Part shown: positions 1-64,000 of the stretch, in pieces
How positions within the stretch are numbered: the stretch's first letter is position 1
Layout of the letters: every line of letters starts with the position of its first letter
Assembly: GCA_964597845.1 (NCBI GenBank)
Contig: CAZQZR010000001.1
Span: 6,722-70,721, forward strand
Direction of reading: 5' to 3'
Length of the DNA: 64,000 bases
DNA from: an uncultured bacterium
Lineage (GTDB): Bacteria > Hydrothermota > Tepidihabitantia > Tepidihabitantales > Tepidihabitantaceae
The notes under the pieces: model-generated
Database searches by the model: none
What the model saw: only the letters and a program-made list of their open reading frames with translations
Told to the model about the DNA's origin: nothing
Program-made: the position numbers and the translations under genes

Positions 1-816
1 GTCGTAGTTACAGCGGGTGTTGCAGGTGGCGTCCTGTTTGTACACGACCCGCGACTGGTAGGGGCTGTAGCCGTCGATCGAGTCCGACATCTCCACCGCC
101 CGCGTCAGCGGCACGACGTAGCTGCCGGACGTGTCCCGCACCGAGTAATCGATGCGGTAGACCGCGACCCTCCAGATCCGGTGGTTGATCTTGTCATCCA
201 GCCGGCAGATAAGATCGACGGTGCCGTGGACGCTGTCCTTGGTCTGGTAGGTGCTCGTGTTATTGAGACAGATGGCAAAGCGCTGCCCGGAGTAGGCGTT
301 AAGGAACGTCGGCACCGTTGAGTCGTTGTTGGGCGAGAGGTCGAGCAACGGGTTGTGGTAGAACGCACCGAAGTCCGACCAGATGACACCGGAGTTATGG
401 TTCGCCGAGAAGTGGTTGTGGTGGAACCCGGCCACGGTCCAGGTAGCGATGAAACCGAGCGTATCGCCGACCGCGATCGTGTCGCCCTCCTGCACCTGGA
501 TGGTCGTGTCATCGATGTGGTAGTACATGTACCCGGAACAGAACGCCGCGCCCGCAGAATCGGCGACCGTCACGCCATTGTACATCGGGCTGCCGCCGAA
601 CCAGACCTTCTTCACATAGCCGGGCTTGCTCGCCACGGCCGGCGACTGCGCCGGAACCATGATGTCCTGCCCGTTGTGGCAGTAGGGAGACGAGCTGTAG
701 TTCTGGTAGTTACCCCAGGAGTTGCCGATGGGATGGACCGAATCCATCGGCAGGGACGGCCAGGGCAACGCGAAGCCGGTTGCGAGCAAGGCGACGAAGA
801 TGAGAAGTCGCTTCAT
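1..816 (-). CDS. M23/LytM-family metallopeptidase, N-terminal 272 codons (3' end lies beyond the left window edge)
   Basis: Not in the ORF track because no stop lies inside the window. Hand translation from ATG 816 gives MKRLLIFVALLATGFALPWPS (signal peptide), then CHNGQDI (HxxxD) and GFHHNHF (HxH). AGGAGG lies just upstream, inside the end of the preceding gene. Confidence 0.7.
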   Translation of the reverse strand, partial: MKRLLIFVALLATGFALPWPSLPMDSVHPIGNSWGNYQNYSSSPYCHNGQDIMVPAQSPAVASKPGYVKKVWFGGSPMYNGVTVADSAGAAFCSGYMYYHIDDTTIQVQEGDTIAVGDTLGFIATWTVAGFHHNHFSANHNSGVIWSDFGAFYHNPLLDLSPNNDSTVPTFLNAYSGQRFAICLNNTSTYQTKDSVHGTVDLICRLDDKINHRIWRVAVYRIDYSVRDTSGSYVVPLTRAVEMSDSIDGYSPYQSRVVYKQDATCNTRCNYD

Positions 817-1785
817 CTACTCCTCCTTGTATCGGTACTCACGCACCGCATCGGCAGTCCTCACCCCGAACGTGCTGCCGGGCTCGAACCGGACGGCCGG
901 CACGGCGGTGTTCCACTTTGTGTACGTCAGTTCCTGCTGCCAGGCTGGCGCGCCGGCCGAGTCAAGCAGGACCACGAGCCCGCGCCGGTGACGGCCAACC
1001 GTGCCCCGGCCGCCGTCGTTGTCGAGGCCGGCGACCACAAGGTCGTTGCCGACGTCGAGCGAGATGAACTGCCGTCTCGCGTCAGCGGGATGGTACACGA
1101 ACTCCCGGAACGCGTCCCGGACCCGGAACACGTGAAGCGCGCGCCGCTCGCAGTACCCGAAGCGCTCTCCGTCCGGCGAGAATGCCATCCCGCGAACGAA
1201 GGGCGACGCAATCGGTATGCTGGCCGTCCGCACGCCCACTTCCAAGAGCAGTATTGCCTCATCGGTTGCCAGCGCGACACGCCGTCCGTCGGCCGAAACC
1301 GCGAACCGATTGCAGCGCCCGGCATTGTAGAGCTCTTTCCCTTCGGAAGTAAAGACCCGGAGCCCCCGCCTGCCATCCTGCACGCAGTAGACGCTGCCGT
1401 CGGCCGAGAACCCGTGGCGGTCCCAGAAACCGACATCGGCGGTGCCGCGCTCTCTGCCTTGCGCGTCGTAGAAGTGCAGCTTCGCCCGTCCCGACACCGG
1501 GCCGTCGAAGTCGACTCCGACCACGAGCCCGTTGTCCGAGATGTCGAGGACCGTGTGCCCGCCGCCGCTCCTTGCGTACACCGTCTTCCCGGTCGCGTCT
1601 AGTAGCTCGAACCACGCGAACGGGACGAACTCGGTGTTGCCGGACGCGTATTCTACGTTGGCGCTATAGTTGCCGGTCGGCGAGCGGAACTGCCATACGT
1701 CAGCGCCAACCGGCCGCTCGCTGACCAGTGTCGGCGCGAGGGCCAACACCAAAACGGGCATCAGCAACAGAACCAAAATTCTCAT
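817..1785 (-). CDS. secreted PD40/TolB-like beta-propeller repeat protein
   Basis: ORF 817..1854 trimmed to ATG 1785 (MRILVLLLMPVLVLALA signal peptide; GGAGGAG about 6 nt upstream). Recurring FSADG/VSADG/FSPDG blade motifs. The stop codon directly abuts the M23 start. Confidence 0.6.
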   Translation of the reverse strand: MRILVLLLMPVLVLALAPTLVSERPVGADVWQFRSPTGNYSANVEYASGNTEFVPFAWFELLDATGKTVYARSGGGHTVLDISDNGLVVGVDFDGPVSGRAKLHFYDAQGRERGTADVGFWDRHGFSADGSVYCVQDGRRGLRVFTSEGKELYNAGRCNRFAVSADGRRVALATDEAILLLEVGVRTASIPIASPFVRGMAFSPDGERFGYCERRALHVFRVRDAFREFVYHPADARRQFISLDVGNDLVVAGLDNDGGRGTVGRHRRGLVVLLDSAGAPAWQQELTYTKWNTAVPAVRFEPGSTFGVRTADAVREYRYKEE

Positions 1786-1961
1786 TTTCTCCTCCTTTGA
1801 TCGGTCCATCCTGCCGGACGAATCCGACCTCACGCGTGGTCCGGTCCGGGCCACGGCCGCCGCGTTGACCGGTGCACGCCTCTTAGCATAGGCGCTACCG
1901 GGCCGCCGTCAAGCCTCGGCAGCCTGCTTCCGTTCGATGAGCGCGGATGCGGCACCCGCAG

Positions 1962-2999
1962 TCATCCTGCGCCTTCGCCCTCGCCGAGCCATACGTCGAA
2001 CCCGTGCTTCCGGCCGATTCGGCCAATCTCCTCTACCTTGTCCGGGATGATGTTGTAGCCCAGCGAGAAGTTCTCTATCCTGCCCTCGAGCGCCAGGGCC
2101 ATGGTTTCAGCCATGCACGCGTACACCACGCCCCGAGACAAACCGATGTTGACGCTGAACTCCGGCTTGCCCGGAAGCTTCACGCGTCCTCCGTCGACCA
2201 CCTTCACGTCATCGCGCTGGTTCTCGGCCTTGGAGATATTCTTGGGCACAGAAACATCCGCCACGATGCTGCCGGACCTGAGTTCATCGACCCTGAACAG
2301 CGCGTCCGGCGCGCTCGTTGTCGTAATAATGAAGTCGGCCGCGGCAACAGCCTTGTGCGCGTCCATCTCAATGCATACTTCGGTCGGGCCGGACTGCGCG
2401 AGTTCGCCGCGCAGCCGCTCAAGCTTATCCTGGTGCCGAGCGGTGATGATGACCTTCCGGACCGAAGGCGCCAGCACCTTTGTGCAGAGCGAGCCGATTG
2501 AGCCGGACGCGCCGATGACGGCCAGCGTGGAACGACCCGGGTCAACGCCGCGCTGTGCCGCCAGGCGGCGGATTGCCTCGACCGCGGACCAGGCAGTCAT
2601 CGCGCTACCGCTCGTTACCGCGATACTGAGTCGCGACGCTACCGCGCGGCCTTTGTCGCCGACGATTGACGTATATCCACCTAGGCCAAGAATCTTCGCC
2701 CCTAGTCGCTCGGCAATCCGGCCGGCGCCCACTATCCGCGCCAGCACCGACTCGGTATCCAGCTCCAGCATCTGCTTCGGCAGCAGCGGGCAGACGACAA
2801 AGAAACCCTGGACCTCGTGTCCTAATACCGAACTCACCTTCCGAACACGCGATATGAGATACGGCTTCTGGAGCTTGATAAGGGAAACAACTATGCCGTC
2901 CGGTACAAAGCGCATCGCCGGCATCGCTTTGCGCACGTGCCTGAGGGTTGGCGGGTGCACGACGAACCCGAAGGACACCGGCGTACCTGTCGTCGTCAT
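1962..2999 (-). CDS. acyl-ACP reductase (AAR)-like NAD(P)-dependent oxidoreductase
   Basis: 345 aa with FGFVVHP N-terminus, LGLGGYTSIV, Rossmann VAVIGASGSIGS, ITARHQDKLERL and C-terminal YACMAETMALALEG..NFSLGYN..VEEIGRIGRKHGF. Collinear with cyanobacterial AAR as I recall it. ATGA overlap with the upstream gene. Confidence 0.6.
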   Translation of the reverse strand: MTTTGTPVSFGFVVHPPTLRHVRKAMPAMRFVPDGIVVSLIKLQKPYLISRVRKVSSVLGHEVQGFFVVCPLLPKQMLELDTESVLARIVGAGRIAERLGAKILGLGGYTSIVGDKGRAVASRLSIAVTSGSAMTAWSAVEAIRRLAAQRGVDPGRSTLAVIGASGSIGSLCTKVLAPSVRKVIITARHQDKLERLRGELAQSGPTEVCIEMDAHKAVAAADFIITTTSAPDALFRVDELRSGSIVADVSVPKNISKAENQRDDVKVVDGGRVKLPGKPEFSVNIGLSRGVVYACMAETMALALEGRIENFSLGYNIIPDKVEEIGRIGRKHGFDVWLGEGEGAG

Positions 3000-3535
3000 T
3001 GTCCTGTACGCCCCAGCGAGCGGATGAGATCAGGGTCGAGTTGTCCCTTCGCTCCCCAGCCCTTCACGCCGTCGGGAATCTGGGGCCGGAACTGCGCGTA
3101 CAGGGCAAAGGCCCGCGCTGCCAGCACGTCAGGCTTCATCGACCGGGCCAGTTCTTCCATCGCCGCTCGTACCACTGCCAGATGCTCCCCGAATTTGGAC
3201 TCTAAGTACGCTTCCATGCTCTTGCCCGAGACCGGTACGCCCTTGTTTAGTGCCCGGACCCCGTCCGGCGTCCGCACGACCGGAATCTCCCGCCCCATTA
3301 ACTCCACCGCATCTCTCGCCTCTCGCTTCTCGCCTCTCGCCTCTCGCTTCTCGCTTCCCGCCTCTCGCTTCGTGTATATCCCCAGCCGCTGTCCCTTGCT
3401 CTGCGCGTTCAGGCCGGTCACCGCCTTGCCGAGCGACAGCGCCTCATCGCGGCCGAACCCCAGCCGCTCGGCAACGACCGATGCCCACAAAGCCAGCACC
3501 GGTGCGCGGTTAATCAGCATCGCTTCACCTGCCAT
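2996..3535 (-). CDS. conserved hypothetical protein translationally coupled to the AAR-like gene; carries an in-frame repeat insert
   Basis: 179-aa ORF whose stop overlaps the AAR-like ATG (ATGA). Residues SEKREARGEKREAR are encoded by the tandem TCTCGC(C/TT) array at 3312-3372. Confidence 0.55.
   Translation of the reverse strand: MAGEAMLINRAPVLALWASVVAERLGFGRDEALSLGKAVTGLNAQSKGQRLGIYTKREAGSEKREARGEKREARDAVELMGREIPVVRTPDGVRALNKGVPVSGKSMEAYLESKFGEHLAVVRAAMEELARSMKPDVLAARAFALYAQFRPQIPDGVKGWGAKGQLDPDLIRSLGRTGQ
3312..3372. repeat. tandem 7-8-nt array TCTCGCC/TCTCGCTT inside a CDS
   Basis: TCTCTCGCCTCTCGCTTCTCGCCTCTCGCCTCTCGCTTCTCGCTTCCCGCCTCTCGCTTCG. Its reverse complement shares the GAGGCGAGAAGC word with 53300-53320 and 54160-54175. 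Confidence 0.85.
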
Positions 3536-3545
3536 GCTTCCCTAT

Positions 3546-4511
3546 CTAGCGCACCACCACGACCTTGCGGACAGCTTGGGCTTGAGCTTCTCGCACAAAG
3601 TAAACCCCGCGCCCCAGCGAGCTGGCACTTCCGGTAACATCCGCGCCTGACTCGTCGTAGACAGTCGAACCCTGCGGCACGACTGTCATTCCGAGCGTAG
3701 CGAGGAATCTCGCCCTCGCAGGACCACGGACCGACGGCGCTTCGGCAATGCCTGATACGGTCTGCCACGCGACGCCCTGGCAGAATCGCGCGACCTCCGG
3801 GCTCAGGCCGCCGTAGAACTCAAGGCCCACCGGGCTCGCTCCATACAGCACCGCGTAGAACACGCACGCCCCGAGGTACGTACCTTCAAGCGTGGCATGG
3901 CAATAGTCAACCTGCCACAAGTCCACGAGCGAGTCAATCTGGCGGGCGCGGGCAAACGCTATCCCGACCGGTGACATGGTTGCGCCCAGCTCTGTAGCAA
4001 TCTCCTGGTACGCCACGCGCACGCTCTCTTGCATCTCAAAGTAGTCGCGGAAATCCGGACTTGTCGAGTCCTCGTAGCTGTGCTGGCCGCCGTACTTCCA
4101 GCCCCATGTCATGTAAAAGACCGTCTGCGCGCCCTGGAGCCGGATGAGCGAATCGAGCAGCCGCGCCGCCGGGTACATGCCGTTGTAGCACCAGTAGTGG
4201 ATGGTCGGGATAACGCTCTGCTCCTGAAGCGCGACATAGTCCCACGAATCCTGCGCAATTTTGTCAAGCGTCGCCTGGGTGTTCGTGTGGTCTTCGAGTG
4301 AGTAGCCGCTGATTGCGCTCATGTCTGCCCTCGCCGGCCTGCCCCCCGCCTCGGAGAGCCCTGCGAACAGGCCGGGCAGGTCATTGACGTAGGTGTGGCT
4401 GTTGCCGACGAAGAGAACGCGGAGCGAATCATCCGCCCAAGCCGTGCCTGCCCCAAAAAATATGGCAACGACAGCAACCAGATGCAGAACCACGACGTGA
4501 TTGTCCGGCAC
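3546..4511 (-). CDS. secreted SGNH/GDSL-like hydrolase with T9SS-type C-terminal sorting domain
   Basis: ORF 3546..4718 trimmed to GTG 4511 (VVVLHLVAVVAIFFGAGTAWA signal peptide). Block-I-like LFVGNSHTY. C-terminal tail ends GVYFVREAQAQAVRKVVVVR. A plus-strand promoter for the next gene occupies 4585-4612. Confidence 0.55.
   Translation of the reverse strand: MPDNHVVVLHLVAVVAIFFGAGTAWADDSLRVLFVGNSHTYVNDLPGLFAGLSEAGGRPARADMSAISGYSLEDHTNTQATLDKIAQDSWDYVALQEQSVIPTIHYWCYNGMYPAARLLDSLIRLQGAQTVFYMTWGWKYGGQHSYEDSTSPDFRDYFEMQESVRVAYQEIATELGATMSPVGIAFARARQIDSLVDLWQVDYCHATLEGTYLGACVFYAVLYGASPVGLEFYGGLSPEVARFCQGVAWQTVSGIAEAPSVRGPARARFLATLGMTVVPQGSTVYDESGADVTGSASSLGRGVYFVREAQAQAVRKVVVVR
3685..3714. repeat. 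REP-like word GTCATTCCGAG-N-CGAGGAATCTCGCC (copy 1, inside a CDS)
   Basis: GTCATTCCGAGCGTAGCGAGGAATCTCGCC; a second copy lies at 53828-53866. Confidence 0.7.
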
Positions 4512-4584
4512 GAAAGGCCCCTCGTCAAGTCGCGCGCAAGAAGGCAAGAGCTTTGTGCGCGGCGCTGGTTCGGCGAGACTGGTA

Positions 4585-4612
4585 TTGACACGCCCTGTCG
4601 GCGGGTTAGAAT
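4585..4612 (+). promoter_or_regulatory. sigma-70-type promoter for the 4767 gene
   Basis: TTGACA (4585-4590), 16 nt, TAGAAT (4607-4612). Confidence 0.55.
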
Positions 4613-4766
4613 GAGTCACTCTGGAGCCCGGTAAGAAGTCACTGCAGAGTGGCAGAGCGCCGTGGTCTACCGTTCTCTGAAGAATCGTTGCGTCCGGCAT
4701 GATGCGTGACGCGCCCACGTCAACGCTTTCTGCTCTTGAAGCATGGCGTATTTGATAAGGAGTTTT

Positions 4767-6704
4767 GTGCGATTCAAAGTCACGTTCGTAGCGTCCGCAC
4801 TTTTCCTCTGCTTCGCGACGCTGTTCGCGTCGGTTCCGACGGTACTTCCCGCAGGCATTGAAAGGCTACCCAATGGCAATACGCTCATCTGTGACGCCGG
4901 CGCGATGGGACAACCCACGGCTAGAGTCATCGAGGTCGACAGCAACGAACACCTGGTCTGGGCCTACGTCCGCAGCGACATCCAGTGGGCGCATACCGCC
5001 CGCCGACTTGCCAATGGCAACACGCTTGTCACCGCCACCGACAGCAACCGTGTCTTCGAGGTCACTCCCCGCGGTGACGTTGTCTGGGAAATGAGGTCGG
5101 GCCTGAACTACCCGAACGAGGCCTACCGCCTTGCCAACGGCAACACTCTTATCACCCAGAAGAACTCCGACCGGGTTACCGAGGTTAACACCGACCGCAA
5201 CATAGTCTGGAGCTACACCTGCTTGGCCGGTCCTCACAACGGGACTCGGCTGGCCAACGGAAATACCACCATATGCGACTCGGACCTGGACCGGGTGATC
5301 GAGGTCGACTCGTCAGGCACGATCGTCTGGCAGTACGCGACGGGTCTGGACTGGGCACGCTGCGTCCAGCGCCTGCCGAATGGCAACACGCTGATAACCG
5401 ACAGCCAGCACAACCGGGTTATCGAAGTCGACTCGGCGGGAAACATCAAGTGGACTCTCTCATCCGGGCTATCAATGCCGTACCAAGCAACCCGTCTCGA
5501 TAATGGGAACACTGTCGTATCCACCGGCAAACGTGTCATCGAAGTCGATTCGGCCCGGACCATCGTCTGGCAGTACCCGCCAAGCGCCTCCGCTGTTGCC
5601 GTCGAGACGCTCTGGGTTACCAATCCAACATCCGGCTGCAGCCTCTACGTCCACATCCACCGGCCGGCGAGCGCGGGGCCCGACAACAAGGTCCCTGCGG
5701 TCGTGTTGATACCGCGCGAGAGTAATGCCGGAACGCAAATGGACCAGAACGGCCTCGCCGACCGGGTGGCGTCCGACGGGTTCGCGGCGCTTCACTTCGA
5801 CGCCGAGGGACGCGGCCTAAGCAGCGGCACCGAGGACTACAACGGTTACTTCCACCAAGACGGCCTGCAGGCCTGCGTCCTCGAGCTTGCCACCAGGCAA
5901 TACGTTGACACTGCGAAGATAGGAATCTACGCGCGCGGGTACGGCGTCGTGATGGCAGCGGGCATGATTGACCGCCACCCGCAACCGAGAATCAAGTTCC
6001 TGATGGACTTGGAAGGTCCGTCCGACCGGTACGGAACCAACAGCGACTCCGGCGGCCACGTGCCGGTGCCTGTAGACTCGGAGTCATTTTGGGCCGAGCG
6101 CGAGGCAGGCCGGTTCATGAAGAGCGTGCCCGCGGCCTACCTCCGAATCCAGACCGAAACCGACTACACCGGCCGCATCCCGGACAACCACCACGCCATT
6201 GCGCTCATTGACAGCGCAACCTCGACCGTGTATGGTGGCTCTGGCATAAGCGTCTGGACTCGAGTCAATGACTCGGTAATGAACCCGGAGGACAACACCT
6301 ACATGCTGGCGGATCCGCCTCAGTGGATTGCGGAGAAAGAGGAACGCAACCTGGTGTGCCGCGAGCTTCTCTATCTTCACGAGCTCGCCGGTCGCGACTT
6401 CGAGAGCGCGGTGAGGACTTCCCTGCTTCCGGCACCACGCACCTCAGGTCTCTCGCTGGACCTGTCCCCAAACCCTTTCAGGCATCAGGCCCGGGTCGAG
6501 TTCCTCGCCCCGGTTTCCGGCTGGATGCAACTCAAGACTTTCTCGACGGACGGCAGGCTCGTCGCCAGCCAGGCTCAGACCGCGACCCTTGGGCAGCGGA
6601 TGTCCTTCAGACTCGATGGCACAAAGCTCGCGAACGGCATCTACCTGGTGCAGCTGGTGACGTCCGCCGGCGTCTACGCCCAGAAAACCGCGGTTCTGAA
6701 GTAG
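4767..6704 (+). CDS. secreted six-bladed beta-propeller plus alpha/beta-hydrolase protein with T9SS C-terminal sorting domain
   Basis: ORF 4743..6704. GTG 4767 preceded by AAGGAG (4757-4762) gives signal peptide MRFKVTFVASALFLCFATLFA. Six ~42-aa repeats RL(A/P)NGNTLI..D..RVIEVD..G.IVW. C-terminus LDLSPNPFRHQARVEF...GIYLVQLVTSAGVYAQKTAVLK. Confidence 0.7.
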   Translation: MRFKVTFVASALFLCFATLFASVPTVLPAGIERLPNGNTLICDAGAMGQPTARVIEVDSNEHLVWAYVRSDIQWAHTARRLANGNTLVTATDSNRVFEVTPRGDVVWEMRSGLNYPNEAYRLANGNTLITQKNSDRVTEVNTDRNIVWSYTCLAGPHNGTRLANGNTTICDSDLDRVIEVDSSGTIVWQYATGLDWARCVQRLPNGNTLITDSQHNRVIEVDSAGNIKWTLSSGLSMPYQATRLDNGNTVVSTGKRVIEVDSARTIVWQYPPSASAVAVETLWVTNPTSGCSLYVHIHRPASAGPDNKVPAVVLIPRESNAGTQMDQNGLADRVASDGFAALHFDAEGRGLSSGTEDYNGYFHQDGLQACVLELATRQYVDTAKIGIYARGYGVVMAAGMIDRHPQPRIKFLMDLEGPSDRYGTNSDSGGHVPVPVDSESFWAEREAGRFMKSVPAAYLRIQTETDYTGRIPDNHHAIALIDSATSTVYGGSGISVWTRVNDSVMNPEDNTYMLADPPQWIAEKEERNLVCRELLYLHELAGRDFESAVRTSLLPAPRTSGLSLDLSPNPFRHQARVEFLAPVSGWMQLKTFSTDGRLVASQAQTATLGQRMSFRLDGTKLANGIYLVQLVTSAGVYAQKTAVLK

Positions 6705-6727
6705 CGACAGACCGATAGCGTCAAGGA

Positions 6728-6745
6728 GGCGGCCACAAGGCCGCC
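6728..6745 (+). terminator. GC hairpin after the 4767..6704 gene
   Basis: GGCGGCC ACAA GGCCGCC, 24 nt after the stop; no U-tract. Confidence 0.5.
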
Positions 6746-7390
6746 CCCTTCCTATATGTTGTATGCTCCCTACGCCCACGCTCTGCAATTTTGCGCGGGT
6801 TGTTGTTTTACCTCCCTTTGACAAGTCGCGGTGTGCCAGTCCTACGCCGACACCGTAGAGGAACGGGGGCGTGTTTCAGAAAACGAGGTGTTATTCGGGG
6901 GTCGAGTAATGCCGAGTGAGACACCCAGATCGGAACTAGGGGATAGAGTGTGCAACGACCGGCCAAGATGCTGTCGCAGACGCTTGAGGACGGGCTGGAG
7001 TAGTGGTTGTAGGTTATGTTGTTACAGGAGCAGGGGTAGCTACAGTTCGTCGTCCCTAAGCGGTGGCTGGAGCGCGCCCCGCTGCGGCGGCAGAAGGAGG
7101 TGTTGTTCCGGTCGCCGGCGCATATGGCGGCGTTGCGGTTGTTGCGACTCTATGGCCGGGTGCTACTCAGGGCGCAGATGAAGCATCGGGGGCAAGCGTC
7201 GTTGTGGCTAAACGAACGGAGGCTGATGCGGGTTCTGGTTATAGGACTGGAACCAGGGCAATTACAACGCCAAGTGTAATTGCTGTTGCGGCGTTTGCAC
7301 TGGCTGCCAGAGCAAGGACCGCTCCGGGGGCGGGCACTCCCCGAACCGTCCAGAGGATGGAGCGAAAGAGAGAGCGGAATGCTAACTAGA

Positions 7391-7463
7391 TGGGCCGTGC
7401 GGGATTCGAACCCGCGACCACCGGATTAAAAATCAGGTGCTCTGCCAACTGAGCTAACGGCCC
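7391..7463 (-). tRNA. tRNA-Lys (anticodon UUU)
   Basis: Reverse complement reads GGGCCGTTAGCTCAGTTGGCAGAGCACCTGATTTTTAATCCGGTGGTCGCGGGTTCGAATCCCGCACGGCCCA. 7-bp acceptor, TTCGAAT T-loop, anticodon loop TTTTTAA. CCA not encoded. Confidence 0.9.
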
Positions 7464-7472
7464 TAACCACTT

Positions 7473-7501
7473 CAGATTGCAGATTGTAGATTGCAGATTG
7501 C
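7473..7501. repeat. heptamer array CAGATTG x4 in the tRNA-Lys/tRNA-Leu spacer
   Basis: CAGATTGCAGATTGTAGATTGCAGATTGC; a related CAGATTGTAGACTACAGATTAGAG lies at 7645-7668 in the next spacer. Confidence 0.85.
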
Positions 7502-7542
7502 CGAAGTCAAAGGGAAATCAGGAATCAACAATCTTGAGCTGA

Positions 7543-7630
7543 TGCCGGGGGCCGGACTTGAACCGGCACGACCCGTATTCGGGTCAAGGGATTTTAAGTC
7601 CCTGGCGTCTGCCTGTTCCGCCACCCCGGC
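7543..7630 (-). tRNA. tRNA-Leu (anticodon UAA), long variable arm
   Basis: Reverse complement reads GCCGGGGTGGCGGAACAGGCAGACGCCAGGGACTTAAAATCCCTTGACCCGAATACGGGTCGTGCCGGTTCAAGTCCGGCCCCCGGCA. Anticodon stem AGGGA/TCCCT, loop CTTAAAA. Confidence 0.9.
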
Positions 7631-7733
7631 CATAACGGACATTTCAGATTGTAGACTACAGATTAGAGAAGTCAAAGAGACGGGGCCCAACCGGGGAATC
7701 GAGAATCGCCAGCCCAAAACCGACAATGAAAAG

Positions 7734-7805
7734 AGGCGGCTTCGGGATTTGCACCCGAGCGTAACGGTTTTGCAGACCGTCGCCTTACTGCTTGGCTAAG
7801 CCGCC
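7734..7805 (-). tRNA. tRNA-Cys (anticodon GCA) with non-canonical D-loop/T-loop
   Basis: Reverse complement reads GGCGGCTTAGCCAAGCAGTAAGGCGACGGTCTGCAAAACCGTTACGCTCGGGTGCAAATCCCGAAGCCGCCT. Perfect 7-bp acceptor, anticodon stem ACGGT/ACCGT with loop CTGCAAA, U73 discriminator typical of tRNA-Cys. T-loop is TGCAAAT rather than TTCRANT. Confidence 0.75.
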
Positions 7806-7887
7806 GCTCCGGAAAGGGTAGAAAACGAAGTGCAAGGGACAAACTGGAAACTCCGGCGTTCGGAGTTCGCACTTCGCACTTGAAACA

Positions 7888-7960
7888 AGCGGGAGACGGG
7901 ATTTGAACCCGCGACCCCTACCTTGGCAAGGTAGTGCTCTACCAACTGAGCTACTCCCGC
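7888..7960 (-). tRNA. tRNA-Gly (anticodon GCC)
   Basis: Reverse complement reads GCGGGAGTAGCTCAGTTGGTAGAGCACTACCTTGCCAAGGTAGGGGTCGCGGGTTCAAATCCCGTCTCCCGCT. Anticodon stem CTACC/GGTAG, loop TTGCCAA. Confidence 0.9.
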
Positions 7961-8070
7961 AACAACGGGACAATAGTGAATTGAGGGCAGTGAAGAGTGA
8001 AGTTCGTTCCGGTGCCGTGTGCTGCTTCACTATTCTCTACTCCATATTCCCCACTCCCTATCCTTGTATC

Positions 8071-8143
8071 CGGCCCCAACGGGAGTCGAACCCGTGTCTT
8101 CACCTTGAAAGAGTGATGTCCTGAACCGCTAGACGATGGGGCC
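8071..8143 (-). tRNA. tRNA-Glu (anticodon UUC)
   Basis: Reverse complement reads GGCCCCATCGTCTAGCGGTTCAGGACATCACTCTTTCAAGGTGAAGACACGGGTTCGACTCCCGTTGGGGCCG. Anticodon loop CTTTCAA. Layout resembles E. coli tRNA-Glu. Confidence 0.9.
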
Positions 8144-8210
8144 ACCACTCTTCCGGGCCCGGGTGCGAAGCCGCCCGGCCCGGGTAAATCTAGCCCGCCG
8201 GGGCGGGTTG

Positions 8211-10001
8211 TCAATACGCCAGCGCGTCCCGGTAATCTTTAATTTCGGGCTGCTTGAGCATTTCCTGCATCAGGTCCTGAGCGACCTGCTGCCGGCGCTG
8301 CTGGACATAGGCTGCCGGATCGAGCGTCGAAGTTGGCGTTCGCTCGTCGCAACGGACGATAAACGCGCCCCAGCTTGCCTCAACCACGCCGTACTCCTCC
8401 CCGGGGTTGAGTACGGCAGCCGTGCCGGCAAATTCCGGGCCTTTCTTGCGGCGGCAATCAAGCAACCCGTCGAACTCCTCGGTTTTAAGCTCGACGTCAG
8501 AGTCTCCCTTGGCGTACTCCTCGAGGCCCTTACCTGCTTTAATTGCAGCCAGCGCCTCTTCGGCCTTGGCCAGCCAGATACGTTTCTGTTTATCCTGCTG
8601 TACCTGCCAGGTCGCGGGCGTCTTGGCTTTGTCGAACTCCTGAATTCCGGCCGGCTTCGCTTCGACTAGCGCGAACACGTAGTAACCTTTGGCGCCCTGC
8701 TGCGGCTTGTCGAAAACTTGCCCGACCTTCGCTTTCTTCGCCCAATCGACGAGCTGCGTTGGGCTCTCAAGATTCAGGTAGTTGTAGTAGTCGTCCACGT
8801 TGGTGGCCATCGTGCGCGCCAGCGTTATCGGCAAGTTGAACTGGCTGGCGGCGCTGTCGAACGTCGTGGCCTCCGCCTTGTCCACGAAACTGCGCACCGA
8901 ATCTCTTGCCGTCGCTACCGCCTCGGTTCCCATTGTCACACGGACGAGTATCCGACGGTAGGCAACCGAGTCCTTGTTGGTGCTGTCGAGCAGGGCAATC
9001 TGCCAGCCGTACGCGGCCAGGAAAGGCGGACTGAACGCGCCGGGCTTGAGTCTGCTCACCACGCTGTCGGTCGGCTTGTCCAACTGGCTGCGCGGGACCA
9101 TGACCGACAGGGTTTCACCCTCAAGGTCGCTGTAGTCGAGCATGGCCAGGTTGAACGTCTCGCCCTTGAGGAGCTGGTCGTAGGCCCGATCGATTGTCTC
9201 TTTCGCCGCTACCGAGTCGTCTCGGGTCACGCCCAGCGGGAAGAAGACGTACCGGACCTGCCGGGTTTCCTTCGCACGGAAGTTTTCCTGGTGAGCGTCA
9301 TACCAGGCGCGCACCTCCGAATCGGACGGCTCAACCGGAGCTTTCCCCTTCCCCGGCCGGGGCCCGAAAAAAAGCGCCGTGACTTTCCACTTCGTATTGG
9401 CGGCGGCGAGCGCGTCGTCGGTTTCCGCCTTCGTCACCCGGTAGGCGTTGACGAGGTCGATCCGGAATTTCTCTTTGGGCAGCATGTCCAGGAGGTCCCG
9501 GTAGTACTTGCTGAAATACGCCCGGTTCTCGGGCGAGCTGATGACCTGAAGGTACTTCTGCTGGTCGAACTTGCCGTCGGTCATTAGTTCGGGTTTGTTG
9601 CGGAGTTCCTCGGGCGGGTTCGACTGGATGATTTCCATCACCTCGTCCTGCGTGACGCTGATGTTCTCTGCTTTCAGCACTTTGGCCCAAGTGATTTCGG
9701 AAAGCAGAAACTGCCACGCCTGCTGCTGGACGGTCTGATAGTCTTGACTGGACAAATCGCGCAAACGGTTGTCGCTCTTGTACTTGTCGGTGATGTAGCT
9801 GACGGCGGCTCGATACTCCTCCGGGGTTATGTTGTGTTTCCCGACTTGGCCGACGTAGCCGTGGGTATCCTGGGTTCGACCCCGGCTGCCCCGGGTTGCG
9901 AGCATTCGCCAGATCTCGCTCATCAGGAAGCCGGCGATGAATGCCGCGGCAACAATAAACATCACGACGCGGACGCGCTTGCGCATATCACTAAGCATCA
10001 T
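8211..10001 (-). CDS. PpiD/SurA-N-like membrane-anchored periplasmic chaperone
   Basis: ORF 8211..10037 (TTG) trimmed to ATG 10001. MMLSDMRKRVRVVMFIVAAAFIAGFLM (N-terminal TM anchor) is followed by a long soluble domain, as in PpiD-type chaperones. Confidence 0.5.
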   Translation of the reverse strand: MMLSDMRKRVRVVMFIVAAAFIAGFLMSEIWRMLATRGSRGRTQDTHGYVGQVGKHNITPEEYRAAVSYITDKYKSDNRLRDLSSQDYQTVQQQAWQFLLSEITWAKVLKAENISVTQDEVMEIIQSNPPEELRNKPELMTDGKFDQQKYLQVISSPENRAYFSKYYRDLLDMLPKEKFRIDLVNAYRVTKAETDDALAAANTKWKVTALFFGPRPGKGKAPVEPSDSEVRAWYDAHQENFRAKETRQVRYVFFPLGVTRDDSVAAKETIDRAYDQLLKGETFNLAMLDYSDLEGETLSVMVPRSQLDKPTDSVVSRLKPGAFSPPFLAAYGWQIALLDSTNKDSVAYRRILVRVTMGTEAVATARDSVRSFVDKAEATTFDSAASQFNLPITLARTMATNVDDYYNYLNLESPTQLVDWAKKAKVGQVFDKPQQGAKGYYVFALVEAKPAGIQEFDKAKTPATWQVQQDKQKRIWLAKAEEALAAIKAGKGLEEYAKGDSDVELKTEEFDGLLDCRRKKGPEFAGTAAVLNPGEEYGVVEASWGAFIVRCDERTPTSTLDPAAYVQQRRQQVAQDLMQEMLKQPEIKDYRDALAY

Positions 10002-10058
10002 AGGGGTGAATTCTATTGTCATTGTCCCGAAAGTCAACGATTGCCCGGCTGCACCTCC

Positions 10059-10086
10059 TTGACTTAGTTCCCTGCGGTCATATCAT
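10059..10086 (+). promoter_or_regulatory. sigma-70-type promoter; transcript would be (nearly) leaderless
   Basis: TTGACT, 16 nt, TATCAT; the -10 element ends 8 nt before GTG 10095. Confidence 0.5.
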
Positions 10087-10094
10087 CCTGCGAC

Positions 10095-11558
10095 GTGAAA
10101 TCCCGGTTAGGCGTCCGGCGCGGCGGCAGCGTGTGGCTGCTGTATGCCGGCGCTGCCCTGTACGTGCTCACTTTCCTGGTCCTCTACCCGCGGACTTTCG
10201 CTATCGTTGATGAAGACGCCTACTTGACCCAGACCTTCCTGTTTCGCGCGGGCCGGCTCGCCTATGACGGCTCGGGAATCCCGGCTCCGCACATGACGGT
10301 TGAGACCGCAGGTCGCGAGGTTAGTAAGTACCCGCCCGGTAACGCGCTCTTCCTGTTACCGTTCGCGCTTTTCGGCTGGCGGACGGTCTTCGTCTCCGGG
10401 CTCTTGCTCTCGCTGGCCGGGGTCGTGTTCTTCAGCTTGATACTCAAACGGCTCCTGCCTGAGGCCGATCCGGCGTGGTCGCTGCTGTATCTCTTCTACC
10501 CGGCGATAGTCCTTTTCTCCCGGACAATCATGAGCGACCTGCTCGCGGCAACGCTGGTGCTGACCGCGTTCTACTGCCTGCTTCGCCGTCGCGCTTGGCT
10601 GGTCGCTTCCGGGTTCATGCTCGGGCTCGCCTGCCTGGTGCGGTACTCCAACGCAGTGTTCGTACCTGTGTTTCTGGCTCTACTGGCACGGCCGGTGGGT
10701 GTCTGGCGGACGAAGACGGACAAGCACGGACGGACAGATACCGGACGCATGATGTTGTTATTCGTCGGTGGTTTCGCGCCTTTGGCCGGGCTGATACTCG
10801 CGTATAACGCCTATGCCTACGGCGCGCCTTTCTCGTTTCCCATGTACCTAACCGGCCACTTCTCCCCCGCCTATTTCTTTCACAACGGATGGTACTACGG
10901 AACCTGCCTGCTTATGCTCTATCCGCTGATGCTCGTTACGCCGCTGACCGCAGGCAAGGGCCTGCGGGTGCTGCTCGGCCTGCCCGCCGGAACGCTGCTT
11001 ATCCTCTACTGCTTCTTTTCTTACACTTACGACGTTCCGAACCTGCCGGAACGGCTGACCGTCGGCATACGCTATCTGCTGCCGGCGCTCCCTTTTTTCA
11101 TCCTCGCTTTCGTTGCGACCGCAGACCGCCTGACCCGACAACTCCGCGGTACCAACTGGTTGAAGTACGCGGCGCTGGCGATAATGGCATTGCTGAGCGT
11201 CGCCATCCAGTTACGCCATGACCGCTACCTCCTGGTGCAGGCAAAGTACCAGCAACTGCTCCGGGACAACGTACCCGACTCCGCCCTGCTCCTGTGCGAC
11301 AAGGATGTGTCGGAACTGATCAGTTACGCGTGGGGCTGGCGCGAGTATCGGCACATCTCGGAATTCAACGTCCCGAGCCAACTGGACTCGACGCTTGCCG
11401 GCAACCGACCGCTGTACGCGGCCCTGGTTGAGAAACCCGGTCATGAGAACATGGTAGAGGTAACGCTGTTTGAGACCCTGCTTGCACGTTTCCCGGACCG
11501 TGTCTCCGTCGTCGAGACACGGAACCCGTGGCGGTTCCGGCTCTACCGGCTCAGGTAG
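10095..11558 (+). CDS. GT-C-fold (ArnT/PMT-like) integral-membrane glycosyltransferase
   Basis: 487 aa with at least 10 hydrophobic segments and an acidic first-loop motif AIVDEDAYL. Low-complexity insert VWRTKTDKHGRTDTGR is encoded by the ACGGAC word repeat at 10705-10748. Confidence 0.5.
   Translation: MKSRLGVRRGGSVWLLYAGAALYVLTFLVLYPRTFAIVDEDAYLTQTFLFRAGRLAYDGSGIPAPHMTVETAGREVSKYPPGNALFLLPFALFGWRTVFVSGLLLSLAGVVFFSLILKRLLPEADPAWSLLYLFYPAIVLFSRTIMSDLLAATLVLTAFYCLLRRRAWLVASGFMLGLACLVRYSNAVFVPVFLALLARPVGVWRTKTDKHGRTDTGRMMLLFVGGFAPLAGLILAYNAYAYGAPFSFPMYLTGHFSPAYFFHNGWYYGTCLLMLYPLMLVTPLTAGKGLRVLLGLPAGTLLILYCFFSYTYDVPNLPERLTVGIRYLLPALPFFILAFVATADRLTRQLRGTNWLKYAALAIMALLSVAIQLRHDRYLLVQAKYQQLLRDNVPDSALLLCDKDVSELISYAWGWREYRHISEFNVPSQLDSTLAGNRPLYAALVEKPGHENMVEVTLFETLLARFPDRVSVVETRNPWRFRLYRLR
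10705..10748. repeat. ACGGAC-word low-complexity insert inside the glycosyltransferase CDS
   Basis: GGCGGACGAAGACGGACAAGCACGGACGGACAGATACCGGACGC; similar CCGGACGGAACGGACGCGGAGACAAGG lies at 53737-53763 in the kinase. Confidence 0.7.
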
Positions 11559-14256
11559 CGCGCGGTTTCTCTCTTTTGCTGCCGCCGTCCGCGGGTCGGC
11601 GGCGGCGCACCTTGACCTCGCGTAGGAATCCGAGCAGGTACAGCTTGCCAGCCAGCGAATACGTGCTGACGGTGATTTCGACCTCGACGGGCGAACTGTC
11701 ACGCCGAAGTCCCTGGAAACGGTAGCAGGTTGGCGCCGGTTCGCCCCGCGCCCTTGCTTTCGAGTATTCCGCGACGCGGTCGCGATCCTCGGGACCAACG
11801 AAGTCAGCAATCGGTCGCCCGGTGACTTGGTCCGAGTCGTCGTATCCGTAGAGCTCGGCGAACCGCCGGTTCGCGTAGACAAGCACGCCGTCGCATTCGG
11901 CGGCGATGCCGTCTGGTGAATTGGCGAGCAATGCCAGCATCTGCGTTGTTGCCTCCGCGGCCGCCCGAGCCAGTTCTTTGCGTCCGGAAATGTCGCGCAC
12001 CACTACCTGCACCGCCGGCTTTCCCTGCCAGTAGAAAGGCGCGTTGATGACTTCGACCGGCACATAGGACCCGTCCTTCCGCTGGAACCGTTCCTCGGTC
12101 ACCTCGCCCGGCCTGCCCAGCTGCAGCACCCGAGTGATCCGGGCGAGCACCGCCGGTTGGTCGTCGGGATGCACGAAGTCAAGCACGGGCCTGCCGACCA
12201 GTTCCTCGGGCCGCTCGTACCCGAGCACGCTGGCACCGGCAGGGTTGACAAGCACGAGCCTGCCGTCCTGGTGTACCGCGATTCCGTCCGGCGACATCTC
12301 GACCAGGCGGCGGAATCGCTCTTCCGACTCCTGCAGCCGCTTCTCGGCCGCTTTGCGTTCGGAGACGTCACGGAAAACCACCTGCACCCCCGGTTTTCCT
12401 TTCCACTCCTCGATCCGCGCGTTCGTCACTTCCAGCAGCACGTAAGCCCCGTCGCGCCGCCGGAAGCGCGCCTCGGCCGGATTGCCGGTCGGGCCGACCT
12501 CCGCGACTTGACGCATCCGGTTCAGTACCGCGGCCATCTCGTCCGGATGCAGGAACTCCCGTACCGGCATTCCGGTCACCTCGGCCGGGTCGTCGTACCC
12601 CAGGATCCGCGCCCCGGCCGGGTTCATCAGCACGACCTTGCCGTCCTGGTGCACCGCAATCCCGTCGGGCGAGCTCTCCAGCAACCCGCGGAACCGATCC
12701 TCGCTCTCGCCGAGCGCCCGTTGGGCCAGCGTCCGCTCGGTGATGTCCTCGACCGTGGCCAGCGTGTAGCGGGGCCGCCCGGTATCATCACTGACCGGGA
12801 AAACCGTGGTCCGGGCGATTACCTCGCCGCCGTCACGACGGATGTAGCGCTTCTCTGTCGCATAGTACTTCCGCTTTCCCGCGAACATCTCGGCCACCGC
12901 CGCGCGGTCTTGCTCCACGTTCTCCGGGTGAGTGATGTCGATGATGGCCAACTTCTTCAGCTCTTCCTCGGCGTAACCGAGCATCTCGCAGAACCGGCTG
13001 TTGGCCGTGGTGAACCGGAAGTTGGGGTCCGCGGTCACAATCCCGACGGCGCCGCTGTTCACAATCTGCCGGTAGCGTTCCTCGCTCTCACGCAACGCCC
13101 ACTGGGCTTTCGTGCGCTCGGTGATGTCCCGCACGATTGCCAGCACGGCTGTTCTGCCGTCCAGTTCCATCGTGGATGTGCTTGTTTCCACCGGAATCTG
13201 ACGGCCGCTCTTGTGGACATTGACGGCCTCGGCCCGGAATGTCCCGTCCCTTAGAGTCGCATCGGTCACGTGCGGCAGCCAGGCACGCGCATCGGCAGGA
13301 ACCAGGTCCGCCACGGTCATTTTCAGGAGCTCTCTCTTCGTATACCCGAGCATCTCGCAGGCGTTCCTGTTAACGTCGAGAATAAGTCCGCCCATGCTCT
13401 CAATAAACACCGCGTCGCCTGCCGACTCGAACACCAGCCGGTACTTTTGTTCCGACTCTCGCGTTGCCTGTTCGGCGCGGGTCCGCTCCGTGACGTCCCG
13501 CGTGACCGCGAGCACCCGCCGCTCACCCTTGACCGACACGACGGAAGCTACCAGGTCGGCCACGAATTGCGTCCCGTCTTTCCGGAGCATCTTGATGGTC
13601 TTTGTTACCGTTTTGCCCGCCGCTAGGTCGGCCATCGCTTCCGCGGCTTCCGCGCGGTGTTCGGGTGCGACAATGTCGGCCAGGTTCATCTGTTGGATCT
13701 CGTCGGCGGTGTAACCGTAGAGCCGCAGGCAGGTGGGATTTGCTTCGAGCACTCGCCCTTCGACGTCGGCGATTGCCAGCGCATCCAACGAGTGGTCGAA
13801 CAGCAGCCGATACTTATCCGCCGCCGTACGCACGGCCTGCTCGGCGCTCCAGAACGGGGTTACATCACGCGCCACGAAGACGACCCCGGCCGCGGCACCG
13901 GACTGGTCCCGGCCGGCGGTCGCGTACATGTACAGCGCAACTTCCCTCCCGGACTTGTCGGAGCACCGCATGCCGCCGGCAAAGTCGCTGCCGGAGAGTA
14001 TTGAGGGCAGGTCGACTCCGGAACCACCCGGCGCTGTCGTGCAGATGACTTCAAACGGACTGCCAAGGACTTCCTCGGCGGAATAGCCGAAGAGTTGCTC
14101 AGCTTCTTTGTTCCAATATACCAGCCGCCCGCGCTTGTCCGCGGCGAACACTACATCCCCGCGCTGGAACGTCATGTCGGCGACGAAGGGGAAAGGTTGG
14201 GTCAAGTTCTCGTTACTCACCTGAATCAGTCCGTCTGGCCGAAGCCCCGCGCGCAC
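11551..14256 (-). CDS. multi-PAS (about seven PAS/PAC modules) signalling protein without recognisable output domain
   Basis: 901 aa with six recurring inter-PAS linkers of the type RD(V/I)TER(T/K).A(E/Q).AL.ESEE(R/K)(Y/F)R. Start (GTG 14256) is uncertain; alternatives are 14220 and 14175. Confidence 0.7.
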   Translation of the reverse strand: MRAGLRPDGLIQVSNENLTQPFPFVADMTFQRGDVVFAADKRGRLVYWNKEAEQLFGYSAEEVLGSPFEVICTTAPGGSGVDLPSILSGSDFAGGMRCSDKSGREVALYMYATAGRDQSGAAAGVVFVARDVTPFWSAEQAVRTAADKYRLLFDHSLDALAIADVEGRVLEANPTCLRLYGYTADEIQQMNLADIVAPEHRAEAAEAMADLAAGKTVTKTIKMLRKDGTQFVADLVASVVSVKGERRVLAVTRDVTERTRAEQATRESEQKYRLVFESAGDAVFIESMGGLILDVNRNACEMLGYTKRELLKMTVADLVPADARAWLPHVTDATLRDGTFRAEAVNVHKSGRQIPVETSTSTMELDGRTAVLAIVRDITERTKAQWALRESEERYRQIVNSGAVGIVTADPNFRFTTANSRFCEMLGYAEEELKKLAIIDITHPENVEQDRAAVAEMFAGKRKYYATEKRYIRRDGGEVIARTTVFPVSDDTGRPRYTLATVEDITERTLAQRALGESEDRFRGLLESSPDGIAVHQDGKVVLMNPAGARILGYDDPAEVTGMPVREFLHPDEMAAVLNRMRQVAEVGPTGNPAEARFRRRDGAYVLLEVTNARIEEWKGKPGVQVVFRDVSERKAAEKRLQESEERFRRLVEMSPDGIAVHQDGRLVLVNPAGASVLGYERPEELVGRPVLDFVHPDDQPAVLARITRVLQLGRPGEVTEERFQRKDGSYVPVEVINAPFYWQGKPAVQVVVRDISGRKELARAAAEATTQMLALLANSPDGIAAECDGVLVYANRRFAELYGYDDSDQVTGRPIADFVGPEDRDRVAEYSKARARGEPAPTCYRFQGLRRDSSPVEVEITVSTYSLAGKLYLLGFLREVKVRRRRPADGGSKREKPRAT

Positions 14257-14310
14257 GCTGCGGCACGTTGAGTAAACGGCCCATCACCCGGAAGCCCGTC
14301 ATCAACCTGG

Positions 14311-14338
14311 ATTCTATGGTCTGGCCACACAGAGTCAA
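14311..14338 (-). promoter_or_regulatory. sigma-70-type promoter upstream of the multi-PAS gene
   Basis: Minus strand reads TTGACT (14338-14333), 16 nt, TAGAAT (14316-14311). Confidence 0.5.
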
Positions 14339-14522
14339 GCCGCGGCGGCGGCCCGACAAACGTCCGGATCACCGTCAGAAGAGACCTGCCGTTTCCGAGC
14401 CCGCATAGGCCCCTCCTCCCCAGCCACGCCTTAACCGCCAGCGGGCCCGCGGCCGGCTGCTGGTGCAGGCCCACCTTACCAGCTTCATACTCCCCGCGAC
14501 CTCTCGCGAACCGTGTATATAG

Positions 14523-14537
14523 GCAAGTTTCGTGCCA
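14523..14537 (-). promoter_or_regulatory. sigma-54 (-24/-12) promoter
   Basis: Minus strand reads TGGCACGAAACTTGC, an exact match to TGGCACG-N4-TTGC. It points toward the multi-PAS gene. Confidence 0.65.
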
Positions 14538-14666
14538 CGGCTGGCTTTCACTCTGCCGGTGCTTTTTCCCACAAGCGTACCACTTGGTCGTCTACCCTAG
14601 ACTGCGTGTGCGACGGCCTCGGTCGGTGCGGCATTGTGCGGCAGCGGTTGCCGTACGCGCCGGCGG

Positions 14667-15410
14667 TTATGTGCTCGGCCGACAGAGGTCCGAGACAACA
14701 ATCGGAACAACATCTGTAACTCTCGAAACGAGGAAGTCGGGGCGAAAAGACCGCAGGAACCAGGCCGGCCTGAACCCGTAGGTCACGGCGCACGTATCAA
14801 CCCTGGCCGCCTTTGCGGATTCAACGTCCTGCTCGGTATCCCCGACCATGATCGCCGCGCCGGGCTCTACGCACAGTTGTCCCAGCGCTATCAGTACCGG
14901 TTCCGGATGCGGTTTGTGCTGACGGCCTTCCTGCCAGCCGTGCACGTAGTCGAAGTAGCGAGCGAGTCCAAAGGCCTGAACCGTAAAGTCGGCCTGCGTC
15001 TGGTGCTTCGCTGTCACCAGCGCCAGCTTGACCCCCGTAGTCCTCAGGTAGCCAAGCACGTCTTCGACGCCCGGATATAACCTGGTGTGTTCGTTGAAGT
15101 GCTCAGCATAGTGGGCGCGATACGTGTCGACGAACCGGCCCGTAATTGCTTCGCCGGTCGGGTAGCCGAGTTCGCGCAGGATGACCTCAAGCGGTTTGCC
15201 CACCTGCACCAGAATGTCGTCTGCTTCAGGCGGCTCCCGGTCAGGGGCGACGCATTTTAGAGCATACCGAACTGAGGCAATGAGGTCCTGCGCCGAGTCA
15301 ATCAGGGTGCCGTCAAGGTCGAACAGGACGGCGGCGTAGCGGAGGACGGGGTCGGAAGATGAGGGTCGGGGCTGGCTACGCTTGCCGATAGTACTTGTCG
15401 AGGTAGGCAT
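14667..15410 (-). CDS. HAD-superfamily hydrolase (phosphoglycolate-phosphatase-like)
   Basis: Motif [11 protein letters not shown] and late motif [15 protein letters not shown] 15410 chosen (ORF track start is GTG 15419). Overlaps the 3' end of atpB. Confidence 0.7.
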
Positions 15411-16749
15411 CACGGACACGCTTTAGTTCGCTGCGCGGAAATACGGCAAGCAGCTTCCACCCGAGGTCCAGCGTCTGCTCAATGGTGCGGTTCTCGTGTT
15501 CGCCCTGGGATATGTACTGCTCCTCGAACTCCCGCGCGAATCGAAGGTACACTTTGTCCATGTCGGACAGCGCCGCATCCCCAAGGATGACCTCTAACTC
15601 TGCGGCTTCCTTGCCGCGCGCGTAGCAGGCATAAAGCTGATTGAAGAGATCCGCGTGATCCTCACGTGTCTTGTCCTTGCCTATTCCCTTATCCTTCAGG
15701 CGTGAGAGCGAAGGCAGCACGTCCACGGGCGGGTAGATCCTACGCCGGTGCATTGCGCGGGAGAGGATAATCTGGCCTTCGGTGATGTAGCCGGTCAGGT
15801 CCGGGATCGGGTGGGTCTTATCGTCTTCGGGCATCGTTAGCACCGGCATCGTTGTGATCGATCCTTTGCGGCCTTTGATTCTGCCGCAACGCTCATAAAG
15901 CGATGACAAGTCGGTATAGAGATAACCCGGGAACCCACGCCGTCCCGGTATTTCCTTGCGTGCTGCCGATACCTCGCGTAGTGCTTCACAATAGTTGGTC
16001 ATGTCGGTCAACACCACTAACACGTGCATCCCCAGTTCAAAAGCCAGATACTCGGCCGCAGTCAGGGCAACGCGTGGGGTGGCAATCCGTTCAATTGCCG
16101 GTTCATCCGCCAGGTTGAGGAACAGCACGGTTCGTTCTATTGCGCCCGACTGCGTGAAGTCGCGGATGAAAAACTCGGCCTCCTCAAACGTGATTCCCAT
16201 CGCCCCAAAAACGACCGCGAACGGCTCACTCGTGCCAAGCACCCGCGACTGCCGGACAATCTGCGCGGCCAGGCGGTTATGTGGCAGGCCCGAACCGGAG
16301 AATATCGGGAGCTTCTGCCCGCGCACGAGCGTGTTCAAGCCATCAATCGGAGAGATCCCAGTCTGGATAAACTCGTTTGGATACTCCCGCGCGTATGGGT
16401 TAATCGGTGCGCCGTTAACGTCGGTGCGTTTGTCCGGAATTATCGCCGGCCCGCCGTCGCGGGGTCGCCCCAGTCCGCCGAACACGCGCCCGAGTATCTC
16501 CGGCGAGAGGTCAATCGTGATGCCGCGGCCCATGAATCGCGCTTTGGTCGCGGGCACATCGATGCCGGTCGTGCCCTCGAACACCTGCACCAAGGCTCTG
16601 TCTTTCTCAACCTCAAGCACTTGCCCGCGCCGCACCTGGCCCGACGGCAGCGTAATCTGTACCAACTCTTGATATTTGACGCCGGCGACACCCTCAACCA
16701 GCATGAGCGGCCCGGCAATGGACGCAACGGTCCGATACTCTCTGATCAT
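15376..16749 (-). CDS. atpB: V/A-type ATP synthase subunit B
   Basis: 457 aa. [21 protein letters not shown]..., non-catalytic B-subunit layout. ATGA overlap with subunit A. Confidence 0.92.
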
Positions 16750-18524
16750 GCCGCCTCCAGCGCAGCAATCTCGCGTTCCATCTCGGTGCGCGTCTGAACA
16801 ATGGCTGCCGGCGCGTCGGCCTCGGCCAGGTACTTCATGCGCGCAATCCGGTCGCGTACTGCGGTTTTCTCGATCGCCTCCATGTCCACCCCCCGCCCCA
16901 ATGCTGCCTTACCGAGGCTGTGGAAGAGAAGAATCGCGCTAAGCATGGCGGCTTGCTTGCGAAGGGACGTGTACGTATCTACTTCGTGGAACGCGTTCTG
17001 ATGCAGGAAATCCTCGCGGATCGACCGCGCGACCTCAAGCACGAGCCGGTCCTGCGGTGAGAGCGTATCCTTCCCCACCAGCCGCACAATCTCCTCCAAC
17101 TCCGCCTCCTTCTCCAGTAGCTGCATGGCCGCAGCCGCGTCTTTCACGAACTCCGGCCCGGCGAGTTTCTCGAAGGCCTCACGCAGAACGTCGGCGTACA
17201 ACGAATAGGAGTTCAGCCACGATATCGCCGGAAAGTGACGCTGAAACGCGAGTCTGTCCTCCAATGACCAGAAAACCTTGACTACGCGCAGCGTCGCCTG
17301 CACCACCGGGTCGTTCAGGTCGCCACCTGGCGGCGAAACCGCTCCGACCACCGACAGTGCGCCCTCCTGCTCCTGACCGTCTGGCGTCCGCCCCAGGCAC
17401 ACAACCCTTCCGGCGCGCTCGTAGAATTCGGCTACGCGGGTCGCCAAGTACGCCGGGTAACCTTCCTCGCCCGGCATTTCCTCCAGGCGGCCGGAGATCT
17501 CGCGCATTGCCTCGGCCCAGCGTGAAGTCGAATCGGCCTGCAGCGCCACCGAGTAGCCCATGTCGCGGTAGTACTCGGCCAGGGTAATGCCGGTGTAGAT
17601 TGAGGCCTCGCGCGCTGCTACCGGCATGTTCGATGTATTGGCGATCAGCACGGTGCGTTTCATTAACGGTTCGCCGGACTTCGGGTCTACAAGGTGCGGG
17701 AATTCCATGAGCACATCGGTCATCTCGTTGCCGCGCTCCCCACACCCGACGAAGATGATGATTTCCGCGTCCGACCACTTCGCGAACTGGTGTTGGATAA
17801 CCGTCTTGCCGGACCCAAACGGCCCCGGCACGGCCGCAGTCCCGCCCTTGGCAATCGGGAAGAACGTATCAACCACACGCTGGCCGGTGACGAGTGGAGT
17901 CTCCGGCTGCAACTTCCGCCGGTAGGGCCGTGCCTTGCGCACCGGCCAACGTTGCACCATGGTCAACTGCCTCTCGCCCTCTCCGGTTCGCACGACCGCG
18001 ACCACTTCGTCGACCTTAAACTCACCCGGACCAATGCGCACAACCTCGCCGGAAACATCCGGTGGCACCATCACCCGGTGCTTCACGAGAACCGTCTCTT
18101 GTACCTCCCCAAGCACGTCGCCCGGTTCCACCATGTCTCCTGGTTGCCGCAGCGGCACGAACCCCCACCGCCGCTCACGGTCCAGCGGCGGCGCCTCAAC
18201 GCCGCGGCTGATGAAGTCGCCGACCTGCCGTTGGATAACATCCAGGGGACGTTGAATGCCGTCGTAGATGGACTCGATCAAGCCGGGCCCGAGCTCGACC
18301 GACAAGGGTTCGAAAGTAGGGAACACGGGCTCCCCGGGGCCTACCCCACCGGTTTCCTCGTACACCTGGATTGACGCCTGCCCGCCCTCCAGTTCGATAA
18401 TCTCGCCAATGAGCCGTTTCTTGCTTACCTTGACGACATCGTACATCCTCGCGCCGGACATGCCGTCGGCAACAACCAGTGGTCCTGAAACCTTGACAAT
18501 CGTGCCGACTTTACTCTCCGTCAT
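16746..18524 (-). CDS. atpA: V/A-type ATP synthase catalytic subunit A
   Basis: 592 aa. Walker [10 protein letters not shown] and signature [19 protein letters not shown]. Confidence 0.95.
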
Positions 18525-18626
18525 CGCTCGACTCCTTCGGCGCCGTACGACGCCCTTGGCTCATCAGACAAACCGCTGACCAACGCCCGTGTCGACGAAG
18601 CAGTTGGTCGCGGCTCGTGGAAGCCG

Positions 18627-18986
18627 TCATTCCGCCGGCCCCTGACCGAACACATCCGCACCGACAGATCGTTTAACCAGTTCGCTGAGCCGGGTAAGCC
18701 CGTGCCGCTCCGCACCCATCGGCAACATCACCAGGCAGGGCGTTGCGGTACGGCTGTACCGACCGAGTACTCCGGTCAAGTACGGGTACAAGTCCTCGGT
18801 GTAGAACAAGACCGTCAACCCGGAACCGGCAAGCTCCTCGACCCTGGCGGCCGCCTCCGGCCCGGGCTCCACGGGGTACACCGCGAGCCCGGCAGCCCGG
18901 AACGGCGACACTACCTCGGCCCTTCCAACAACCCCGACCTGCGTCCCGGGACCCCCGCCTTTGGCCACCGGAGAATCACTCGACAT
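18627..18986 (-). CDS. atpF: V/A-type ATP synthase subunit F
   Basis: 119 aa lying between subunits C and A. VGVVGRAEVVSPFRAAGL...VLFYTEDLY pattern of V-type F subunits. Confidence 0.7.
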   Translation of the reverse strand: MSSDSPVAKGGGPGTQVGVVGRAEVVSPFRAAGLAVYPVEPGPEAAARVEELAGSGLTVLFYTEDLYPYLTGVLGRYSRTATPCLVMLPMGAERHGLTRLSELVKRSVGADVFGQGPAE

Positions 18987-19968
18987 ATGCCACCAGCTCT
19001 TGTGCTATTTCTTCCGCTACACCCGCGAGTTTCGCCGCGTGAAGCTGCCGCAGGTTGCGGACCTCGTTTCTCTGCAGCAGAAAATATGTTACCAGCGGTT
19101 CGTACCCGAACGTCGCATAGCGAGTCTGCCGCAGGTACCCGAGTTCCATTTCGCGACCATACCGCTCCATACGGGCAAACGAACGTTTGTCGACGACCGC
19201 GGCAGTCCCCTGTTCAAGGTACTCGAAAAAGACTTCGCTTCCGGCCCCGTGGGGCGGCGCTTTGGCAAACCGGTCCACGACTGCGTCCCAGGGTTCAGCG
19301 ATGGTCGCGGCGAAATCTGTCAATGCTAACCTGCCGCCGGGGAGATACGCAGCGCCCATATCCCTGCGCGGATCTCCCCCACCGCCTAACTGAGCCTTAA
19401 TCCTAACCAGTGTTCGGAGGTTCTCCAGGTCGGCGTGCAAGCCCAGATACTCGATCATGAATTCGCTTGGTTCAGCCGTCTGCAATTGTAGTTCCTGCAT
19501 CAGTCGGTCCACCACCACGTCAACGGCAGCCGAATCTCGCTCTTTTTCAAAACTGGCCGTAACCTCAGCCACGACGGCGTCGACGCGTGAGGCGAACTTC
19601 GGACTGGCAAGTTCATCCGGAATTGTGAATTCCGGTCCGTTGTGTGACAGGCTGTTCTTGAACGCTGTTTTCAATCCGAGAAAGGCGGCCGGCAGTCGGA
19701 ATAGGTCAAGCAACCAACGGTCCAGCGCGTACTGAGCGAGGAACGCGACGCTCTCAACCGTGGCTTTGTCGAGTGCCTGCGGAACGTCGGTCGTTCCGCC
19801 TTCGAGAAACCTGGAGTACGCCGTTTCGGCCAAGGACGCAACGAACTCTCGGACTCCCGGCGCCCTAATAAGCCGCTCGTACCGCGCCCGGTCGAACAGG
19901 GCCGTTTCGAGCGCGCGGACACGCCCGACCGCAAACCCGTACTCCGGGTTTTCGCTCAATCGCGCCAT
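18976..19968 (-). CDS. atpC: V/A-type ATP synthase subunit C (V0 d-type)
   Basis: 330 aa. N-terminus MARLSENPEYGFAVGRVRALETALFDRARYERLI is typical of A/V-type subunit C. Operon context. Confidence 0.8.
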   Translation of the reverse strand: MARLSENPEYGFAVGRVRALETALFDRARYERLIRAPGVREFVASLAETAYSRFLEGGTTDVPQALDKATVESVAFLAQYALDRWLLDLFRLPAAFLGLKTAFKNSLSHNGPEFTIPDELASPKFASRVDAVVAEVTASFEKERDSAAVDVVVDRLMQELQLQTAEPSEFMIEYLGLHADLENLRTLVRIKAQLGGGGDPRRDMGAAYLPGGRLALTDFAATIAEPWDAVVDRFAKAPPHGAGSEVFFEYLEQGTAAVVDKRSFARMERYGREMELGYLRQTRYATFGYEPLVTYFLLQRNEVRNLRQLHAAKLAGVAEEIAQELVAYVE

Positions 19969-20021
19969 TACGTAGTTAATATCTTTCTATGTTTGCCGGG
20001 CCGCGCCTCGGACCGAGGGTA

Positions 20022-20049
20022 ATGATAGTCGCGCAGTAGGGCGTGTCAA
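20022..20049 (-). promoter_or_regulatory. sigma-70-type promoter of the V-ATPase C-F-A-B operon
   Basis: Minus strand reads TTGACA (20049-20044), 16 nt, TATCAT (20027-20022); about 50 nt upstream of atpC ATG 19968. Confidence 0.55.
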
Positions 20050-20497
20050 TGTCCTACCTGATGATACCGCTCAGGATTGATACTGAGTTGACCGTTCTTT
20101 CCCTGCAGTCGTGAACCGCTCCTCAACATCTCTTCTCGCTGTGTGTCCTTGTCTTGAGTCCGAAAGACCAGTACTCCAGACGTACCACCCGTTGGCGCCT
20201 GCGCGGATATCATGTCTGTTTAACGCGCGCGTATCAACGGCCGAGAGAGAGGGTTTCCAATTAGTAACAAATAGTGTATGTTTACAAGAAGATGAACCGG
20301 TGTCACGGCAGAGACAATTCACTTTCATACTTTCCAACAATATCTGGTAGAGTAATATTGCTGTTGTTGTTGGGTTGTGAGTTTGTGTGGACTGAATGGA
20401 AAGCTGTTATGTACCGTCACTTCTGTTCGGCGGAGACGGGCGCTCGAAGTAGTCTAGTTGTGGACAGAAAGAAGGAACGTCGTTACCCACTGGTGGT
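20050..20497. other. candidate replication-origin region (AT-richer non-coding gap downstream of dnaA)
   Basis: About 450 bp with no convincing ORF. AT-rich stretches at 20260-20370 (AATTAGTAACAAATAGTGTATGTTTACAAG; CAACAATATCTGGTAGAGTAATATTGCTGTTGTTGTT). Degenerate DnaA boxes TGTGGACTG (20386-20394) and TGTGGACAG (20459-20467). Confidence 0.3.
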
Positions 20498-21883
20498 TCA
20501 ACGTGGTTCTCCCCCGCTTATTCCCCTCTTTAACTTCTCCAGACGTGCCGCAAAGGCCGGGTCCTTTTCTCGGAGTTCGTTCACCCTCTTGATGGCATGC
20601 ATCACGGTTGTGTGGTCTTTGTCGTCGAACAGTGAGCCGATTTCTTTCAGTGATAGACTAAGCGTTGTCCGGAGTACATACATCGCAACTTGTCGCGCCA
20701 GAGCAAGCTGCTTAGTTCGGCCGCCGTTGGTTATTTCATTGAGGGAAACCCCGAAGTGGTCGGCGCAGGCCTTAATGATCCGGTTGTGGTCAATCGGTTC
20801 ATCCTCTTTGACCAGGTCCTTGAGTGTCTCTTGAGCAAGTTGAATCGTAATGGGCCGACTGTCGAGCGAGGCAAGCGCAAGCAGCCTCACCCAGCTTCCT
20901 TCAAGCGCCCGTACGCTGGACCGGACCCGTGCGGCAATGAAGTACGCGACGTCATCGGGCAGGTCAGCGCGGTCCTGGACCGCTTTCTGCTTCAGAATGG
21001 CAATCCGGGTTTCAAGTTCAGGAGGCTGGATATCGACAACCAGGCCGGAACCAAGCCGGGAAGCCAGCCGGCTTTCCAGCGTGGGTATATCCTGTGGCGG
21101 GCGGTCACTGGTAAACACAACTTGGCTACCGGCATCGTGGAGCGAGTTGAAGATGTAAAACACCTCTTCCTGCAGGCGTTCCTTGCCGACCAGGTAGTGG
21201 ACGTCGTCGAGCATCAACAAGTCCAGCCCGCGGTACTTGTTCTTAAACTCAAGCCGGGTGTTTTTCTCGATTGCTTGAATCAGCTCGATGAACAAGTCAT
21301 CGGCGGCGGTGTAGTAAACCTTGAGGCTGGGTTTCACCGAGAGAGCCATGTTGCCGATGGCCTGCACCAGGTGGGTCTTGCCCAGGCCGACGCCACCGTA
21401 GATGAAAAGCGGGTTGTAGCTGGCCCCGGGGCGCTCTGCCACGCTGCGGGCGGCCGCCGCTGCGAACCGGTTTGACTCGCCGACTACGAAACTGTCAAAA
21501 GTGAGGTGGGCCTGGAGTCGGTACCCGTTCGGTCTCAAGACGGGACGGCGCACCGGAGAGCGTCGTATCACGAGGCCTGAGTCGCCAGCGTCGCGCGGCT
21601 GGAAGGACACGGCCATTTCCTGTCCAGAGACGCCGGTTAGCGCTGCCCGGACCTCGGCAGAGTACCGCTGGCTGATCCAGTCGGCGAAAAAGGAGTTGGG
21701 GACTTCTACCTCCAATGTGCCGTTCCTTACGGCGCGTCCCCTGGTTGGCGCAAGCCAAGTCTCGAAACCCTCTTGGCTTATGCGCGGTCGTACATAGTCG
21801 AGGATATCAGTCCACAGTTTTCCAGCATCAGGCACAGCATCATGCCCGATGCGCGATTGCACTTCGCTGTCAGCCACACCCAT
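20498..21883 (-). CDS. dnaA: chromosomal replication initiator protein DnaA
   Basis: ORF 20498..21979 trimmed to ATG 21883 (MGVADSEV...). Walker A GGVGLGKTHL. C-terminal DnaA-box-binding domain ARQVAMYVLR...KDHTTVMHAIKRV. Confidence 0.9.
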   Translation of the reverse strand: MGVADSEVQSRIGHDAVPDAGKLWTDILDYVRPRISQEGFETWLAPTRGRAVRNGTLEVEVPNSFFADWISQRYSAEVRAALTGVSGQEMAVSFQPRDAGDSGLVIRRSPVRRPVLRPNGYRLQAHLTFDSFVVGESNRFAAAAARSVAERPGASYNPLFIYGGVGLGKTHLVQAIGNMALSVKPSLKVYYTAADDLFIELIQAIEKNTRLEFKNKYRGLDLLMLDDVHYLVGKERLQEEVFYIFNSLHDAGSQVVFTSDRPPQDIPTLESRLASRLGSGLVVDIQPPELETRIAILKQKAVQDRADLPDDVAYFIAARVRSSVRALEGSWVRLLALASLDSRPITIQLAQETLKDLVKEDEPIDHNRIIKACADHFGVSLNEITNGGRTKQLALARQVAMYVLRTTLSLSLKEIGSLFDDKDHTTVMHAIKRVNELREKDPAFAARLEKLKRGISGGEPR

Positions 21884-21957
21884 CTGCAGCCCCTTTCGGA
21901 TGATAGCACAAATAAACTTAGGCGGCCCTACGAAAGGAAACCCACAAACCCAGCATG

Positions 21958-21978
21958 TTATCCACAGAGTTGTCCACA
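21958..21978 (+). promoter_or_regulatory. two DnaA boxes in the dnaA leader
   Basis: TTATCCACA (21958-21966, perfect consensus) and TTGTCCACA (21970-21978, 8 of 9), separated by 3 nt. Confidence 0.7.
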
Positions 21979-22075
21979 TCGTCGCTCAGCATGTTGCTGA
22001 GGCGAAAAGCAAAACGCCCGCGGCGTAGGTCTGTTCAACGAACCGGATTGTAGGGGTCGCTAGTTGCCTAAGGGC

Positions 22076-22103
22076 ATACTAAGTCAGCAAAGCCGGATGT
22101 CAA
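22076..22103 (-). promoter_or_regulatory. sigma-70-type promoter of dnaA
   Basis: Minus strand reads TTGACA (22103-22098), 16 nt, TAGTAT (22081-22076); the DnaA boxes lie in the resulting leader. Confidence 0.5.
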
Positions 22104-22187
22104 GCTCGACGTGGGGCCGGGGTCGAAATTTCAACAAAGTGGCGGGGAGACGCAGCGAGGGGCTCGCCCAGTGAGCCTGCAGTTCCG

Positions 22188-24551
22188 CTAACGCGTCAGA
22201 ATTCCTGCGCCGCCGGCGGCAGCGACTTGACCCAGCGCGACGCCTCCGTCGTTGAGCGGTACCAGGTGGTTCCAGTAGACTCGGCGGCCGGGATGGCGAA
22301 GTCTGGAGGAAACGCAATGGCGAAGCAGGGAATTCTGAAAGGAGCCGCCGGAAAGGCACACCGTCTTAACGTGGTGCCATTGGCAGAGAACTTCGGCAAG
22401 ACGAACGGCTGCCAAGGCAATTGTGTTGTGGAACTTGGCCGAAATAGTGGCGGGACTAACGCCGGCGGATGTTTCACGTGAAACGTCAACAAGCAACGGC
22501 TCGGGTCGAATGAGAGAGGGGGAGACCGACACATCCAACACGTCAGGCGTAAACCAATGGCCAACCTCTTTCCGGTCTGCGATAGCCTCCAAGGCTGTTG
22601 GCGCCTGTCCATCGAAGGACGCGGACGAGGCTACACCGACGGTGGCGGCAACGGCGTCGAAGAGGCGACCGAGAGAGGAGGTGCGCAGACCGGTTGGGTT
22701 CGGCCGACGGTCATGCAGTCGCCCACGCATGGGACTCACAGCGCCGCTCACCTGCCGCATGTATGCGCGAGCCACCCGGGACGGATCGGCCACTTCGTCG
22801 CCGGCCCCGGCGAATCGTAGATAGCCCAAGTGCCCGACTCTGGCCCAGTTAAGGTCTTCCTGCACCAGAAGAAACTCGCAACCCCACACAGCACCGTCAG
22901 TTCCGTACCCGTTCCCGTCGAAGGCGAGACCCAGCACCGGCCCGGCCAGGCCATGCTCCGCCATCACCGACAGTATGTGCGCGTAGTGGTGCTGGATCCT
23001 GACCAGCGGTAACCCCAGCTTGCGGCCCAAGCTCTCGGCAAGGCGGGTTGACGCGTAGTCCGGGTGCGAGTCACACGCAATGACCTCAGGCTGTATACCG
23101 GTCCACTTTGTATAGCGCGCGAACGTATCAAGCCAGAATCTCTCGCCTTGGCCGGTGGCGACCGTACCGATGTGCGGACTCATGAACGCCCGGGTTCCTT
23201 TCGCCAAAGCGAAAGCGTTCTTGAACTCGGCACCGACTGCGAGGACGGCATGTTTCACGTGAAACATCTCGGCAAGCGCAAGTGGCTGGGGCGCGAAGCC
23301 GCGGGCCCGGCGGACTAGGCTAAGCCATGGACTGGCGCTACCTGATGAATCTCGGGCCCCGGCGCGGCCCGGCGAGCAATTGGAGCCCTTGCCGTCGTCG
23401 TCGACGAGGACGACGGAGTCGTCGCAGCGGTTGGCAATCGGTCGGTTGTGGGTCAGAATCAGGTCGGGCACACCGCCCACTTCCTTTGCCAAATCCGCAT
23501 CGTCTGCGGTGATGGGGTTGTCTTTGCGGTTGGCGCTTGTCATCACAAGGACCGCCGGCTTCCCGGTGAGTCGTCGCAGGTGGTCGAAGAGGAGGGCGTG
23601 CAGTGGGGTGTAGCAGAGCATGACGCCCAGGCGGGAGTTGCCCGGTGCTACCGAATCGGCGAGATGGAGCGCGGGCGCCGGCCTTCTTGGTAGTAGGACA
23701 ATCGGGGCGGCGGGGGAGAGCAGTGTCCTGCGGGCGCGAGCGCTGACGCGGGCGATTAGGCGGGCGACCGCCGGAGTCTGGCACATGAGCGCGAGGGGTT
23801 TGTCCGGTCGGTTCTTGCGTTTTCGCAGGCGTGCGACGGCACGGTCGTTGGTGGCGTCGCAGGCGAGATGGAAGCCGCCGAGGCTCTTGATTGCGAGTAT
23901 CCGGCCGTGGAGTAGTGCCCGCGCCGCGTCTTCGATGGGAGTTGTTGTTGGCCTGGGGTTGGCACGCGGGCCGAGGAGTTGCAGTCTTGGTCCGCAGTGC
24001 TGGCAGGCGATTGGCTGCGCGTGGTAGCGCCGGTCCGAGGGGTCGGTGTATTCGCGCCGGCACTGGGGGCACATGTGGAAGCGTGCCATGGTTGTGCGCG
24101 GCCGGTCGTATGGGAGCGCCTGGATAATGGTGTAGCGGGGGCCGCACTGGGTACAGTTGGTGAATGCGTAGCCGTGTCGCCGGTCGTGCGGGTCGGATAT
24201 TTCTCTGCGGCAGTCCGGGCAGGTGGCAAGGTCGGGGAGGACGTGGATTGGCGAGTTGCGAGTCACGAGTTGCGAGTTGCGAGTTGGTTTGATGGTGAAG
24301 GTCGCGTAGCGGCGCGTCCGCACGCGCGCGACACGGTATGAGGAGTAGGCCGCGAGCGGCGGGGGGTCGGCTTTCAGCCGATCCAGGAGTCGCCGCGCTT
24401 GTCCGCCCTGCGCGATGATGATGACGCCCCGGGTGGAGTTGGCGACGTACCCGCGGACGCGTAGGGAGTTAGCCAGGCGGTAGACGTAGGGCCGAAATCC
24501 GAGGCCCTGGACCTGGCCCCGGACGAGAGCCTTAAGAGCCGGGACGGTCAC
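22188..24551 (-). CDS. hypF: [NiFe]-hydrogenase maturation carbamoyltransferase HypF
   Basis: Acylphosphatase domain VRGQVQGLGFRPYVYRLA, two zinc-finger pairs (CPDCRREI..CTQCGPRY; CPQCRREY..CQHCGPR), then YrdC-like and Kae1-like domains. Confidence 0.9.
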   Translation of the reverse strand: MTVPALKALVRGQVQGLGFRPYVYRLANSLRVRGYVANSTRGVIIIAQGGQARRLLDRLKADPPPLAAYSSYRVARVRTRRYATFTIKPTRNSQLVTRNSPIHVLPDLATCPDCRREISDPHDRRHGYAFTNCTQCGPRYTIIQALPYDRPRTTMARFHMCPQCRREYTDPSDRRYHAQPIACQHCGPRLQLLGPRANPRPTTTPIEDAARALLHGRILAIKSLGGFHLACDATNDRAVARLRKRKNRPDKPLALMCQTPAVARLIARVSARARRTLLSPAAPIVLLPRRPAPALHLADSVAPGNSRLGVMLCYTPLHALLFDHLRRLTGKPAVLVMTSANRKDNPITADDADLAKEVGGVPDLILTHNRPIANRCDDSVVLVDDDGKGSNCSPGRAGARDSSGSASPWLSLVRRARGFAPQPLALAEMFHVKHAVLAVGAEFKNAFALAKGTRAFMSPHIGTVATGQGERFWLDTFARYTKWTGIQPEVIACDSHPDYASTRLAESLGRKLGLPLVRIQHHYAHILSVMAEHGLAGPVLGLAFDGNGYGTDGAVWGCEFLLVQEDLNWARVGHLGYLRFAGAGDEVADPSRVARAYMRQVSGAVSPMRGRLHDRRPNPTGLRTSSLGRLFDAVAATVGVASSASFDGQAPTALEAIADRKEVGHWFTPDVLDVSVSPSLIRPEPLLVDVSRETSAGVSPATISAKFHNTIALAAVRLAEVLCQWHHVKTVCLSGGSFQNSLLRHCVSSRLRHPGRRVYWNHLVPLNDGGVALGQVAAAGGAGILTR
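24251..24287. repeat. octamer array GAGTTGCG inside hypF
   Basis: GCGAGTTGCGAGTCACGAGTTGCGAGTTGCGAGTTGG encodes TRNSQLVTRNS between the acylphosphatase and zinc-finger domains. Near-identical to 35830-35853. Confidence 0.85.
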
Positions 24552-24605
24552 GAGGCCGCGCTTCGCGTTCTAAGTGCTTGGCAGTGCGATGGTTATCGCC
24601 GGTCT

Positions 24606-25796
24606 CTATTGTTCTTCTTTCGCTGATTGCTCGCTCGCTGGCTTGGGGGCGAGGTCCTTCAGTTCTTCGTTCGGTACCGGCTCGAGGAGGTCTTCGTCGT
24701 CCTCCGGCAGCTCGAGGACGTTCTTGTCGTCTTTCTTGTAGGCGAGCACCGCGAAGTTGAGGGTCATGCCCGAGAACCAGACCGCAAGTCCGTACCCAAC
24801 CACCATCAGCGCTACGAGGTAAAGCAGGACACCGAGCAGCATGGCGGCGACGTCTACGCTCCAGCCCAGGGGCAGGTAGTCACCCGGCAGGTAGACCTGC
24901 GGCAGGCCGTAGGCGTGCATTTCGGCGATGAAGGTCTGCTGGAGGATCTGGGGGCACCAGTCCGGGGCCGACAGCTTGAAGTAGTACGCCGCATTGCTCA
25001 TGACGTCGGCCAGCTTGCCGCCCATGAACGTGCCGGTGATCGCGTAGCCGATTCTGCCTGCGGCGCTCGCGGCCAGTCCGAGGAGAAAAGACCCGACCTT
25101 GGCGAGGAATGCGACGATTGCGGTATACCAGAGGAGCCGGGCGGGTTGCTCGTTCACGCAGGAGAAGACCTCGAAGAGCGTGTCGAACGTGTCGGAGCGG
25201 GTTGCGCCGACCACAGAGGGCCCGATGAGTATCGAGTACGCGAGGACGATCAGTAGGTAGACGATGAAGAGCGAGGCGATGAAGCCGACCACCGCCAGCA
25301 GGCCGACAATAATTTCTCCGGCCAGGGGTATCGCGCCCAGCAGGCTGAGGATGAGCCCACCTACCACTATCAGCGCGATGAAGGCGAGGATCAGGAGCGG
25401 GCTGGCGAGTACCGCGGAGCTGTTCTTGAAGGCAAAGCGAAACGCCTCCTTCGACTCGTAGAACTCGTCGCCCCGGAGCTGCTCGTACGCGACCTTGGAG
25501 ACCGCCGTGCCGGTTATCATGAGGACGCACAGGACCCACGCGACACCGGCGGCAAAGATGAGCCACGAGTACCATGGGAACGCGTAGTCGAGCGGTGACG
25601 GGAACGGTAGCAGGCGGAATGTCTGCCAGACGGTCAGTACGTCGGTGCCGGCGACGGCGTAGGCGACGTAGGTGAGGATCGAGTAGCCGGCAAACCCGAA
25701 GAGCAGGCCGAGGGACATCATCCAGACTTTCTTTGCCGAGAAACCGAGCCGCAGGGCGCGGAACACATCCCGGTAGTTCCAGTGAAGTTTCGTCAT
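24606..25796 (-). CDS. polytopic integral membrane protein, function unknown
   Basis: 396 aa with about 8 hydrophobic segments and an acidic C-terminal tail. AAGGAG upstream of ATG 25796. Confidence 0.6.
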   Translation of the reverse strand: MTKLHWNYRDVFRALRLGFSAKKVWMMSLGLLFGFAGYSILTYVAYAVAGTDVLTVWQTFRLLPFPSPLDYAFPWYSWLIFAAGVAWVLCVLMITGTAVSKVAYEQLRGDEFYESKEAFRFAFKNSSAVLASPLLILAFIALIVVGGLILSLLGAIPLAGEIIVGLLAVVGFIASLFIVYLLIVLAYSILIGPSVVGATRSDTFDTLFEVFSCVNEQPARLLWYTAIVAFLAKVGSFLLGLAASAAGRIGYAITGTFMGGKLADVMSNAAYYFKLSAPDWCPQILQQTFIAEMHAYGLPQVYLPGDYLPLGWSVDVAAMLLGVLLYLVALMVVGYGLAVWFSGMTLNFAVLAYKKDDKNVLELPEDDEDLLEPVPNEELKDLAPKPASEQSAKEEQ

Positions 25797-25830
25797 CTGT
25801 AACTCCTTTTTACGTCAACGCAGTCCGGCC

Positions 25831-25956
25831 TTACTTTAGTAGCTTCATGTAAACCGCGAAAATCAGAAAGAGCAGCGCGACCGTGCCCCAAAGCACCCAG
25901 CGCAGGGGCAGGCGGTATCGCCTTTCCGGGAAGAAACGGCGCTTGAATTGAATCAC
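25831..25956 (-). CDS. possible small single-pass membrane protein (41 aa)
   Basis: Hand-found ORF (GTG start): IQFKRRFFPERRYRLPLRWVLWGTVALLFLIFAVYMKLLK. Basic N-terminus plus one TM. Lies 34 nt upstream of the membrane protein gene. No clear SD. Confidence 0.3.
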   Translation of the reverse strand: MIQFKRRFFPERRYRLPLRWVLWGTVALLFLIFAVYMKLLK

Positions 25957-26081
25957 GGATAGAACTCAACACGCGTTCGGCCGCATAGAGACCGGACGAA
26001 GGAATGCCGATGGTGCTCCTGCACACAGTTATGCTATTCGTCACGGCTCCTTTGTCAAGACGAATAGGGATTGGGTGCGGA

Positions 26082-27080
26082 TCACGCGGGTTTGTCGCCA
26101 AGGATTTCGTCGAGCTGCTGACGGAGAATATTCCCGCCCGAAACCAGACAGACTGACAGGCCGCGCTCGTCCAGCGGCGTATCCATAGCCGCAGCCAAGG
26201 CCAGAGCGCCCGCGCCTTCTGACACAACCCGGCTTTCCATTGCCAGGACGCGGACCGCCGCGCGCACCTGCGCCTCGGACACCACCGAAACACCGTCCAC
26301 GGTCTCCCGGAGCAGGGGATACAGTTGGTCGGTGGTGAAGGGAACCGCCACGCCGTCGCAGATGGTTGGTTTCGGCTCGACCCAGACCGGCCGGCCGTGA
26401 CGAAAGCTCTGTGCTAGCGACGGGTACGACTCGGTCTGAACCCCGACAATCCTGGTTCCCGCGTTGAACTTCTTGATCGCGCAGCCTACCCCGCAGGCCA
26501 GCGCCCCGCCGCCGACCGGCACGAAGACGGTCTCGACATCGGGCAGGTCTTCGATGATTTCGAGACCAATGGTTGCGTGGCCGGCAATCATCGCGGGATC
26601 GGTCCACGGGTGGAGAAAGGCATAAGGCTCGTCTCGCCACCCGGTGTCGAAGATGTATTCAACCAGTTGCTCGAAGGGAACCAGGAGGATTTCGACGCCG
26701 CGTTCGCGCAGGGCGGCGACCTTGTTCTCGGGCGCGTAGTCGGGCAGGATGCTGCGGCAGGTCGTGCCGAAGGCCCGGGCAGCGTGTGCCAGCGCCAGCG
26801 CGGTATTGCCCGCGCTGAACGTGGAGAACCCGTGCCCGACTTCGTCCGGCGATAGACGGGCGGCCCAGTTGTACACTCCGCGAATCTTGAACGAGCCGGT
26901 CGGCTGTCCGACCTCGGATTTCAGCAAGATTCGGCTGCCCGGCGGGCCGAACGGCACCAGCGGTGTGCGGTTCACGACGCCCTTGAGCCGCTCCTTAGCT
27001 TCGCGAACAGCGTCAATGGTCGGGGCGACTACCGGCGGGTCGCCCCAGCCGGTCGGCCGCCGGCCCAATACGTGGTCCAT
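26082..27080 (-). CDS. fold-type-II PLP enzyme, threonine/serine dehydratase-like
   Basis: ORF 26082..27626 trimmed to ATG 27080 (MDHVLGRR...). PLP-lysine motif GSFKIRGVYN and glycine loop VPVGGGALACG. The 180-aa N-terminal extension in the track has no recognisable similarity. Confidence 0.7.
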   Translation of the reverse strand: MDHVLGRRPTGWGDPPVVAPTIDAVREAKERLKGVVNRTPLVPFGPPGSRILLKSEVGQPTGSFKIRGVYNWAARLSPDEVGHGFSTFSAGNTALALAHAARAFGTTCRSILPDYAPENKVAALRERGVEILLVPFEQLVEYIFDTGWRDEPYAFLHPWTDPAMIAGHATIGLEIIEDLPDVETVFVPVGGGALACGVGCAIKKFNAGTRIVGVQTESYPSLAQSFRHGRPVWVEPKPTICDGVAVPFTTDQLYPLLRETVDGVSVVSEAQVRAAVRVLAMESRVVSEGAGALALAAAMDTPLDERGLSVCLVSGGNILRQQLDEILGDKPA

Positions 27081-27772
27081 ACCGCCCAGATGATAGGCTC
27101 CCGGCTCGGTCTTGTCCAGACCGAGCGGGCCGGACCGGATGCGAAAAGAGTTGCTCGACCCGAAGCGCCTTGGCCGCCGCGAGTCCTGCTCGCTTTCCGA
27201 AGTACCACGGGCCCCGCCGGCGGGTATCTTCTTGCGCCTCGGGCCGCAGCCGTTATACTTGCTCTGCATCAGGAGCGGCCGGCGGTCCTTGTCGGGTTGC
27301 CGGTACGGCAACCGACTTAGAAGGTGCTGCGGTGCCCGGGCCGTCGCCGTAGAGACCGAGGCTCGAACGCCGGACGTCGCACTTTGCCTGGCCCAAGTGC
27401 GGTCAGTTGGGCAGAAGGACCCCAGCCGGCAGGTCGCCTGATACGCAGGGCGGCGTTTTGTTGGCGCCCGAGGAGTGACTTTGCACGTTACCGAGCTTAT
27501 CACCCAGCGGAAGCAACCGCTGGTTTCACTCGAAACCACACCGCCCGAGAGGTGGCGGTCGATTCCCGCGCTGTCCAGTTCGGTCGACCAGTTGCTCCAG
27601 TTCCAACCGACGTTCGTCACCGGCACCTGTCACCAGCATGCGGATTGTTTACGAGGATGCGGGTGTCCGGTTTCAAGGAGTTGATCTCGCAGCCGGGCGG
27701 AGGTGCCATGCAAGGGATGCGCTTGAAGGACTGAGAATAATGCAGGCCATTACGGGCCGGAAGAGGAGTAAG

Positions 27773-28573
27773 ATGCCAAACACCAAGAAGCAGATGGAGA
27801 CGAACAGGCCGAAGGCGGAACCCGGTCCGGTCGTGCGCAGGAGGGAAGTCGGCGCGACCGCAGTGTGGAACCGGCCGCGCGTTGATGCCGGGTTTGCCCG
27901 CGCGCTTACCAAGATAGTCCACGTGGAAATCCGGCGCTACGCGCCCTACATCGACCGGGACGCGTTATTCAGCAAACGCTGGCGCATACTCGGCGCCAAT
28001 CCGACAAGGGCGGCCCGGCTCGAGGCGGACTGGAACCTAGACCAGATGCTGGCTGACGCCCACCGGCGCGGGCTGTGGCACGGTGCGCTGGTATACGGTT
28101 TGTTTGTGGCCCGCATCGATGGGCGGGACCTGGCGGTTCTTCACCCCGGAACCGGCCAGGAGCTGACCCGGCTACGGTTCGCTCCTTCCTTTACCCGCCG
28201 GCTTTCCCGGCAACACGGGTCGGCGCGCTTCCACATCGCCCTGCAGGTCGTGACCACGGGCGGCCGGGCTGTGGAGGAAGGCCAAGCACTGGCCGAGCAG
28301 GGCCGGGTTCACGACCAGTTCCTGCTCCATGGTCTCGGCGCCGAGCTGACCGAAGTGCTCGCCGGGTACAGCCAGTCCCGGCTGCCGAAACTACCGGGCT
28401 GGCGCAAGGTCGTTCGCTACAGTCCGGGCTGTCCGGTCTGGCCGGACCTGTCGGAACAGCAGAAGATATTCACCCTGCTCCGGCCTGAACGTATCGGGGT
28501 TACGCTTGCCGAGAGCTTCCAGCTGGTGCCGGAGTATTCGACCAGCGCGATTGTGCTGCCCCTGCCGCGGTAA
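27773..28573 (+). CDS. stand-alone methionine-synthase (MetH) activation-domain-like protein
   Basis: ORF 27638..28573 trimmed to ATG 27773 (GAGGAG at 27764-27769). YAPYIDRDALF and RYSPGCPVWPDLSEQQKIFTLLRPERIGVTLAESFQLVPEYSTSAIV resemble the AdoMet-binding reactivation domain. Confidence 0.55.
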   Translation: MPNTKKQMETNRPKAEPGPVVRRREVGATAVWNRPRVDAGFARALTKIVHVEIRRYAPYIDRDALFSKRWRILGANPTRAARLEADWNLDQMLADAHRRGLWHGALVYGLFVARIDGRDLAVLHPGTGQELTRLRFAPSFTRRLSRQHGSARFHIALQVVTTGGRAVEEGQALAEQGRVHDQFLLHGLGAELTEVLAGYSQSRLPKLPGWRKVVRYSPGCPVWPDLSEQQKIFTLLRPERIGVTLAESFQLVPEYSTSAIVLPLPR

Positions 28574-28586
28574 GAATGACGAGCAA

Positions 28587-29651
28587 GTGAGCGAGCAGCC
28601 GGTCCGGTTCGCCGGGATACTGACGCACGAGCGGCCACACCTCGACGAAATTGTGGCAGTCTGGTTGTTGCGTAAGTTCGGCGAGCAGCGGTTTCCCGGG
28701 GTGGCGAGCGCCACGGTTTCATTTACCAGCGCCCGGAAGCTGGCCGATGCCGGCGCGAAGCCCGAAGACTACGAGGCACGAGGTGTGCTCCTGCTGGGCA
28801 TCGGCGGCGGCCGGTTCGATGAACACCCGACCATGGAAGAAGGCCGAAAGGCGGACGACTGCGCGACCACGCTTGTGGCCAGGGAACTCGGCATCAGCGA
28901 AGACCCCTCGCTGGCCAAGATTCTGCGGTTCGTCCGGGCCGCGGACGTCCAGGGCAACGCTTCCCCGTTCGACATTTCCTACGTCGTCAAACTGCTTCAC
29001 TCCCGGTACCCGGCCGACCCGTCCCGGGCAATCGAGTGGGCATTGGTCGCAATCGAGGCCAAGTACGAAGAACAGCTCCGGTTCTTTACCGTGGTCAAGC
29101 CGGAGTTCGATGCCAAGGCCAGAGTTGAAGAGGCCACGGTCGGACAACGCCGGTTGAAGATGGTAACCATTGACTCGGATGAGGATGGAATCCACAAGTA
29201 CGCCCGGTCCGAATATGGCGCCCGTGCCGCGGTCGTAATCCAGCGGCGCTCAACGGGAAACGTCGTCGTATTCGGCAACAAGCAGGCGGGCGTTGACCTG
29301 CGCGAGGCGGCAAAACTGGTGCGACTGGCGGAGCAGGCGGCTAAGGGTCAGGTGGTTACGACCGACGAAGGGCGGCTGACGGCCGAGGGCCAGGTGCCGG
29401 GCGCGGCAGAGTGGTTCTACCATCAGCAGGGGCAGATGCTCATGAACGGCAGCCTCACCCAGACGGACGTGCCGGCGACCCGGCTCGGCCTTGACCAGAT
29501 TGCCGAACTGGTCAAAGTCGGCATAGACCCGACCCGGCTCAAACCGCTGTGTCAGTCAACCGGCCGGTGCATCGGCGACGTCTGCGACTGGTACGGATGG
29601 TCGCTTGCACGCTGCATCGCCCTGCGGCGACCAGCCCCGGACGCGGGCTAG
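28587..29651 (+). CDS. MYG1/UPF0160-like metal-dependent hydrolase with Cys-rich C-terminal tail
   Basis: ORF 28506..29651 trimmed to GTG 28587. THERPHLDEIVAVWLL (H-x4-H-x-DE), LGIGGGRFDEH and WFYHQQGQMLMNG parallel the MYG1 motifs. Tail CQSTGRCIGDVCDWYGWSLARC. Confidence 0.45.
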   Translation: MSEQPVRFAGILTHERPHLDEIVAVWLLRKFGEQRFPGVASATVSFTSARKLADAGAKPEDYEARGVLLLGIGGGRFDEHPTMEEGRKADDCATTLVARELGISEDPSLAKILRFVRAADVQGNASPFDISYVVKLLHSRYPADPSRAIEWALVAIEAKYEEQLRFFTVVKPEFDAKARVEEATVGQRRLKMVTIDSDEDGIHKYARSEYGARAAVVIQRRSTGNVVVFGNKQAGVDLREAAKLVRLAEQAAKGQVVTTDEGRLTAEGQVPGAAEWFYHQQGQMLMNGSLTQTDVPATRLGLDQIAELVKVGIDPTRLKPLCQSTGRCIGDVCDWYGWSLARCIALRRPAPDAG

Positions 29652-29712
29652 AACTCCGGGGAGCCCCGCGGTTCTACGTGAACGTCGCGGCCCGGTTTTC
29701 CCTCCTAAGCAG

Positions 29713-29744
29713 GACGCCCCAAGCCGAGGCTGGCGTGGGGCGTC
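29713..29744. terminator. hairpin between convergent genes
   Basis: GACGCCCCA, 14-nt loop, TGGGGCGTC. Confidence 0.5.
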
Positions 29745-29764
29745 AAAGTGGCCAGCGGGTGACG

Positions 29765-31759
29765 TTACTTCAGGAAGTACACCTCGCGGAACTGGGGCCG
29801 GGTTACTGCATCGATTGCGGCCTTGAGTTTCGGGAACTCGCTGGCTGCGTAGTTCTCCTTTATCACCCGGACGGCGTAGTAGAAACTGACACCGTCGGCG
29901 GTCTTCGCCCAGCCGCCTTCGGAAGAACCGCTGGTGTCGCTGACCATCACGCTGTCGGGCAGGATGTCTACCTTCAAACCGGGCGGCAGCTTGATATTGC
30001 AGTTGTGGACGTAGACGCGGGAAGGCCGGGTCTCGACCGGGTTGATGCGCCTCGTACCCGAAGCAATTCCGAATAGCGGCTCGCCGACCACGGCCGGGGA
30101 TGGTACGCGCATCGAGACTTCGCCCTTCTGGGTTACAGCGTAGCGCGGCGCCGTGAAGTGGAAGCCGGCCCTCACCGGTCTGGACAGGTCATTCAAGTCC
30201 GAAAACCAGAACGTATCCATCTGCGCACCGGTCTTGATACTCGACGCGGTCTGCGCCATCGAACGCTTCCGGTCGGTCGGCGTCTGGTCCCGCCATCTCG
30301 AACGAATCTGGTTGTCGTAGAATCCGCCCGCTTCGGTCGAGACCGTGCCGGAGAGGTCGCCGCCGTCGTTCAGCGTAAGGTCGGCAGTAGTGATGGCAAG
30401 GTCGCTCTGGGCGTTCCCCTTGCCCGGCACAGCAGTTAGCCCGCCGGACTCGCCGTCGAGGAGGAGCGCGTCGGACCCTGCTTCATCCTCGGGTATTGTG
30501 CCGTACAGGTTGTATTCGGCAAACGGGTCCAGGAAGATGGGCGATTGCCGACTGCCGATATCCGATTTGGCGGACGCGGTATCAGGCACGAAGGCCATTG
30601 TCGCGAGCCAGTCGAACGCGTCGGGTGACGGGACGTTCTGAACAGCGGGAAGGACCCGGCTGACGACCACGGGGATTGCGTCGATGCCGGCTGCCCGGAG
30701 CAGGCTTATCAGCAGGCAGTTCTTATCCCGGCAGTCGCCGTATTTCCACGAGAGCACCTGCGTTGGCTTGTGGGTATCGTACCCGGCGTCGCCGTAGTCG
30801 AGCGGGACGCTTCGGAACTTCTGGGTAACGTAGAGGTAGATAGCCTGTACCGCGTAACTCCTGGTGTTGGTGTTGAGCATGCCGGAGAGCGGGTTAGTGG
30901 TGAGGGAATCAGCCAGCCGCTTGATTTCCGGCGACTGGACCAGTCCCTTGTCAAACTCCTTCTTCAGCTTGTCCGCGACCTGCTTCCAGTTCTGGTACGA
31001 CGAATATGAGAGCACCGGGATCAACTTGGCGATGTCAGGCATGCCCGGTTCCCGGATTATCTGTGGCGTGTTGGTCAATGTCCACGTGTACGAGACCTGG
31101 GAGGGGAGAGTCTCGACTCGAGGCTCCACTCCGGCCATGGTCCAGGCGTATTTGAATGCCGCGTTCCTGGGCACCACCAACGTGAACTCACGTTTCTGTG
31201 CCGGGTAGAAACTACCGAACCGGACCACGCCCGAAAACCCGTCTTCCTTGCTGCTCTTCTTCGGCTTCACGCGCACGCGGTACTCGATGACCGCGTTTCT
31301 TTCGAGCGCCGGGAACGAAACGACCTTGAGCATCGCGTTGGTGTAGGCCATCGCGCCAAAGACCTCGGGCGCGCTCACGTCTGAAATGGCGCGGGCCTCG
31401 GGCTTGACGACCGAGCCGTCCGGCTTATGGGTGCGGGCTTCGAGGACTTCGCAGACCTGTCCGTCCTTGTTGAACCGCTGGGAAACCTCGCCGAAGTCAT
31501 CCCGGCCCCGGTCTTCGAATATCTTCACCACCAGGGACCATTCCATCGTCGCGCTATTGTTCTTGTCTACGGTCACGACCTTGCGGTCGAGCAGGACCAG
31601 CGCGCCCGCCTCAGGATAGGCCTCGTGCCCCGGCGCGGCTTTGATGATGCTATCAATCTCGCTACCAAAGGACAGAGTCACGAGGACAAGGGACAAAACG
31701 ACCAGCCATTTTGCACTTTGCATTTTGCATTCTGCATTTTGAATTGACTTGGTTGCCAT
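29765..31759 (-). CDS. DUF3857 plus transglutaminase-like cysteine-protease-fold protein (secreted)
   Basis: 664 aa. Transglutaminase core YGDCRDKNCLLISLLRAAGIDA. GAGGAG upstream of ATG 31759. N-terminal residues NAECKMQSAK are encoded by an octamer array. Confidence 0.7.
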   Translation of the reverse strand: MATKSIQNAECKMQSAKWLVVLSLVLVTLSFGSEIDSIIKAAPGHEAYPEAGALVLLDRKVVTVDKNNSATMEWSLVVKIFEDRGRDDFGEVSQRFNKDGQVCEVLEARTHKPDGSVVKPEARAISDVSAPEVFGAMAYTNAMLKVVSFPALERNAVIEYRVRVKPKKSSKEDGFSGVVRFGSFYPAQKREFTLVVPRNAAFKYAWTMAGVEPRVETLPSQVSYTWTLTNTPQIIREPGMPDIAKLIPVLSYSSYQNWKQVADKLKKEFDKGLVQSPEIKRLADSLTTNPLSGMLNTNTRSYAVQAIYLYVTQKFRSVPLDYGDAGYDTHKPTQVLSWKYGDCRDKNCLLISLLRAAGIDAIPVVVSRVLPAVQNVPSPDAFDWLATMAFVPDTASAKSDIGSRQSPIFLDPFAEYNLYGTIPEDEAGSDALLLDGESGGLTAVPGKGNAQSDLAITTADLTLNDGGDLSGTVSTEAGGFYDNQIRSRWRDQTPTDRKRSMAQTASSIKTGAQMDTFWFSDLNDLSRPVRAGFHFTAPRYAVTQKGEVSMRVPSPAVVGEPLFGIASGTRRINPVETRPSRVYVHNCNIKLPPGLKVDILPDSVMVSDTSGSSEGGWAKTADGVSFYYAVRVIKENYAASEFPKLKAAIDAVTRPQFREVYFLK
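31707..31748. repeat. octamer array CATTTTGC at the 5' end of a CDS
   Basis: CATTTTGCACTTTGCATTTTGCATTCTGCATTTTGAATTG. Confidence 0.85.
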
Positions 31760-31762
31760 GTC

Positions 31763-33700
31763 CTACTCCTCTGCCTTCAGCATCACGTGCTGCCGTTCGA
31801 TCTCTTCGGTGGCGGCGAGCAGGCCGCGCAGCGCCGGGTATTCGGCCACCGTTACCAGCGGGTCGTTGAGGCTGAACCGGGCCTCGTTTACCACCCGGTT
31901 GCCGACTGCCTTGGTTTCCGACGTTGCGCTGGCCCGGCCCGCGGACTGCACCAGCGGGTCCGGCATCAAGACTGCCTTGTACCCCCAGGGCAGGGTCATC
32001 TCGTGAACCATGTGCCAGGCCTGGGTCGAGTGGAAATCGATGTCGTACTTGCGGATGGGCATCGACGACGCCCAAGTGAAGACGTTGGATACGAACGTCC
32101 CGTTGCCGGCCTTGGGAAGAGTGAAACGAATCGTCGGCTTGCGGGTGCCGGTTTTCGGTTTGAGCACGGTGGCGAAGTCGCCTACCGTGAAGTGGAGCTG
32201 AATCACGAGCGGCAGGTTCAGGTCGCGCGGGTCGGTCATCGTGATGGTGTCGAGCCGCGCGCCGGGCCCGAAAGCGCGCAGGACACGCTCGAATGTCTGT
32301 TTCTGCTGCTCGGGCGGCAGGTACTGGAGCAGCGAGCGCAGGCGCAGTTCCTGCAGCCCGACCGGCGTCAACTCGGCAGCCCCGGACAGCGCACCGCCGG
32401 CAGTAAGCGTGTCGTAGATGCGTATCTCAAGCAGGTTCGAGTCCGCCGGAATCATCGGCGTGTAGCGCAGATCGTCGCCCACTTTCGTGGCCACGAGTAT
32501 GCCGCGGTTCATCTCGGGCGCGGCGTAGTACTGGCGCGAATTCTCGACCGTCGGGTCGAGATAGTAGATACTGCCGTCCGCGCGCTTGACCGCGACCGTG
32601 GCGTGGTTGAACTGGTCGACCGGCAACTCCTTGTCGGTCTGGGTGCCGCCGTTGGTCAGGGTGATGTACGCGTCGATGCCGACGTGGCGCAGCATGCCCG
32701 CAAGCAGCGCGGCCTTGTCCCGGCATACGCCGTACCGCTTCTGGTAAGTCAGACTGGTTTTCTCCGGCTGGTACCCGCCCTTCTTGCCCGAAAGCGCCGT
32801 CTCGACGTAGCGTATCTTCTGGTCGACAAAGTTGTAGAGCGCACGCACCTTGGCGTTCTCGGTCGTTGCGCCTGCGACGAGCGAATCGATGGCGTGCGCC
32901 AGCGAGGAATCGACCTCGTACTGAGTCGAACAGAGGTCGTAGTACCAGCGCGACCATGTCTGCCAGTCCGGCTGGGTGCAGACAAGGAGCCGGGTCATCG
33001 ACTCGACGTACGGCATCAGCGGCTCGTAGACCACCTTGGGTACGTCGTGCGCCGACCACGTCATTCGCTGCCGGTTGCCGCTGGTCGCGAAGGAAGTATC
33101 CACCGACCCGGACTTGACCAGCCAGCGGAACTTCATCGCGGCCGGTGCGTCAATCGTGTAGGTCGTTGCGACCGCCGGGTCCCCGGTTTCGAAAAGGACC
33201 TCGCCGTCGTACTGGCCTTCCATCACCGGGTTGTGGGTGACGTCCTCGGTGATCCACTCGACCGCGGAGCCGAGATCCAGGCCCGGGAACTGGATGGACT
33301 TGACCCGCACGTTGGGCATAACGAACTTCGAGCCTTCCCAGAGCGGCATCGGTACGTCCATGATGTCCTTCTTCGGTACGTTCACCACCTTGCCCTGCGG
33401 GGTTATCACCCGCGCGAGGCGGATTTCGAGCTTCGAATAGGTCTGGAAGTACGAGTCGAAGCTGGTCGCGTATCTTTTCTTCCCTTCGTCGGTCAGTACC
33501 TTGATCAACCGATGCTCGCGGGTCACGTTCCGGCCGTCGGCCTGCAGCGTAACCACGGTCGAATCGAAGACGACGACGGCGTTGGCGTCGGGGTAATTCT
33601 CGGCCGTGATGCTCTTAAGCAGCGCGACCGGCGGCGCGGCCGCGACAGCAACGCCGGCCAGAATCAGCAGCGCGGAAACGAGACCTGTGAAACGAATCAT
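31763..33700 (-). CDS. DUF3857 plus transglutaminase-like protein (paralogue of the downstream gene)
   Basis: ORF 31763..33946 trimmed to ATG 33700 (MIRFTGLVSALLILAGVAVAAA signal peptide). Core RYGVCRDKAALLAGMLRHVGIDA. Confidence 0.7.
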   Translation of the reverse strand: MIRFTGLVSALLILAGVAVAAAPPVALLKSITAENYPDANAVVVFDSTVVTLQADGRNVTREHRLIKVLTDEGKKRYATSFDSYFQTYSKLEIRLARVITPQGKVVNVPKKDIMDVPMPLWEGSKFVMPNVRVKSIQFPGLDLGSAVEWITEDVTHNPVMEGQYDGEVLFETGDPAVATTYTIDAPAAMKFRWLVKSGSVDTSFATSGNRQRMTWSAHDVPKVVYEPLMPYVESMTRLLVCTQPDWQTWSRWYYDLCSTQYEVDSSLAHAIDSLVAGATTENAKVRALYNFVDQKIRYVETALSGKKGGYQPEKTSLTYQKRYGVCRDKAALLAGMLRHVGIDAYITLTNGGTQTDKELPVDQFNHATVAVKRADGSIYYLDPTVENSRQYYAAPEMNRGILVATKVGDDLRYTPMIPADSNLLEIRIYDTLTAGGALSGAAELTPVGLQELRLRSLLQYLPPEQQKQTFERVLRAFGPGARLDTITMTDPRDLNLPLVIQLHFTVGDFATVLKPKTGTRKPTIRFTLPKAGNGTFVSNVFTWASSMPIRKYDIDFHSTQAWHMVHEMTLPWGYKAVLMPDPLVQSAGRASATSETKAVGNRVVNEARFSLNDPLVTVAEYPALRGLLAATEEIERQHVMLKAEE

Positions 33701-33995
33701 AGCTTGACTCCCATTAGATTTCCCTCTGACTATAATCAGCGCCCGCCAAAAGTCAAAGACAGAGCCCGGCCGTACTTGGCCAGCCGTCGAGGTAAGAGTA
33801 ACCGCTGACATCGGCGGTCTTCCCGCCCTCCGCCCCTTGCCCTTGACGGGATTTGGTTGAGTAGTCAATCTACGGTTCTTCCAGTTTACTATATGTCCTC
33901 CGGCAATCGGCCCCCGGAATCCGCCAACTTCGACATTTTCCGTCACTTAGCCCCCTTGTCTGAAAGTACCCTACCCCATCCCCCATGCTGCTTTG

Positions 33996-34337
33996 GAGAT
34001 TATCGGCAGAATCGCGTGGAGCGCGATCCGGAAGACCGTTTGCGAGATCGTCCGGCACACAATCATGAACGCCGTCCAGGCGACCGTGGAGATGACCGTC
34101 AGCAAGACAATCTCCCGCGGAATCTCGCGGACAGTCTTGACCACCGCGTCGAGAGCCGTTCAACAGAAGACTCCGCAGACGGCCCGAAGAGTCATCAGAT
34201 GGGCAATCGGGAGAGCAATTCGGTCGGCAACCTGCTCAATCATTCGACAGGCTGCCGAGGAGATTACTCATCGAACTGCGGGAAGAATCGCCTGCGAAAT
34301 TCCATCCCGAATCGGCAATCGACACCGCCAGCGATGA
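33996..34337. repeat. 12-nt-period degenerate tandem array (about 28 units), type 'RTC'
   Basis: An RTY/RCN triplet recurs at 34002+12k (ATC 34002, ATC 34026, GTT 34038, GTC 34050, ATC 34062, GTC 34074, GTG 34086, GTC 34098, ATC 34110, ATC 34122, GTC 34134 ... ATT 34242). All frames on both strands stay largely open. Confidence 0.8.
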
Positions 34338-34480
34338 AGAGGTCGAGCCGTTAGTCGTCGACGGCCTACCGTAAACCGCAGTTACATCCCCCGTTCGCGG
34401 AGATCGACACTCGTCAATCGGCAGTCGGAAAGAGCGACACCGGCAACTCGGGCGTTCCGCATCCGTGCCTTCTCCTCTGT

Positions 34481-34509
34481 TTGACATCTGCCCGATTCGC
34501 CGTTATAAC
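34481..34509 (+). promoter_or_regulatory. sigma-70-type promoter
   Basis: TTGACA, 17 nt, TATAAC. Confidence 0.5.
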
Positions 34510-34635
34510 CTCCGCGTGTTTGTCAGAGGTTCTGCCTGATGGGATTGACCCCTGCTGCCGTCCATACTCGACCGCGCGTTTAGGGGCGAGCTGTAACGGG
34601 CGTGAAGGCGAAGTCAAACAGGTGAGGTGCATACA

Positions 34636-35064
34636 ATGACCAAGAATACAGGCGAAGGTAAAGGGCGTCGGAAGGCGCGAACCCCGGCTGCGAAGCGCGA
34701 GCCGGAGAGGTTGTCCAAGGCGGAGTTTGAAGCATTGGCCGTTCTGTTCGGTCTCGGACGCACATCGGTTCGGAGGAAGCACATTGCCCCCGGAACCAAG
34801 CTGCGGCTCACGCTCAACGATGAGGAACGGAAGTTGATACTGAACACCTGGTCGATATCCGGCGGGCTGACCGACGTGCAGTTGCGGGCCCTGGAGATAG
34901 CCCCGAAGCCGGAGCTGCTTCTGACCCTCGGTGATTGGGATGACCTGGCCGGCTGGGTTGCAGCGACCAGGAATCACGCTCGCGGCGGCAGCAAGCTGCA
35001 ACGCCGCGCCGACGCGCTCTCCGACCGGATTCAGGCGCTGCTGGATAGTCACACGGACGAGTGA
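34636..35064 (+). CDS. hypothetical basic-N-terminus protein
   Basis: ORF 34627..35064. ATG 34636 lies 8 nt after GGTGAGG. A promoter-like TTGACA-17-TATAAC sits at 34481-34509. No family recognised. Confidence 0.5.
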   Translation: MTKNTGEGKGRRKARTPAAKREPERLSKAEFEALAVLFGLGRTSVRRKHIAPGTKLRLTLNDEERKLILNTWSISGGLTDVQLRALEIAPKPELLLTLGDWDDLAGWVAATRNHARGGSKLQRRADALSDRIQALLDSHTDE

Positions 35065-35131
35065 GCGATCAATTCTGCGGCCCCTGCCGGACCAGCGCGG
35101 CGGGCACGCTGAACATGAGCTGAGGTGATAC

Positions 35132-35389
35132 ATGGAAGAAGATGGCCAGAGGCTGAAGGCGACTATACTCGAGGTGGTGGAGAATCAGCTACGGGACGGA
35201 GACCCGCCTGAAACCCGCGAGACGCTCGACCGGCTGATGCGTGAGGGGCACTCCGAGGCCGACGCCAGGCTGTTGCTCGGACAGGTAGTTACTGTCGAGG
35301 TGTACTGCATGTGGAAGGAGAGGAAGCCGTTCAACCGCGAGCGGTTCGTCCGCAATCTCAAGGGCCTTCCTGCTGAGCCGCAGGAATGA
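35132..35389 (+). CDS. small DUF1841-like hypothetical protein
   Basis: 85 aa. GAGGTG 4 nt upstream. ILEVVENQLRDGDPPETRETLDRLMREGHSEADARLLLG resembles the DUF1841-type motif. Confidence 0.5.
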   Translation: MEEDGQRLKATILEVVENQLRDGDPPETRETLDRLMREGHSEADARLLLGQVVTVEVYCMWKERKPFNRERFVRNLKGLPAEPQE

Positions 35390-35565
35390 ACCTTGATGCG
35401 ACTTCCTGCGACACGACAGGCGATTCCTGACGCGCGGGTAGCTGCCGACCAAGAGACCATCTCGCTTCGCTCATGGCGGCTCAGCGCCGTCTATATGTAG
35501 TGGTCAGGAACGGCCTGAGGCACAATTTCCCCGTAGGGGGTACGGACTGGAGACCGCCCCCCGGG

Positions 35566-35825
35566 TTGCTTTCAAGCGAGGTTTTGAACGAGGTTTGAAA
35601 TGTGCTTTGAACCGAGCTTTTGATTAAGCTTTTCCGCGAGCTTTGAACCAAGCTTTGAAACAAGCTGTTTCTTGAGCTTTTCCTTGAGCTTTGAGTCGAG
35701 CTTTGCGAGAAGCTTTGAAGTAAGCTTTTGTCCGAGCTTTGAAATGAACTTTCAAGTGAGTTTTTCAAGAAGCTCTTGAGTGAGCTTTCTCGGGAGCTTT
35801 CCGGCGAGCTTTGTGGAAAGCTGTT
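35566..35825. repeat. 12-nt-period array (about 21 units) of GAGCTTTS octamer plus 4 variable nt
   Basis: GAGGTTTTGAAC GAGGTTTGAAAT GTGCTTTGAACC GAGCTTTTGATT AAGCTTTTCCGC GAGCTTTGAACC ... GAGCTTTCCGGC GAGCTTTGTGGA. Preceded by CCCCCCGGGTT and followed directly by an octamer array. Confidence 0.85.
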
Positions 35826-35867
35826 GCGGGTTGCGAGTTACGAGTTGCGGTTGGCGGGTTGTGGGTG
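35823..35867. repeat. octamer array GAGTTGCG (intergenic copy)
   Basis: GTTGCGGGTTGCGAGTTACGAGTTGCGGTTGGCGGGTTGTGGGTG. Confidence 0.85.
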
Positions 35868-35981
35868 ATGAAAGGGCGCGGGCGCCGAAGTGGGGGAAAA
35901 TGGACGGTGATGATTCAGCGGTCGGCCGGGTTGACACATGGGCGAGAATCGGTAGGCTATTGCCAGCCAGAGAAGGCTCAT

Positions 35982-36431
35982 TTGCATAAATACTTCGTTC
36001 CCTTCGCAGTTCTTGCCGGGCTGTTGCTCGCAGTATCCGCATGTCAGCGCTACACGCACGAGGAGGTGTCGTTCCGCGCGCCGGTGGTCGTGCTCATAAA
36101 CGGCCTGTACGACCCGGGCCGGGTGGTGTCCTTCACGGCGACCAAGATGAAGGAGGGCGGTGCTGAAGTCGCCGGCTCGAGCCTGACCGGCGACCGGTTT
36201 ACCGATCTCCTGGGCCACGCCGACTTCGTCTTCGGCTACAGCCTGGAGTACGATGCGGGCGAGGACGAAGCAGAAGCGGCCTTCGTTGAGGGCGCGCGTG
36301 TCGTGGCGACGCTGGAGTACAATGGTAATATCTTCACCGATACGGTAGGTGTCTACCCGCCGTTCAAGTGGCCTCTGCAGGGACCGGAGCGCATTACCGA
36401 CACGCTGCGAATTTACCTGCTCGCCAAGTAG
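35982..36431 (+). CDS. lipoprotein, function unknown
   Basis: ORF 35811..36431 trimmed to TTG 35982. (M)HKYFVPFAVLAGLLLAVSAC has lipobox VSAC. The upstream part of the track ORF is repeat-array sequence. Confidence 0.5.
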   Translation: MHKYFVPFAVLAGLLLAVSACQRYTHEEVSFRAPVVVLINGLYDPGRVVSFTATKMKEGGAEVAGSSLTGDRFTDLLGHADFVFGYSLEYDAGEDEAEAAFVEGARVVATLEYNGNIFTDTVGVYPPFKWPLQGPERITDTLRIYLLAK

Positions 36432-36515
36432 AACCACCCGGCGGTGTCCTGAGGGTACGTCGGGTCGGGCTCGGAACGCCAGAAGTCGGAGGCTGACCGT
36501 TTGCCGTCCACGTTC

Positions 36516-36543
36516 TTGCGGAGGAGTGCGGTTGGGTTATACT
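36516..36543 (+). promoter_or_regulatory. sigma-70-type promoter of the nitroreductase gene
   Basis: TTGCGG, 16 nt, TATACT. Confidence 0.4.
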
Positions 36544-36629
36544 GCTCCATGGAGAACCATCAATGAAGTTCATGACTGCGATTTCCGTCGAGGGCCGGGG
36601 CGGGGCCATCGCCCGGCACGGGTAGCCTG

Positions 36630-37136
36630 ATGGACAAACGTCTTTCCGTCTTATTCTCACGGCGCAGCGTGCGCGGCTATACGGGCGAGCCGGTTTCCGA
36701 GGATGACGTCACGGCGTTGCTTGAAGCGGGAATGGCTGCGCCGTCCGCGAGCAACCGGAAGCCGTGGCACTTTGTGGCGGTCACGGAGCGGGCGAAACTC
36801 GACCAGCTCGCCACAATCCATCCTTACGGTAAGATGCTTTCAACCGCCGGGCTTTGCATCGGGGTCTGCGGGGACCGGGATATCAGCCCGGATTTCTGGG
36901 TACAGGACTGTTCGGCCGCGACCGAGAACATCCTCGTGGCAGCGGCGATGCTCGGCTTGGGGTCTGTCTGGCTCGGGGTTCATCCGCGCGCGGAGCGCGA
37001 GGGCGAGCTGAAGCAATTCTTCGGTATTCCCGACCACGTCGGCCTGCTATGCCTGGTTGCGGTCGGGCATCCGGTCGAGCCGCCGGCGCCGCGCACCCAG
37101 TACGACGAGCCCCGGGTTCACCTTACACGCTGGTAG
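36630..37136 (+). CDS. nitroreductase-family oxidoreductase
   Basis: 168 aa. RRSVRGYTGEPVS, APSASNRKPWHFV and AAAMLGLGSVWLG are typical of the family. Confidence 0.8.
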   Translation: MDKRLSVLFSRRSVRGYTGEPVSEDDVTALLEAGMAAPSASNRKPWHFVAVTERAKLDQLATIHPYGKMLSTAGLCIGVCGDRDISPDFWVQDCSAATENILVAAAMLGLGSVWLGVHPRAEREGELKQFFGIPDHVGLLCLVAVGHPVEPPAPRTQYDEPRVHLTRW

Positions 37137-37451
37137 GGCCGGGCCGCAAGGTAGTCCGGGCCGAAGTCGGGGCGCCTTCCGGTTTCAAGCGTATCAAGCG
37201 CAGCGCGCGAGTCAGTATGTCAGCAGCGAACCGTCAGCCCGCACCGCACGCGCCGGCTTGTCGCCTCCGAGATTCGCGAATCGCGGCCAGTAGTTCCCGT
37301 CGCGTAGTTCCTCCGTCCACGCCGGGCACAACGAAGAGTTCAGGTCGAGACACAGTCGCGGACGCGCGTGCCGACGTACCGCACGACGCAATCGAGTACA
37401 CGACTAGACATACGCCGAGAGATACGTCCGGAAACGCGAGGAACGTTTCCG

Positions 37452-40400
37452 CTAGCGGCTGAGCACCACCTTTGCGCTGGTGCGGCTGTTGCCTGATGCG
37501 AGCGTGACGAAGTAAAGGCCGGGAGCGACGTTGCGACCGGCGTTGTCGCGGGCGTCCCAGGCGAGTGACAAGGGACGAGGGACGGAGGACGCGGCGACCG
37601 GCAGTGAGCGGACGAGGCGGCCCTGCGCATCGTAGACGTGCAGGGAGGAGTTAGCAGGTAGCAGTGAGCAGACTATGCGGAGGGTCTTGCGGAAGGGATT
37701 GGGAAACAGGTTAAGCGTCAGGCGTGATGCGTCGAGCGGGGAGCGTTCCGAGACACCGAGCCCGGTGGCGAGGAAAATCGAGACGTTGTTACTGCCGTAG
37801 TTGGTGGTCGCGAGGTCGAGCGCGCCGTCCCGGTTGAAGTCGGCCGTGCCGATGGTCCACGTCCCGCTGCCGGTTGTGTACGACGCCGCGGTGCCGAACG
37901 TGCCGTCGCCGTTGTTGAGCAGGACATAGGCAGACGTGCCGTTGCTCGAGGCGACGCCTAAGTCGATGTCGCCGTCGCCGTCGAAGTCTCCACCTTCGAT
38001 TGTGTGGGCAGCGGAAGGAATGGTATAGGTTGCCGGGGCGTAGTAGCCGCCGCCGTTGTTAAGCAGGATTGCGACCGATGCGGTTGAGGTGGACACGACC
38101 GCGATGTCGGCCCCGCCGTCGCCGTTCAGGTCGTTAACGCAGAGTGCCTCGGGCCCGGCTACGGCGGTGAAGTTGGCCAGCCGGGAGAACATGCCCGCCC
38201 CGTCGTTGTATAGAACGCTGATGTTGTCGTTGCCCTGGTTGCAGCAGGCGATGTCGAAGTCGCCGTCGTTGTCGACGTCGAACGCGGTCACGCCGTGTGC
38301 CCACGACCCGGCCGAGTAGCTCGTTGGTCCGGCGAAGGTCCCCGAGCCGTTGTTGACCATCACTTTCACATTGTCAGCCGAGCCCCAGCCGTCGGTGAGG
38401 ACGATGTCCACGTCGCCGTCGCCGTCAAAGTCGGCGCCGGATATGTACTGGCCAAGGGTCGCCGGTATGTAGGTGCCGGCATTGGTGAACGTGCCGGAGC
38501 CGTTGTTCTTAAGGATTTCGAGGCGGGACGAGCCCGGCTCGTTGTGGAACACGGCGAGGTCGACGTCATGGTCCGAGTCGAAGTCGGCGGCGAATACCGC
38601 TATCGGGTCGTCGTTCACCGTAGTGTAGGAAGGCGAGGCGAACGTGCCGTCGCCGTTGTTGCGCAGCAGGGCGGCTGCGGCAGGGGAATTGCAGGTGGTG
38701 ACTACGTCAACGTCGCCATCCCCGTCGAAGTCGGCGCCGGTCAGGCCGCGCGGCTGGGCGCCGGTGGGGAAGGCGTTCTGGGTCGCGAACGTGCCGCTGG
38801 ATGCGAAGGGTATAGCGGTGGTGAAGGTCCAGCCGAACCCGCCAAGGTATGTGCCGTTGCTGCCGCGAATGCTCTTTGTCAGGGTGGCGACAACCGGCTC
38901 GCCGGTCATGAAGTTGGCTGCCGGGTCGAGCCAAGCTACCCGCCCCACGCTGTCATAGCTGACCGCGCCGTGGCGCAGGCCAGTGCGCGCCCCGCGTACG
39001 ATGAAGCTGGTCGAATCGAGCGTGGACGGGTCCAATCCGAGATTGAAGCCGGCAGACACGCCGGTAGTTTCCGGCGCTGCGGTCGCGTATTGCTCGGGGA
39101 TGGTGGCGCTGACCCGGAGCGCGTTGTCGTTCAGCAGCACCGAGTAGTCGTCTGAGAGGTAGTTGGTAGTGGCAAGGTCCAGGTCGCCGTCCGAGTCAAA
39201 GTCACCCGACGTGACCGAGGAAGGTTCGTCGCCGGTTCGGAAACCAACGCCGGGAGAGAATGCGCCGCTGCCATTATTCAGGAATACCATCGCTCGGTCG
39301 TTGTTGGCGTTGGCCGACACCAGGTCGAGCGCGCCGTCGCCGTTCAGGTCAGCCAGCGCCAGACCGGTCGGTTCACCGGGGTCGGCGTACTTGGTTCGGG
39401 TACCGAGGCCGCCCTGGCCGTCGCCCATCAGCACCGATATGCTGTCTGCGTCTATGTTGGTCACGGCCACGTCGATGCTGCCGTCCGCGTTCAGGTCGCC
39501 GGCAACAACCGCGACCGGAGACAGGCCGGCGGCGAAATCGGCCGCCGGGACAAACGTCCCGTCACCACGGCCCAGCAGCAGGGAAACGCTGTTGGAGATG
39601 TCGTTGGCCGTAATCAGGTCGGGCCAGCCGTCGTTGTTGAAGTCTGCGGACGCGACCGACACCGGCGCAGTGCCGGTCGTGCAGTAGGCTGCGGCAGCGA
39701 ATGTCCCATCCCCGTTGCCGAGCAGCAGGGCGACCCGGTTGTCGCCGGCACAGGTGGACGCCAGGTCGAGGAAGCCGTCGAGATTCAGGTCGGCCGCACA
39801 GAGACCGAACGGATTCAGGCCGGTCGGGTAGGTAACCGGTGCGGCGAACGTCCCGTCGCCGTTACCGAGCAGCACCGCGACGTAGTTGGGGCCGGACACG
39901 GCCACGGCGATATCCAGGATACTGTCGGAGTCGAAGTCCCCGGTGCACGCCGTGCGCGGCGTCGAGCCAAGCGGGTAAGATGCGAGCGTATCGAAACTCC
40001 CGTTGCCCTGCCCGAGCAAAATCGTGATATCTTGGGCACTCAGACTGACGACCGCCAGATCGAGATTACCGTCGCGGTTGAAGTCGGCGGAGATGACGCT
40101 ATACGGTGCCAGGTGCGTGGAGATGGCGGTGTGGGTTGCGAACTGACCGGAGCCGCCATCGACCGCGGTGAAGAACTGCCACGCGCAGCCGGGGAAGGTA
40201 TCGCCGCCCGCGGAACGGACGGCATTGGTCAGTTCTACCGTGACCAGTTCGCCGGGCCGGAGTTCTTCGTCCGGGTCGAGTCCGGCCACGTGACCGACCG
40301 AGTCGTAGGTTACCGCGCCGAACCGCCAGCCGGTGAACTGTGAGTACATCCGGAACGATGCGGCCGATAGGGTCGCCGGGTCCATCGGAACATTGAAGCC

Positions 40401-41342
40401 GGCCAGGGCCGATGTCGCGACGGACACGGCCAGCGCGTTACGGGTCGGGACAAGCGATGTAACCATGGGCAGGTCCGAGACCGCGCCGGGACCGCCGTAC
40501 GCGCCCATGTCGTTTCGGGTTCCGTCCGGGTCGTTGTACTGCGGGGCGGGATTGCCGTAGTCGATGCAGGGCGAGCCGGCCTGCAGGTGGAAGTTACGCG
40601 CGGCGCTGTCGACGTATACCGGGTCGACTGAGTCGGAGCCGACGCCCGGGGTTGCCTGCTGGTAGTTGGTCGCATTGTTCCAGACGTCGTTGTAGGTCAG
40701 CGCGGGCGGTGTGCCGCCGCCCGGACCGTAAACACCGTACATCGAGCAACCCGTGACGATGTTGTTCATGAATACCGGGCCGTAACCCGAGTTGTCGGAG
40801 AAGCCGATGCGACAGTTGTGAATCGTGTTATTGACCACGGTCGCGCCTGCACCGGTCGAAACGCCGTTGTAGAGGTTATCCGTAATCACGTTGTTGGTAA
40901 TGACGGCGGCGCTGCCGTTCCAGAGCGCGATGCCGCAGTCGTTGCCGGTGATGCGGCAGTTGGCGATTTCCGGCCGCGCGCCTGTGTTGCAGAACACGCC
41001 GCCGCCGCCGGGCATGCTGCCGCCGTTGAGCGCGCCGGTTACTGTGAATCCCTTCAGCTTCGTATCGGACGTGATGGCGTTGCCGATGGCGCGGACCACG
41101 TCGCCCGCATTGCCGCCGCCGTCGATAGTCGAGAGACCTTCGCCCGCGCCCTGCACTACGACGCCGGCTTTCAGGTTGATTTCCTCGACGTAAGTGCCGG
41201 GGGCGACCATCACGATATCGCCGGCGTTCGCGGCATCAATGCCCTGCTGGATAGTCGGGTACTGACTCGGCACGTAGACGATGTCGGCCCGGGCCGGCAC
41301 CGCCGCGGCTAGGAATACAAGGACGAGCACAAGACGGTTCAT
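37452..41342 (-). CDS. giant secreted protein: right-handed beta-helix, Ig-like domains, many FG-GAP/VCBS repeats and a T9SS C-terminal sorting domain
   Basis: 1296 aa with signal peptide MNRLVLVLVFLAAAVPARA. Parallel beta-helix repeats (NNVITDN, NNTIHNC), more than 10 repeats of (A/G)DFN.DG..D(L/I) type, and tail LNLFPNPFRKTL...GLYFVTLASGNSRTSAKVVLSR. Confidence 0.8.
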   Translation of the reverse strand: MNRLVLVLVFLAAAVPARADIVYVPSQYPTIQQGIDAANAGDIVMVAPGTYVEEINLKAGVVVQGAGEGLSTIDGGGNAGDVVRAIGNAITSDTKLKGFTVTGALNGGSMPGGGGVFCNTGARPEIANCRITGNDCGIALWNGSAAVITNNVITDNLYNGVSTGAGATVVNNTIHNCRIGFSDNSGYGPVFMNNIVTGCSMYGVYGPGGGTPPALTYNDVWNNATNYQQATPGVGSDSVDPVYVDSAARNFHLQAGSPCIDYGNPAPQYNDPDGTRNDMGAYGGPGAVSDLPMVTSLVPTRNALAVSVATSALAGFNVPMDPATLSAASFRMYSQFTGWRFGAVTYDSVGHVAGLDPDEELRPGELVTVELTNAVRSAGGDTFPGCAWQFFTAVDGGSGQFATHTAISTHLAPYSVISADFNRDGNLDLAVVSLSAQDITILLGQGNGSFDTLASYPLGSTPRTACTGDFDSDSILDIAVAVSGPNYVAVLLGNGDGTFAAPVTYPTGLNPFGLCAADLNLDGFLDLASTCAGDNRVALLLGNGDGTFAAAAYCTTGTAPVSVASADFNNDGWPDLITANDISNSVSLLLGRGDGTFVPAADFAAGLSPVAVVAGDLNADGSIDVAVTNIDADSISVLMGDGQGGLGTRTKYADPGEPTGLALADLNGDGALDLVSANANNDRAMVFLNNGSGAFSPGVGFRTGDEPSSVTSGDFDSDGDLDLATTNYLSDDYSVLLNDNALRVSATIPEQYATAAPETTGVSAGFNLGLDPSTLDSTSFIVRGARTGLRHGAVSYDSVGRVAWLDPAANFMTGEPVVATLTKSIRGSNGTYLGGFGWTFTTAIPFASSGTFATQNAFPTGAQPRGLTGADFDGDGDVDVVTTCNSPAAAALLRNNGDGTFASPSYTTVNDDPIAVFAADFDSDHDVDLAVFHNEPGSSRLEILKNNGSGTFTNAGTYIPATLGQYISGADFDGDGDVDIVLTDGWGSADNVKVMVNNGSGTFAGPTSYSAGSWAHGVTAFDVDNDGDFDIACCNQGNDNISVLYNDGAGMFSRLANFTAVAGPEALCVNDLNGDGGADIAVVSTSTASVAILLNNGGGYYAPATYTIPSAAHTIEGGDFDGDGDIDLGVASSNGTSAYVLLNNGDGTFGTAASYTTGSGTWTIGTADFNRDGALDLATTNYGSNNVSIFLATGLGVSERSPLDASRLTLNLFPNPFRKTLRIVCSLLPANSSLHVYDAQGRLVRSLPVAASSVPRPLSLAWDARDNAGRNVAPGLYFVTLASGNSRTSAKVVLSR

Positions 41343-41453
41343 GGCGACCTTCCTTTCAAGTCCGGTAGCGAACAGTATGGCGCTTCACGGTATGCTCAGC
41401 TTAGGACAGAGCAGCGGCGCTGTCAACAACGCAGCCGGCCGCCCCCGACGCTG

Positions 41454-41482
41454 TTGACATGTCAGGGCTGCGCGCCTATTCT
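41454..41482 (+). promoter_or_regulatory. sigma-70-type promoter of the NTase/nuclease pair
   Basis: TTGACA, 17 nt, TATTCT. Confidence 0.5.
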
Positions 41483-41571
41483 TGAGCATCCCGGTTCGGC
41501 CCGCAGGGCCGGGATGCAGACGTCGTTAATTCGATACTTTCCCGGCGCGGGACGGCGCTGGAGGAGGCACG

Positions 41572-42333
41572 ATGTTACCGGATGCATACGTCCGTTCGAT
41601 TCTGGCCAAGTACGAACTGCCGAGCGGCGAGGGCTCGCCGGCTGAGCTCGCCGCGGCCGAGCTGAGGCAACCGATTACCGAATGGGCCGGTCGGTTCCTG
41701 CTGGACATTCGGTTCTGCGGGTCGTATGCGAAGGAAACACGGATCCGGGGCGCGACCGACATCGACCTGTTGATTTCGCTCGGACCGCGCACGCCGCTGG
41801 ACATCGACAAGCTCTACGACCGCTTCTTCGACTTCATGAAGCGCCGCGGCTACAAGCCCCGACGCCAGAGCGTCACCGTCGGCGTGACGCATCACGGTCT
41901 GATGGTGGACCTGATACCGGCCAAGCAGGAATGGGGCGGCGCGAACGACCACCGGATTTTCGAGACCGAACATCAGCGAATCACCCGAACCAATTTCGAC
42001 ACGCACCTCCAGGTTGTGAAGGAATCGGGCACCATCGAGGAAATCCGTCTGCTGAAAATCTGGCGCACCCTGCGTAACCTCCGCCTGCCGTCGTTATGCC
42101 TCGAACTGGCCGTGATGGACGCCCTGCGCCGTCAGGCGCGTCACCAGCCGGCGGCAAACATGGAGGTCGTGCTGCGGTATCTTAAGGACGTCCTGCCGAG
42201 CGCGCCGATTCGGGACCCGGCCAATTTTGAGAACCTTGTCTCCGACGACCTGCTGAAGCACGAGAAACTGGCTATCTCCGAGGCTGCGGCCGAGAGCCTG
42301 AAGCACTCCGACTGGGCCAAGATCGTCTGGTGA
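41572..42333 (+). CDS. minimal Pol-beta-fold nucleotidyltransferase, CD-NTase/OAS-like
   Basis: 253 aa. GGAGGAGG SD. GSYAKETRIRGATDIDLLISL (GS..DxD), third acidic strand MVDLIPA, then IRLLKIWRTLRNLRLPSLCLELAVMDAL, resembling the OAS/CD-NTase helical lobe. Confidence 0.6.
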   Translation: MLPDAYVRSILAKYELPSGEGSPAELAAAELRQPITEWAGRFLLDIRFCGSYAKETRIRGATDIDLLISLGPRTPLDIDKLYDRFFDFMKRRGYKPRRQSVTVGVTHHGLMVDLIPAKQEWGGANDHRIFETEHQRITRTNFDTHLQVVKESGTIEEIRLLKIWRTLRNLRLPSLCLELAVMDALRRQARHQPAANMEVVLRYLKDVLPSAPIRDPANFENLVSDDLLKHEKLAISEAAAESLKHSDWAKIVW

Positions 42334-42378
42334 CCGCGGGCGGAAGAGACTCAAGGGACAGAGAGATAAAGGGATAGA

Positions 42379-42840
42379 GTGCCGAACCCGGACGAGGTCG
42401 CGCGCCGGCGCGTCGTCCGTCGTCGGCTCGTGGAGAACCGGATTGCGTGGTCGCGCCACGCAAAGGCAGTGGCCGCGCAGCGCGCGACCGGCTGTCCCGG
42501 CCGGGCGTACAACCAGCTTGAGGCACGGCTGGCGAAACTACTCGACGAAGCCAAGATTGATTACCGCTGGCAGTTCCCGCTGGGGCCGTACGTGTACGAT
42601 TTCCTGCTGCCGAACCGAACGCTGGTCGAAGTCCATGGCACGTACTGGCACGCCGACCCGCGCCGCTACGACCCCAAAGCCCTCACGCCGGACCAGCGCC
42701 GCAACCTGCTGCACGACATTGACAAACGGCTCTTTGCCGCGCGGAAGGGCTACCGGCTGAAAGTCGTCTGGGAAGCGGATTTGCGCAAGGATGACCTTAC
42801 GATCGAGGAGCTGCTCGGCCCCGGCCGGCTCGAAGCCTGA
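42379..42840 (+). CDS. Vsr/DUF559-like PD-(D/E)xK endonuclease-fold protein
   Basis: 153 aa. LEARLAKLLDEAKIDYRWQFPLGPYVYDFLLPNRTLVEVHGTYWHADP matches the DUF559/Vsr core layout. Lies 45 nt after the NTase gene. Confidence 0.55.
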   Translation: MPNPDEVARRRVVRRRLVENRIAWSRHAKAVAAQRATGCPGRAYNQLEARLAKLLDEAKIDYRWQFPLGPYVYDFLLPNRTLVEVHGTYWHADPRRYDPKALTPDQRRNLLHDIDKRLFAARKGYRLKVVWEADLRKDDLTIEELLGPGRLEA

Positions 42841-42884
42841 GCCGATTTCTTTGATTTCGACCCCGGTTTCCATATCCTCGTTCG

Positions 42885-43586
42885 GTGCGCGTGACACTAC
42901 TGACGGCCGTCCTGGCCCTGGCCGGGACGACGTGCTATGCGAGTATCGCCTCGTCGGTCATGCTCGGGTATCGTGGCGAACCGGGCGTTGAGTCGAAGCT
43001 GGTCGCGACCGCGATGGCCGACATCGTCCCGGTTCAATACCTGAAGGTAGACGCCGGGTTGTCGTTCAACGTATTTCAGAACAACGGTGTGGGCGCGGTC
43101 GGCCTGGGTCTCGGCGCGGTGCTGTTCCGTCCTGCCGGGCTCTCAATCAGGTTCGCGGCCCAGCACCAGCAGTGGAACGACTGGCAGGCAGGGGAGAACC
43201 GGGCGCTGGCTACAGTCGAAGCGGGGCCGGTCTATGGTTTGGAGGCCGGCTTCGGAGTCGCCCGCCGCGTGTCGGTGTTCGGCGCGGACGACTACCGGTC
43301 GCCGTTCGTGTGGAAGAGCGACGCGGCCGAGTGGAACTACGCGTACCGCCTGACGTGGAAGTTCCTGCGCAGAGAGAGTTGGTGGCTCAAGGCGGGCTTC
43401 TCAAGCTACGACCTGTTCACCGTCCACAACCCGCAGCAGTTCCCTCTCTGCCTGAGCGGGGCGTACTCCTTGAAGGACAACCTAGACCTGGTCATGGACG
43501 CCGGCACAGCCATCGTCGGATATTCGGGCGGTCTTGCCTCGTTCCACGAAATGACGCTGAACGTCGGGGTGAGGTATGAGTTCTAG
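42885..43586 (+). CDS. outer-membrane beta-barrel protein
   Basis: 233 aa. Signal peptide MRVTLLTAVLALAGTTCYA, alternating-hydrophobic strands, C-terminal LNVGVRYEF. Confidence 0.6.
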   Translation: MRVTLLTAVLALAGTTCYASIASSVMLGYRGEPGVESKLVATAMADIVPVQYLKVDAGLSFNVFQNNGVGAVGLGLGAVLFRPAGLSIRFAAQHQQWNDWQAGENRALATVEAGPVYGLEAGFGVARRVSVFGADDYRSPFVWKSDAAEWNYAYRLTWKFLRRESWWLKAGFSSYDLFTVHNPQQFPLCLSGAYSLKDNLDLVMDAGTAIVGYSGGLASFHEMTLNVGVRYEF

Positions 43587-44421
43587 GCGCGCCGGGATAC
43601 TTTGCCTTGCGGCCCTGCTCGCACTTTGCGCCTGCGAGTGGGACCTCTGGGCAATAGCCACTCGTCCAACCGTGGAAGACCGCGTGCGCGAGAACCTGAC
43701 CGGCGAGCCGCCCGCGCCCGGTCCGGTTCCGGTCAACCCGGACTCGTTCCAGTTCGCGGTGTTCGGCGACCCCCAGATCGGGCACGACAACGTGAACAAC
43801 CTTGGCCGGTTCAGGCAGGACGTCGCGGCCAGGGGTATTGACTTCTTCTGCGTGCTCGGCGACCTGACCAACGACGCGACAACGGACGAGGTAGACAGCA
43901 TCAAGCTGGACCTCGACCGGGTCGGCATCCCTTACTACGCCACCATCGGCAACCACGACCTGTTCCAGGCCGATGGCTGGGAACGCTTCAAGCAGAACTA
44001 CGGGCCGAGCTGTTTCCCGGTAGTCATCGCCGACCGCATCAAGCTGATATTCCTCGATACCGCCGACGGCACCGTCGGCCCGACCCAGTTTGCCTGGCTC
44101 GAAAGCGAGTTGCAGGACGACCGGTTCATCAAGATCCTCCTCACGCACTACCCGGTCTATGACGGCGAGGAACCGACCATGTGGCGGCTGGCCAGCCCGT
44201 CCGAGCGGATCAAACTTCAAAGCCGGCTGGGAAAGTACGGCGTCTACGCCTGGTGTGCCGGCCACATCCATGCGTGGCGACACGCGGTGGTCGACGGCGT
44301 CAACCATTTCACCTGCGGCACGATGGCTCCGGGCGCGCCCGACTACGGCACCGGCAAGGGCTACCTCCTGTTCACCTTCGCCCACGACTCGCTCTCGTGG
44401 CAGCGGGTCGTCTTCGAGTAG
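43576..44421 (+). CDS. calcineurin-like metallophosphoesterase lipoprotein
   Basis: Lipobox LLALCAC. Motifs FGDPQIG, VLGDLTND, GNHD, LTHYP and GHIH. Confidence 0.8.
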   Translation: MSSRRAGILCLAALLALCACEWDLWAIATRPTVEDRVRENLTGEPPAPGPVPVNPDSFQFAVFGDPQIGHDNVNNLGRFRQDVAARGIDFFCVLGDLTNDATTDEVDSIKLDLDRVGIPYYATIGNHDLFQADGWERFKQNYGPSCFPVVIADRIKLIFLDTADGTVGPTQFAWLESELQDDRFIKILLTHYPVYDGEEPTMWRLASPSERIKLQSRLGKYGVYAWCAGHIHAWRHAVVDGVNHFTCGTMAPGAPDYGTGKGYLLFTFAHDSLSWQRVVFE

Positions 44422-44532
44422 CCACACACCGGACGTACTCCGCCGCAAGCCGGCCGCACGAACCCGCACCCCGTCTTCGTCGTGGACGGCGGCCACCCAG
44501 ACTCTGCCTCTAACAGAACCCGAAAATAGTTG

Positions 44533-44573
44533 TTGACACCCAGTGGAACATTAGTAGTATCTAGCTAGTAATA
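44533..44573 (+). promoter_or_regulatory. promoter plus overlapping palindromic operator (copy 1)
   Basis: TTGACA (44533-44538), 16 nt, TAGTAT (44555-44560). Inverted repeat CATTAGTA (44549-44556), 9 nt, TAGTAATA (44566-44573). Confidence 0.55.
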
Positions 44574-44742
44574 GTTTCGCAAGGAACCAGCCCGACTGCG
44601 GGCACACAAAACAACACAGCCGCCGCGCCAGGAAGATGGATGAGCCGACCAGCCTCCACTCGGGCAACCGGTCGACCCGGCCACTCTCTGCGCGGCGATA
44701 AACCAGCGGGCACAGCCCGCTCAACAACCTTAAGGAGGTTGC

Positions 44743-45438
44743 GTGATACGTTCTCTAATGGTCTGTCTTCTGACGGCGGCGATCGCGGGCAGCGCGCTCG
44801 GCGCTGATGCGGTGAATGGCCGGTTCATCGGCGTCGGCCCCACCGTCCTCTTCGGTGACTTCTCCGGGTTGAATGATGCCTTTGCCCGGCAGGGCATCGG
44901 CAAGCTCAGCTCGACGCACGCGACGACGGGCTGCTCCGGGTTTAGCGTGTTTGGTCGCGCCGTCTTCGGCTTCGCCGGGTGGGATGGGGACCAGACGGTC
45001 AGTTCGGAAAGCCTGACTGCCAAGGTCACAATCCGCGGCGGCGAGTTCAACATCGGGTACTGCGTCGTGAAACAAGCGCACCTGCTTGTCGCTCCGGTGC
45101 TCGGTATCGGCGGCAACGTCTACGATATCGCGTTGGCTCCCGTCAACAGCGACTTCTCCAGCTTCGACAACCTGCTCCAGCACCCGCGGCGGACGAGTTC
45201 GGCTTCGTCCGCGGCCTTGCTCCTGTCGCCGCAGTTGATGGTCACGGTGCCGATTTCATTCGTTGGTCTGCAGCTTCGCGGCGGGTATCAGTATCAGCCG
45301 GCGAACTCAAAGTGGGAGCTGTCTGAAGGCGGCCAGCTGCGGGAAGGGCCCTCGATTGCCAAGGGTACGCCCTTCGTGGCACTGAGCGTCGTCTTCGGCC
45401 CCACGAGCAAGTTACACAGGAACCGCAGCAACGGCTAG
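44743..45438 (+). CDS. putative outer-membrane beta-barrel protein
   Basis: 231 aa. AAGGAGG SD. Signal peptide MIRSLMVCLLTAAIAGSALGA. Followed by a strong hairpin at 45458-45486. Confidence 0.55.
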   Translation: MIRSLMVCLLTAAIAGSALGADAVNGRFIGVGPTVLFGDFSGLNDAFARQGIGKLSSTHATTGCSGFSVFGRAVFGFAGWDGDQTVSSESLTAKVTIRGGEFNIGYCVVKQAHLLVAPVLGIGGNVYDIALAPVNSDFSSFDNLLQHPRRTSSASSAALLLSPQLMVTVPISFVGLQLRGGYQYQPANSKWELSEGGQLREGPSIAKGTPFVALSVVFGPTSKLHRNRSNG

Positions 45439-45457
45439 CGCGGCAGTCCGCGAGAGA

Positions 45458-45486
45458 GCACGGGCGGGCATCCTGCCCGCCCGTGC
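45458..45486 (+). terminator. perfect 13-bp GC-rich hairpin after the OMP-like gene
   Basis: GCACGGGCGGGCA TCC TGCCCGCCCGTGC. Confidence 0.65.
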
Positions 45487-45636
45487 CGCTGCTCCGGGCC
45501 GCCTGATGCACGAGCAGGGTCCTGACCATCTGCTGCTCGGCGCCGTCCTAAGCGTGGTGAAGTAGACTCCCGGGCCCAGCCTGCAGCCGCGGCTACGGCG
45601 TGTCGATGATTCAGTCGAATAATGAAAGACACACTT

Positions 45637-46587
45637 ATGAAAGCAATCGTATGCACGAAGTACGGGCCACCGGAAGTTCTTCAGCTCAAAGAGGTAGAGA
45701 AGCCTACTCCCAAGAGCAATGAAGTCCTGATAAAGATTCATGCGGCAGCAGTAACAGTCTCGGACTGTATAGTTCGAAGTGGCAAAGTGAATATCCTGCT
45801 ATGGATCCCCATGCGCATATTTGTTGGTTTCAGAAGGCCAAGAAAACCGATACTGGGGTTGGAGTTAGCCGGGGAAATTGAAGCAATAGGCAAGGACGTA
45901 AAACGATTCAAGAAAGGTGACCAGGTTTTTGCATTTGCCGGCAAGCGTTTTGGTGCTTATGCCGAGTACACTTGTCTGCCGGAAGACGGATTGTGCATGC
46001 CTGCAGACAGTCTTGTGGCACTAAAACCATCCAATGCGACCTATGAGGAAGCCGCCGCTGTTCCTTCCAGGGGAACTCTAGCATTGTATTTTCTTAGAAA
46101 AGGAAATATCCAAAACGGGCAAAGAGTTCTCATCTATGGAGCTTCCGGAGGGGTAGGTACTTTTGCGGTACAGCTTGCCAGGTACTATGGGGCAGAAGTT
46201 ACCGGGGTGTGCAGTACCGCGAATCTAGAATTAGTGAAATCGCTGGGAGCCGACAAGGTAATTGACTACACAAAAGAGGACTTTACGAACAGAGGAAAGT
46301 CCTATGACCTTATTTTTGATGCCGTCGGAAAGAGATATGGCTCAAAACTACAGCGCAAGAAAGCGCTGACTCCGACCGGGAAATACATGTCAGTCGATGA
46401 TGGAACACCAAAGATATGTGTCGAGGATTTGGTTTCACTCAAGGAGCTGGTTGAAGCGGGAAAGATAAGACCAGTCATTGATAGAACGTATCCCCTGGAG
46501 CAAATTGCCGAAGCTCATAGATATGTTGACAAAGGGCACAAAAAGGGAAATGTAGTGATAACCGTGGGGCACAACAATAAGATCTGA
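45637..46587 (+). CDS. zinc-type/MDR-family NAD(P)-dependent alcohol dehydrogenase or quinone oxidoreductase
   Basis: ORF 45622..46587; homologue-like start [15 protein letters not shown] at 45637. Rossmann [16 protein letters not shown]. Markedly lower GC than its neighbours. Confidence 0.8.
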
Positions 46588-46588
46588 T

Positions 46589-46690
46589 AGAAAGTAAGCC
46601 TTCGAGTAAGCCTTGGAAGGAACAATCCAGGAGACAGTGCGGCGAGGTTTCTAGTGAGCATTCAGAGGAGCTTTGAAGAGAGCTCTTGCG
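46589..46690. repeat. short 12-nt-period array related to the GAGCTTT family
   Basis: GAGTAAGCCTTC GAGTAAGCCTTG GAAGGAACAATC ... GAGGAGCTTTG AAGAGAGCTCTTG, immediately after the ADH stop codon. Confidence 0.6.
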
Positions 46691-46733
46691 CGTCCGTAGT
46701 CCTGACTTCTGCCGTTTGAAACCGGGCCTCTGA

Positions 46734-46795
46734 CTTGGCCCCGACCCCAAGCCCCGATTCCCTCACACCTGGCCCCAATCCCTGGCCCCTCCCGG
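46734..46795. repeat. C-rich word repeat (GGCCCC/CCCCAA)
   Basis: CTTGGCCCCGACCCCAAGCCCCGATTCCCTCACACCTGGCCCCAATCCCTGGCCCCTCCCGG. Confidence 0.6.
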
Positions 46796-46850
46796 CTCGC
46801 GCCGAACGCCGTCCCACACTGCCGCCTCTAACAGGGCGCGAAGATACTTA

Positions 46851-46891
46851 TTGACAACCGGGATAACATTAGTAGTCTTTTATTACTAATG
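46851..46891 (+). promoter_or_regulatory. promoter plus overlapping palindromic operator (copy 2), upstream of the TrmB-family regulator
   Basis: TTGACA (46851-46856), 16 nt, TAGTCT (46873-46878). Perfect inverted repeat CATTAGTA (46867-46874), 9 nt, TACTAATG (46884-46891). Confidence 0.6.
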
Positions 46892-46927
46892 GTCGTGCCA
46901 AACAACAATGAACCTAAGGACTAGCAG

Positions 46928-47854
46928 ATGAAAGAAAGTGTGATTGACCATCTCAGCGAACTTGGTTTCTCGGGCGCCGAGGCGGCCGTGTACGTGGCCC
47001 TGCTGCAGGAGCCGAAGGCCACCGGGTACCGGATTGCACGGCTCGCAAGCAAGCCGGTCCCGAATACCTACAAGGCGCTGGACGCCCTGCACAAGAAGGG
47101 CGCGATTATCGTGGATGAAACCGGCCGGGGCCGGACCTACACCGCTCTGCCGGTGAGGGAGTTCTTCGAGGCGATGAAGCGGCGGCTGGATACGATGCGC
47201 GTCCATCTGGAGGAAGAGTTGAAGGGGTTGACCGCGGGCACGGTCGAGGGCGGGATATACCAGCTTACTACACCGGACCAGGTCTACGGCCGGGCAAAAA
47301 CGATGCTGCGCGAGGCCAAGGGCGTTGCTCTGGTCGACATCTTCCCGAGGCCGCTTGTGCGCCTGCGGGGTGACCTGGAGGCGGCGGCGAAGCGGGGCCT
47401 GAAGATATGGATGATGATCTACGAGCCGGGCGAAGTGAAAGGCTGCGAGGTGATTGCGCCGAAGAAGCCGGCTTCGCAACTCGAAGTCTGGAAGGTGGAC
47501 TGGATGAACGTCGTCGTGGACAGCCGCGAGGCGCTGTACTCGCTGCTGAAGAAGGACGGGGCCGCGGTCGAACGGGCGGTGTGGATAAAGGACCCGCACC
47601 TGGCGCTGCAGGCGTTCAGCGGCATGTTCCACGAGTTCGCCTTTGACCGGGCCAAGCAGTTGATCTGGGCCGGGAAGTCCAAGGACGAAGCCACGGCCGA
47701 GGTAATGAGATTCAGCCGTCGGTACGTGAGCGACGACAATTTCTACGAGGTCATCGGGCCATGGATAGATATGGAGAAGATTCGCGAACTGCGACGCCGG
47801 GCCGAACGCGAGGTGGCGGCGCGCCGGCGCAACACGGCGAAAGAGAAGAAATGA
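46928..47854 (+). CDS. TrmB-family transcriptional regulator
   Basis: 308 aa. N-terminal winged HTH LSELGFSGAEAAVYVALLQEPKATGYRIARLASKPVPNTYKALDALHKKGAI. Confidence 0.75.
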   Translation: MKESVIDHLSELGFSGAEAAVYVALLQEPKATGYRIARLASKPVPNTYKALDALHKKGAIIVDETGRGRTYTALPVREFFEAMKRRLDTMRVHLEEELKGLTAGTVEGGIYQLTTPDQVYGRAKTMLREAKGVALVDIFPRPLVRLRGDLEAAAKRGLKIWMMIYEPGEVKGCEVIAPKKPASQLEVWKVDWMNVVVDSREALYSLLKKDGAAVERAVWIKDPHLALQAFSGMFHEFAFDRAKQLIWAGKSKDEATAEVMRFSRRYVSDDNFYEVIGPWIDMEKIRELRRRAEREVAARRRNTAKEKK

Positions 47855-48297
47855 AGGCAGCATTCCTGATGGCGGCGATGGGGACGCTTGCACTGCTGGC
47901 GTGCGGCACGCAGCCGCAGCCCAAGCCGGTGGCCAGTACCGAGGTCCCTCCCAAGACGGAGAGCCTGGCACAGCCTGCCTATCCCGAAGAGGCGCGCAAG
48001 GCTGGCGTCGAGGGCAAGGCGATCGTGGAAGTGACGGTCGGCGCCGACGGCGTGATGCGCCGGTGCAGCCTCGTCGTCAGTTCGGGCAATGCGCAGCTCG
48101 ACGAAGCCGCTTTGCAGGCGGTGCATGTGTCGAAGTTCGCACCCGGCACCAAGGACGGGAAGCCGGTCGAGATGAAAGTGAGAGTTCCATTCCAGTTCAA
48201 GCTTGCTGACAAGCAGATAGAGCAACGCGGTGAGGCGCATGGTATCCCGGGCTGGGCCGGGCGGCACGAGCCGGTCATGCCGGCAATGGAGGTCTGA
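47851..48297 (+). CDS. TonB C-terminal-domain lipoprotein
   Basis: ORF 47761..48297 trimmed to ATG 47851 (ATGA overlap with the TrmB stop). MKAAFLMAAMGTLALLAC lipobox. YPEEARKAGVEGKAIVEVTVGADG is a TonB_C motif. Confidence 0.7.
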   Translation: MKAAFLMAAMGTLALLACGTQPQPKPVASTEVPPKTESLAQPAYPEEARKAGVEGKAIVEVTVGADGVMRRCSLVVSSGNAQLDEAALQAVHVSKFAPGTKDGKPVEMKVRVPFQFKLADKQIEQRGEAHGIPGWAGRHEPVMPAMEV

Positions 48298-48935
48298 TGG
48301 ACGCTACCGGCAAACCATATCCAGTCAGCCTGACCGTCGACTACCCGGAGGGATCGCGCAATCGCGCGTCCGTATTCTTCCGGTTGGTCTTGGTGGTGCC
48401 GATAACGGTGATGGTCGCCCTGCTCGTCGGGACGGAGTACCGCTGGGGTTTTGATGGGGCCGGGCGAGAACTCGCGTGGGCCACAGCCGGGTGTGTGGTC
48501 GCGCCGACGCTGCTGATGATTCTCTTCCGTCGCAAGTACCCGCGCTGGTGGTTTGACTGGAACCTGAACCTCAACCGCTTCCTGTTCCGCGTAAGCGCCT
48601 ACCTGGGGCTGCTCCGGGACGAGTATCCGTCCACCGATGATGAACAGGCACTTCACCTCGAGGTGGTCTACCCCGACGCCAAGATAGAACTCAATCGCTG
48701 GCTACCGCTGGTCAAGTGGTTCCTGGTTATCCCCCATATCATCGTCCTTTGCTTCCTCGACGTCGCCGCGTACGTTTGTGTCATCATCGCCTGGTTCGCG
48801 ATTCTCTTTACCGGCCGGTACCCGGGCGCTCTGTTCGACTTCGTGGTTGGAGTGATGCGCTGGCAGGCGCGGGTGATCTGGTACGCGGTGCTGTTCTCGA
48901 CCGACCATTACCCGCCGTTCAGCCTGGAAGCCTGA
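48297..48935 (+). CDS. DUF4389-family membrane protein
   Basis: 212 aa. The start overlaps the previous stop (TGATG). LVKWFLVIPHIIVL...WFAILFTGRYP pattern. Confidence 0.7.
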   Translation: MDATGKPYPVSLTVDYPEGSRNRASVFFRLVLVVPITVMVALLVGTEYRWGFDGAGRELAWATAGCVVAPTLLMILFRRKYPRWWFDWNLNLNRFLFRVSAYLGLLRDEYPSTDDEQALHLEVVYPDAKIELNRWLPLVKWFLVIPHIIVLCFLDVAAYVCVIIAWFAILFTGRYPGALFDFVVGVMRWQARVIWYAVLFSTDHYPPFSLEA

Positions 48936-48996
48936 GGAATGTCCGCGATTTAGGGAGGCGCGTTCAGTAGCCCAGCACCGCCCGCTGGAATCAGAT

Positions 48997-49073
48997 AGGG
49001 GTTCTGGGTTTCAGGGGTTCCGGGGTTCGGGTCGGGCACTAGAACCCTTGAACCCGCGAACCCCTGAACCCTG
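48997..49073. terminator. long imperfect hairpin built from inverted GGGGTTC / GAACCCC octamer arrays between convergent genes
   Basis: Left arm GGGGTTCTGGGTTTCAGGGGTTCCGGGGTTCGGGTCGGG, loop CACTAG, right arm AACCCTTGAACCCGCGAACCCCTGAACCCTG. Lies between the DUF4389 stop (48935) and the YfiM-like stop (49077). Confidence 0.6.
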
Positions 49074-49076
49074 TTC

Positions 49077-49502
49077 TTAGAAGCGGTGGATGAAGGCGAA
49101 GTAGCCGACGCAGATACCGGCGGCATCAGCCACCAGGTCCTTCCATGAGAAGTGTCTCGACGGCCCGGCCAGGTCGTTGAATTCCTTGCAGACACCCAGC
49201 GTCAGAGTGCCGCCCAGGGCAATACCGGTCGGCCAGGGAGATGGCATGTTGACCCGGTTGGCGCTCAGGTGATACGCCGCGCCGACGGTGACGAAGCTGG
49301 CCGAAAAGTGCCAGAACTTGTCCATCGCGAACCAGCGGTCGGTCTCGGACCGTGGTCGAGTGGTCGAAAGGGCAAGTGACCTAGTGGTCGAGTGGTCGAG
49401 TGGTCTAGTGGCGGACGAGCAGGGGAGCGGGCGAGGAAGGGAGTCGCGCAGGCTGGCCGGAACCGACTGGGCGAGGACGGTCAGCACAAGGAGCAGATTC
49501 AT
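49077..49502 (-). CDS. YfiM/DUF2279-like small envelope protein with repeat-derived linker
   Basis: 141 aa. DKFWHFSASF...CKEFNDL...FSWKDLVADAAG resembles YfiM. The linker SSATRPLDHSTTRSLALSTTRPRS is encoded by the AGTGGTC array at 49351-49414. Confidence 0.55.
   Translation of the reverse strand: MNLLLVLTVLAQSVPASLRDSLPRPLPCSSATRPLDHSTTRSLALSTTRPRSETDRWFAMDKFWHFSASFVTVGAAYHLSANRVNMPSPWPTGIALGGTLTLGVCKEFNDLAGPSRHFSWKDLVADAAGICVGYFAFIHRF
49351..49414. repeat. AGTGGTC octamer array inside the YfiM-like CDS
   Basis: CGTGGTCGAGTGGTCGAAAGGGCAAGTGACCTAGTGGTCGAGTGGTCGAGTGGTCTAGTGGCGG. Confidence 0.85.
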
Positions 49503-49656
49503 CGTCTGATTGTCGCAAGTCCCGCCGCCGAGTCAAGCTGAGGCGTCCGGAAACCGACATACAACCGCCGAGACCCGGAACGGAGCATCCGCAGATTACG
49601 CAGGCTACACGGATTCCGCTCCACTTTCCGCCAATCGACATCGACAATCGGGAAGC

Positions 49657-49926
49657 GAAAGCTCGCTAGAAAGCTCACCGGAAAGCTCCCTGGAAAGCTC
49701 ATCAGAAAGCTCCTTCAAGAGCTCATTTCAGAGCTTAGTCCAAAGCTCAATCCAAAGCTCATTTCACCGCTCAGCGCATAGCTCACGCCAAAGCTCAGGC
49801 CATCGCTTCTTCCATCGCTCAGCGCAAAGCTTCGCCGAAAGCTCCGGTCAAAGCTCTTCTGAAAGCTGGACTCAAGGCTCATTTTAGAGTTCTTTTCAAG
49901 GCTTGGCTGAAAGCTAGCTCGAAAAC
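49657..49926. repeat. 12-nt-period array (about 22 units) of SAAAGCTC octamer plus 4 variable nt (reverse orientation of the 35566-35825 array)
   Basis: GAAAGCTCGCTA GAAAGCTCACCG GAAAGCTCCCTG GAAAGCTCATCA GAAAGCTCCTTC AAGAGCTCATTT CAGAGCTTAGTC CAAAGCTCAATC CAAAGCTCATTT ... GAAAGCTAGCTC. Followed by AACCCGGGGGG. Confidence 0.9.
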
Positions 49927-50241
49927 AACCCGGGGGGTACGGGAGGGTATTCTGCTGGAAGCGAGGATAGTGGATTGAGAATAGGGAAGTTAGGACCCGT
50001 CTCGGGAAGCGGGGGAATGTGTGCTATGATACACATCTGAGAAGACGAAAACGAGTGGGAAGCCTGACCGGGGATTTCAGGAGATGCGGAGACTCCTGAC
50101 GCGCGGCTGCCGATGGAGGAACGTGACCGCTGCCCGTATGCCGTTAGCTGTAAGCCGCTAGCCGTCGGCCGCTCGTGCCGCGTGATTGTGCGCTGACTGG
50201 AACTGCAGACTCCCGGCGAAGCCGCGCCTCCCCGTCCGTTT

Positions 50242-50276
50242 CCTCTCACTAGACCACTGGACCACTCGATCACTTC
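50242..50276. repeat. GACCACT octamer array (inverted partner of 49386-49410)
   Basis: CCTCTCACTAGACCACTGGACCACTCGATCACTTC; its reverse complement GATCGAGTGGTCCAGTGGTCTAGTG matches GGTCGAGTGGTCGAGTGGTCTAGTG at 23 of 25 positions. Confidence 0.8.
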
Positions 50277-50560
50277 TTTCTGTATCCTTTTTCTGACACG
50301 AGAGTTGCGCGAATCAGACACATTGACCTTCTGCCTTTCGCGGCCCAGATTCTAACCATCATCTTCTCGGGCAGTTACACAAGCACCTGACCGGCTCCTT
50401 GTCAGGCACGGGCCGTGCTCTACTTCCGTCCGATGAGGCACGAAAATCAAGACCTCGGCACAAGTCGTAGGTCCGTGCTTCATCCGGCTGCACCGAACCG
50501 AGGCGACAGGGACATCCGCGGTGCAGGATGTCCGAAGACGCGATACCCAAGGAGGAACGC

Positions 50561-51370
50561 GTGAAACAGATAGCAGTGTTCGTGTGCGTGGCCATCTGTC
50601 TTGCAGCAAGCTCTGCAAGCGCCGAGGGGCTACGCAATCCGGGATTCGACAGTGATCTCACCTACTGGTTCACCTGCTACGAGAACGACAACAGCGGGAC
50701 TCTCACACCCGGAACGGCCACGTGGGACGCGACCTACGGCGGCAGCGCGCGGTTGGATGTCGACGGAGCCCCTGGCGTTATCGGCATGTGCGCACCCACA
50801 TGCTCCACGATGTACGCTGGAGATTCTGTCTGGCTGGACGTGCACACATCGGACATGGGGAATTTCGCCGGATTCCATCTTGCCTTGGGCGACGTGTGGG
50901 GGAATGGCCAGGTGACAGATCTCCAAGGGCCGGCCGGGGACTACCACATGGCCATCATGGCTAACAAGACATATCCACAAGGGACGATAGTCTACTTCTG
51001 GCTTGCCACTTGGCCGGGCGCAGCCACATGCTGGGTCATAGGTGGGCACGCATCTTCGATTCTCGAACGAGAAGCAGGCACGTTGCCGGCGGTTCGCCCT
51101 GCCATGGAAGTGAATCCCAACCCTGCAACTGGCAGGACGAAGATATCCTTCAATACACCGCAGTCGTGCCGTGCCCGCCTTGCCGTATACGACGCCGCGG
51201 GCAGCCTCGTGAAAGAGATCGAGGAGAAACGCTATGGTGCGGGCCAGCATTCAGCCTTCTGGAATGGTCGGGGCGAGAACGGACATGCTGTCAGCCTCGG
51301 AACCTACTTCATAAAGCTGGCGACCGAAGATGGTCGCTGTGAAACGACCTCAGTAGTTGTGACTCGCTGA
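50561..51370 (+). CDS. secreted protein with T9SS C-terminal sorting domain
   Basis: ORF 50528..51370 trimmed to GTG 50561 (AAGGAGG at 50549-50555). Signal peptide VKQIAVFVCVAICLAASSASA. Tail VNPNPATGRTKISF...GTYFIKLATEDGRCETTSVVVTR. Confidence 0.7.
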   Translation: MKQIAVFVCVAICLAASSASAEGLRNPGFDSDLTYWFTCYENDNSGTLTPGTATWDATYGGSARLDVDGAPGVIGMCAPTCSTMYAGDSVWLDVHTSDMGNFAGFHLALGDVWGNGQVTDLQGPAGDYHMAIMANKTYPQGTIVYFWLATWPGAATCWVIGGHASSILEREAGTLPAVRPAMEVNPNPATGRTKISFNTPQSCRARLAVYDAAGSLVKEIEEKRYGAGQHSAFWNGRGENGHAVSLGTYFIKLATEDGRCETTSVVVTR

Positions 51371-51474
51371 GTTCTGCGCATCGGACTCAGTTCATGGTCG
51401 ACGGAGATGGGGCGAGAACCGGCGCTGCCGGGCTCGCCCCTCTTCTACCCCTGAAGTCCTATGCTTGCCCGGTG

Positions 51475-51502
51475 TTGACAGACCAGCCTAACCGGCTACG
51501 AT
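51475..51502 (+). promoter_or_regulatory. sigma-70-type promoter of the kinase gene; (nearly) leaderless
   Basis: TTGACA, 16 nt, TACGAT; the -10 element ends 8 nt before ATG 51511. Confidence 0.45.
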
Positions 51503-51510
51503 TCGCTGAT

Positions 51511-54141
51511 ATGTGGCGCGCGCTTGTTCTGCTCATGCTGCCCCTAGTGCTCGCGTGCCACCGCCGAGTTCCCCCGGTTGAAATCAACCTGCTCTGGCAG
51601 CGAGACTATCTCAACATTACGCCGGCGGACGTTAATGGCGACTCGACGGACGAATTCGTCTCCATAACAGATGACTATGTCCTTAACCGTATCAGTTCGG
51701 ACATGCGAGCCGCAGGCAAGACCATCTGGACGGATCGCGGGACATTCACCCCCTACAGCGTTGTTGGGGAGTCGAAGAAAACCGGCTTCTGGTACACACA
51801 CGTCCGGCACGACTCTCTGCTCCTATTCAGCTCGCTAGCGGGTCGAGACCTCCTTGTCACCTGTGGGCATGACTCCCTTCCACCGGCTGGCTGGGATGGC
51901 TCAGCCTCCGGCGTGACCCTGCTGGACATCGACAACGACGGCCGGCTCGATGCCATAGTGAGCTTCGGCAGCGGCTATGACGCCAGGCCGCGTGGGATGT
52001 GCGCCATCGACTATGCCGCAGGTGGCACAATCTGGACGTACCTGACCGGCCCGAATATTGACGAACCGCCGACCTTCGCTGACATTGACCACGACGGCCA
52101 GACGGAGATTCTCTTCGGGTCGCTGGCACAAAGGAACGGCAATGTGGCCAATGGGACAGCGGACGACAGCACCTATGTGTTCCTGCTTGACTGCCGAGGC
52201 AGACTGCGGTGGGCTAGACGAATCGGGCGATATTCCTCCATCGCCCACTCTGCGTTCGCACCGGCGAGTAGAGGAATGCCCGGCCGAGTAGTCGTCTACG
52301 AAACCGGCAGTGAGGAAGACGGCCGCTCGGGCGACAGCGCGTTCATCCTCGACTGGCGAACTGGAGAAGTCCTTGTGCGGCGTCAGTACGGTAGGTATTC
52401 GAGCTGCGGCACGACAGCCAGGGGCGCAGATGGACGGACACGTACCGTGCTCGGCGGCTCGGATGACACCCTGCGAGTCCTTGATGATTCGCTGAGGCTC
52501 ACGCGGAGTGCCTGGTTTCGCGGCGGCATCCGTCAGGTTATCGCCGGCAGCTTCTCGGATCGAGGCCAAGACGAGTTGGTCGTGCTGACGAATGATGGGC
52601 TCATGATTCTGCTTGACACACTGCTCCGAACCCGTGCCGTCAAGCCCTGTCCGTCTACCGCTGTCACCACCACGTTCCGGCTCGTGCGGTACGAAGGGAA
52701 GAACCGTCTGCTCGGGGCGAACTCAAACGGTCCCGGACGTACTTGGCAATTGTATGACTTCAGGACGGTCCCGGTGATCCAGCGACGCGTCCCGCTCACA
52801 TCTGTTCTTACGGGACTCGGATTCCTGCTGGCTACCTTCGTGGCCGTTCTGCTCTTGCTCCAAAGTCGTCAGACCCGCGACATCCGGGCGGTAATTCGCG
52901 GCCTGACCGGCCAAGCCGGTGTGGTTGAGTTGAACCTGCGCGGTGACGTGAAGCGAACCAACCCGAAGGCACGCGAGCTACTTGGGGGTGAGACCATTCC
53001 GTACGGTCCGCTGGCTCAGGCAGTTAAGGCGGCGCTGGGTGGCATAGCAGGAACCAACCCGAGGGAACTTCCAGTTGCCCTCGACAATGGCAAGACTGTG
53101 CTCGCACGGGCGGCGCGCGTGCGCACCGGCGTCATGCTCACACTGGAGGACATCTCGGCGGTCGAGTATCTGCAGTGGGTCAAGGCCTGGGCGCCGGTGG
53201 CGCAGAAGTTGGCGCACGGCATCAAGAATCCCCTCGGTACAATCATGGGCGCGGTCGAGCAGATAGAGACAGAGGTGAATAGGAGGCGGACGAAGTCAGA
53301 AACGAGAGGCGAGAAGCTAGAGGCTAGAAGTGCGGAAGAAGGGAGCGCGGAGGAAGTCAAGAGCCAGAAGCCAGAAGCCAAAAGCCAAGACGATACGGAG
53401 AAGGCGGACGAGCGGGTGAAGAAGTACATCGGATATGTGAAGGACGAAGTTGCCAGGCTGAAGAAGATGACCGACGCATTCATGCGGTTCACCAAGCTGA
53501 ACCCGCCTGCGCTCGAACCGAAGAACGTCAACGAGCTTGTCCGGAAGGTCGTAGCCAAGTACGAGGGCGCGCTGGCCAAGGGCATCTCGCTTGAGCTGAG
53601 TCTCGATGACCGGCTGCCGTTGGTGGCACTGGATGAAGAGGGAATCGCGAATGTGCTGGACATCGTGGTCGAGAACGCCGTCGAGGCGATGACGGTGAAC
53701 CCGAAGTCAACCACCGAGATACCAAGTCACCAAGCTCCGGACGGAACGGACGCGGAGACAAGGCAACACGGGGATGCGGCGAGGGCACTGAGGACTCGGA
53801 CGTCGGTCGGCGACAGCGAAAGCGAGTGTCATTCCGAGGGAGTCCGACGAGTCGAGGAATCTCGCCTGAGTGACCCCTCGACTCCGCTCGGGGTGACTAA
53901 AGGAGGCGGGTCGTATGTCCGAATCGAGGTCGAGGATACCGGAATGGGCATCCCGCAAAAGTACCTGGACAAGGTCTTCGAGCCCTATTTCACGTATGGC
54001 AAGGCTGACGGGACCGGATTGGGACTCGCCTTGGCCAAGAAGATAGTGGAGGACCACAAGGGGCGGATGGAGATGCAGAGCAAAGAAGGAGTCGGAACGA
54101 CGGTTACCATCGTGCTGCCGGCTAAGGGGAATGGTGAGTAG
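51511..54141 (+). CDS. sensor histidine kinase with FG-GAP/VCBS-like periplasmic domain and two low-complexity inserts
   Basis: ORF 51394..54141 trimmed to ATG 51511 (MWRALVLLMLPLVLA). H-box LAHGIKNPLGTIMG, N-box VVENAVEAM, G1 VEDTGMGIP, G2 GTGLGLA. Inserts at about 53287-53400 and 53700-53905. Confidence 0.8.
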   Translation: MWRALVLLMLPLVLACHRRVPPVEINLLWQRDYLNITPADVNGDSTDEFVSITDDYVLNRISSDMRAAGKTIWTDRGTFTPYSVVGESKKTGFWYTHVRHDSLLLFSSLAGRDLLVTCGHDSLPPAGWDGSASGVTLLDIDNDGRLDAIVSFGSGYDARPRGMCAIDYAAGGTIWTYLTGPNIDEPPTFADIDHDGQTEILFGSLAQRNGNVANGTADDSTYVFLLDCRGRLRWARRIGRYSSIAHSAFAPASRGMPGRVVVYETGSEEDGRSGDSAFILDWRTGEVLVRRQYGRYSSCGTTARGADGRTRTVLGGSDDTLRVLDDSLRLTRSAWFRGGIRQVIAGSFSDRGQDELVVLTNDGLMILLDTLLRTRAVKPCPSTAVTTTFRLVRYEGKNRLLGANSNGPGRTWQLYDFRTVPVIQRRVPLTSVLTGLGFLLATFVAVLLLLQSRQTRDIRAVIRGLTGQAGVVELNLRGDVKRTNPKARELLGGETIPYGPLAQAVKAALGGIAGTNPRELPVALDNGKTVLARAARVRTGVMLTLEDISAVEYLQWVKAWAPVAQKLAHGIKNPLGTIMGAVEQIETEVNRRRTKSETRGEKLEARSAEEGSAEEVKSQKPEAKSQDDTEKADERVKKYIGYVKDEVARLKKMTDAFMRFTKLNPPALEPKNVNELVRKVVAKYEGALAKGISLELSLDDRLPLVALDEEGIANVLDIVVENAVEAMTVNPKSTTEIPSHQAPDGTDAETRQHGDAARALRTRTSVGDSESECHSEGVRRVEESRLSDPSTPLGVTKGGGSYVRIEVEDTGMGIPQKYLDKVFEPYFTYGKADGTGLGLALAKKIVEDHKGRMEMQSKEGVGTTVTIVLPAKGNGE
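53287..53400. repeat. word-repeat insert in the kinase DHp region (GAGAAGC/CTAGAAG/CCAGAAGC words)
   Basis: CGGACGAAGTCAGAAACGAGAGGCGAGAAGCTAGAGGCTAGAAGT ... GAGCCAGAAGCCAGAAGCCAAAAGCCAAGACG. The first 45 nt duplicate the intergenic 54151-54188. Confidence 0.85.
53828..53866. repeat. REP-like word GTCATTCCGAG-N-CGAGGAATCTCGCC (copy 2, inside the kinase ATPase domain)
   Basis: GTCATTCCGAGGGAGTCCGACGAGTCGAGGAATCTCGCC. Confidence 0.7.
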
Positions 54142-54150
54142 CAGAAACAC

Positions 54151-54251
54151 CGGACGAAGTCAGAGGCGAGAAGCTAGATGCTAGAAGTCAGAAATGCCGA
54201 TTCTGAGGCTGGACAGGGTGAATCTGTGCTAATCTGTGGAATCTGTGGATG
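54151..54251. repeat. intergenic word repeats between kinase and response-regulator genes
   Basis: CGGACGAAGTCAGAGGCGAGAAGCTAGATGCTAGAAGTCAGAAATG ... GTGAATCTGTGCTAATCTGTGGAATCTGTGGATG. Confidence 0.85.
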
Positions 54252-54271
54252 TTTCTCCGGAAGGAGGACCT

Positions 54272-55618
54272 GTGGCTGAGAGAGTGCTGGTTGTGGACGA
54301 CGAACCGAGGGCCCGAGATATCATGGCCGACATCCTGTCGGGCGCTGGAATGGAGGTGTTGCAGGCCGGTGACGGAGAAGAGGCGGTGAGGCTTGCGGGC
54401 GAGCATGAGCTGAACCTTGTGTTCCTGGACCTGATGTTGCCGGACATGAACGGCGCTCAGGTTCTGGAGACAATCCTCGCCGGTAAACCAACCCTGCCGG
54501 TCGTCATGATCTCCGGGCAAGGCTCTATTCAAGATGCAGTCAAGGCCACGAAGCTGGGAGCTTATGACTTCCTGGAGAAGCCGGCGGAGCGGGAGAAGAT
54601 ACTACTGGCTGCGCGGAACGCCTTGGAGCGGGACCGAATGTGGCGCGTGCTGGCCGGGCTGCGGGAGGAGTCGTTGCGTCGGTACCAGATGGTCGGCGCG
54701 AGTACGGCGATGCACGAGATCTTCCAGAAGATAGACGAAATCTCCCCGACCCGTGCGCCCGTACTTGTGACCGGCGAGAGTGGCGGCGGGAAAGAACTGG
54801 TAGCCCGTGCAATCCACCTCAAGAGTGACCGTAAGGACAAGGCCTTTGTGAAGCTGAACTGCGCGGCCATTCCTGAGGCCCTGATAGAGAGTGAGCTGTT
54901 CGGCTATGAGAAGGGCGCGTTCACAGGAGCTTTGACCCAGAAGAAGGGCAAGCTTGAGACCGCCCATGAGGGCACCCTGCTGCTGGATGAGGTCGGAGAC
55001 CTGTCGCCTGCCAGTCAGGCCAAGCTGTTGCGATTCCTGCAGGAGAACGAGTTTGAGCGTCTGGGGGCGACGACCACGATGCGGGTTGACGTGCGGGTAA
55101 TCTCAGCCACCAACAAGAACCTGCGTCAGGAGATCGTCGAGAGGCGGTTCCGCGAAGACCTGTACTTCCGCCTGAACGTGATTCACATACACGTGCCGCC
55201 GCTGCGCGAACGCAAGGACGACATCCCCTTGCTTGCCGACCACTTCCTTGGGCAGCAGTGCGAGGAGAACGGTGTACCTAAGAAGCAGCTAACGCCTGAG
55301 GCGGTCGCGTTTCTGAAGAGCGCGGATTGGGCGCACAACAATGCGCGTGAGCTTGAGAATCTCATGAAGCGGGCCGCGATTCTCGTGAAGGCTCAGGACA
55401 TCACGCCACGTGACCTGGTGCCCCTCATGGAACCGATGGGTACAGCGCCGTCTCACGCCGAGGCCAGCCTGCGCGATGCCCGGGACGAGTTTGAGCGTGA
55501 GTTCATCAGAGCATCGCTGGCCCGAAATAACTGGGACAAGACCAGAACCGCGGAACAGCTCGGCATAGAACGGACGCACCTGCATCGGAAGCTGAAAGAC
55601 CTGGGACTAACCGAGTAG
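54272..55618 (+). CDS. sigma-54-dependent response regulator (NtrC family)
   Basis: GTG 54272 follows AAGGAGG (54261-54267). REC domain VLVVDDE..FLDLMLPDMNG. AAA+ domain GESGGGKE with GAFTGA loop. C-terminal Fis-type HTH TRTAEQLGIERTHLHRKLK. Confidence 0.9.
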   Translation: MAERVLVVDDEPRARDIMADILSGAGMEVLQAGDGEEAVRLAGEHELNLVFLDLMLPDMNGAQVLETILAGKPTLPVVMISGQGSIQDAVKATKLGAYDFLEKPAEREKILLAARNALERDRMWRVLAGLREESLRRYQMVGASTAMHEIFQKIDEISPTRAPVLVTGESGGGKELVARAIHLKSDRKDKAFVKLNCAAIPEALIESELFGYEKGAFTGALTQKKGKLETAHEGTLLLDEVGDLSPASQAKLLRFLQENEFERLGATTTMRVDVRVISATNKNLRQEIVERRFREDLYFRLNVIHIHVPPLRERKDDIPLLADHFLGQQCEENGVPKKQLTPEAVAFLKSADWAHNNARELENLMKRAAILVKAQDITPRDLVPLMEPMGTAPSHAEASLRDARDEFEREFIRASLARNNWDKTRTAEQLGIERTHLHRKLKDLGLTE

Positions 55619-55640
55619 ACGCCTTCACCTGTGACGGTCG

Positions 55641-55818
55641 GAAGTGATCCAGTGGTCTGGTGGCCCAGTGGTCGGGCGGTGTAGTGGTCAAGTGGTCTTG
55701 TGGTCCAGTGATCTAGTGAGGAAGAGACGGCGGCTATCGGTTCAGGAGAGTTCTGATGAAATTCGAGCCATGCACGAGACCGGTCGGAGGTGGTCTAGTG
55801 GTCCAGTGGTCTAGTGAG
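55641..55818. repeat. two AGTGGTC(N) octamer arrays (55641-55720, 55789-55818) downstream of the ApgM-like gene
   Basis: GAAGTGATCCAGTGGTCTGGTGGCCCAGTGGTCGGGCGGTGTAGTGGTCAAGTGGTCTTGTGGTCCAGTGATCTAGTGAG ... GGTGGTCTAGTGGTCCAGTGGTCTAGTGAGG. The second array contains the gene's stop codon. Confidence 0.9.
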
Positions 55819-57064
55819 GAGCGGACGCAAGCTCGCGACCGAGGAGAGTCCGGATGAAAGCAGACCCGCGGAGTAGGCCAAGGGAACCGGAAGCGCAGGC
55901 GACCTCGTCGTAGGACTGAACCGAGTCCGGCTCAAGGCGCGGGTTGAGTATGGCGACCGGAACCGGGCCGTGAACGTGATTGCCCTTCGCGACTGGCGTG
56001 AGGTGGTCGGTCAGGACGGCCACTGTGGCCTCGATCCCCTTGTCTTCAATCCCGTTCATCACGCGCGCGACCAGGCGCGAGTCGAGATACTCGATGCCAA
56101 GCACCTTCTGTTTCACATCCCGCGCGTGGCCGGCTTCGTCCGTCGCCTCGACGTGCACGTAGACAAAGTCATGGTCCTCAAGAACGTTCAGGCAGGCGTC
56201 GGCTTTGCCCTCGTAGTTGGTGTCAATCAGGCCGGTTGCACCGGGGACGTCAATCACGTCGAGCCCGGCATAGACGCCCAGCCCCTTAATCAAGTCAACC
56301 GCAGAGATGACCGCGCCGCTGATGCCGTACTGCTCTCTCATGGTCTTCATCTTCGGCTTGCGGCCCTGGGACCAGAACCAGATCGAGTTAGCCGGGTCCT
56401 TGCCGGCCTTGACTCGGGCTTCGTTGACTGAGTGTCGGGACAGCAAATCCCATGAGCAGCGAATCATGTCGTTCAGCCGGTCGACCGTCGGCTTGGCCTC
56501 GTCGGACTTCGGGACAATCATCAGGTCCTCGACCAACTCGCCGACGTGGTCGTGGGGCGGAAAGCACTCGAAGTCGGTAGAGAGAGTGGGACCAAGTGGC
56601 TGAGGGTCATCTGACGAGAGAAGGAGGAGGTGGCGGTAGGAGATACCGGGGAAGAAGCGAACCTCGTCACAACCAAGGTAACGGTCAACATGACGGATGA
56701 GTTTGTGGGCCTCCTCAGTGGAGATGTGACCCGCCGAGTGATTCTTGATGCGGCCGTCGGCAATGCAGATAAGGTTACAGCGCATGGCGATGTCGGTGTC
56801 GCGCAACTTGACGCCCATTGAGGCGGCCTCGATGACGCCGCGGCCCTGGTAGCATTCGCGCGGGTCGTAACCGAGCACGGTGAGATTCGCGACTTCCGAG
56901 CCGGGCGGCATGTCGTCGTCCACCGTGATGAATGAGCCGCAGCGGCCGAGACGAGCAATGCGGTCGATGGCAGGCTTATTCGCGACTTGGAGTGGAGTCT
57001 TATCGCCGAGTTCGGGGATGGGGAAATCGGCCGCGCCGTCGGCGAGGAAGATGATGGAACGCAT
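55811..57064 (-). CDS. cofactor-independent phosphoglycerate-mutase homologue (ApgM family; proposed homoserine kinase type)
   Basis: 417 aa. MRSIIFLADGAADFPIPELGDKTPLQVANKPAIDRIA is typical of ApgM-like metalloenzymes. Located in an operon with thrC. Confidence 0.75.
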   Translation of the reverse strand: MRSIIFLADGAADFPIPELGDKTPLQVANKPAIDRIARLGRCGSFITVDDDMPPGSEVANLTVLGYDPRECYQGRGVIEAASMGVKLRDTDIAMRCNLICIADGRIKNHSAGHISTEEAHKLIRHVDRYLGCDEVRFFPGISYRHLLLLSSDDPQPLGPTLSTDFECFPPHDHVGELVEDLMIVPKSDEAKPTVDRLNDMIRCSWDLLSRHSVNEARVKAGKDPANSIWFWSQGRKPKMKTMREQYGISGAVISAVDLIKGLGVYAGLDVIDVPGATGLIDTNYEGKADACLNVLEDHDFVYVHVEATDEAGHARDVKQKVLGIEYLDSRLVARVMNGIEDKGIEATVAVLTDHLTPVAKGNHVHGPVPVAILNPRLEPDSVQSYDEVACASGSLGLLRGSAFIRTLLGRELASAPH

Positions 57065-57197
57065 AGTGGTCTAGTGGTCCAGTGGTCTAGTGGTCGAGTG
57101 AAGGGAGAAGAATGTGGACGAGTGGTCCAGTGGTCTAGAGGTCAAGTGACGGGAGAAGACAGTGGTTAAGTGGTCCAGTGGTCGAGTGAGCACGTGG
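57065..57197. repeat. AGTGGTC(N) octamer arrays filling the whole M42/ApgM-like spacer
   Basis: AGTGGTCTAGTGGTCCAGTGGTCTAGTGGTCGAGTGAAGGGAGAAGAATGTGGACGAGTGGTCCAGTGGTCTAGAGGTCAAGTGACGGGAGAAGACAGTGGTTAAGTGGTCCAGTGGTCGAGTGAGCACGTGGTC; shows a higher-order unit of about 50 nt. Confidence 0.9.
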
Positions 57198-58256
57198 TCA
57201 GCGCTTCCTGCCGTTCGGCTCAACGTAAGCGAGAACCAGCCGCACGGTCGCGGCCAGCGCCTTGCGGTGGGTCCTTTCTAGGTTGTGCGAAGCGTTGATT
57301 CCCGGACCAATCAGTCCTGTGATGGCGTCCAGCCCGGCCCGCACCGCCACCGCTGCGTCCGAGCCATAAAACGGGTAGATGTCGACTTTGTATGGTATCT
57401 TCTGCGTCCGGCACAGCTTCACCAACCGCTGCCGTAGTGCGTAGTCAAACGGCCCGGTCGAGTCTTTGGCGCAGATGCAGACCGAGTATTCATCCGATTC
57501 CTGTCCCTTGCCGACTGCGCCCATGTCAACGGCAACCAACTCGCCGACTTCCGGCGGGATGCCGGCCGAAGCGCCGAAACCCACTTCCTCCGACGTGCTG
57601 AAGAGAAAGTGTGTGGCTAGTCGCGGCCGCGAACCGGAATCGGCTAGAGCCTTGAGCGCGCCGAGCAGGCAGGCAACCCCGGCCTTGTCGTCGAGGTGGC
57701 GGGTCTTGATGAACCCGGTTTCGGTCACCTCGCAGCGCGGGTCGAAATGGACGTAGTCGCCGACCGCGACGCCGAGCTTGGCGACCTGCTTTTCGTTCCG
57801 CACCTCGGCATCGAGCCGGATTCTCATGTTATCGAATTCCCGCTTGGCATCGGATATCTTCTTGCTGACATGGGCAGACGGCTCATCGAACAGAATGGTG
57901 CCGCGGAAGAGCTTGCCTGCGCTGGTCTCGACCGTGACGTACTCGCCCTCGACCGTGGCCAGCGCGTAGCCGCCGACCGCCGTGAATACGAGCGACCCGT
58001 CACTGCCGAGTTCCTTCACCATCGCGCCTAGGGTGTCGACATGGGCGGTGAGCGCCCGATGCGGGCCGGTCTCCCGGCCCTCAAGCGTTGCCAGCAGCGC
58101 ACCACGTCCGGTGCGCTTGTGCCCCACGCCCATCCGGGTCAGTTCCTTTTCGACATAGCTGACAGCCACGTCGGTGTGGCCGGCCAGGCTCGGCGTCTTC
58201 ACCAGCCGCACGACCTGTTCGACAACGTAATCGGTCAGGCGGTTATCATTTGGCAT
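57198..58256 (-). CDS. M42-family aminopeptidase/endoglucanase-like metallopeptidase
   Basis: 352 aa. LTAHVDTLGAMVKEL, RHLDDKAGVA and FSTSEEVG motifs. Confidence 0.75.
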   Translation of the reverse strand: MPNDNRLTDYVVEQVVRLVKTPSLAGHTDVAVSYVEKELTRMGVGHKRTGRGALLATLEGRETGPHRALTAHVDTLGAMVKELGSDGSLVFTAVGGYALATVEGEYVTVETSAGKLFRGTILFDEPSAHVSKKISDAKREFDNMRIRLDAEVRNEKQVAKLGVAVGDYVHFDPRCEVTETGFIKTRHLDDKAGVACLLGALKALADSGSRPRLATHFLFSTSEEVGFGASAGIPPEVGELVAVDMGAVGKGQESDEYSVCICAKDSTGPFDYALRQRLVKLCRTQKIPYKVDIYPFYGSDAAVAVRAGLDAITGLIGPGINASHNLERTHRKALAATVRLVLAYVEPNGRKR

Positions 58257-58340
58257 AGTGGTCTAGTGCTCCAGTGGTCTAGTGGTTAAGTGATAGGAGG
58301 AGATAGTGGTCAAGTGGCCCAGTGGTCACGTGATCAAGTG
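58257..58340. repeat. AGTGGTC(N) octamer array between the four-helix ORF and the M42 gene
   Basis: AGTGGTCTAGTGCTCCAGTGGTCTAGTGGTTAAGTGATAGGAGGAGATAGTGGTCAAGTGGCCCAGTGGTCACGTGATCAAGTG. Confidence 0.9.
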
Positions 58341-58757
58341 TCGGAAGCGGAGGAGAGTTTTCTCTCGAGCGCCCGGATAAGGGCCTTGGTAAGACGTTCG
58401 GTGTCACCGATTGACTGCAGCAGCCGGCCCGCTTCCTGGTCCGGCAGGTAGCAGAGCTTTATCGCCAGAAGTGCCTGAGTCTGTACCTCACAGATAGAGC
58501 CGTAAGCGATATAGAGCGAACGCAGGAAATCCGCAGTCGTGCGTCGTCCGAACCCCTCGGCGATGTTCGAGGGTATCGAGACCGCCGCACGCTGCACCTG
58601 TGCTGAGAGACCGTACGCTTCGGCCCTAGGGAAGCTCTTTGTCGCACGGTATACGTCGAGGCAGAGGTCGAAAGCCTTCTGCCACGCGGTCAAGTCCTGG
58701 TAGGTTCTTACTCGCTTTTTCTCTGTCACTGGATCACTGGACCACTGGGTCACTTGA
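58311..58757 (-). mobile_element. putative IVS-like cassette: four-helix-bundle ORF enclosed by ~30-nt imperfect inverted repeats made of AGTGGTC octamers
   Basis: Left arm 58311-58340 is CAAGTGGCCCAGTGGTCACGTGATCAAGTG. The reverse complement of right arm 58727-58757 is CAAGTGACCCAGTGGTCCAGTGATCCAGTG(A). About 26 of 30 positions match by eye. Confidence 0.45.
58334..58729 (-). CDS. four-helix-bundle protein (23S rRNA intervening-sequence protein / Avd family)
   Basis: ORF 58334..58786 trimmed to GTG 58729, just past the thrC stop. YQDLTAWQKAFDLCLDVY...YGLSAQVQRAAVSIPSNIAEGFGRRT..DFLRSLYIAYGS..E is the family signature. Confidence 0.8.
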   Translation of the reverse strand: MTEKKRVRTYQDLTAWQKAFDLCLDVYRATKSFPRAEAYGLSAQVQRAAVSIPSNIAEGFGRRTTADFLRSLYIAYGSICEVQTQALLAIKLCYLPDQEAGRLLQSIGDTERLTKALIRALERKLSSASDT

Positions 58758-60105
58758 ACACTCTCTGCAGGAAGCCCTTGAACCAATGGTAGTCATTCGG
58801 CCCGTGTTCGTAGTGCTCGGGTCTGGCATCAAGCCCGGCGAGCGACGGCGGCAGCGGCGGGTCGACGCCTAGCAGGTGTTGAATCTCCTCCGGGAACTTG
58901 GCCGGGTGAGCGGTTTCGATGGAGATGGCCAGAGGAGAGTTGCGAGTGGTCAAGGATTCCAAGTAGCGCTCGAGGCCGGCCCAGCCGACCGCGCCGTGCG
59001 GTTCGAGCATGGTTTTGTAATTGCTCCAGGCGTCCTTGATTGCCTGCCGGGTCCCCTCGTCGTCAATGCTCACCGGATATATGTCGCGCCGCATGGCCGC
59101 AAAGTCGGGCGGCTTCGAGATGCTGCCCTGTTCATCCATCACCCCGCCGTACAAGGCGACAAGCCGCGGCAGGTTGGATGGATGACCGACGTTCATCGCG
59201 TTGGAAATGCAGACACGCGACGGCACAATCCTCTCGTACCTGCCGGTGGCGACAAACTTCGGGAACTCATCGTTCGCGTTGGTCGCGATGACGAACCGGT
59301 CGACCGGCAGGCCCATGCGCCGGGCAATCAGGCCGCCGCAGATGTCGCCGAAGTTGCCGGACGGGACCGAGATGATTGCCGCTTCGTCGTTCTCCTGCAG
59401 CCGGGCCCAAGCGTACAGGTAGTAGACCGCCTGCGGCAGGAGCCGGCCGATGTTGATGGAGTTGGCCGAGGAGAACCGGATGCGCCCGAGTTCCGGGTCG
59501 GTGAAAGCGCGCTTGACCAGAGCCTGACAGTCGTCGAACTGGCCGTCGACGCCGATGACCGTAACATTGCCGCCGAGCGTCGTCATCTGCTTGCGCTGGC
59601 GGTCCGAGACTTCCTTAATAGGAAAGAGGACGACCATCGAGATGCGGTCGACGTTATGGAACGCGTGGGCGACCGCGGAGCCGGTATCGCCGGACGTGGC
59701 GGTCAGGATAACCAACTCGCCGCCTTCCTGCGCGAGGAAGTAGCGCATCATCCGAGCCATCATCCGGGCCGCGAAGTCTTTGAAGCTCGCGGTCGGGCCT
59801 TGGTCGAGGCGCATGAGGAACGTGCGGCCATAGACGCGTTCGAGCGGCACCGCGTAGTTGTAGCACTCGGCGCAGAGCCGCATCAGTTCATCGTCGGGAA
59901 TCAGGCCTTCCGTGTAGCGCCGCAGCACGGCAAAGGCGATTTCCGGGTACGGCTTCTCGCGGAACCCGATTATCTCGTCGAGCGGTATGCGAGGAATCTC
60001 GCGCGGCATGTACAGGCCCTTGTCCGGGGCTTGGCCGGTGAGAAGCGCGGTGCGTAAGTCGACGTCGGGGGAGGACAGGTTGGTGCTGTATAGAAGAGGG
60101 TTCAC
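58750..60105 (-). CDS. thrC: threonine synthase
   Basis: 451 aa. PLP-lysine motif GPTASFKDFAARMM, SGDTGSAVAH and SGNFGD. AGGAG 7 nt upstream of GTG 60105. Confidence 0.9.
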   Translation of the reverse strand: MNPLLYSTNLSSPDVDLRTALLTGQAPDKGLYMPREIPRIPLDEIIGFREKPYPEIAFAVLRRYTEGLIPDDELMRLCAECYNYAVPLERVYGRTFLMRLDQGPTASFKDFAARMMARMMRYFLAQEGGELVILTATSGDTGSAVAHAFHNVDRISMVVLFPIKEVSDRQRKQMTTLGGNVTVIGVDGQFDDCQALVKRAFTDPELGRIRFSSANSINIGRLLPQAVYYLYAWARLQENDEAAIISVPSGNFGDICGGLIARRMGLPVDRFVIATNANDEFPKFVATGRYERIVPSRVCISNAMNVGHPSNLPRLVALYGGVMDEQGSISKPPDFAAMRRDIYPVSIDDEGTRQAIKDAWSNYKTMLEPHGAVGWAGLERYLESLTTRNSPLAISIETAHPAKFPEEIQHLLGVDPPLPPSLAGLDARPEHYEHGPNDYHWFKGFLQRVFK

Positions 60106-60512
60106 GGCTTGGCTCCTGGAGGATTCGAGGATTCAAGGATTCGAGGATTCGAGTGCCGGCGTTCCAGTGACTTTATCAGTGACATCATCATTCGTTCCAC
60201 TTCGCGGATATCCTCGGATAGCTTGCCATATTCATCCAGCTTGAGGTATTCAAGGTCGCGAGCTAGCATCGTCTGGGTCTCCAGTTCGCTGTTCGAAGCG
60301 TACGCGAAGCGCAGCGAACGTAGGTAGTCACCAGTCGTGCTGCGGCTGTATCCCTCCGCGATATTGGACGGAACCGAGACCGCGGCCCGGCGCATCTGAG
60401 AGGTTAGGCCGTAGCGCTCGTCGGCCGGGAACTTCCTTGTCGACCGATAGACCTGCAGGCAGATTCGGTACGACTTCTGCCAGACCAGCAGGTCGCGGTA
60501 ATTCCTTAGCAC
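60102..60512 (-). CDS. four-helix-bundle protein (23S rRNA intervening-sequence protein / Avd family), second copy
   Basis: 136 aa. YRDLLVWQKSYRICLQVY...YGLTSQMRRAAVSVPSNIAEGYSRST..DYLRSLRFAYAS..E. The C-terminal RHSNPRILESSNPPGAKP is read-through of the AGGATTC array. Overlaps the thrC start by 4 nt. Confidence 0.8.
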   Translation of the reverse strand: MLRNYRDLLVWQKSYRICLQVYRSTRKFPADERYGLTSQMRRAAVSVPSNIAEGYSRSTTGDYLRSLRFAYASNSELETQTMLARDLEYLKLDEYGKLSEDIREVERMMMSLIKSLERRHSNPRILESSNPPGAKP

Positions 60513-60555
60513 GCTCCGCCCACTGGAATCCTAGAATCCTCGATTCCTCGAACCC
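60118..60555 (-). mobile_element. putative IVS-like cassette: second four-helix-bundle ORF enclosed by inverted AGGATTC octamer arrays
   Basis: Left arm 60118-60155 is GGAGGATTCGAGGATTCAAGGATTCGAGGATTCGAGTG. The reverse complement of right arm 60521-60555 is GGGTTCGAGGAATCGAGGATTCTAGGATTCCAGTG. About 23 of 27 positions match in the aligned core. Confidence 0.45.
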
Positions 60556-60558
60556 TTC

Positions 60559-61968
60559 CTACTTCACCGCTCCCAGCGCTTGGTCTAGGTCCCCGATGAT
60601 ATCATCCGGGTGTTCCGCACCTACCGACAGCCGAATCAGGTCCGCAGGGACGTCGGCCTTCTTGCGTGCTTCTTCGCCCTGGAGGAGATGCGTCGAGATG
60701 GCCGGGATGGTGGCAACGGTCTTGACCCGGCCTAGGTCGGTGGCGCGCCAGATCATTTCGAACCGGTCGAACGCCTTGCGCGCCGCGTCCGGGCCGCCCT
60801 TCACCCGAAACGACATCATGTGGGTGTAACGGTTGACCGGCTTGCCGTAGTGCTCGTCGTGCTCGGCGTCGACGAGCCACAAGTACTTCTTCGCCAGTTC
60901 GTGCAGGGGGTAGCTTTCGAGCCCGAGGTAATTGACCGCGAGCACGGCCGCGTGACCTTCGAGGAACCGTGCCACTGTCATCGCGGTCTGGCTCCAGGCG
61001 TCGACGCGGGCGCGCAGCGTGCGCAGGTCGGACATCGTCATCGTGGCCTGAAACGGGTGCAGGCAGCCGCCCTGCTCGCGCTGGGGGTAGCGCTTGAGGT
61101 AGAGCGCGAAGTTGGCTTTCAGTTCGTCGTTCGGAATGTTTGAGACAATCGGCATACGAGCGATAACCGCGCCGGCCATCCCGAGACCGGAGCAGCTCAT
61201 CACCTTGGTCGCAGAGTGAATTACCACGTCGGTGCCGTGCAGCAGCGGCCGCATCAGGGCGGGCGAGGCGATGGTCGCGTCGAGCACGAGCGGGATGCCG
61301 TGTTCGTGGGCCAGCGCGGCGACCGCCGCGATGTCGAAGAAGGCAAGGCCCGGGTTGGACGGCATTTCGCCATAGAGGAAGCGGGTATTCTTGTCGATGG
61401 TGCGGCGCCACTCGTCAAGGTTGCTGGAATCGACCACCATCCGGACGTCCATGCCGCGCTCGCACTTCAGGCGCGCGTCGAAGAGTTGGTAGGTGCCGCC
61501 GTAGAGCTGGCAGGTGGAAACGAAATTCGGCGGCTTGGTGCCGGGCAGGGCCATCAGCGCATCGACCGTGTTGCCGATGGCGGCCATGCCGGAAGAGTAG
61601 ACGCAGCACCCGGCCTCGATGTCTGAACCGTAGGTTTCCAGCAGGGCGAGCTTGTCTTCAAGGAACCCGAGCGTCGGGTTGTGGATGCGGGTGTAGCACC
61701 AGGTTGGTATTTTGTAGCCAAGGGCAAGCTCCATTTCGTCCGAGTCGCGGTAGGCCTGCGCCGACGAGAAAAGGGTCGGCTCCATTATCGCGCCGTGATT
61801 GTGGTCGAGCGACTCCGCGACCGTGTAGAGTCCGTGGACGGCAATCGTGTCGAAGCGGAGCTTGCGGGCGCGGACGATGTCGCGCTGACGTGCGGCCAGC
61901 GCCTGGTCTGCCCGGTCAATATACTTCTTCAGGCCTTCGCTGTGCGAAGGCGGGGTCGAATGGTCCAT
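60559..61968 (-). CDS. Cys/Met-metabolism PLP enzyme, O-acetylhomoserine sulfhydrylase-like
   Basis: 469 aa. FDTIAVHG, MAAIGNTV and PLP lysine in VIHSATKVMS. Operon with thrC. Confidence 0.75.
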   Translation of the reverse strand: MDHSTPPSHSEGLKKYIDRADQALAARQRDIVRARKLRFDTIAVHGLYTVAESLDHNHGAIMEPTLFSSAQAYRDSDEMELALGYKIPTWCYTRIHNPTLGFLEDKLALLETYGSDIEAGCCVYSSGMAAIGNTVDALMALPGTKPPNFVSTCQLYGGTYQLFDARLKCERGMDVRMVVDSSNLDEWRRTIDKNTRFLYGEMPSNPGLAFFDIAAVAALAHEHGIPLVLDATIASPALMRPLLHGTDVVIHSATKVMSCSGLGMAGAVIARMPIVSNIPNDELKANFALYLKRYPQREQGGCLHPFQATMTMSDLRTLRARVDAWSQTAMTVARFLEGHAAVLAVNYLGLESYPLHELAKKYLWLVDAEHDEHYGKPVNRYTHMMSFRVKGGPDAARKAFDRFEMIWRATDLGRVKTVATIPAISTHLLQGEEARKKADVPADLIRLSVGAEHPDDIIGDLDQALGAVK

Positions 61969-61980
61969 ATTTCCTCCTGA

Positions 61981-63189
61981 CTATGCGGTGCGGGACATGC
62001 CGAGCAGTTCGGCGATGACCCCGAAACCAACCGCCATGCTTGCGAGCCAGACTGCCCAGCCCGCGAACGGGATGGCGCACAGACCAAAGACGATTACGAT
62101 ACCTACCGGCGCGGCCCACCAGAGCGATATTTCAGGCGCGCCGAAGATACGGAACAGCAGCCGCCCGGTGAACAGGCCGGCAAGGACTTTGGCGAGGTAC
62201 AGCGAGACAATGTACGCGGCCGCGGCGATGAGTCCGGCCGGGATCGTGATGATGAGCGCAAAGGCGACGAGGATGCTCATCGGGCCGATAAGAAACCCGA
62301 TGGCGCCGAACCCGACGGTGCGACCCCAATGGCTAAGCGAGCGAGCGAGCCCCTCATTGAGCACGTGCTTCCAGATTGCCACAAGCAGGAACCCGACCAC
62401 GAGCGCGCCGAGTATCGAGAGAATCGTGAACGGCAGGAAGAACGTGACGAACATGCCGGGCCGGGGTTTCATATTCCGCATGTCTTCGATTTCTTTGGGT
62501 GACGGGAGCAGCACGTGGTCGATGTTGCCGAAGACCATGTCGGGGTTGCCGATATCGATCTTCTTGTTCGAACGGTAGCGCAGGTTGCCATAGACACGGG
62601 CGTCGGGCGTAAGCGTGAGTTTGTCGGCCACGGTTACGTCGACGTTGCCGTCAATCGAGCCGGAGATGACGACTTCGTTGGCAACCGCCTTGACGTCGCC
62701 GCGCACCGTGCCGGCGATTTCGAGCGACCGGCAACCGGCGGCGACGTCGCCCCGCACTTCGGAGTTCTTGCCGATGACGAGGTTTGCACAGCCGGCCAGC
62801 ACGTCCTGGCCAACCGCGCCGTTGATGTAGACTGTGCCGGCGCCGGTCCGGACCGCGCCGCCGACGCGACCGCTGACGTTCAGCGTCGCGCAGAGGGCGA
62901 CAACGTCGCCGGCAACAGCGCCCGCGACATCCACGCTCTGGGCGGCAAGGAAGAGGTTACGCGTGACCGGGCCGGAGACGTTGATGGACTGGGCCCCGGC
63001 GATGGCCGAACCGTCAAGCCGGCCCTCGATGCGGAGCATCGTGCCGCCGTAGTAGATGTCGCCGATGCGCGTTTCTTCTGCCGGCAGCGTATACCCCGGT
63101 TCACTGACGAACTGAGCGGCGAGGGAAAGAGTGAAGAGAGAAGAGAGAAGAGTGAAGAGGCGAACCGGACGGGACAGCAGCTCACTCAC
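61981..63189 (-). CDS. bactofilin-like (polymer-forming cytoskeletal repeat) domain fused to a polytopic membrane domain
   Basis: 402 aa. Repeated G.V.GDV/V.G.V.G beta-helix-like units (SGRVGGAVRTGAG..INGAVGQDV..), then 4-5 TM segments. The N-terminal FTLLSSLFTLS is encoded by a GAAGAG word array. Confidence 0.6.
   Translation of the reverse strand: MSELLSRPVRLFTLLSSLFTLSLAAQFVSEPGYTLPAEETRIGDIYYGGTMLRIEGRLDGSAIAGAQSINVSGPVTRNLFLAAQSVDVAGAVAGDVVALCATLNVSGRVGGAVRTGAGTVYINGAVGQDVLAGCANLVIGKNSEVRGDVAAGCRSLEIAGTVRGDVKAVANEVVISGSIDGNVDVTVADKLTLTPDARVYGNLRYRSNKKIDIGNPDMVFGNIDHVLLPSPKEIEDMRNMKPRPGMFVTFFLPFTILSILGALVVGFLLVAIWKHVLNEGLARSLSHWGRTVGFGAIGFLIGPMSILVAFALIITIPAGLIAAAAYIVSLYLAKVLAGLFTGRLLFRIFGAPEISLWWAAPVGIVIVFGLCAIPFAGWAVWLASMAVGFGVIAELLGMSRTA
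63121..63163. repeat. GAAGAG/GTGAAGAG word array at the 5' end of a CDS
   Basis: GAGGGAAAGAGTGAAGAGAGAAGAGAGAAGAGTGAAGAGGCG; related AGTGAAGAGTGAAG lies in the tRNA spacer at 7989-8003. Confidence 0.8.
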
Positions 63190-63652
63190 GGTTCTTCCTC
63201 ATCTCTTCGCGGATGCGTTCTTCTATCTTCCGGCCCAGTTCGTCCCAGTCCTGGTCGGATTCGGCCGGACGCTCCTGCGTGCGCCATGATGCAAGGCCTT
63301 CCTTGACGCTGTCGCCGATGTGCCGGCCGACTCGGTCCCAGTCGGGTTCGTGCCGGTGCTTGTGGCGGTGGGCGACGCTGCGTGCGCCGCTGCCGAGCGA
63401 AATCATGCAGCCGAGCAGGAAGCCGAGATTGTAGCCCCAGCCGACGTTGTTGGGTTCATAGACCCCGACGTCCTTCGTGAACAGGCTGACGACGAACGTG
63501 ACAATGATTATAAGCCCGTGCCAGAGCCCGGCCCAGAAGTTGGCGGGCCTGCCGGTCTCGGTGCTGTAGCGGACGTTGCCGGGCGCGCAGCTCGTGACCA
63601 GAAGCAGAAGCAGAAATCCGGCGAGCAGAATTTTCGGCCAGTTATGTGTCAT
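63182..63652 (-). CDS. lipoprotein/membrane protein with charged C-terminal tail
   Basis: 156 aa. GGAGGTG SD. LLLLLVTSCAP lipobox and two TM segments. Tail DWDELGRKIEERIREEMRKNRE. Confidence 0.6.
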   Translation of the reverse strand: MTHNWPKILLAGFLLLLLVTSCAPGNVRYSTETGRPANFWAGLWHGLIIIVTFVVSLFTKDVGVYEPNNVGWGYNLGFLLGCMISLGSGARSVAHRHKHRHEPDWDRVGRHIGDSVKEGLASWRTQERPAESDQDWDELGRKIEERIREEMRKNRE

Positions 63653-63683
63653 AGCGGCACCTCCATTACGATACGAATATCAT

Positions 63684-63711
63684 ACTCTACTGCGGCAAAT
63701 GTGGCGGTCAA
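63684..63711 (-). promoter_or_regulatory. possible promoter of the long minus-strand operon (63652 down to 55811)
   Basis: Minus strand reads TTGACC, 16 nt, TAGAGT. Confidence 0.35.
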
Positions 63712-63796
63712 GTGTCCGGTCAGTTCCCAAACCCGAGATTAACCACAAAGAGTTACAAAGCGAACCGGCCAGGACCCCGGAACCCGCGGTTGGCGC

Positions 63797-64000
63797 TAGT
63801 CATGGTGCTTGCGCATCTCTTCAAGGATGTGTTGCTCGATTCTGCGACTGAGATCATCCCAGTCGGTGTTTCCCTCATGCTCCGCGCTGCGCCACTCGGC
63901 CAGTCCCTGGCTGGTGCCGGTCTGGATGCGCTCGCTGATTCGCTTCCAGCCGGCCTCGGTGCGGCGCCGGTGGTGATGCCGGCGAGACGGACGCAGGAAG
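63797..64000 (-). CDS. C-terminal fragment of a paralogue of the 63182..63652 protein (5' end beyond the right window edge)
   Basis: Hand translation: ...HHHRRRTEAGWKRISERIQTGTSQGLAEWRSAEHEGNTDWDDLSRRIEQHILEEMRKHHD*, the same tail motif as the neighbouring gene. Confidence 0.5.

Follow-up and report, generated by a model that had tools for sequence, protein, structure and literature searches.

A minimal CD-NTase of the CdnC-like family and a minimal Vsr/EDxHD-fold endonuclease form a bicistronic transcription unit of their own, expressed in nature, within the 64-kb stretch of DNA analysed here (hereafter, the window), and the pair sits in a vertically inherited block at a fixed chromosomal position. 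The reading to which we lean, close to but below an even bet, is a secondary, co-transcribed juxtaposition of two genes that would work independently, without direct coupling between cyclase and nuclease. The interpretation given in the preliminary description, a defence module with a new type of effector, is partly supported.

Organization of the locus

Both predicted ORFs were confirmed in the window, 45 nt apart, together with all the motifs quoted for them in the preliminary description. The cyclase ORF (41572–42333, + strand) starts with ATG and encodes 253 aa; the nuclease ORF (42379–42840, + strand) starts with GTG and encodes 153 aa, the 45-nt intergenic spacer between them (42334–42378, + strand) being crossed by RNA contigs. 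Both are considered real genes because of (i) their homologue clusters, 85 for the cyclase and 111 for the nuclease, and (ii) their dN/dS values, 0.15–0.29 and 0.21–0.42, respectively, indicative of purifying selection. The pair is flanked by a 1296-aa FG-GAP/Big_5/Por_Secre_tail protein encoded on the minus strand and by two OMP-like ORFs, in agreement with the setting between a giant adhesin-like gene and OMP genes described earlier. The neighbours in the window comprise an adhesin, OMP-like proteins, an exported phosphoesterase and a dehydrogenase; annotation of these genes disclosed neither a defence-island nor a mobile context at the locus, and no NucC was found within the 64-kb window. 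As a separate observation, a distant member of the cyclase family (L002) adjoins AbiEii, unlike the window locus.

The cyclase is a minimal CdnC-like CD-NTase

The 253-aa product is a true CD-NTase of minimal size and belongs to the CdnC-like family. The window copy preserves the full GS/DxD/D catalytic set (G50 and S51, D63 and D65, and D113), with the motif GSYAKETRIRGATDIDLL spanning residues 50–67, MVDLIPA residues 111–117 and the helical-lobe motif IRLLKIWRTLRNLRLPSLCLELAV residues 158–181; D113 aligns with the Asp of the CdnC 'VDIVP' motif. The PADLOC Cyclase model PDLC00803 is matched over its full length (7e-68, residues 3–253 of the 253-position model), the scores against Pfam SMODS (17.1 bits; cut-off 26.5) and NCBIfam CBASS_cyclase_a (45.8; cut-off 200) lie below the respective thresholds, and the closest solved relative in profile searches of the PDB is CdnC (6p80, 1.3e-11). 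The AF2 model (pLDDT 92.7) and its Foldseek comparison reveal the bilobed CD-NTase/OAS fold, the top 14 PDB matches being all CD-NTases (CdnC, CdnD, CdnE, CdnG and CdnB; TMq 0.69–0.80), with TMq values of 0.74–0.80 against CdnC, CdnD, CdnG and CdnB. Identity as a housekeeping or antibiotic NTase was considered and rejected, the matches to NTP_transf_2 and CCA enzymes being weak and those to CD-NTases strong. The protein groups with CD-NTases, as first proposed; its portrayal as shorter than typical CBASS cyclases stands as to size, but this size is normal for a known family, one that usually has NucC as its partner. The enzyme probably retains NTP binding and the synthesis of a nucleotide signal for some receptor; judging from CdnC and from the partnership with NucC, the signal may be cA3-like.

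NucC lies directly downstream of the cyclase in 58 of 83 related loci, and the window cyclase is 33–47% identical to the NucC-linked family members. In the candidate division WOR-3 the NucC partner would have been lost, while purifying selection continues to act on the cyclase, which has stayed resident in the chromosome. At the third catalytic position, 52 of 100 unique cyclase sequences of the WOR-3 clade have D, 36 have H and 12 have Q, and about 60% of the cyclases in paired loci carry H or Q in place of the Asp. Conservation of the nuclease nevertheless extends to those loci, which, together with the absence of a defence island, favours two independently working genes.

That this residue toggles while the gene is under purifying selection suggests that the clade can do without canonical cyclase chemistry, and thereby lends some support to an improbable alternative, a coupling that dispenses with a diffusible messenger. 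The NTase would either restrain or modify the nuclease, by toxin–antitoxin-like nucleotidylylation or direct binding, or work on the DNA ends that the nuclease generates. The operon structure and the translational arrangement described below agree with such a coupling; nevertheless, in fold and best matches the NTase resembles CD-NTases and not MNT/AbiEii-type or antibiotic NTases, the nuclease is tolerated on its own with no NTase linked to it, and no observation points to a protein–protein interface.

The nuclease is a bare Vsr/EDxHD catalytic module

The 153-aa protein displays, as the preliminary description had held, the Vsr/DUF559-type PD-(D/E)xK nuclease fold, and all Vsr catalytic residues are intact. 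It carries the motifs YVYDFLLP and LVEVHGTYWHADP and comprises (i) a long N-terminal helix (residues 4–37) and (ii) a catalytic core with E48, D74, E84-x-H86 and H91. The PDB profile match is to E. coli Vsr (1cw0, 8.3e-5, over Vsr residues 4–130), and the HMM alignment pairs E48, D74, H86 and H91 with Vsr E25, D51, H64 and H69, and Y89/W90 with the Vsr aromatic pair F67/W68. The four catalytic residues are conserved in the alignment of the family, invariant or nearly so among 61 sequences. Structural comparison of the AF2 model (pLDDT 86.7) by Foldseek matches Vsr (1cw0_A, E 1.2e-5, TMq 0.61) and also I-Bth0305I (3r3p, E 5.5e-5) and the DUF559 protein 3hrl. Family models respond less strongly: Pfam Vsr, DUF559 and Phage_endo_I all fall near E 0.02, below cut-off (15.3 bits for Pfam Vsr against a cut-off of 27), TIGR00632 scores 18.2 against 97.85, and the PADLOC matches are Vsr (4e-4) and HEase (8e-4), with no PADLOC CBASS effector model matching the protein. 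The conserved Vsr catalytic residues predict a Mg2+-dependent enzyme that would nick or cleave DNA.

In profile searches, HTH+NUMOD3 homing-endonuclease-like proteins emerge as the nearest wider relatives (1e-37 to 1e-17), and their alignment takes in the helix after NUMOD3; PHROG homing endonuclease families are matched as well, and 102 matches were found in BFVD. The 153-aa protein consists of the linker helix and the core alone, without HTH or NUMOD modules, and is in effect a Vsr/EDxHD-type endonuclease pared down to its catalytic module. The basic N-terminal extension of 45 residues noticed at the outset is present, with 10 R and 1 K, but is not a novelty, corresponding to the Vsr N-terminal helix and to the post-NUMOD3 linker of the homing-endonuclease-like relatives; it is conserved at the protein level, which confirms the long reading frame as real. 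No known sensor domain was matched in the nuclease, as expected from the preliminary description: SAVED, STING and CARF are absent both from it and from 10 relatives examined among 7,538 profile relatives, those 10 carrying HTH/NUMOD3 only. Descent by decay from NucC was ruled out (hhalign probability 0.1%). Low-GC, virus-like contigs encode further distant homologues, which form the C-terminal domains of large proteins.

A special case of the independent-genes reading, which we regard as unlikely, takes the nuclease for a true Vsr orthologue that serves a Dcm-type methyltransferase and stands beside the cyclase by chance. The alignment with E. coli Vsr, full-length and with catalytic residues and aromatic pair kept, the similar size, the shared fold, the JGI annotation of the nuclease homologues as Vsr and the housekeeping context of solo copies are all compatible with it. 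On the other hand, the protein reaches neither the Pfam nor the TIGRFAM cut-off for Vsr, the alignment to 1cw0 shows other residues where Vsr has the Cys ligands of its zinc site, the C5-methyltransferase motif IV of the Dcm type (PCQxFS) is absent from all frames of the 64-kb window, and the homing-endonuclease-like proteins are nearer by profile than Vsr.

Transcription unit and leader

The attribution of an own promoter and Shine-Dalgarno (SD) sequence to the pair is upheld by a conserved promoter with a transcript start just downstream. The promoter-like TTGACA-17-TATTCT (41454–41482, + strand) was the one site recovered in a consensus scan, against 0.3 expected in shuffles, and the −35 GTTGACA and −10 TAT-N-CT are invariant across 23 paired loci despite near-saturated synonymous sites. 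RNA contigs from four lake metatranscriptomes begin at 41499/41500, with zero coverage over 41308–41434, and both genes lie on one transcript in all four, the spacer being crossed by contigs in each: X7 (42222–42407), X10 (42071–42435), X11 (41500–42402) and X12 (42195–42384). At the 3′ end, a terminator-like hairpin (42826–42854, + strand) overlies the nuclease stop codon and is followed by a T-rich run; its consensus-scan count is not above that of shuffles, and its conservation among related loci is only loose. Over 42832–42958 the RNA depth drops from about 5 to 2, and it is 0 by 43086.

The 5′ leader folds, as a single sequence, with −49.6 kcal/mol (41485–41580; z = −3.7) and comprises two hairpins. 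Hairpin 1 (41486–41517, + strand) has a 12-bp stem in the window and compensatory changes in three of the five pairs of the RNAalifold consensus. In hairpin 2 (41537–41567, + strand) an anti-SD CUUUCC and a CCGGCG clamp pair with the SD GGAGGAGG (41560–41567), which is located a few bases upstream of the cyclase ATG; its sequence is nearly invariant in 23 loci, with 11 consensus pairs and one CG to GC compensation. The conserved leader is thus predicted, from sequence and folding, to sequester the SD of the cyclase. No Rfam family matches it, and the orphan cyclases L010 and L011 have no hairpin 2 ahead of them. Downstream, the cyclase–nuclease spacer ranges from −7 to 296 nt across 37 loci (median about 86), and the nuclease start codons are weak and overlap or lie close in many paired loci.

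This arrangement brings forward a second reading, possible though less probable than the favoured one, namely a re-wired type I CBASS in which the Vsr/EDxHD nuclease replaced a lost NucC as effector, the two proteins constituting a true cyclase-to-nuclease signalling pair. The infection-sensing cyclase would make a cyclic oligonucleotide, probably cA3, that the nuclease would bind without a sensor domain before degrading DNA. The pair would act in cis at this locus and perhaps in trans in genomes that carry the two genes apart; the alternation of D, H and Q at the third residue would then reflect altered chemistry or regulation of signal synthesis. NucC illustrates that a CBASS effector can do without a separate sensor domain. 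The origin of the cyclase in a bona fide CBASS family, with the window copy catalytically complete, is consistent with this reading, as are the position of the nuclease in the NucC slot, on the same strand and the same transcript, which would be unlikely for a random neighbour, and the promoter and SD-sequestering leader, conserved only where the pair exists. Moreover, the HTH/NUMOD3 targeting modules of the relatives have been stripped from the nuclease, and the starts overlap or lie close in many loci; the lack of any DNA-targeting module and the weak start codons would suit a regulated toxic effector. These features count against independent genes, as does the retention of a CD-NTase for so long without any effector, which would be unusual.

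Distribution and inheritance

The 37 paired loci all belong to one WOR-3 sub-lineage with common flanking synteny, and a Vsr-like neighbour is confined to WOR-3 cyclases at about 70% identity or above (9 + 28 loci). The paired loci share the downstream genes OMP233 and Metallophos, and all four genes are similar in dS; the dS of the pair matches that of its flanking genes, and nothing indicates horizontal mobility. About 35 of the 37 loci retain both genes, under purifying selection, a point in favour of a re-wired CBASS; frameshifts affect one cyclase (L105) and one nuclease (L006) among about 37 paired loci, and may be assembly errors.

Each gene also stands alone. Orphan cyclases occur in housekeeping contexts (L011, L012, L014–L016, L018 and L151–L154), and solo nucleases with room upstream were found at L107, L113, L117–L119, L121, L123, L148–L150 and L155–L158, those at L148–L150 adjoining S18-L9-TyrRS. 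Solo and paired nucleases display identical architecture and catalytic residues. In the MAG CAZQFS01 the cyclase (L010, contig 29) and the nuclease (L149, contig 5) are unlinked; this is the one MAG for which genome-level co-presence is demonstrable from source accessions, and its possession of both genes would be expected also of a pair acting in trans.

Because orthologues stand alone in sister lineages, the two genes are separable, and the pair is not established as a new defence system. The expectation that the two families would be neighbours elsewhere largely failed, no repeated independent co-occurrence being found beyond the single vertically inherited WOR-3 sub-lineage; a scan of viral contigs for independent cyclase and Vsr-like pairings gave 3 distant matches only. 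At L130–L133, a 269-aa protein with a cyclase-like motif precedes a 481-aa zinc-ribbon/HTH/Vsr-like protein; these loci were rejected as an independent pairing, the 269-aa 'AFLDILGY' protein having no Pfam or PADLOC match.

A re-wired CBASS must contend with an association that arose once and was inherited with unrelated flanking genes, with orthologues of both genes found alone, with a nuclease that has no sensor domain, no relative, among the 10 examined, fused to SAVED, CARF or STING and no match among PADLOC CBASS effector models, with H or Q as the third catalytic residue in most paired loci, and with the lack of a defence island and of signs of mobility. In the literature searched, no CBASS with a Vsr or DUF559 effector was found; to this extent the proposal of a new effector type stands, whereas the genomic context and single-lineage synteny speak against a defence module. 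The reading as two independent genes accommodates the likeness of solo and paired nucleases and the nuclease relatives that carry HTH/NUMOD3 and no sensor domain. Both genes would have been brought together, in one WOR-3 sub-lineage, behind a conserved strong promoter and an SD-sequestering leader, with the nuclease translated from weak start codons in the joined operon; co-transcription need not mean that the cyclase product activates the nuclease.

Should the nuclease respond to the cyclase, CBASS would gain a very small, homing-endonuclease-derived effector class, and an uncultured phylum would provide a case of a defence module that has settled in the chromosome as a stably inherited operon. 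That a Vsr/EDxHD nuclease under a CdnC-like cyclase is an effector class not described for CBASS, domesticated in WOR-3, is possible, though less likely than not. If the nuclease does not respond, the WOR-3 cyclases still represent a little-studied case, a CD-NTase lineage that has lost its effector although purifying selection acts on it throughout a deep clade, that is transcribed in nature and that has repeatedly exchanged a catalytic carboxylate for His or Gln, and they raise the question of the role of orphan CD-NTases.

Comparison with known systems

The EDxHD homing endonucleases (I-Bth0305I, 3R3P) and the HTH+NUMOD3+Vsr-like proteins of phages and mobile elements are the nearest profile relatives of the nuclease and share a common fold with it; unlike them, it lacks HTH and NUMOD3 and is chromosomally fixed, outside any intron, intein or phage. 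With E. coli Vsr (1CW0/1VSR) it shares the fold, the N-terminal DNA-contacting helix, the equivalents of E25, D51, H64 and H69, the aromatic pair and the size (153 aa against the 155-residue 1cw0 chain). It differs in the missing zinc-site cysteines, a longer N-terminal helix, scores below the family cut-offs, no dcm gene found nearby and co-transcription with a CD-NTase.

E. coli MS115-1 CdnC (6P80), the closest solved structure to the cyclase (1.3e-11, TMq 0.74–0.76), likewise combines a Pol-beta core with a helical lobe. It is a cA3 synthase of a type III CBASS with HORMA, TRIP13 and NucC, whereas the window cyclase is about 65 residues shorter and has no HORMA or TRIP13 genes nearby. Compared to the two-gene type I CBASS formed by a CdnC-like cyclase (PDLC00803) and NucC (PDLC00745), the downstream nuclease of the window is unrelated to NucC (153 aa against about 245 aa), and the WOR-3 clade is vertically inherited, often effector-less, with the third Asp frequently replaced; nevertheless, both cyclases belong to the same ~250-aa family, the window copy preserves the GS/DxD/D set, and in both a nuclease is encoded immediately downstream on the same strand.

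The Cyclase and Its Genomic Surroundings

The pair comprises (i) a 253-aa cyclase (41572-42333, + strand, ATG start) and (ii) a 153-aa nuclease (42379-42840, + strand, GTG start), separated by a 45-nt spacer; both ORFs, their coordinates, the spacer and every motif quoted in the preliminary description are confirmed in the sequence. The cyclase matches the PADLOC CBASS cyclase model PDLC00803 end to end (7e-68, residues 3-253 of the 253-position model), but stays below threshold with Pfam SMODS, at 17.1 bits against 26.5, and with NCBIfam CBASS_cyclase_a, at 45.8 against 200. With the family profile, the top solved relative is CdnC from E. coli MS115-1 (1.3e-11), and the AlphaFold model (pLDDT 92.7) superposes on CdnC, CdnD, CdnG and CdnB with TMq values of 0.74-0.80. 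The full-length match, the CdnC match and the predicted fold together indicate that the protein is a genuine CD-NTase and a member of a known family, bearing out the minimal CD-NTase/OAS-like identity first proposed. It groups with CD-NTases, and a housekeeping or antibiotic NTase identity is ruled out by the profile and fold matches. Its length, first regarded as short for a CBASS cyclase, is normal for its own family.

The flanks are, as described, a giant adhesin-like gene and OMP genes, with two OMP-like ORFs. Upstream, the opposite strand encodes a secreted 1296-aa protein (37452-41342, - strand) comprising a β-helix, 14 FG-GAP repeats, Big_5 domains and a T9SS Por_Secre_tail. Downstream, an OMP-like ORF of 233 aa that lacks a Pfam match (OMP233, 42885-43586) shares 11 nt with the gene for a calcineurin-like phosphoesterase of 281 aa (Metallophos, 43576-44421), which bears a lipoprotein-type signal sequence; both stay syntenic with the pair throughout the sub-lineage. 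The closest public relative of the locus, L004, from a lake MAG of candidate division WOR-3, has neighbours identical in kind and a 97% identical cyclase; the 1296-aa protein diverges faster than its neighbours (82% identity).

NucC as the Usual Partner

Searching species-representative genomes with the cyclase family alignment turned up 80 loci, spread over many phyla. In 58/83 loci a protein of ~245 aa lies directly 3′ of the cyclase, the stop and start codons mostly overlapping or abutting, and this partner is NucC (PADLOC Effector "Endonuclease (NucC)", 3.8e-93; Pfam DUF6602, 4.7e-34). The window cyclase is thus a descendant of a two-gene cyclase-NucC CBASS lineage. A few family members have other neighbours or none: L024 carries a 172-aa TM protein downstream (1989-2507), L032 a 413-aa TIR-like protein upstream (4723-5964), and L002 and L003 an upstream, divergent NucC, which adjoins an AbiEii gene in L002 (885-2580). 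The differing neighbours of L024, L032 and L002 illustrate effector swapping in the family. A relation of the window nuclease to NucC was also considered and is undetectable (hhalign probability 0.1%).

The nuclease stands exactly in the effector slot, which favors a re-wired CBASS in which the cyclase would signal to a new effector, a reading that we consider unlikely. In line with the first proposal of an effector type unused by CBASS, the cyclase and Vsr-like nuclease combination has no description in the literature searched; nevertheless, the CBASS hallmarks examined (an accepted effector family, independent recurrence of the pairing and defence-island surroundings) are not found at the pair.

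Single Origin of the Association

From the cyclase side, a Vsr-like gene occurs only at nine WOR-3 loci with ~70% or higher cyclase identity. Neither nuclease is found at L011 (71%), L154 (61%), L012/L151-153 (57%), L014 (55%) or L015/16/18 (47-51%), where the cyclases lie among housekeeping genes. A large ArnT/PMT-like membrane glycosyltransferase gene repeatedly adjoins deep-branching orphan cyclases of the WOR-3-like clade (L015, 981-2933; L016, 1055-3406; L018, 1769-3925; L012, 5989-7518), a conserved housekeeping-type synteny.

From the nuclease side, a metagenome scan yielded 61 loci. All nuclease copies of at least ~60% identity with upstream room (28 loci) have the cyclase, with OMP233 and Metallophos downstream, whereas no cyclase precedes the 55-64%-identity nucleases of L107, L113, L117-L119, L121 and L123, with 0.8-3.5 kb available upstream. 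The solo nuclease of L148-L150 adjoins S18-L9-TyrRS, the nearest outlying minimal relative is solo too, and MAG CAZQFS01 carries both genes unlinked (cyclase on contig 29, L010; nuclease on contig 5, L149). The two families are neighbours within a single WOR-3 sub-lineage; the association traces to one evolutionary event, and each gene also occurs alone. The downstream context of the pair is fixed and the upstream context variable, so that the cyclase-nuclease junction does not stand out on synteny alone. The sole downstream break seen is a transposase-like ORF replacing OMP233 and Metallophos in L008 (7560-8240).

The single origin, the orthologues functioning alone, the like architecture of solo and paired nucleases and the housekeeping-like context all weigh against a signalling pair. 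We therefore lean, tentatively, toward a secondary juxtaposition of independently working genes.

Selection and Catalytic-Site Variation

The dN/dS values (0.15-0.29 for the cyclase, 0.21-0.42 for the nuclease) resemble those of flanking genes, with matching dS; the pair is under ordinary purifying selection and co-divergence, with neither an arms-race signature nor recent transfer. GS and DxD do not vary. The position of the third catalytic Asp, D113 (codon 41908-41910), which aligns with the Asp in CdnC "VDIVP", was compared over the homologues from L001-L129 and P0001-P0084: 58/58 NucC-linked cyclases retain D, whereas 100 unique WOR-3-clade sequences show D (52), H (36) or Q (12) and no other residue. 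A neighbour-joining tree places 14 or more changes at this position, under purifying selection. At most paired loci the residue is H or Q; the window copy has D. Retention of the nuclease even where the cyclase is devoid of the canonical residue further disfavors signalling between the two; some other kind of cyclase-nuclease coupling appears improbable.

Transcription and Regulation

The promoter-like TTGACA-17-TATTCT (41454-41482, + strand), proposed as the pair's own, was recovered by a consensus scan as the one such site in 1.7 kb, versus 0.3 expected, and is conserved in paired loci. The 130 nt upstream of the cyclase are strikingly conserved in 23 paired loci despite dS of 0.4-1.0, with GTTGACA and TAT-N-CT invariant (alignment A6; GTTGACA-17-TATNCT). 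Promoter and two-hairpin 5′ leader (41454-41571) are found only ahead of nuclease-paired cyclases, being absent at the orphans L010 and L011. The leader (single-sequence fold z = -3.7; no Rfam match) comprises (i) hairpin 1, variable in sequence with compensatory changes, and (ii) hairpin 2, CUUUCCCGGCGC...GCGCCGGAGGAGG, nearly invariant, in which the anti-SD CUUUCC pairs with and buries the Shine-Dalgarno sequence GGAGGAGG ahead of the cyclase ATG; hairpin 2 is accordingly a candidate translational switch.

The locus sequence is present in eight lake metatranscriptome runs. In the four examined, contigs begin at 41499/41500, with cyclase depth 6-10, cross the spacer in 4/4 runs, thin out along the nuclease and stop by ~42976; 41308-41434 and 43086-43339 have zero depth. 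These contigs are without strand information and DNA carry-over is possible; the sharp, gene-specific coverage nevertheless speaks for RNA. A conserved TTGATT-16/17-TATCCT motif (42851-42878), lying after the nuclease stop codon and ahead of OMP233, probably provides OMP233-Metallophos with a promoter of their own, which fits the coverage gap after the nuclease.

The nuclease starts with GTG or TTG in nearly all of 37 loci (e.g., L001 8810, L091 4098, L104 ~4150), in some overlapping the cyclase stop codon (GTGA). At several loci no ATG, GTG or TTG stands ahead of or within the conserved stretch that encodes the N-terminus; this points to a non-canonical start and to translation kept deliberately low. 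One tightly regulated transcript common to both genes, and a weakly translated nuclease with no targeting module, count in favor of a signalling pair.

The Nuclease Compared with Known Systems

Library matches to the nuclease are weak (Pfam Vsr, DUF559 and Phage_endo_I, all near E 0.02; PADLOC Vsr 4e-4, HEase 8e-4), and a 61-sequence profile reaches E. coli Vsr (1cw0) at 8.3e-5 over Vsr residues 4-130. In the model (pLDDT 86.7), one long helix at the N-terminus (residues 4-37) precedes a core of known fold, closest to Vsr (TMq 0.61), then the homing endonuclease I-Bth0305I, then a DUF559 protein, in agreement with the Vsr/DUF559-type PD-(D/E)xK assignment; PHROGs and a viral structure library are consistent with a Vsr/EDxHD homing-endonuclease-like placement.

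In an exhaustive profile search (7,538 representatives), a handful of minimal WOR-3-type forms rank first, followed by 210-440-aa proteins with the whole nuclease module C-terminal. The ten of these scanned combine N-terminal HTH domains with NUMOD3, as modular, free-standing homing endonucleases do, and 0/10 carry a sensor domain. The nuclease likewise has no known cyclic-nucleotide sensor, as first noted, and the want of a sensor or sensor-fused relative also speaks against signalling. On the high-GC contigs L130-L133 (e.g., L131 882-3143), an unknown-family 269-aa protein (motif YVAFLDILGY) forms a two-gene unit with a 481-aa multi-zinc-ribbon/HTH protein encoded 7 nt further downstream, whose C-terminus is a Vsr-like nuclease; an HNH-like gene follows.

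The basic N-terminal extension first described is present, but is homologous to the helix after NUMOD3 in the HTH + NUMOD3 relatives; this homology and architecture make the nuclease a stripped catalytic module of a Vsr/EDxHD-type family. Whereas the homing-endonuclease-like proteins carry DNA-binding modules, the 153-aa nuclease has dispensed with them. Compared to E. coli Vsr, the alignment to 1cw0 reveals none of the zinc-site cysteines, and a strict role in Vsr repair, which would be a particular form of the juxtaposition, seems a distant prospect; the catalytic residues, whose loss had been envisaged, are nevertheless preserved, with E48, D74, H86 and H91 equivalent to Vsr E25, D51, H64 and H69, and Y89/W90 to F67/W68.

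Follow-up and report, generated by a model that had tools for sequence, protein, structure and literature searches.

The described systems that come closest to the element reported here are sponge RNAs, DNA binding arrays and dispersed mosaic repeats. Sponge RNAs such as CsrB and RsmZ are non-coding, measure ~300-400 nt, carry ~18-22 short motifs that titrate an oligomeric RNA-binding protein, and occur as several paralogues per genome. In these RNAs the motif is GGA, displayed in hairpin loops at irregular spacing, whereas the arrays described below repeat AAAGCUC/GAGCUUU in an exact 12-nt register along a body that is predicted to be unstructured, have no Rfam match and no known link to CsrA, probably number tens of copies per genome and are known as DNA sequence alone. 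Head-to-tail short repeats with strict spacing also make up parC of R1, tubC of pBtoxis and the omega-protein heptad arrays, and centromere and iteron arrays of this kind are bound cooperatively to give a filament. The repeats of tubC of pBtoxis are 12 bp long, the same period as in the arrays here, and those of parC of R1 are 11 bp long. Short direct repeats at fixed spacing (12-nt phase, 17-27 units) are common to both. However, parC, tubC and the omega-protein arrays comprise 4-10 units, belong to plasmids or phages, lie beside partition or replication genes and occur once per replicon, whereas ours have ~23 units, a hairpin-rich polar tail and many chromosomal copies per genome, with no linked gene and no recurrent partition or replication gene.

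BOX, BIME/REP and MIRU elements resemble the arrays in being intergenic, modular, orientation-independent and present in many copies, and pneumococcal BOX combines a variable number of internal tandem boxB units with differing end modules. Their units are 35-60 nt long, form stable hairpins and vary freely in internal copy number, whereas the cores of the present arrays are conserved across species at orthologous sites and there is constraint on how many units they contain (median 23). Hairpins occur in the tail alone, and folding of the repeat body is no better than that of shuffles; an assignment to REP/BIME or BOX was therefore rejected. Intergenic short direct repeats are also represented by the cyanobacterial STRR heptamers and the TAACTGA repeats of Beggiatoaceae, in which perfect 7-mers, usually 2-6 and rarely up to 43, immediately precede start codons (PMC4679880). 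The 12-mer arrays do not belong with them, as their units combine a core with a variable spacer, their length is fixed, they carry a tail of their own, and neither their orientation nor their distance is related to start codons. Finally, TIGR and CRISPR arrays, which are transcribed and protein-bound, alternate short conserved segments regularly with short variable ones. A TIGR unit of 36 nt combines two alternating repeats of 8-12 nt with two spacers of 9 nt, and the array is found beside a Nop-domain tas gene (PMC12045711); CRISPR repeats measure 25-36 nt, are set apart by unique spacers of similar size and are accompanied by cas genes. The present arrays have a single type of 12-nt unit, with a core of 7-8 nt and a spacer of 4-5 nt that is too short to guide and is homologous between copies. 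No adjacent gene recurs, the neighbours are diverse housekeeping genes and no family is recurrent among 74 flanking proteins. TIGR-Tas and CRISPR were thus both rejected, the latter as the original prediction for this locus had held. A ToxI-like RNA of a type III toxin-antitoxin system, in which tandem repeats of about 36 nt directly precede the gene of the toxin endoribonuclease, was also discarded, because of the 12-nt units and the lack of a conserved downstream gene.

A family of 12-nt arrays in WOR-3

The window, that is, the whole stretch of 64,000 nt of DNA that was analysed, is part of a metagenome contig and contains two long arrays in opposite orientations. Array A (49657-49932, + strand, A-type) has the core AAAGCTC on the + strand. 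Read in 12-nt steps from 49657, it gives 22 consecutive in-phase units with no indel, each consisting of (G/C/A)AAAGCTC and ~4 variable bases, while a degenerate 23rd unit, GAAAACAACCCG, overlaps the junction that follows. Its middle is occupied by CATCGCTY units. Array B (35562-35825, B-type) is placed between two + strand genes and carries its core on the - strand; its reverse complement likewise reads as 22 units with the same core in perfect phase. In both arrays the core is V-AAAGCT-C/T and the spacer has low information. The pattern AAAGCTC-N5-AAAGCTC, with at most two mismatches, matched 35 times in the window against a mean of 0.32 in dinucleotide shuffles, none of 100 of which reached 35. 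Public gene callers placed no gene over array B, and there were no gene calls in the 1026-nt intergenic region (49503-50528) around array A. Array A has the same sequence in two independent assemblies and array B is 100% identical across four; several further assemblies stop inside arrays. A third array, overlooked in the original prediction, lies at 46590-46686 on the - strand and comprises ~9 degenerate units in 12-nt phase, with no recognisable tail.

The 11-mer AACCCGGGGGG occurs at exactly two sites in the window, 49927-49937 (+) and 35557-35567 (-), in each case immediately after the last unit of array A or B. Chance matches to an 11-mer with one mismatch allowed are not rare in the window, but the junction is real, since it recurs across the family in the form CCC-N2-3-GGGGGCRG, and arrays A and B both end in such a C-run and G-run. 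Thus, the array of about 22 dodecamers, its inverted copy and the junction common to the two, all of which the original prediction had read from the letters, were confirmed. Its view that these are members of a repeated element family rather than products of local slippage also held, as 65 distinct arrays proved to be homologous unit by unit.

Homologues of a nitroreductase encoded near the arrays are named as candidate division WOR-3. To define the extent of the family, species-representative genomes were scanned with three consecutive cores. The matches clustered in WOR-3 MAGs, with at least 12 loci in one MAG, and the scattered, unrelated matches outside WOR-3 were homogeneous tetrapeptide repeats inside ORFs of other phyla. 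A family-specific signature recovered 95 further loci from freshwater, sediment and peat metagenomes, and one metagenome contained at least 19 loci carrying it. The signature was not found in IMG/VR viral contigs, and a phage origin of the arrays was rejected on this basis. Merging of the MAG and metagenome loci left the 65 distinct arrays, all but one of which keep a single 12-nt phase from end to end. Among the complete ones (n=61), unit number ranges from 17 to 27 around a median of 23, and it lies between 21 and 24 in 46 arrays. Eleven arrays were recovered unaltered from two or three independent metagenome contigs. Rfam searches at the gathering threshold (window and 18 loci) and at the E-value threshold (8 loci) returned nothing relevant, and no description of the family was found in Rfam or the searchable literature. 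The arrays are a dispersed, polar, lineage-specific family of non-coding elements of candidate division WOR-3 that has been maintained vertically. The family is previously undescribed and appears to be kin to sponge RNAs, DNA binding arrays and dispersed mosaic repeats, with a real chance that it stands further from all three.

When the arrays from WOR-3 MAGs were printed in register, they were homologous along their length and presented the same ordered series of units: GAAAGCTCGCCG GAAAGCTC..., GTTC AAGAGCTYNTTT GAAAGCTCATTT CAAAGCAC..., and last GAAAGCTARCTC GAAAGCTGC. Position-specific variants of the core (AAGAGCT, AAAGCAC and ATCGCTY) are kept across copies. Spacer identity between copies was 0.51 in the best register and 0.34 off register, indicating that the spacers, although random in appearance when one array is viewed alone, are passed on position by position. 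The units are therefore individually distinct and homologous between copies, that is, they have not been homogenised.

Core, spacer and register

A position weight matrix built from 1249 units describes an asymmetric motif, V-A-A-A-G-C-T-Y-V-B-B-B, of ~11 bits per unit. The frequencies along the core are A.96, A.77, A.90, G.92, C.98, T.90 and C/T.72/.22. Positions 0 and 8, which border the core, exclude T (3-4%), and the last three spacer positions, 9-11, disfavour A. Overall, the AAAGCTC strand is rich in C+A and poor in G (A.29, C.29, G.20).

To follow the arrays between species, orthologous loci were identified from their flanks, with the arrays masked; the flanks were 78-92% identical at the nucleotide level. 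The arrays are kept at these loci, and each difference in length amounts to exactly 12 nt. Core identity was 0.82-0.96, while spacer identity fell to 0.52-0.88 as the flanks diverged. By flank identity, the spacer values were 0.79-0.96 for flanks that are 92% identical, 0.62-0.71 for those at 84-90% and 0.52 for those at 78-80%. The spacers thus appear to decay roughly neutrally. A neutral register would be expected to show several small indels per orthologous pair, judging from typical indel-to-substitution ratios, and none was seen. The retention of the core, the restriction of indels to 12 nt and the decay of the spacers together show that constraint acts on the motif, on the exact register of 12 nt and on the number of units, with the spacer letters close to free. 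At the window's own loci, nitroreductase orthologues (80-87% identity) lie in a rearranged neighbourhood without an array, which makes the comparison uninformative, and the metagenome loci are not syntenic with the window.

The original prediction had described a conserved core with an essentially random spacer. The first half of this statement stands, because core identity (0.82-0.96) exceeds that of the spacer; the second does not, because the spacers are homologous across copies. It had also allowed for arrays that are absent from close relatives and vary freely in length, and had proposed that unit number and spacer turnover be compared across relatives. The comparison found arrays in relatives and at orthologous loci, with a tight unit number around the median of 23, changes by whole units and spacers that drift with their flanks. 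Neutral microsatellite or VNTR behaviour was rejected on this account: the distribution of unit numbers is narrowly peaked, the arrays are identical in 2-4 assemblies and 11 others were recovered unchanged.

The tail and the flanking genes

Similarity between copies starts exactly at the array head and runs 24-250 nt past the opposite end. The arrays are thus polar, with a tail of ~100-200 nt, rich in hairpins and belonging to one of at least four classes, fused to one side only. The tail of array A (class T3, 49927-50134, + strand) contains the junction CCCGGGGGGTACGGGAGGG, a purine-rich block GTGGATTGAGAATAGGGAAGTTAGGA and a hairpin ATGTGT-loop-ACACAT. It is common to loci L123, L132, L140 and L146, and L146 and L162 match the window over 49643-50134. 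The T3 hairpin shows compensatory variants (AUGUGUA/UACACAU versus AUAUGUA/UACAUAU). The tail of array B (class T2, 35490-35567, - strand) contains two hairpins; on the + strand, it begins with a distal block TCTATATGTAGTGG at 35490-35503, followed by a variable hairpin P1 (~35500-35523) and a GC-rich 12-bp hairpin P2 (~35530-35565), the 3' arm of which is the CCCCCCGGG junction. Class T1 tails carry a near-invariant hairpin, GGGG-UCGC-CCCC. Tail motifs occurred near arrays and elsewhere in ratios of 15 to 0 (the T2 core motif), 10 to 1, 5 to 0 (the T3 motif GTGAAGTTAGG) and 9 to 1. Because they are almost exclusive to array flanks, tail and array form one unit.

We aligned 18 T2 tails and submitted 15 T2 tails to RNAalifold and pair counting. 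Individual folds gave P1 and P2 in most sequences; the RNAalifold consensus was weak but consistent, and covariation was not above shuffles. The repeat body folded no better than shuffles on either strand (z-scores +0.1 and -0.5). Three observations bear weakly on the strand. First, the variants of the T1 hairpin comprise five cells that are G.U in the GAGCUUU sense (A.C in the other) and one of the opposite kind. Second, the corresponding counts of G.U and A.C in T2 were 21 and 16, which is ambiguous. Third, the folding energy was lower in the GAGCUUU sense for 13 of the 15 T2 sequences, a difference confounded by richness in G+U. Scans for promoters and terminators yielded none that could be assigned with confidence. 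The T1 sequence GGTTAAGC-N16/17-ATAAGA was considered as a sigma-70 promoter and rejected, as other T1 variants have no -10-like box and yet keep GGGGTCGCC at the same distance of 29 nt. A further T1 feature, a GAAAC...GAUGAG that resembles a hammerhead, was dismissed because its spacing is wrong, and no conserved ORF begins at the conserved ATGAGACAG.

Other short repeats frequently adjoin the heads. Heptamer repeats of the GTTGCGG/GCGAGTT type (35823-35866, + strand) abut the head of array B. The same module follows array heads at many further loci and is also found away from arrays, so it is a separate module that is frequently adjacent. Beyond the head of array A lies a nonamer module of the AATCTGCGN type (GGAATCCGTGTAGCCTGCGTAATCTGCGGAT...; 49560-49617, - strand), which is present on the same array side in L119, L123, L128 and L186 and which occurred 16 times near arrays and 6 times elsewhere.

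Placement relative to genes was also analysed. Where both flanking genes were resolved (n=28), nine arrays lay between divergent, six between convergent and 13 between tandem genes, as random placement would give. The 74 flanking proteins yielded 94 Pfam families, each present in two proteins at most, and no partner protein of the arrays was found among them; tRNA synthetases, ribosomal protein S13, AcrB, RecO and a topoisomerase are examples. The random orientation and the lack of a recurrent neighbour argue against a dedicated leader, trailer or terminator and against an array linked to an effector, and they fit a self-contained unit; a leader, trailer or terminator role for all copies was rejected on the same lack of orientation bias. 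The 14 kb between arrays A and B encode an FG-GAP/T9SS protein, a nitroreductase, a metallophosphatase, ADH, TrmB and TonB. We therefore also discarded the hypothesis of a mobile element whose cargo is bounded by the inverted arrays, since the genes between them are ordinary and unrelated and the two arrays are independent copies.

Possible functions of the arrays

Selection on motif, register and unit number with free spacers is the signature expected of a multivalent fixed-register platform. A platform or decoy for an oligomeric binding protein with a 12-nt register, which was among the roles suggested in the original prediction, appears to fit this selection pattern best. We propose that array and tail constitute a register-dependent multivalent protein-binding platform, which would most likely act as a transcript, and we assign this reading a probability of roughly 40%. 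An oligomerising, sequence-specific nucleic-acid-binding protein would read ~23 head-to-tail 12-nt sites in fixed register, and array and tail together would act as a sponge or scaffold RNA of roughly 350-450 nt. In the GAGCUUU sense, for which there is a weak preference, the tail would provide the promoter together with a structured 5' leader, and the ~23 protein sites would lie along the unstructured repeats. A transcript seems the more likely active form because the tail is polar, hairpin-rich and dedicated to the arrays, and a lack of structure in the body is what a linear binding track would show. That a protein binds, that the element works as RNA and which strand is active are our inferences. 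Two observations run counter to a sponge. First, the conserved position-specific variants of the core are not explained by a purely generic sponge. Second, the AAAGCTC 7-mer is rare outside arrays, so that there is no obvious set of competing mRNA targets, and the idea that scattered single motifs serve as such targets is disfavoured.

If this platform reading is confirmed, WOR-3, an uncultured phylum with almost no known regulatory biology, would hold tens of conserved non-coding elements in which selection acts on nothing but a 7-nt motif, its exact spacing in a 12-nt register and the presence of ~23 repeats. Such a pattern would point to an abundant new nucleic-acid-binding protein and to a new layer of regulation or chromosome organisation. 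The family would also be a clean test case, as the letters by themselves predict a partner that binds head to tail every 12 nt, ~23 times, and it would show that the many short tandem repeats of WOR-3 genomes are not mutational noise. In addition, the arrays break assemblies and may mediate rearrangements, which has a bearing on the quality of MAGs in WOR-3.

A strict register is better precedented in double-stranded DNA arrays (iterons, parC, tubC) than in bacterial RNA sponges, and the arrays might accordingly be tracks of double-stranded DNA on which copies of a DNA-binding protein, each covering 12 bp, assemble cooperatively and head to tail. The product would be a nucleoprotein filament of defined length, with the tail palindromes as the nucleation site. 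It would help to organise, segregate or hold together chromosomes, or would block transcription or replication. An exact 12-bp register and indels of whole units only are hallmarks of arrays of the iteron or centromere type, and the core has a palindromic centre, AGCT. The placement of the arrays independently of orientation and of neighbouring genes, and the weak evidence for an RNA strand, point in the same direction. The window adjoins dnaA and the GC-skew minimum, with three arrays within 30 kb. However, the motif is asymmetric, T being excluded where a palindrome would need it, and at least 20 dispersed copies per genome, with polar hairpin tails that show compensatory changes, are atypical of centromeres and iterons. 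Moreover, arrays A and B are opposite in orientation within one replichore and hence show no replication polarity, and no array-linked gene for a DNA-binding protein was found among the flanking proteins. We regard a DNA track as somewhat less likely than a transcript, but as its most serious rival.

A more speculative scheme, which we consider unlikely, is that the arrays are a new class of register-locked tracks, of RNA or DNA, whose ~23 evenly spaced motifs serve as the template for a protein polymer, helical or ring-stacked, and define its length. The array would then be a sequence-encoded molecular ruler or scaffold, without a described bacterial counterpart, and the alternative tails would provide each class with its own domain for loading or regulation. 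A whole candidate phylum would have kept such tracks, at tens of copies in each genome.

It is improbable, in our opinion, that the arrays are selfish or structural dispersed repeats in the manner of BOX, MITE or BIME, having spread through WOR-3 genomes, serving now mainly as recombination substrates with no specific host function and owing their periodicity to an origin by unit duplication. This would account for the many copies per genome at arbitrary intergenic sites and in either orientation, and for a modular build with alternative tails and adjacent heptamer and nonamer modules. Some loci also suggest exchange between copies: the orthologous heads of L014, L128 and L148 carry tails of differing classes, and L091 matches L120 in its head flank but L149 in its tail flank, which suggests recombination, although assembly chimeras may explain either case. 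A transposase was a neighbour in 2 of 74 cases. However, copies stand at orthologous positions (flanks 78-92% identical) and keep their cores, register and unit number while the spacers decay; in dead copies, core and register should decay as fast as the spacers. Head and tail ends show no sequence relationship to each other, and no terminal inverted repeats or target duplications were seen in the fetched loci. Neither empty orthologous sites nor presence/absence polymorphism appeared among them, within a limited sampling.

There is a smaller chance still that the arrays are cis-acting UTR elements of neighbouring mRNAs, with the C/A-rich AAAGCUC strand as the RNA and a function as leader or trailer, Rho-loading site, stabiliser or translational enhancer. 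That strand is rich in C+A, poor in G and predicted to be unstructured. Gene 3' ends lie 13-60 nt from array heads in the AAAGCTC sense, and GC-rich tail hairpins come after the array, a layout resembling a 3' UTR with its terminator. In the same genome, C/A-rich octamer repeats reach start codons as TAACTGA repeats do (PMC4679880). Nevertheless, a UTR element should have an orientation bias, and there is none, with six arrays between convergent and nine between divergent genes (n=28); in addition, the variants of the T1 hairpin favour the opposite strand.

The remaining proposals, a hypervariable low-complexity coding module, which the original prediction had listed, and a neutral microsatellite, are effectively refuted. 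In favour of coding, stops are few in frame F0 (xSSx), which has a mean of 1.1 and is free of them in 23 of 56 arrays, the avoidance of T before AAA would avoid TAA, and the indels of whole units would suit either proposal. The openness in several frames that had been reported held only loosely, for the xSSx frame of array A, which is open up to 49887. It did not hold for the family, as stop counts in six frames (14 arrays, then 56) revealed no frame conserved as an ORF and stops in all six. The mean number of stops per array was 1.1, 1.6 and 2.0 in the three frames of the AAAGCTC strand and 7.0, 7.7 and 2.1 in those of the opposite strand. For 25 arrays or more, the best frame lacks a start codon and is preceded by an in-frame stop. 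Pfam searches of the ORFs overlapping array A and public gene calls were also against coding, array composition departs from the GC3 pattern of the genome, and the true coding look-alikes in other phyla are homogeneous and lie within ORFs. A microsatellite is contradicted by the tight unit number and by arrays identical between samples.

Apart from the 12-mer family, Tandem Repeats Finder revealed that the window is full of other intergenic tandem repeats of 7, 8 and 9 nt. For example, C/A-rich octamer arrays of (N)GACCACT extend right up to start codons. They do fit the description of STRR and TAACTGA repeats, the nearest published phenomenon (PMC4679880), which is closer to these octamers than to the 12-mer elements.

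Placement of the arrays relative to DnaA

In the whole-window skew profile, the minimum of the cumulative GC skew, near 20 kb, coincides exactly with the DnaA gene (20498-21979, minus strand), whose product possesses Bac_DnaA, DnaA_N and DnaA_C domains. In addition, two 9-mers resembling the DnaA box were found at the 5' end of this gene (21958-21978). Because the DnaA gene lies at the skew minimum and is accompanied by these two 9-mers, the window probably includes the replication origin region. All three of the 12-mer arrays lie on one side of the DnaA/skew-minimum site, at distances of no more than 30 kb.

The G+C content of the window reaches its minimum (0.50) at 46000-47000, a stretch in which the ADH gene ends and which also contains the degenerate mini-array and the region upstream of the gene for a TrmB-family regulator (46928-47854).

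Tail classes at orthologous heads

Among the array loci from WOR-3 MAGs and metagenomes, we observed that the flanks on the head side (the array end that lacks a conserved flank) were orthologous within the groups L014/L128/L148 and L172/L191, showing 84-92% identity, while the tail classes, that is, the types of hairpin-rich flank at the other end, differed. In locus L091, the flank on the head side corresponds to that of L120 and the one on the tail side to that of L149. These differences suggest either that the arrays act as recombination breakpoints between copies or that the contigs assembled from the metagenomes are chimeras joined at the repeat. At another locus, L062, from the WOR-3 MAG UBA2258, a match to a group II intron domain (RF00029, 50 bits) was found at 1609-1715, approximately 1.2 kb away from a 12-mer array.

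Heptamer and octamer repeats

The heads of many 12-mer arrays are directly adjoined by heptamer repeats of the GCGAGTT/GTTGCGG type, which occur in the window at 35823-35866 and 24251-24286 and in loci L121, L124, L128, L145, L159, L160, L184, L186 and L197. Heptamers of this type were also found without a 12-mer array. On the strand on which the array core reads GAGCTTT, every one of these repeat modules is rich in G+T. Short heptamer repeats, such as four copies of CAGATTG at 7473-7501, are also present in the spacers between five clustered tRNA genes (Lys, Leu, Cys, Gly and Glu; 7391-8144, minus strand).

Tandem octamers of the form (N)GACCACT occupy entire intercistronic regions, in minus-strand sense at 57064-57200, 58257-58340, 55643-55816 and 49352-49411 and on the plus strand at 50247-50274; this family is also present in further WOR-3 loci, including L121 and L169. 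At two genes, with starts at 57064 and 58256, the octamers reach the ATG, with no Shine-Dalgarno sequence. These octamers fit the published description of the TAACTGA direct repeats, which precede start codons in members of the Beggiatoaceae, cyanobacteria and Bacteroidetes (PMC4679880).

Inverted tandem-repeat arrays and a possible defence operon

Just downstream of the DUF4389 gene, four copies of the octamer AGGGGTTC (48997-49028) are followed, after 14 nt, by four copies of GAACCCTT (49042-49072), which is nearly the reverse complement of the former; the two tandem repeats could potentially form a hairpin of approximately 30 bp. A small ORF (60102-60512, minus strand) is flanked by mutually inverted arrays, GAGGATTC x4 and GAATCCTC x4 (60119-60153 and 60526-60556); one of these arrays immediately precedes the start of the next gene (60105).

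The 253-aa protein encoded at 41572-42333 (plus strand) showed a weak, sub-threshold match (E = 0.007) to the SMODS nucleotidyltransferase domain. The two proteins that follow had no Pfam match, and a metallophosphatase comes next; these four genes may constitute a defence-type operon.

Follow-up and report, generated by a model that had tools for sequence, protein, structure and literature searches.

A sensor kinase gene with repeat-derived insertions

The window (the whole 64-kb stretch of DNA that was analysed) contains a sensor histidine kinase gene, whose neighbouring genes are its partner response regulator and a phosphoglycerate mutase (Pfam). All of the features below are on the + strand.

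51511..54141, +: sensor histidine kinase gene (open reading frame list, Pfam, orthologue alignment, AF2)
53212..53235, +: H-box AHGIKNPL, invariant in all orthologues and aligned to the H-boxes of ZraS and ThkA
53215-53217, +: codon (CAC) of the phospho-acceptor histidine
53278..53403, +: whole lineage-specific insertion at the DHp hairpin tip, NRRRTKSETRGEKLEARSAEEGSAEEVKSQKPEAKSQDDTEK (126 nt, 42 codons)
53285..53336, +: coding copy of a dispersed element, with flanks GGCGGA...GCGGA (repeat comparison and family consensus)
53291-53331, +: core of the coding copy (41 nt)
53348..53399, +: second, degenerate copy or module, CGGAGGAAGTCAAG plus AGCCAGA/AGCCAAA heptamers ... ACGGA (repeat search, TRF)
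53698..53789, +: insertion 2a in HATPase_c, between the N-box helix and the conserved ALRxRT strand (alignment, codon view)
53803..53910, +: insertion 2b in HATPase_c, before the G1 box (orthologue alignment, BLAST)
54142..54271, +: kinase-regulator spacer (130 nt), after the kinase's TAG stop (54139-54141) and before the regulator's GTG start (54272)
54150..54200, +: spacer copy of the element, CCGGA-CGAAGTCAGAGGCGAGAAGCTAGATGCTAGAAGTCAGAAAT-GCCGA (core 54155-54195, 41 nt)
54220..54248, +: a different word array, GAATCTGTG three times (TRF)
54263-54268, +: ribosome binding site (GGAGGA) of the regulator
54272..55618, +: NtrC-type sigma-54-dependent response regulator (REC, AAA+, and HTH_8; Pfam), the kinase's partner

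The kinase reading frame is open from 51394, and the start in the orthologues (MWR) corresponds to 51511. The protein has an FG-GAP/beta-propeller-like periplasmic domain, a TM segment, a linker, a HisKA DHp domain, and a HATPase_c domain. Pfam identifies HATPase_c (2.3e-18) as well as HisKA and FG-GAP; the HisKA score of 26.0 bits is slightly below the cut-off of 26.9 because the insertion splits the domain. Going by its sequence, the kinase retains all of its catalytic motifs: the H-box and the N, G1, F, and G2 boxes (ENAVEA, DTGMGI, FEPYF, and GTGLGL) are present in an intact frame, as in any HisKA/HATPase_c sensor kinase. A pseudogene, which the preliminary description had raised as a caveat, does not fit these features, and in every insert-bearing lineage with a complete kinase open reading frame, the insert is in frame and the motifs are conserved.

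The coding strand of the DHp insertion is 78% purine. After CGAAGT, the core of the coding copy is made of five heptamer units (CAGAAAC GAGAGGC GAGAAGC TAGAGGC TAGAAGT), and the copy is translated as RTKSETRGEKLEARS. It begins 24 codons past the phospho-acceptor histidine, rather than about 15 codons past the H-box as first described, and the repeats that follow it, initially read as CCAGAAGC octamers, are in fact AGCCAGA heptamers (TRF period 7, 53354-53388). The estimate of about 40 residues added at the DHp hairpin loop holds up, as the net gain over the nearest orthologue that lacks the insertion is 41 codons. The second module is 60% identical to the first copy, in register. The order of first copy plus second module (A+B) is also seen in L026 and L095, and a 26-28-nt stretch, AGCCAGAAGCCAGAAGCCAAAAGCCAAG, recurs in L076, L084, L097, and L131 at 96% identity. 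(L numbers are our handles for loci.)

Insertion 2a is word-array-like DNA (GAAGTCAACCACCGAGATACCAAGTCACCAAGC...), and at the same site, L001 and L034/L109 have a full copy of the CTAGAAG element (GRSQKLEARSEKLEV). Insertion 2b contains CATTCCGAGGGAGTCCGACGAGTCGAGGAATCTC..., a member of another dispersed repeat: BLAST finds an orthologous copy in the L010 kinase and 33-37-nt matches (88-92% identity) in the unrelated loci L041, L106, and L083. In the spacer, the word array at 54220..54248 lies beside the element, which shows that each spacer holds several types of array; L005 has a related array (ATCTGCGGA) at the same place. The genome is rich in short tandem word arrays (73 TRF rows).

The coding copy and the spacer copy

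Around a 7-nt indel, 53287-53331 in the kinase and 54151-54188 in the spacer agree at 14 of 14 and 23 of 24 positions, which confirms the positions and the match that were originally reported. The 14-nt arm, CGGACGAAGTCAGA, is not part of the array and is exact in both copies (53287-53300 and 54151-54164). GGCGAGAAGCTAGAGGCTAGAAGT (53308-53331 versus 54165-54188) has one mismatch, T in the spacer and G in the kinase, and this is the sole substitution in the pair. The indel (AACGAGA, exactly 7 nt) is a single unit of the period-7 array at 53305-53328 (TRF). With up to 3 mismatches allowed, GGCGAGAAGCTAGAGGCTAGAAGT has just two matches in the 64 kb, and none of 100 dinucleotide shuffles had any match.

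These are the only two copies of the element in the window, and they form its best non-tandem match between coding and intergenic DNA. The spacer repeat lies 860 nt downstream of the coding copy, and its match (at 54151) starts 10 nt after the kinase's TAG stop codon. The likeness of the two copies stops at the element's borders. As for the extent of the coding copy, the match at 53287-53331 stands, but the 3' end typical of the family (GCGGA) runs on to 53336.

A family of dispersed elements

At least 118 metagenome contigs contain a 20-mer of the element. The 53 unique full copies share the core CGAAGTCAGA-NNNN-AGAAGCTAGAKGCTAGAAGTCAGAAGT, with a length of 41 nt in 42 of them. Since the family was collected with an exact 20-mer, conservation inside the 20-mer is by construction; bases outside the searched pattern are conserved at 90% or more (51 copies). 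The full copies fall into at least 22 flank clusters with unrelated contexts, and this under-counts the distinct sites, since other word arrays are common to the flanks. The GC content of the copies' loci is 0.57-0.65, versus 0.617 for the window. The repeats break assemblies, and several contigs end inside them.

The element consists of six GAAGYYA-type heptamers in a fixed order, usually with flanks CGGA...GCGGA, and its core is about 80% purine on one strand. It is not palindromic: we found no inverted repeats or arms in or around the copies, and the element's ends are direct, not inverted (GAAGT...GAAGT; CGGA...CGGA). Just one of its six frames is open (DEVRSQKLDARSQK); the other five have stops.

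Besides many unrelated intergenic sites, the element is found inside unrelated conserved proteins, always in the single open frame. In MnmG, it adds 17 residues relative to 8zu0. It is also in frame inside methylmalonyl-CoA mutase, an NTP_transf_4/Hexapep nucleotidyltransferase, a UvrD helicase, a 2454-aa open reading frame, and at the second (HATPase) site of the L001 and L034/L109 kinases. So the preliminary description's main claim, that intergenic word repeats colonise conserved coding sequence in frame, turns out to be general. As to its suggestion to look for more duplicates shared by coding and intergenic DNA, the same element is in many spacers and genes of the metagenome, and the kinase/spacer pair is not a private duplicate.

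That the element is mobile we infer from its distribution. We found no mobilising enzyme, and there was no sign of target-site duplications: flanks of the same copy matched over 2.53 nt, versus 2.58 +/- 0.14 nt for shuffled-partner controls. Intergenic copies showed no orientation bias relative to genes (41 vs 36 upstream, 32 vs 34 downstream). No Rfam family matched 53000-54500 at E <= 1, and the predicted RNA structure of the spacer was no better than that of shuffles (z = +0.81). The full element had no matches in IMG/VR phages, and literature searches on WOR-3 tandem repeats and on STRR or heptanucleotide repeats yielded no description of it.

The DHp insertion is old

The insertion is absent from 11 orthologues (L003, L009, L010, the first L082 kinase, and seven that are more distant), and in alignments to the PDB kinases ZraS (9jfj) and ThkA (3a0r), the stretch that joins the H-box helix to alpha2 is longer by about 41 residues. 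Both comparisons bear out the view of the segment as a genuine insertion in the DHp hairpin loop. Variable inserts are present at the identical site in seven other loci (L001, L002, L005, L008, L034/L109, and the second L082 kinase). The unit CGAGAGGCGAGAAGC, including the extra heptamer, is common to the DHp inserts of the window, L001, and L082, and, overall, the kinases of the insert-sharing lineages have only about 52-73% identity with the window's kinase. The DHp copies decay freely in L034, L005, and L001. The DHp insertion is thus old, and it evolves via the gain, loss, and decay of heptamer units.

In L082, an insert-free kinase and an insert-bearing kinase are in tandem, so the patchiness of the insert's distribution can be accounted for by paralogy or recombination. 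The kinases are mosaic and give no clean tree of gains and losses: the C-terminal half of the window's kinase is closest to L010, and its sensor domain is closest to L001/L002. Across the orthologous operons, the regulators are 87-94% identical, while the kinases are only 44-71% identical.

The spacer copy is a separate member of the family that is conserved in orthologous operons. It is identical between the window and L010 (41/41), with adjacent coding DNA about 91% identical, and L005 matches at about 39/41, with the rest of the spacer unalignable. It is missing from three of six independently found orthologous operons (L001, L009, and L003); in L003 there is no spacer, and the kinase and regulator genes overlap.

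Within the strain, we found no variation. L004 is 100% identical to the window over 8.6 kb. The proposed search for alleles with and without the insert, carried out in metagenome assemblies, gave the same in-frame allele in 4 cluster members and 3 contigs. The five contigs of the strain are identical, with no alleles that differ at the insert and none that have the spacer copy but lack the coding copy. An assembly artefact can be discarded, as the identical protein and DNA are seen in several independent assemblies (the 4 cluster members and 3 contigs).

Predicted structure of the insert

In an AF2 model of the kinase, built as a monomer from an alignment of only 11 sequences, residues 15-76 and 92-128 of the model are helical and 77-91 form a loop; the insert corresponds to model residues 57-98. 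The pLDDT across the insert is 85/79/65/53/67. The model matches ZraS (9jfj_A) with a target-normalised TM score of 0.81, and for insertions 2a and 2b, pLDDT is below 50. So the insert is predicted to extend both DHp helices (alpha1 and alpha2), with a low-confidence tip. The idea that it is a tolerated disordered loop fits the tip but not the rest, which is partly helical.

The DHp hairpin sets the geometry of autophosphorylation and adjoins the surface where the regulator docks. The DHp loop reportedly determines whether autophosphorylation is in cis or in trans, so the insert could have an effect.

Origin of the coding copy

Taking the evidence as a whole, the coding segment is probably one copy of a short dispersed repeat typical of this WOR-3-like lineage. 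One copy of the element and the second, degenerate module together form the 42-codon insertion at the tip of the DHp hairpin. We propose that the element, or an array-rich piece of spacer (possibly the operon's own), entered the loop-coding region once, by copy-and-paste or by recombination. Because five of the six frames carry stops, only insertions in the DEVRSQKL(D/E)ARSQK frame and at surface positions would survive selection. The kinase would tolerate the resulting peptide, rich in E, K, R, and S, as a lengthening of alpha1 and alpha2 that ends in a flexible tip and stays clear of the histidine and the ATP site. And since slippage by a 7-nt unit shifts the frame, selection would continually purge out-of-frame variants.

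We also considered a bolder version: that the CTAGAAG element is an undescribed class of bacterial repeat, kept near-invariant in its nucleotide sequence through recognition by a dedicated protein or RNA, and spreading into spacers and into surface loops of essential proteins. We view this as possible but tentative. If it is true, then the element is recognised for its own propagation or for a function in the host, and it creates lineage-specific protein extensions along with latent frameshift or stop switches.

Could the 37/38 identity instead reflect recent local copying or gene conversion from the spacer to the kinase, or the reverse? The two copies are the window's best non-tandem match of this kind, and a rare variant, GAGGCGAGAAGCTAGA, is seen nowhere but in the DHp inserts (window and L082) and spacers (window and L010) of this operon, which points to a local donor and not to insertion from elsewhere; AGAGGCGAGAAGC also occurs in the L001 DHp insert. 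However, the copies belong to a dispersed family, and seven other loci have diverged versions of the insert. L001 and L082 already carry the extra heptamer in theirs, in lineages whose kinases have diverged as described above, so any copying was ancient, not recent. By alignment score, the coding copy is nearer to L083 (78) and to the second insertion of L001 (69) than to its own spacer (59). The 3' ends also differ: the coding copy has CTAGAAGT-GCGGA, as in L083, L002, and L124, while the spacer has CTAGAAGTCAGAAAT-GCCGA. A straight copy of the spacer's arrangement would put a TAG in frame in the kinase, and the likeness ends at the element's borders. It is therefore unlikely that the neighbouring spacer was simply or recently duplicated, as the first reading implied, but an ancient local donor is plausible, given that GAGGCGAGAAGCTAGA is restricted to this operon.

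About equally unlikely, in our judgement, is that the 41-nt core is a platform for DNA- or RNA-protein binding, or an uptake or organisation signal, under selection at the nucleotide level. The coding copies would then be tolerated carriers of the motif, like the uptake signal sequences in genes of Haemophilus and Neisseria. In unbiased comparisons, the core is kept more than its surroundings, which fits a functional motif better than junk: the spacer cores of the window and L010 are identical while about 9% of sites differ in adjacent coding DNA, L005 nearly matches, and the MnmG copies of L120, L047, and L132 are identical with flanking conserved coding DNA at 75-88%. Also, most copies keep the 41-nt length although the units are prone to slippage, and locus-specific variants of unit 2 persist across lineages, which argues against simple homogenisation. 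On the other hand, the exact 20-mer search inflates the apparent conservation. Furthermore, the copies have no preferred orientation relative to genes, there is no Rfam match or unusual RNA structure, three of the six independently found orthologous operons lack the spacer copy, and the DHp copies decay freely.

It is quite improbable that the heptamer tract is a contingency switch, in which slipped-strand mispairing adds or removes 7-nt units and toggles the kinase via a frameshift and a TAG. The tracts are of the right kind (period 7, 53305-53328 and 53354-53388; a change of one unit shifts the frame), and non-triplet repeats within reading frames are the classical mechanism in Haemophilus (PMC2651432). 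In simulations, loss of the extra heptamer gave ...RRRTKSEARS* (an in-frame TAG), and gain or loss of one AGCCAGA unit truncated the protein within the DHp domain. In L002, the frame does run into a TAG within the third element copy; however, this 1.9-kb contig ends in the repeat, so the stop may be an assembly artefact. Every full-length insert-bearing locus with a complete kinase reading frame is in frame. The tracts are short and imperfect (3.4-5 units, 82-94% match), so they should slip rarely, and the 4 cluster members and 3 contigs have a single in-frame allele with no polymorphism in tract length.

Independent expansion of heptamers in the loop codons and in the spacer, with likeness by convergence, is very improbable: the genome is full of short tandem arrays and unit number varies by lineage, but the same heterogeneous order of units and the same non-repeat ends (CGAAGT..., ...GCGGA) recur in over 50 unrelated loci, the 14-nt non-array arm is shared exactly, and the search with GGCGAGAAGCTAGAGGCTAGAAGT had no matches in shuffles. 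The copies are not the template and variable repeats of a diversity-generating retroelement (DGR), as they have no A-specific differences (just T vs G and the 7-nt indel) and no adjacent reverse transcriptase.

Comparison with known systems

The kinase resembles HisKA kinases of the NtrB/ZraS type that work with sigma-54 NtrC-type regulators (9jfj, 3a0r, 2c2a): it has the same H, N, G1, F, and G2 motifs, the same DHp hairpin and CA domain, and a cognate NtrC-like regulator directly downstream. It differs in that its DHp hairpin is about 41 residues longer at the tip and its CA domain has about 59 extra residues in two loops. All of these extra residues are repeat-derived.

Among repeats, cyanobacteria reportedly carry STRR heptanucleotide repeats, in which a single heptamer forms homogeneous arrays that vary in copy number. 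Like our element, these are tandem heptamers scattered through the genome and mostly intergenic, but our element has defined ends and a fixed order of differing units, both conserved between loci and between genomes, and it is in frame in proteins. The simple sequence repeats of Haemophilus influenzae (PMC2651432) are also non-triplet tracts in reading frames, where a slip of one unit shifts the frame (here, exposing a TAG). Our element's tracts are short and imperfect, with no length polymorphism seen in the assemblies, and they belong to a complex unit that is dispersed, not to a homopolymeric or oligomeric tract specific to one locus. Intragenic insertions of small ERIC, BOX, or MITE elements that carry open reading frames occasionally create in-frame fusions within genes (Delihas 2007 and others, cited in PMC10969869). 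Such elements are bounded by terminal inverted repeats and, in most cases, target duplications; for our element we found no terminal inverted repeats and no target duplications that vary by site.

The closest parallel is the Rickettsia palindromic elements (RPEs; Ogata et al. 2000/2002), which PMC10969869 describes as short repeats that are both intergenic and in frame in unrelated conserved genes; they are about 100-150 bp, palindromic, hairpin-forming, and MITE-like. Both RPEs and our element are dispersed and in frame in many unrelated conserved genes, encode a conserved peptide, occur where the host fold tolerates them, and are present or absent among orthologues. Our element has many copies at unrelated loci (the contigs, full copies, and flank clusters counted above) and in-frame insertions that homologues lack (kinase DHp, MnmG, MCM, UvrD, NTP_transf_4, and the kinase CA site). 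Unlike an RPE, it has a 41-nt core of about 80% purine, is built from heptamers, has stops in five of six frames, and has no inverted repeat or predicted structure (z = +0.81). The hosts differ as well: an obligate intracellular alphaproteobacterium for RPEs, and here a free-living, uncultured WOR-3-like bacterium.

Dispersed repeats that colonise conserved proteins in frame have been considered particular to Rickettsia and a few MITEs. Here, a free-living candidate phylum shows the same outcome via a very different element (no palindrome, no terminal repeats, heptamer units). This makes two questions testable: what spreads and conserves a 41-nt purine tract, and how far a DHp hairpin can be lengthened with signalling intact. 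A practical consequence is that low-complexity, repeat-derived loops in proteins from metagenome-assembled genomes should not be written off as assembly noise or mis-annotation.

A segment shared by a kinase gene and its spacer

A stretch of the kinase gene recurs in the spacer that follows it, as the preliminary description reported. CGGACGAAGTCAGA is identical at 53287-53300 and 54151-54164, and the 24-mer GGCGAGAAGCTAGAGGCTAGAAGT (53308-53331) recurs only once, at 54165-54188, with 1 mismatch. (None of 100 dinucleotide-preserving shuffles had a match to this 24-mer.) The indel between the two copies, AACGAGA, is exactly one unit of a period-7 tract (53305-53328, Tandem Repeats Finder). The repeats further downstream in the coding sequence, which had been described as octamers, are actually heptamers (AGCCAGA/AGCCAAA, 53354-53388).

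Features of the kinase-regulator region
51394/51511-54141: kinase ORF (915/876 amino acids), which contains the coding copy
53278-53403: insert at the tip of the DHp (HisKA) hairpin, residues 629-670 of the 915-residue ORF
53287-53331: coding copy
53698-53789 and 53803-53910: repeat-derived insertions in the kinase's CA (ATP-binding) domain, about 59 residues together
54151-54188: spacer copy, in the 130 nt that separate the kinase from the regulator gene; it starts 10 nt past the TAG stop
54272: GTG start of the regulator, with GGAGGA ahead of it

The ORF encodes an intact sensor histidine kinase (periplasmic FG-GAP matches, HisKA, and HATPase_c at 2.3e-18), and the next gene encodes an NtrC-type sigma-54 activator (REC, Sigma54_activat, HTH_8). 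Aligned by sequence with ZraS (9jfj) and ThkA (3a0r), the kinase is about 41 residues longer in the segment that joins the H-box helix to helix alpha2. It also exceeds solved kinases by about 59 residues in the segment from the N box to the G1 box. Among our orthologue alignment (A1) and the genome and metagenome loci, 11 orthologues lack the DHp insert and read ...VEQIETKV-EDDRVKKY... or equivalent; at that site, the window strain has NRRRTKSETRGEKLEARSAEEGSAEEVKSQKPEAKSQDDTEK (53278-53403). Because the alignments to solved kinases and to orthologues concur, the original placement of the insert in the DHp hairpin loop was correct.

The DHp insert is old and varies in its units

Seven other loci have inserts at exactly the same DHp site, with differing lengths and sequences. 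(L-numbers are genome or metagenome loci that we compared with the window, and P-numbers are their proteins.)

Inserts at the DHp site in other loci
L001 (P0002): 51 residues
L005: 41 residues
L034/L109: 41 residues
L082, second kinase: about 62 residues
L002 (P0004) and L008: each contig stops within the repeat

The DNA word CGAGAGGCGAGAAGC, with the "extra" heptamer already in it, is common to the inserts of the window, L001, and L082. So, the coding copy predates the divergence of kinases whose overall identity to the window's kinase has dropped to about 52-73%. An assembly artefact is excluded, as every assembly of the window strain is identical (four cluster members, three contigs, and L004, which is 100% identical over 8.6 kb); none of these has an allele without the insert.

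No clean clade accounts for which loci have the insert. The kinases are mosaics of domains: in its periplasmic sensor part (51511-52900), the window's kinase shares 75% identity with L001/L002 but just 24% with L010, which is one of the insert-free orthologues and has the C-terminal half that is closest to the window's. From the H-box to the end, the window and L010 are 80% identical in pairwise aligned columns, or 76.5% in the columns common to all six. The partner regulators are 87-94% identical. Sensor modules appear to have been exchanged or to evolve very fast. Furthermore, L082:1-3753 encodes two tandem kinases, the first insert-free and the second insert-bearing, ahead of a single regulator. 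Given the mosaic kinases and this tandem pair, paralogy or recombination can explain the patchy pattern without repeated gain and loss. (In L061:305-3078, about 2.7 kb separate the end of the kinase from the regulator.)

Predicted effect on the protein

We modeled residues 573-915 as a monomer with AlphaFold2, using a shallow alignment of 11 sequences (mean pLDDT 70.2, pTM 0.57). The model superposes on the cytoplasmic domain of ZraS (9jfj_A, E = 1.5e-16, target TM 0.81). One helix (model residues 15-76) runs from before the histidine through the first 20 residues of the insert (model residues 57-98), and another (92-128) begins within the insert. Between them lies a 15-residue low-confidence tip (77-91, pLDDT about 53-65). 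Of the insert's 42 residues, 22 are charged, with a net charge of 0. Both CA-domain insertions have pLDDT under 50. What the model predicts is not a loop that is disordered throughout but a lengthened DHp hairpin whose tip is floppy; our confidence is only moderate because the model is of a monomer on a shallow alignment. The lengthened hairpin might bear on cis/trans autophosphorylation or on docking of the regulator.

A dispersed and conserved element

The 20-mer AGARGCTAGAKGCTAGAAGT, which is present in both window copies, is found in at least 118 public metagenome contigs. Most of the matching contigs listed have unrelated flanks, yet the similarity runs well past the queried bases, and conservative single-linkage clustering of the flanks gives at least 22 contexts. 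We will call this dispersed, conserved, purine-rich repeat the CTAGAAG element. Among the matches listed, the consensus is cGGaCGAAGTCAGAaGtC-AGAAGCTAGAtGCTAGAAGT-CAGAAGTgCGGA, and in 51 copies the bases beyond the queried pattern are still conserved at 90% or more. When the pattern is tightened, 53 unique full copies are retained, of which 42 have a core of exactly 41 nt. The element's heptamer variants follow one another in a fixed series (GAAGTCA, GAAGyyA, GAAGCTA, GAkGCTA, GAAGTCA, GAAGTgc), and copies vary mainly in four bases of unit 2 and at a single G/T position. The loci with the element have the same base composition as the window (GC of 0.57-0.65 versus 0.617), and their flanks hold window-type word arrays, such as an AGTGGTC array in L079.

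The element contains no inverted repeats, has no match in Rfam, and shows no preferred orientation relative to neighboring genes. No RNA structure is predicted for the spacer (z = +0.81), no target-site duplications were found (flanks match over 2.53 nt, versus 2.58 nt in controls), and viral contigs gave 0 matches. The element itself can be multiplied: L077:8218-8453 has four tandem copies at an exact spacing of 72 nt, and pairs 54-75 nt apart are found in L055 and, within the gene for methylmalonyl-CoA mutase, in L028 (990-1084).

In-frame copies in conserved proteins

The preliminary description argued that intergenic word repeats can colonize conserved coding sequence without breaking the frame. 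This is supported and can be extended to several unrelated proteins and to the CA domain of the kinase. The element's consensus has stops in five of six frames, and the sole open frame reads DEVRSQKLDARSQKCG; several unrelated proteins have the element in this frame within long ORFs.

In-frame copies of the element
MnmG/GidA (L120, L047, L132, L125, and two copies in L057): inside the GIDA domain
Methylmalonyl-CoA mutase (L028): two copies close to the N-terminus
Sugar nucleotidyltransferase/hexapeptide protein (L029, L036): between its two domains
UvrD-type helicase (L033): after UvrD_C
2454-residue ORF (L083): two copies
Kinases of L001 and L034/L109: complete copy immediately behind ENAIEAM, within the ATP-binding domain (GRSQKLEARSEKLEV)

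In MnmG, 17 residues have no counterpart in the E. coli-type protein (8zu0). Every independent coding copy has the purine-rich strand as its sense strand, a consequence of the stop codons alone.

In the window's kinase, the first part of the CA insertion resembles a word array. The second part (53830-53915) has counterparts in the L010 orthologue and, with 88-92% identity over 33-37 nt, in the unrelated loci L041, L106, and L083, so the CATTCCGAGGGAGTCCGACGAGTCGAGGAATCTC... of this second insertion looks like another dispersed repeat family that is used in frame. The kinases of L034 (2310-3302), L082 (2627-3583), and L009 have a further in-frame insertion between ...AKY/ARY and G(I/V)SLEL, for instance GWDLERLENGDSPTKREDARYSPHFPSRSGTVPVFGGQSPLSR; this looks like a translated GGGGACAGTCCCC-type palindromic repeat, which is also found near L125.

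Other repeat arrays in the window

An AGTGGTC octamer array (49352-49411) lies in frame in a minus-strand ORF (49077-49503), just past the signal-peptide-like N-terminus of a small membrane protein (...ATRPLDHSTTRSLALSTTRPRSE...). Arrays of this family also lie directly upstream of several start codons (55643-55718, 55790-55816, 57064-57200, and 58257-58340). Some octamer arrays form inverted pairs (60119-60153 and 60526-60556; 48997-49028 and 49042-49072): four copies of GAGGATTC and four of its complement GAATCCTC flank a 429-nt ORF (60102-60530), and the opposed AGGGGTTC and GAACCCTT arrays, 14 nt apart, resemble a long hairpin. At 35583-35812 and 49657-49856, arrays of about 200 nt repeat every 12 nt; the two are 14 kb apart and in opposite orientation (GCTTTGAAnnnn; other strand GAAAGCTCnnnn). 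Five tRNA genes on the minus strand (Lys, Leu, Cys, Gly, Glu; 7391-8144) have short word arrays between them, CAGATTG x4 and TTCGCAC among others.

Relationship of the two copies in the window

Orthologous operons have kept the spacer copy. L010, whose kinase lacks the DHp insert, has GACGAAGTCAGAGGCGAGAAGCTAGATGCTAGAAGTCAGAA at the same place after the stop, with about 41 nt identical while the adjoining coding DNA is about 9% different. L005 retains about 39 of 41 bases in an otherwise unalignable spacer, and the spacers of L082 and L061/L093 also hold a copy, which we recognized by the common 3' flank TGCCGGACAG. (The kinase-regulator spacer of L005, a WOR-3 genome, has at 4464-4749 a 180-nt insert that holds the CTAGAAG element plus two further arrays. 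The RBS/start region of the regulator is directly duplicated around this insert, as 52-nt copies of about 90% identity. In L034/L109/L123, a similar truncated regulator start precedes the element.)

The two copies in the window are not a recent duplication. In local alignments, the coding copy scores higher against the L083 ORF copy (78) and the CA-domain copy of L001 (69) than against its own spacer (59), and the spacer copy scores highest against L010 (89), followed by the MnmG copies. The coding copy ends in CTAGAAGT-GCGGA, which is otherwise found only in L083, L002, and L124, unlike the spacer copy, which ends in CTAGAAGTCAGAAAT-GCCGA. However, among all fetched loci, the unit variant GAGGCGAGAAGCTAGA is restricted to this operon: the DHp inserts of the window and L082 and the spacers of the window and L010. 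The most economical account is that a family member joined the loop-coding DNA anciently and that the two copies then diverged separately and slowly; quite possibly, the spacer copy of this very operon was the ancient donor. Copied literally, the spacer arrangement would not have been tolerable in the present frame, because removing AACGAGA from the coding copy yields ...RRRTKSEARS-stop.

Possible mechanisms and comparison to known repeats

We propose that the element entered coding sequences by copy-and-paste or by recombination of an unspecified kind, that the single open frame would survive at surface positions, and that heptamer slippage may go on, filtered by selection for the frame. A serious rival is selection at the nucleotide level, in which the element would be a motif that functions as DNA or RNA. 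Unbiased comparisons show less change in the core than around it (the window's is identical to L010's, and L005 keeps about 39/41), and the MnmG cores are identical in three lineages while the flanking conserved coding DNA is 75-88% identical, although part of that signal arises from ascertainment by an exact 20-mer. Furthermore, locus-specific unit variants persist across lineages, which argues against simple homogenization and leaves nucleotide-level selection. A contingency switch by change of heptamer units is mechanically possible, but no observed polymorphism supports it.

Literature searches on WOR-3 tandem repeats and on STRR or heptanucleotide repeats turned up no description of the element. 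STRRs are heptamer arrays of cyanobacteria. The CTAGAAG element is likewise built of heptamers, but it differs in the fixed, heterogeneous order of its units and in having coding copies. As to the defining features that we tested, it differs from Rickettsia palindromic elements and from MITEs, as it is without a palindrome, terminal inverted repeats, or target duplications; in outcome, the Rickettsia palindromic elements are its closest parallel (PMC10969869).
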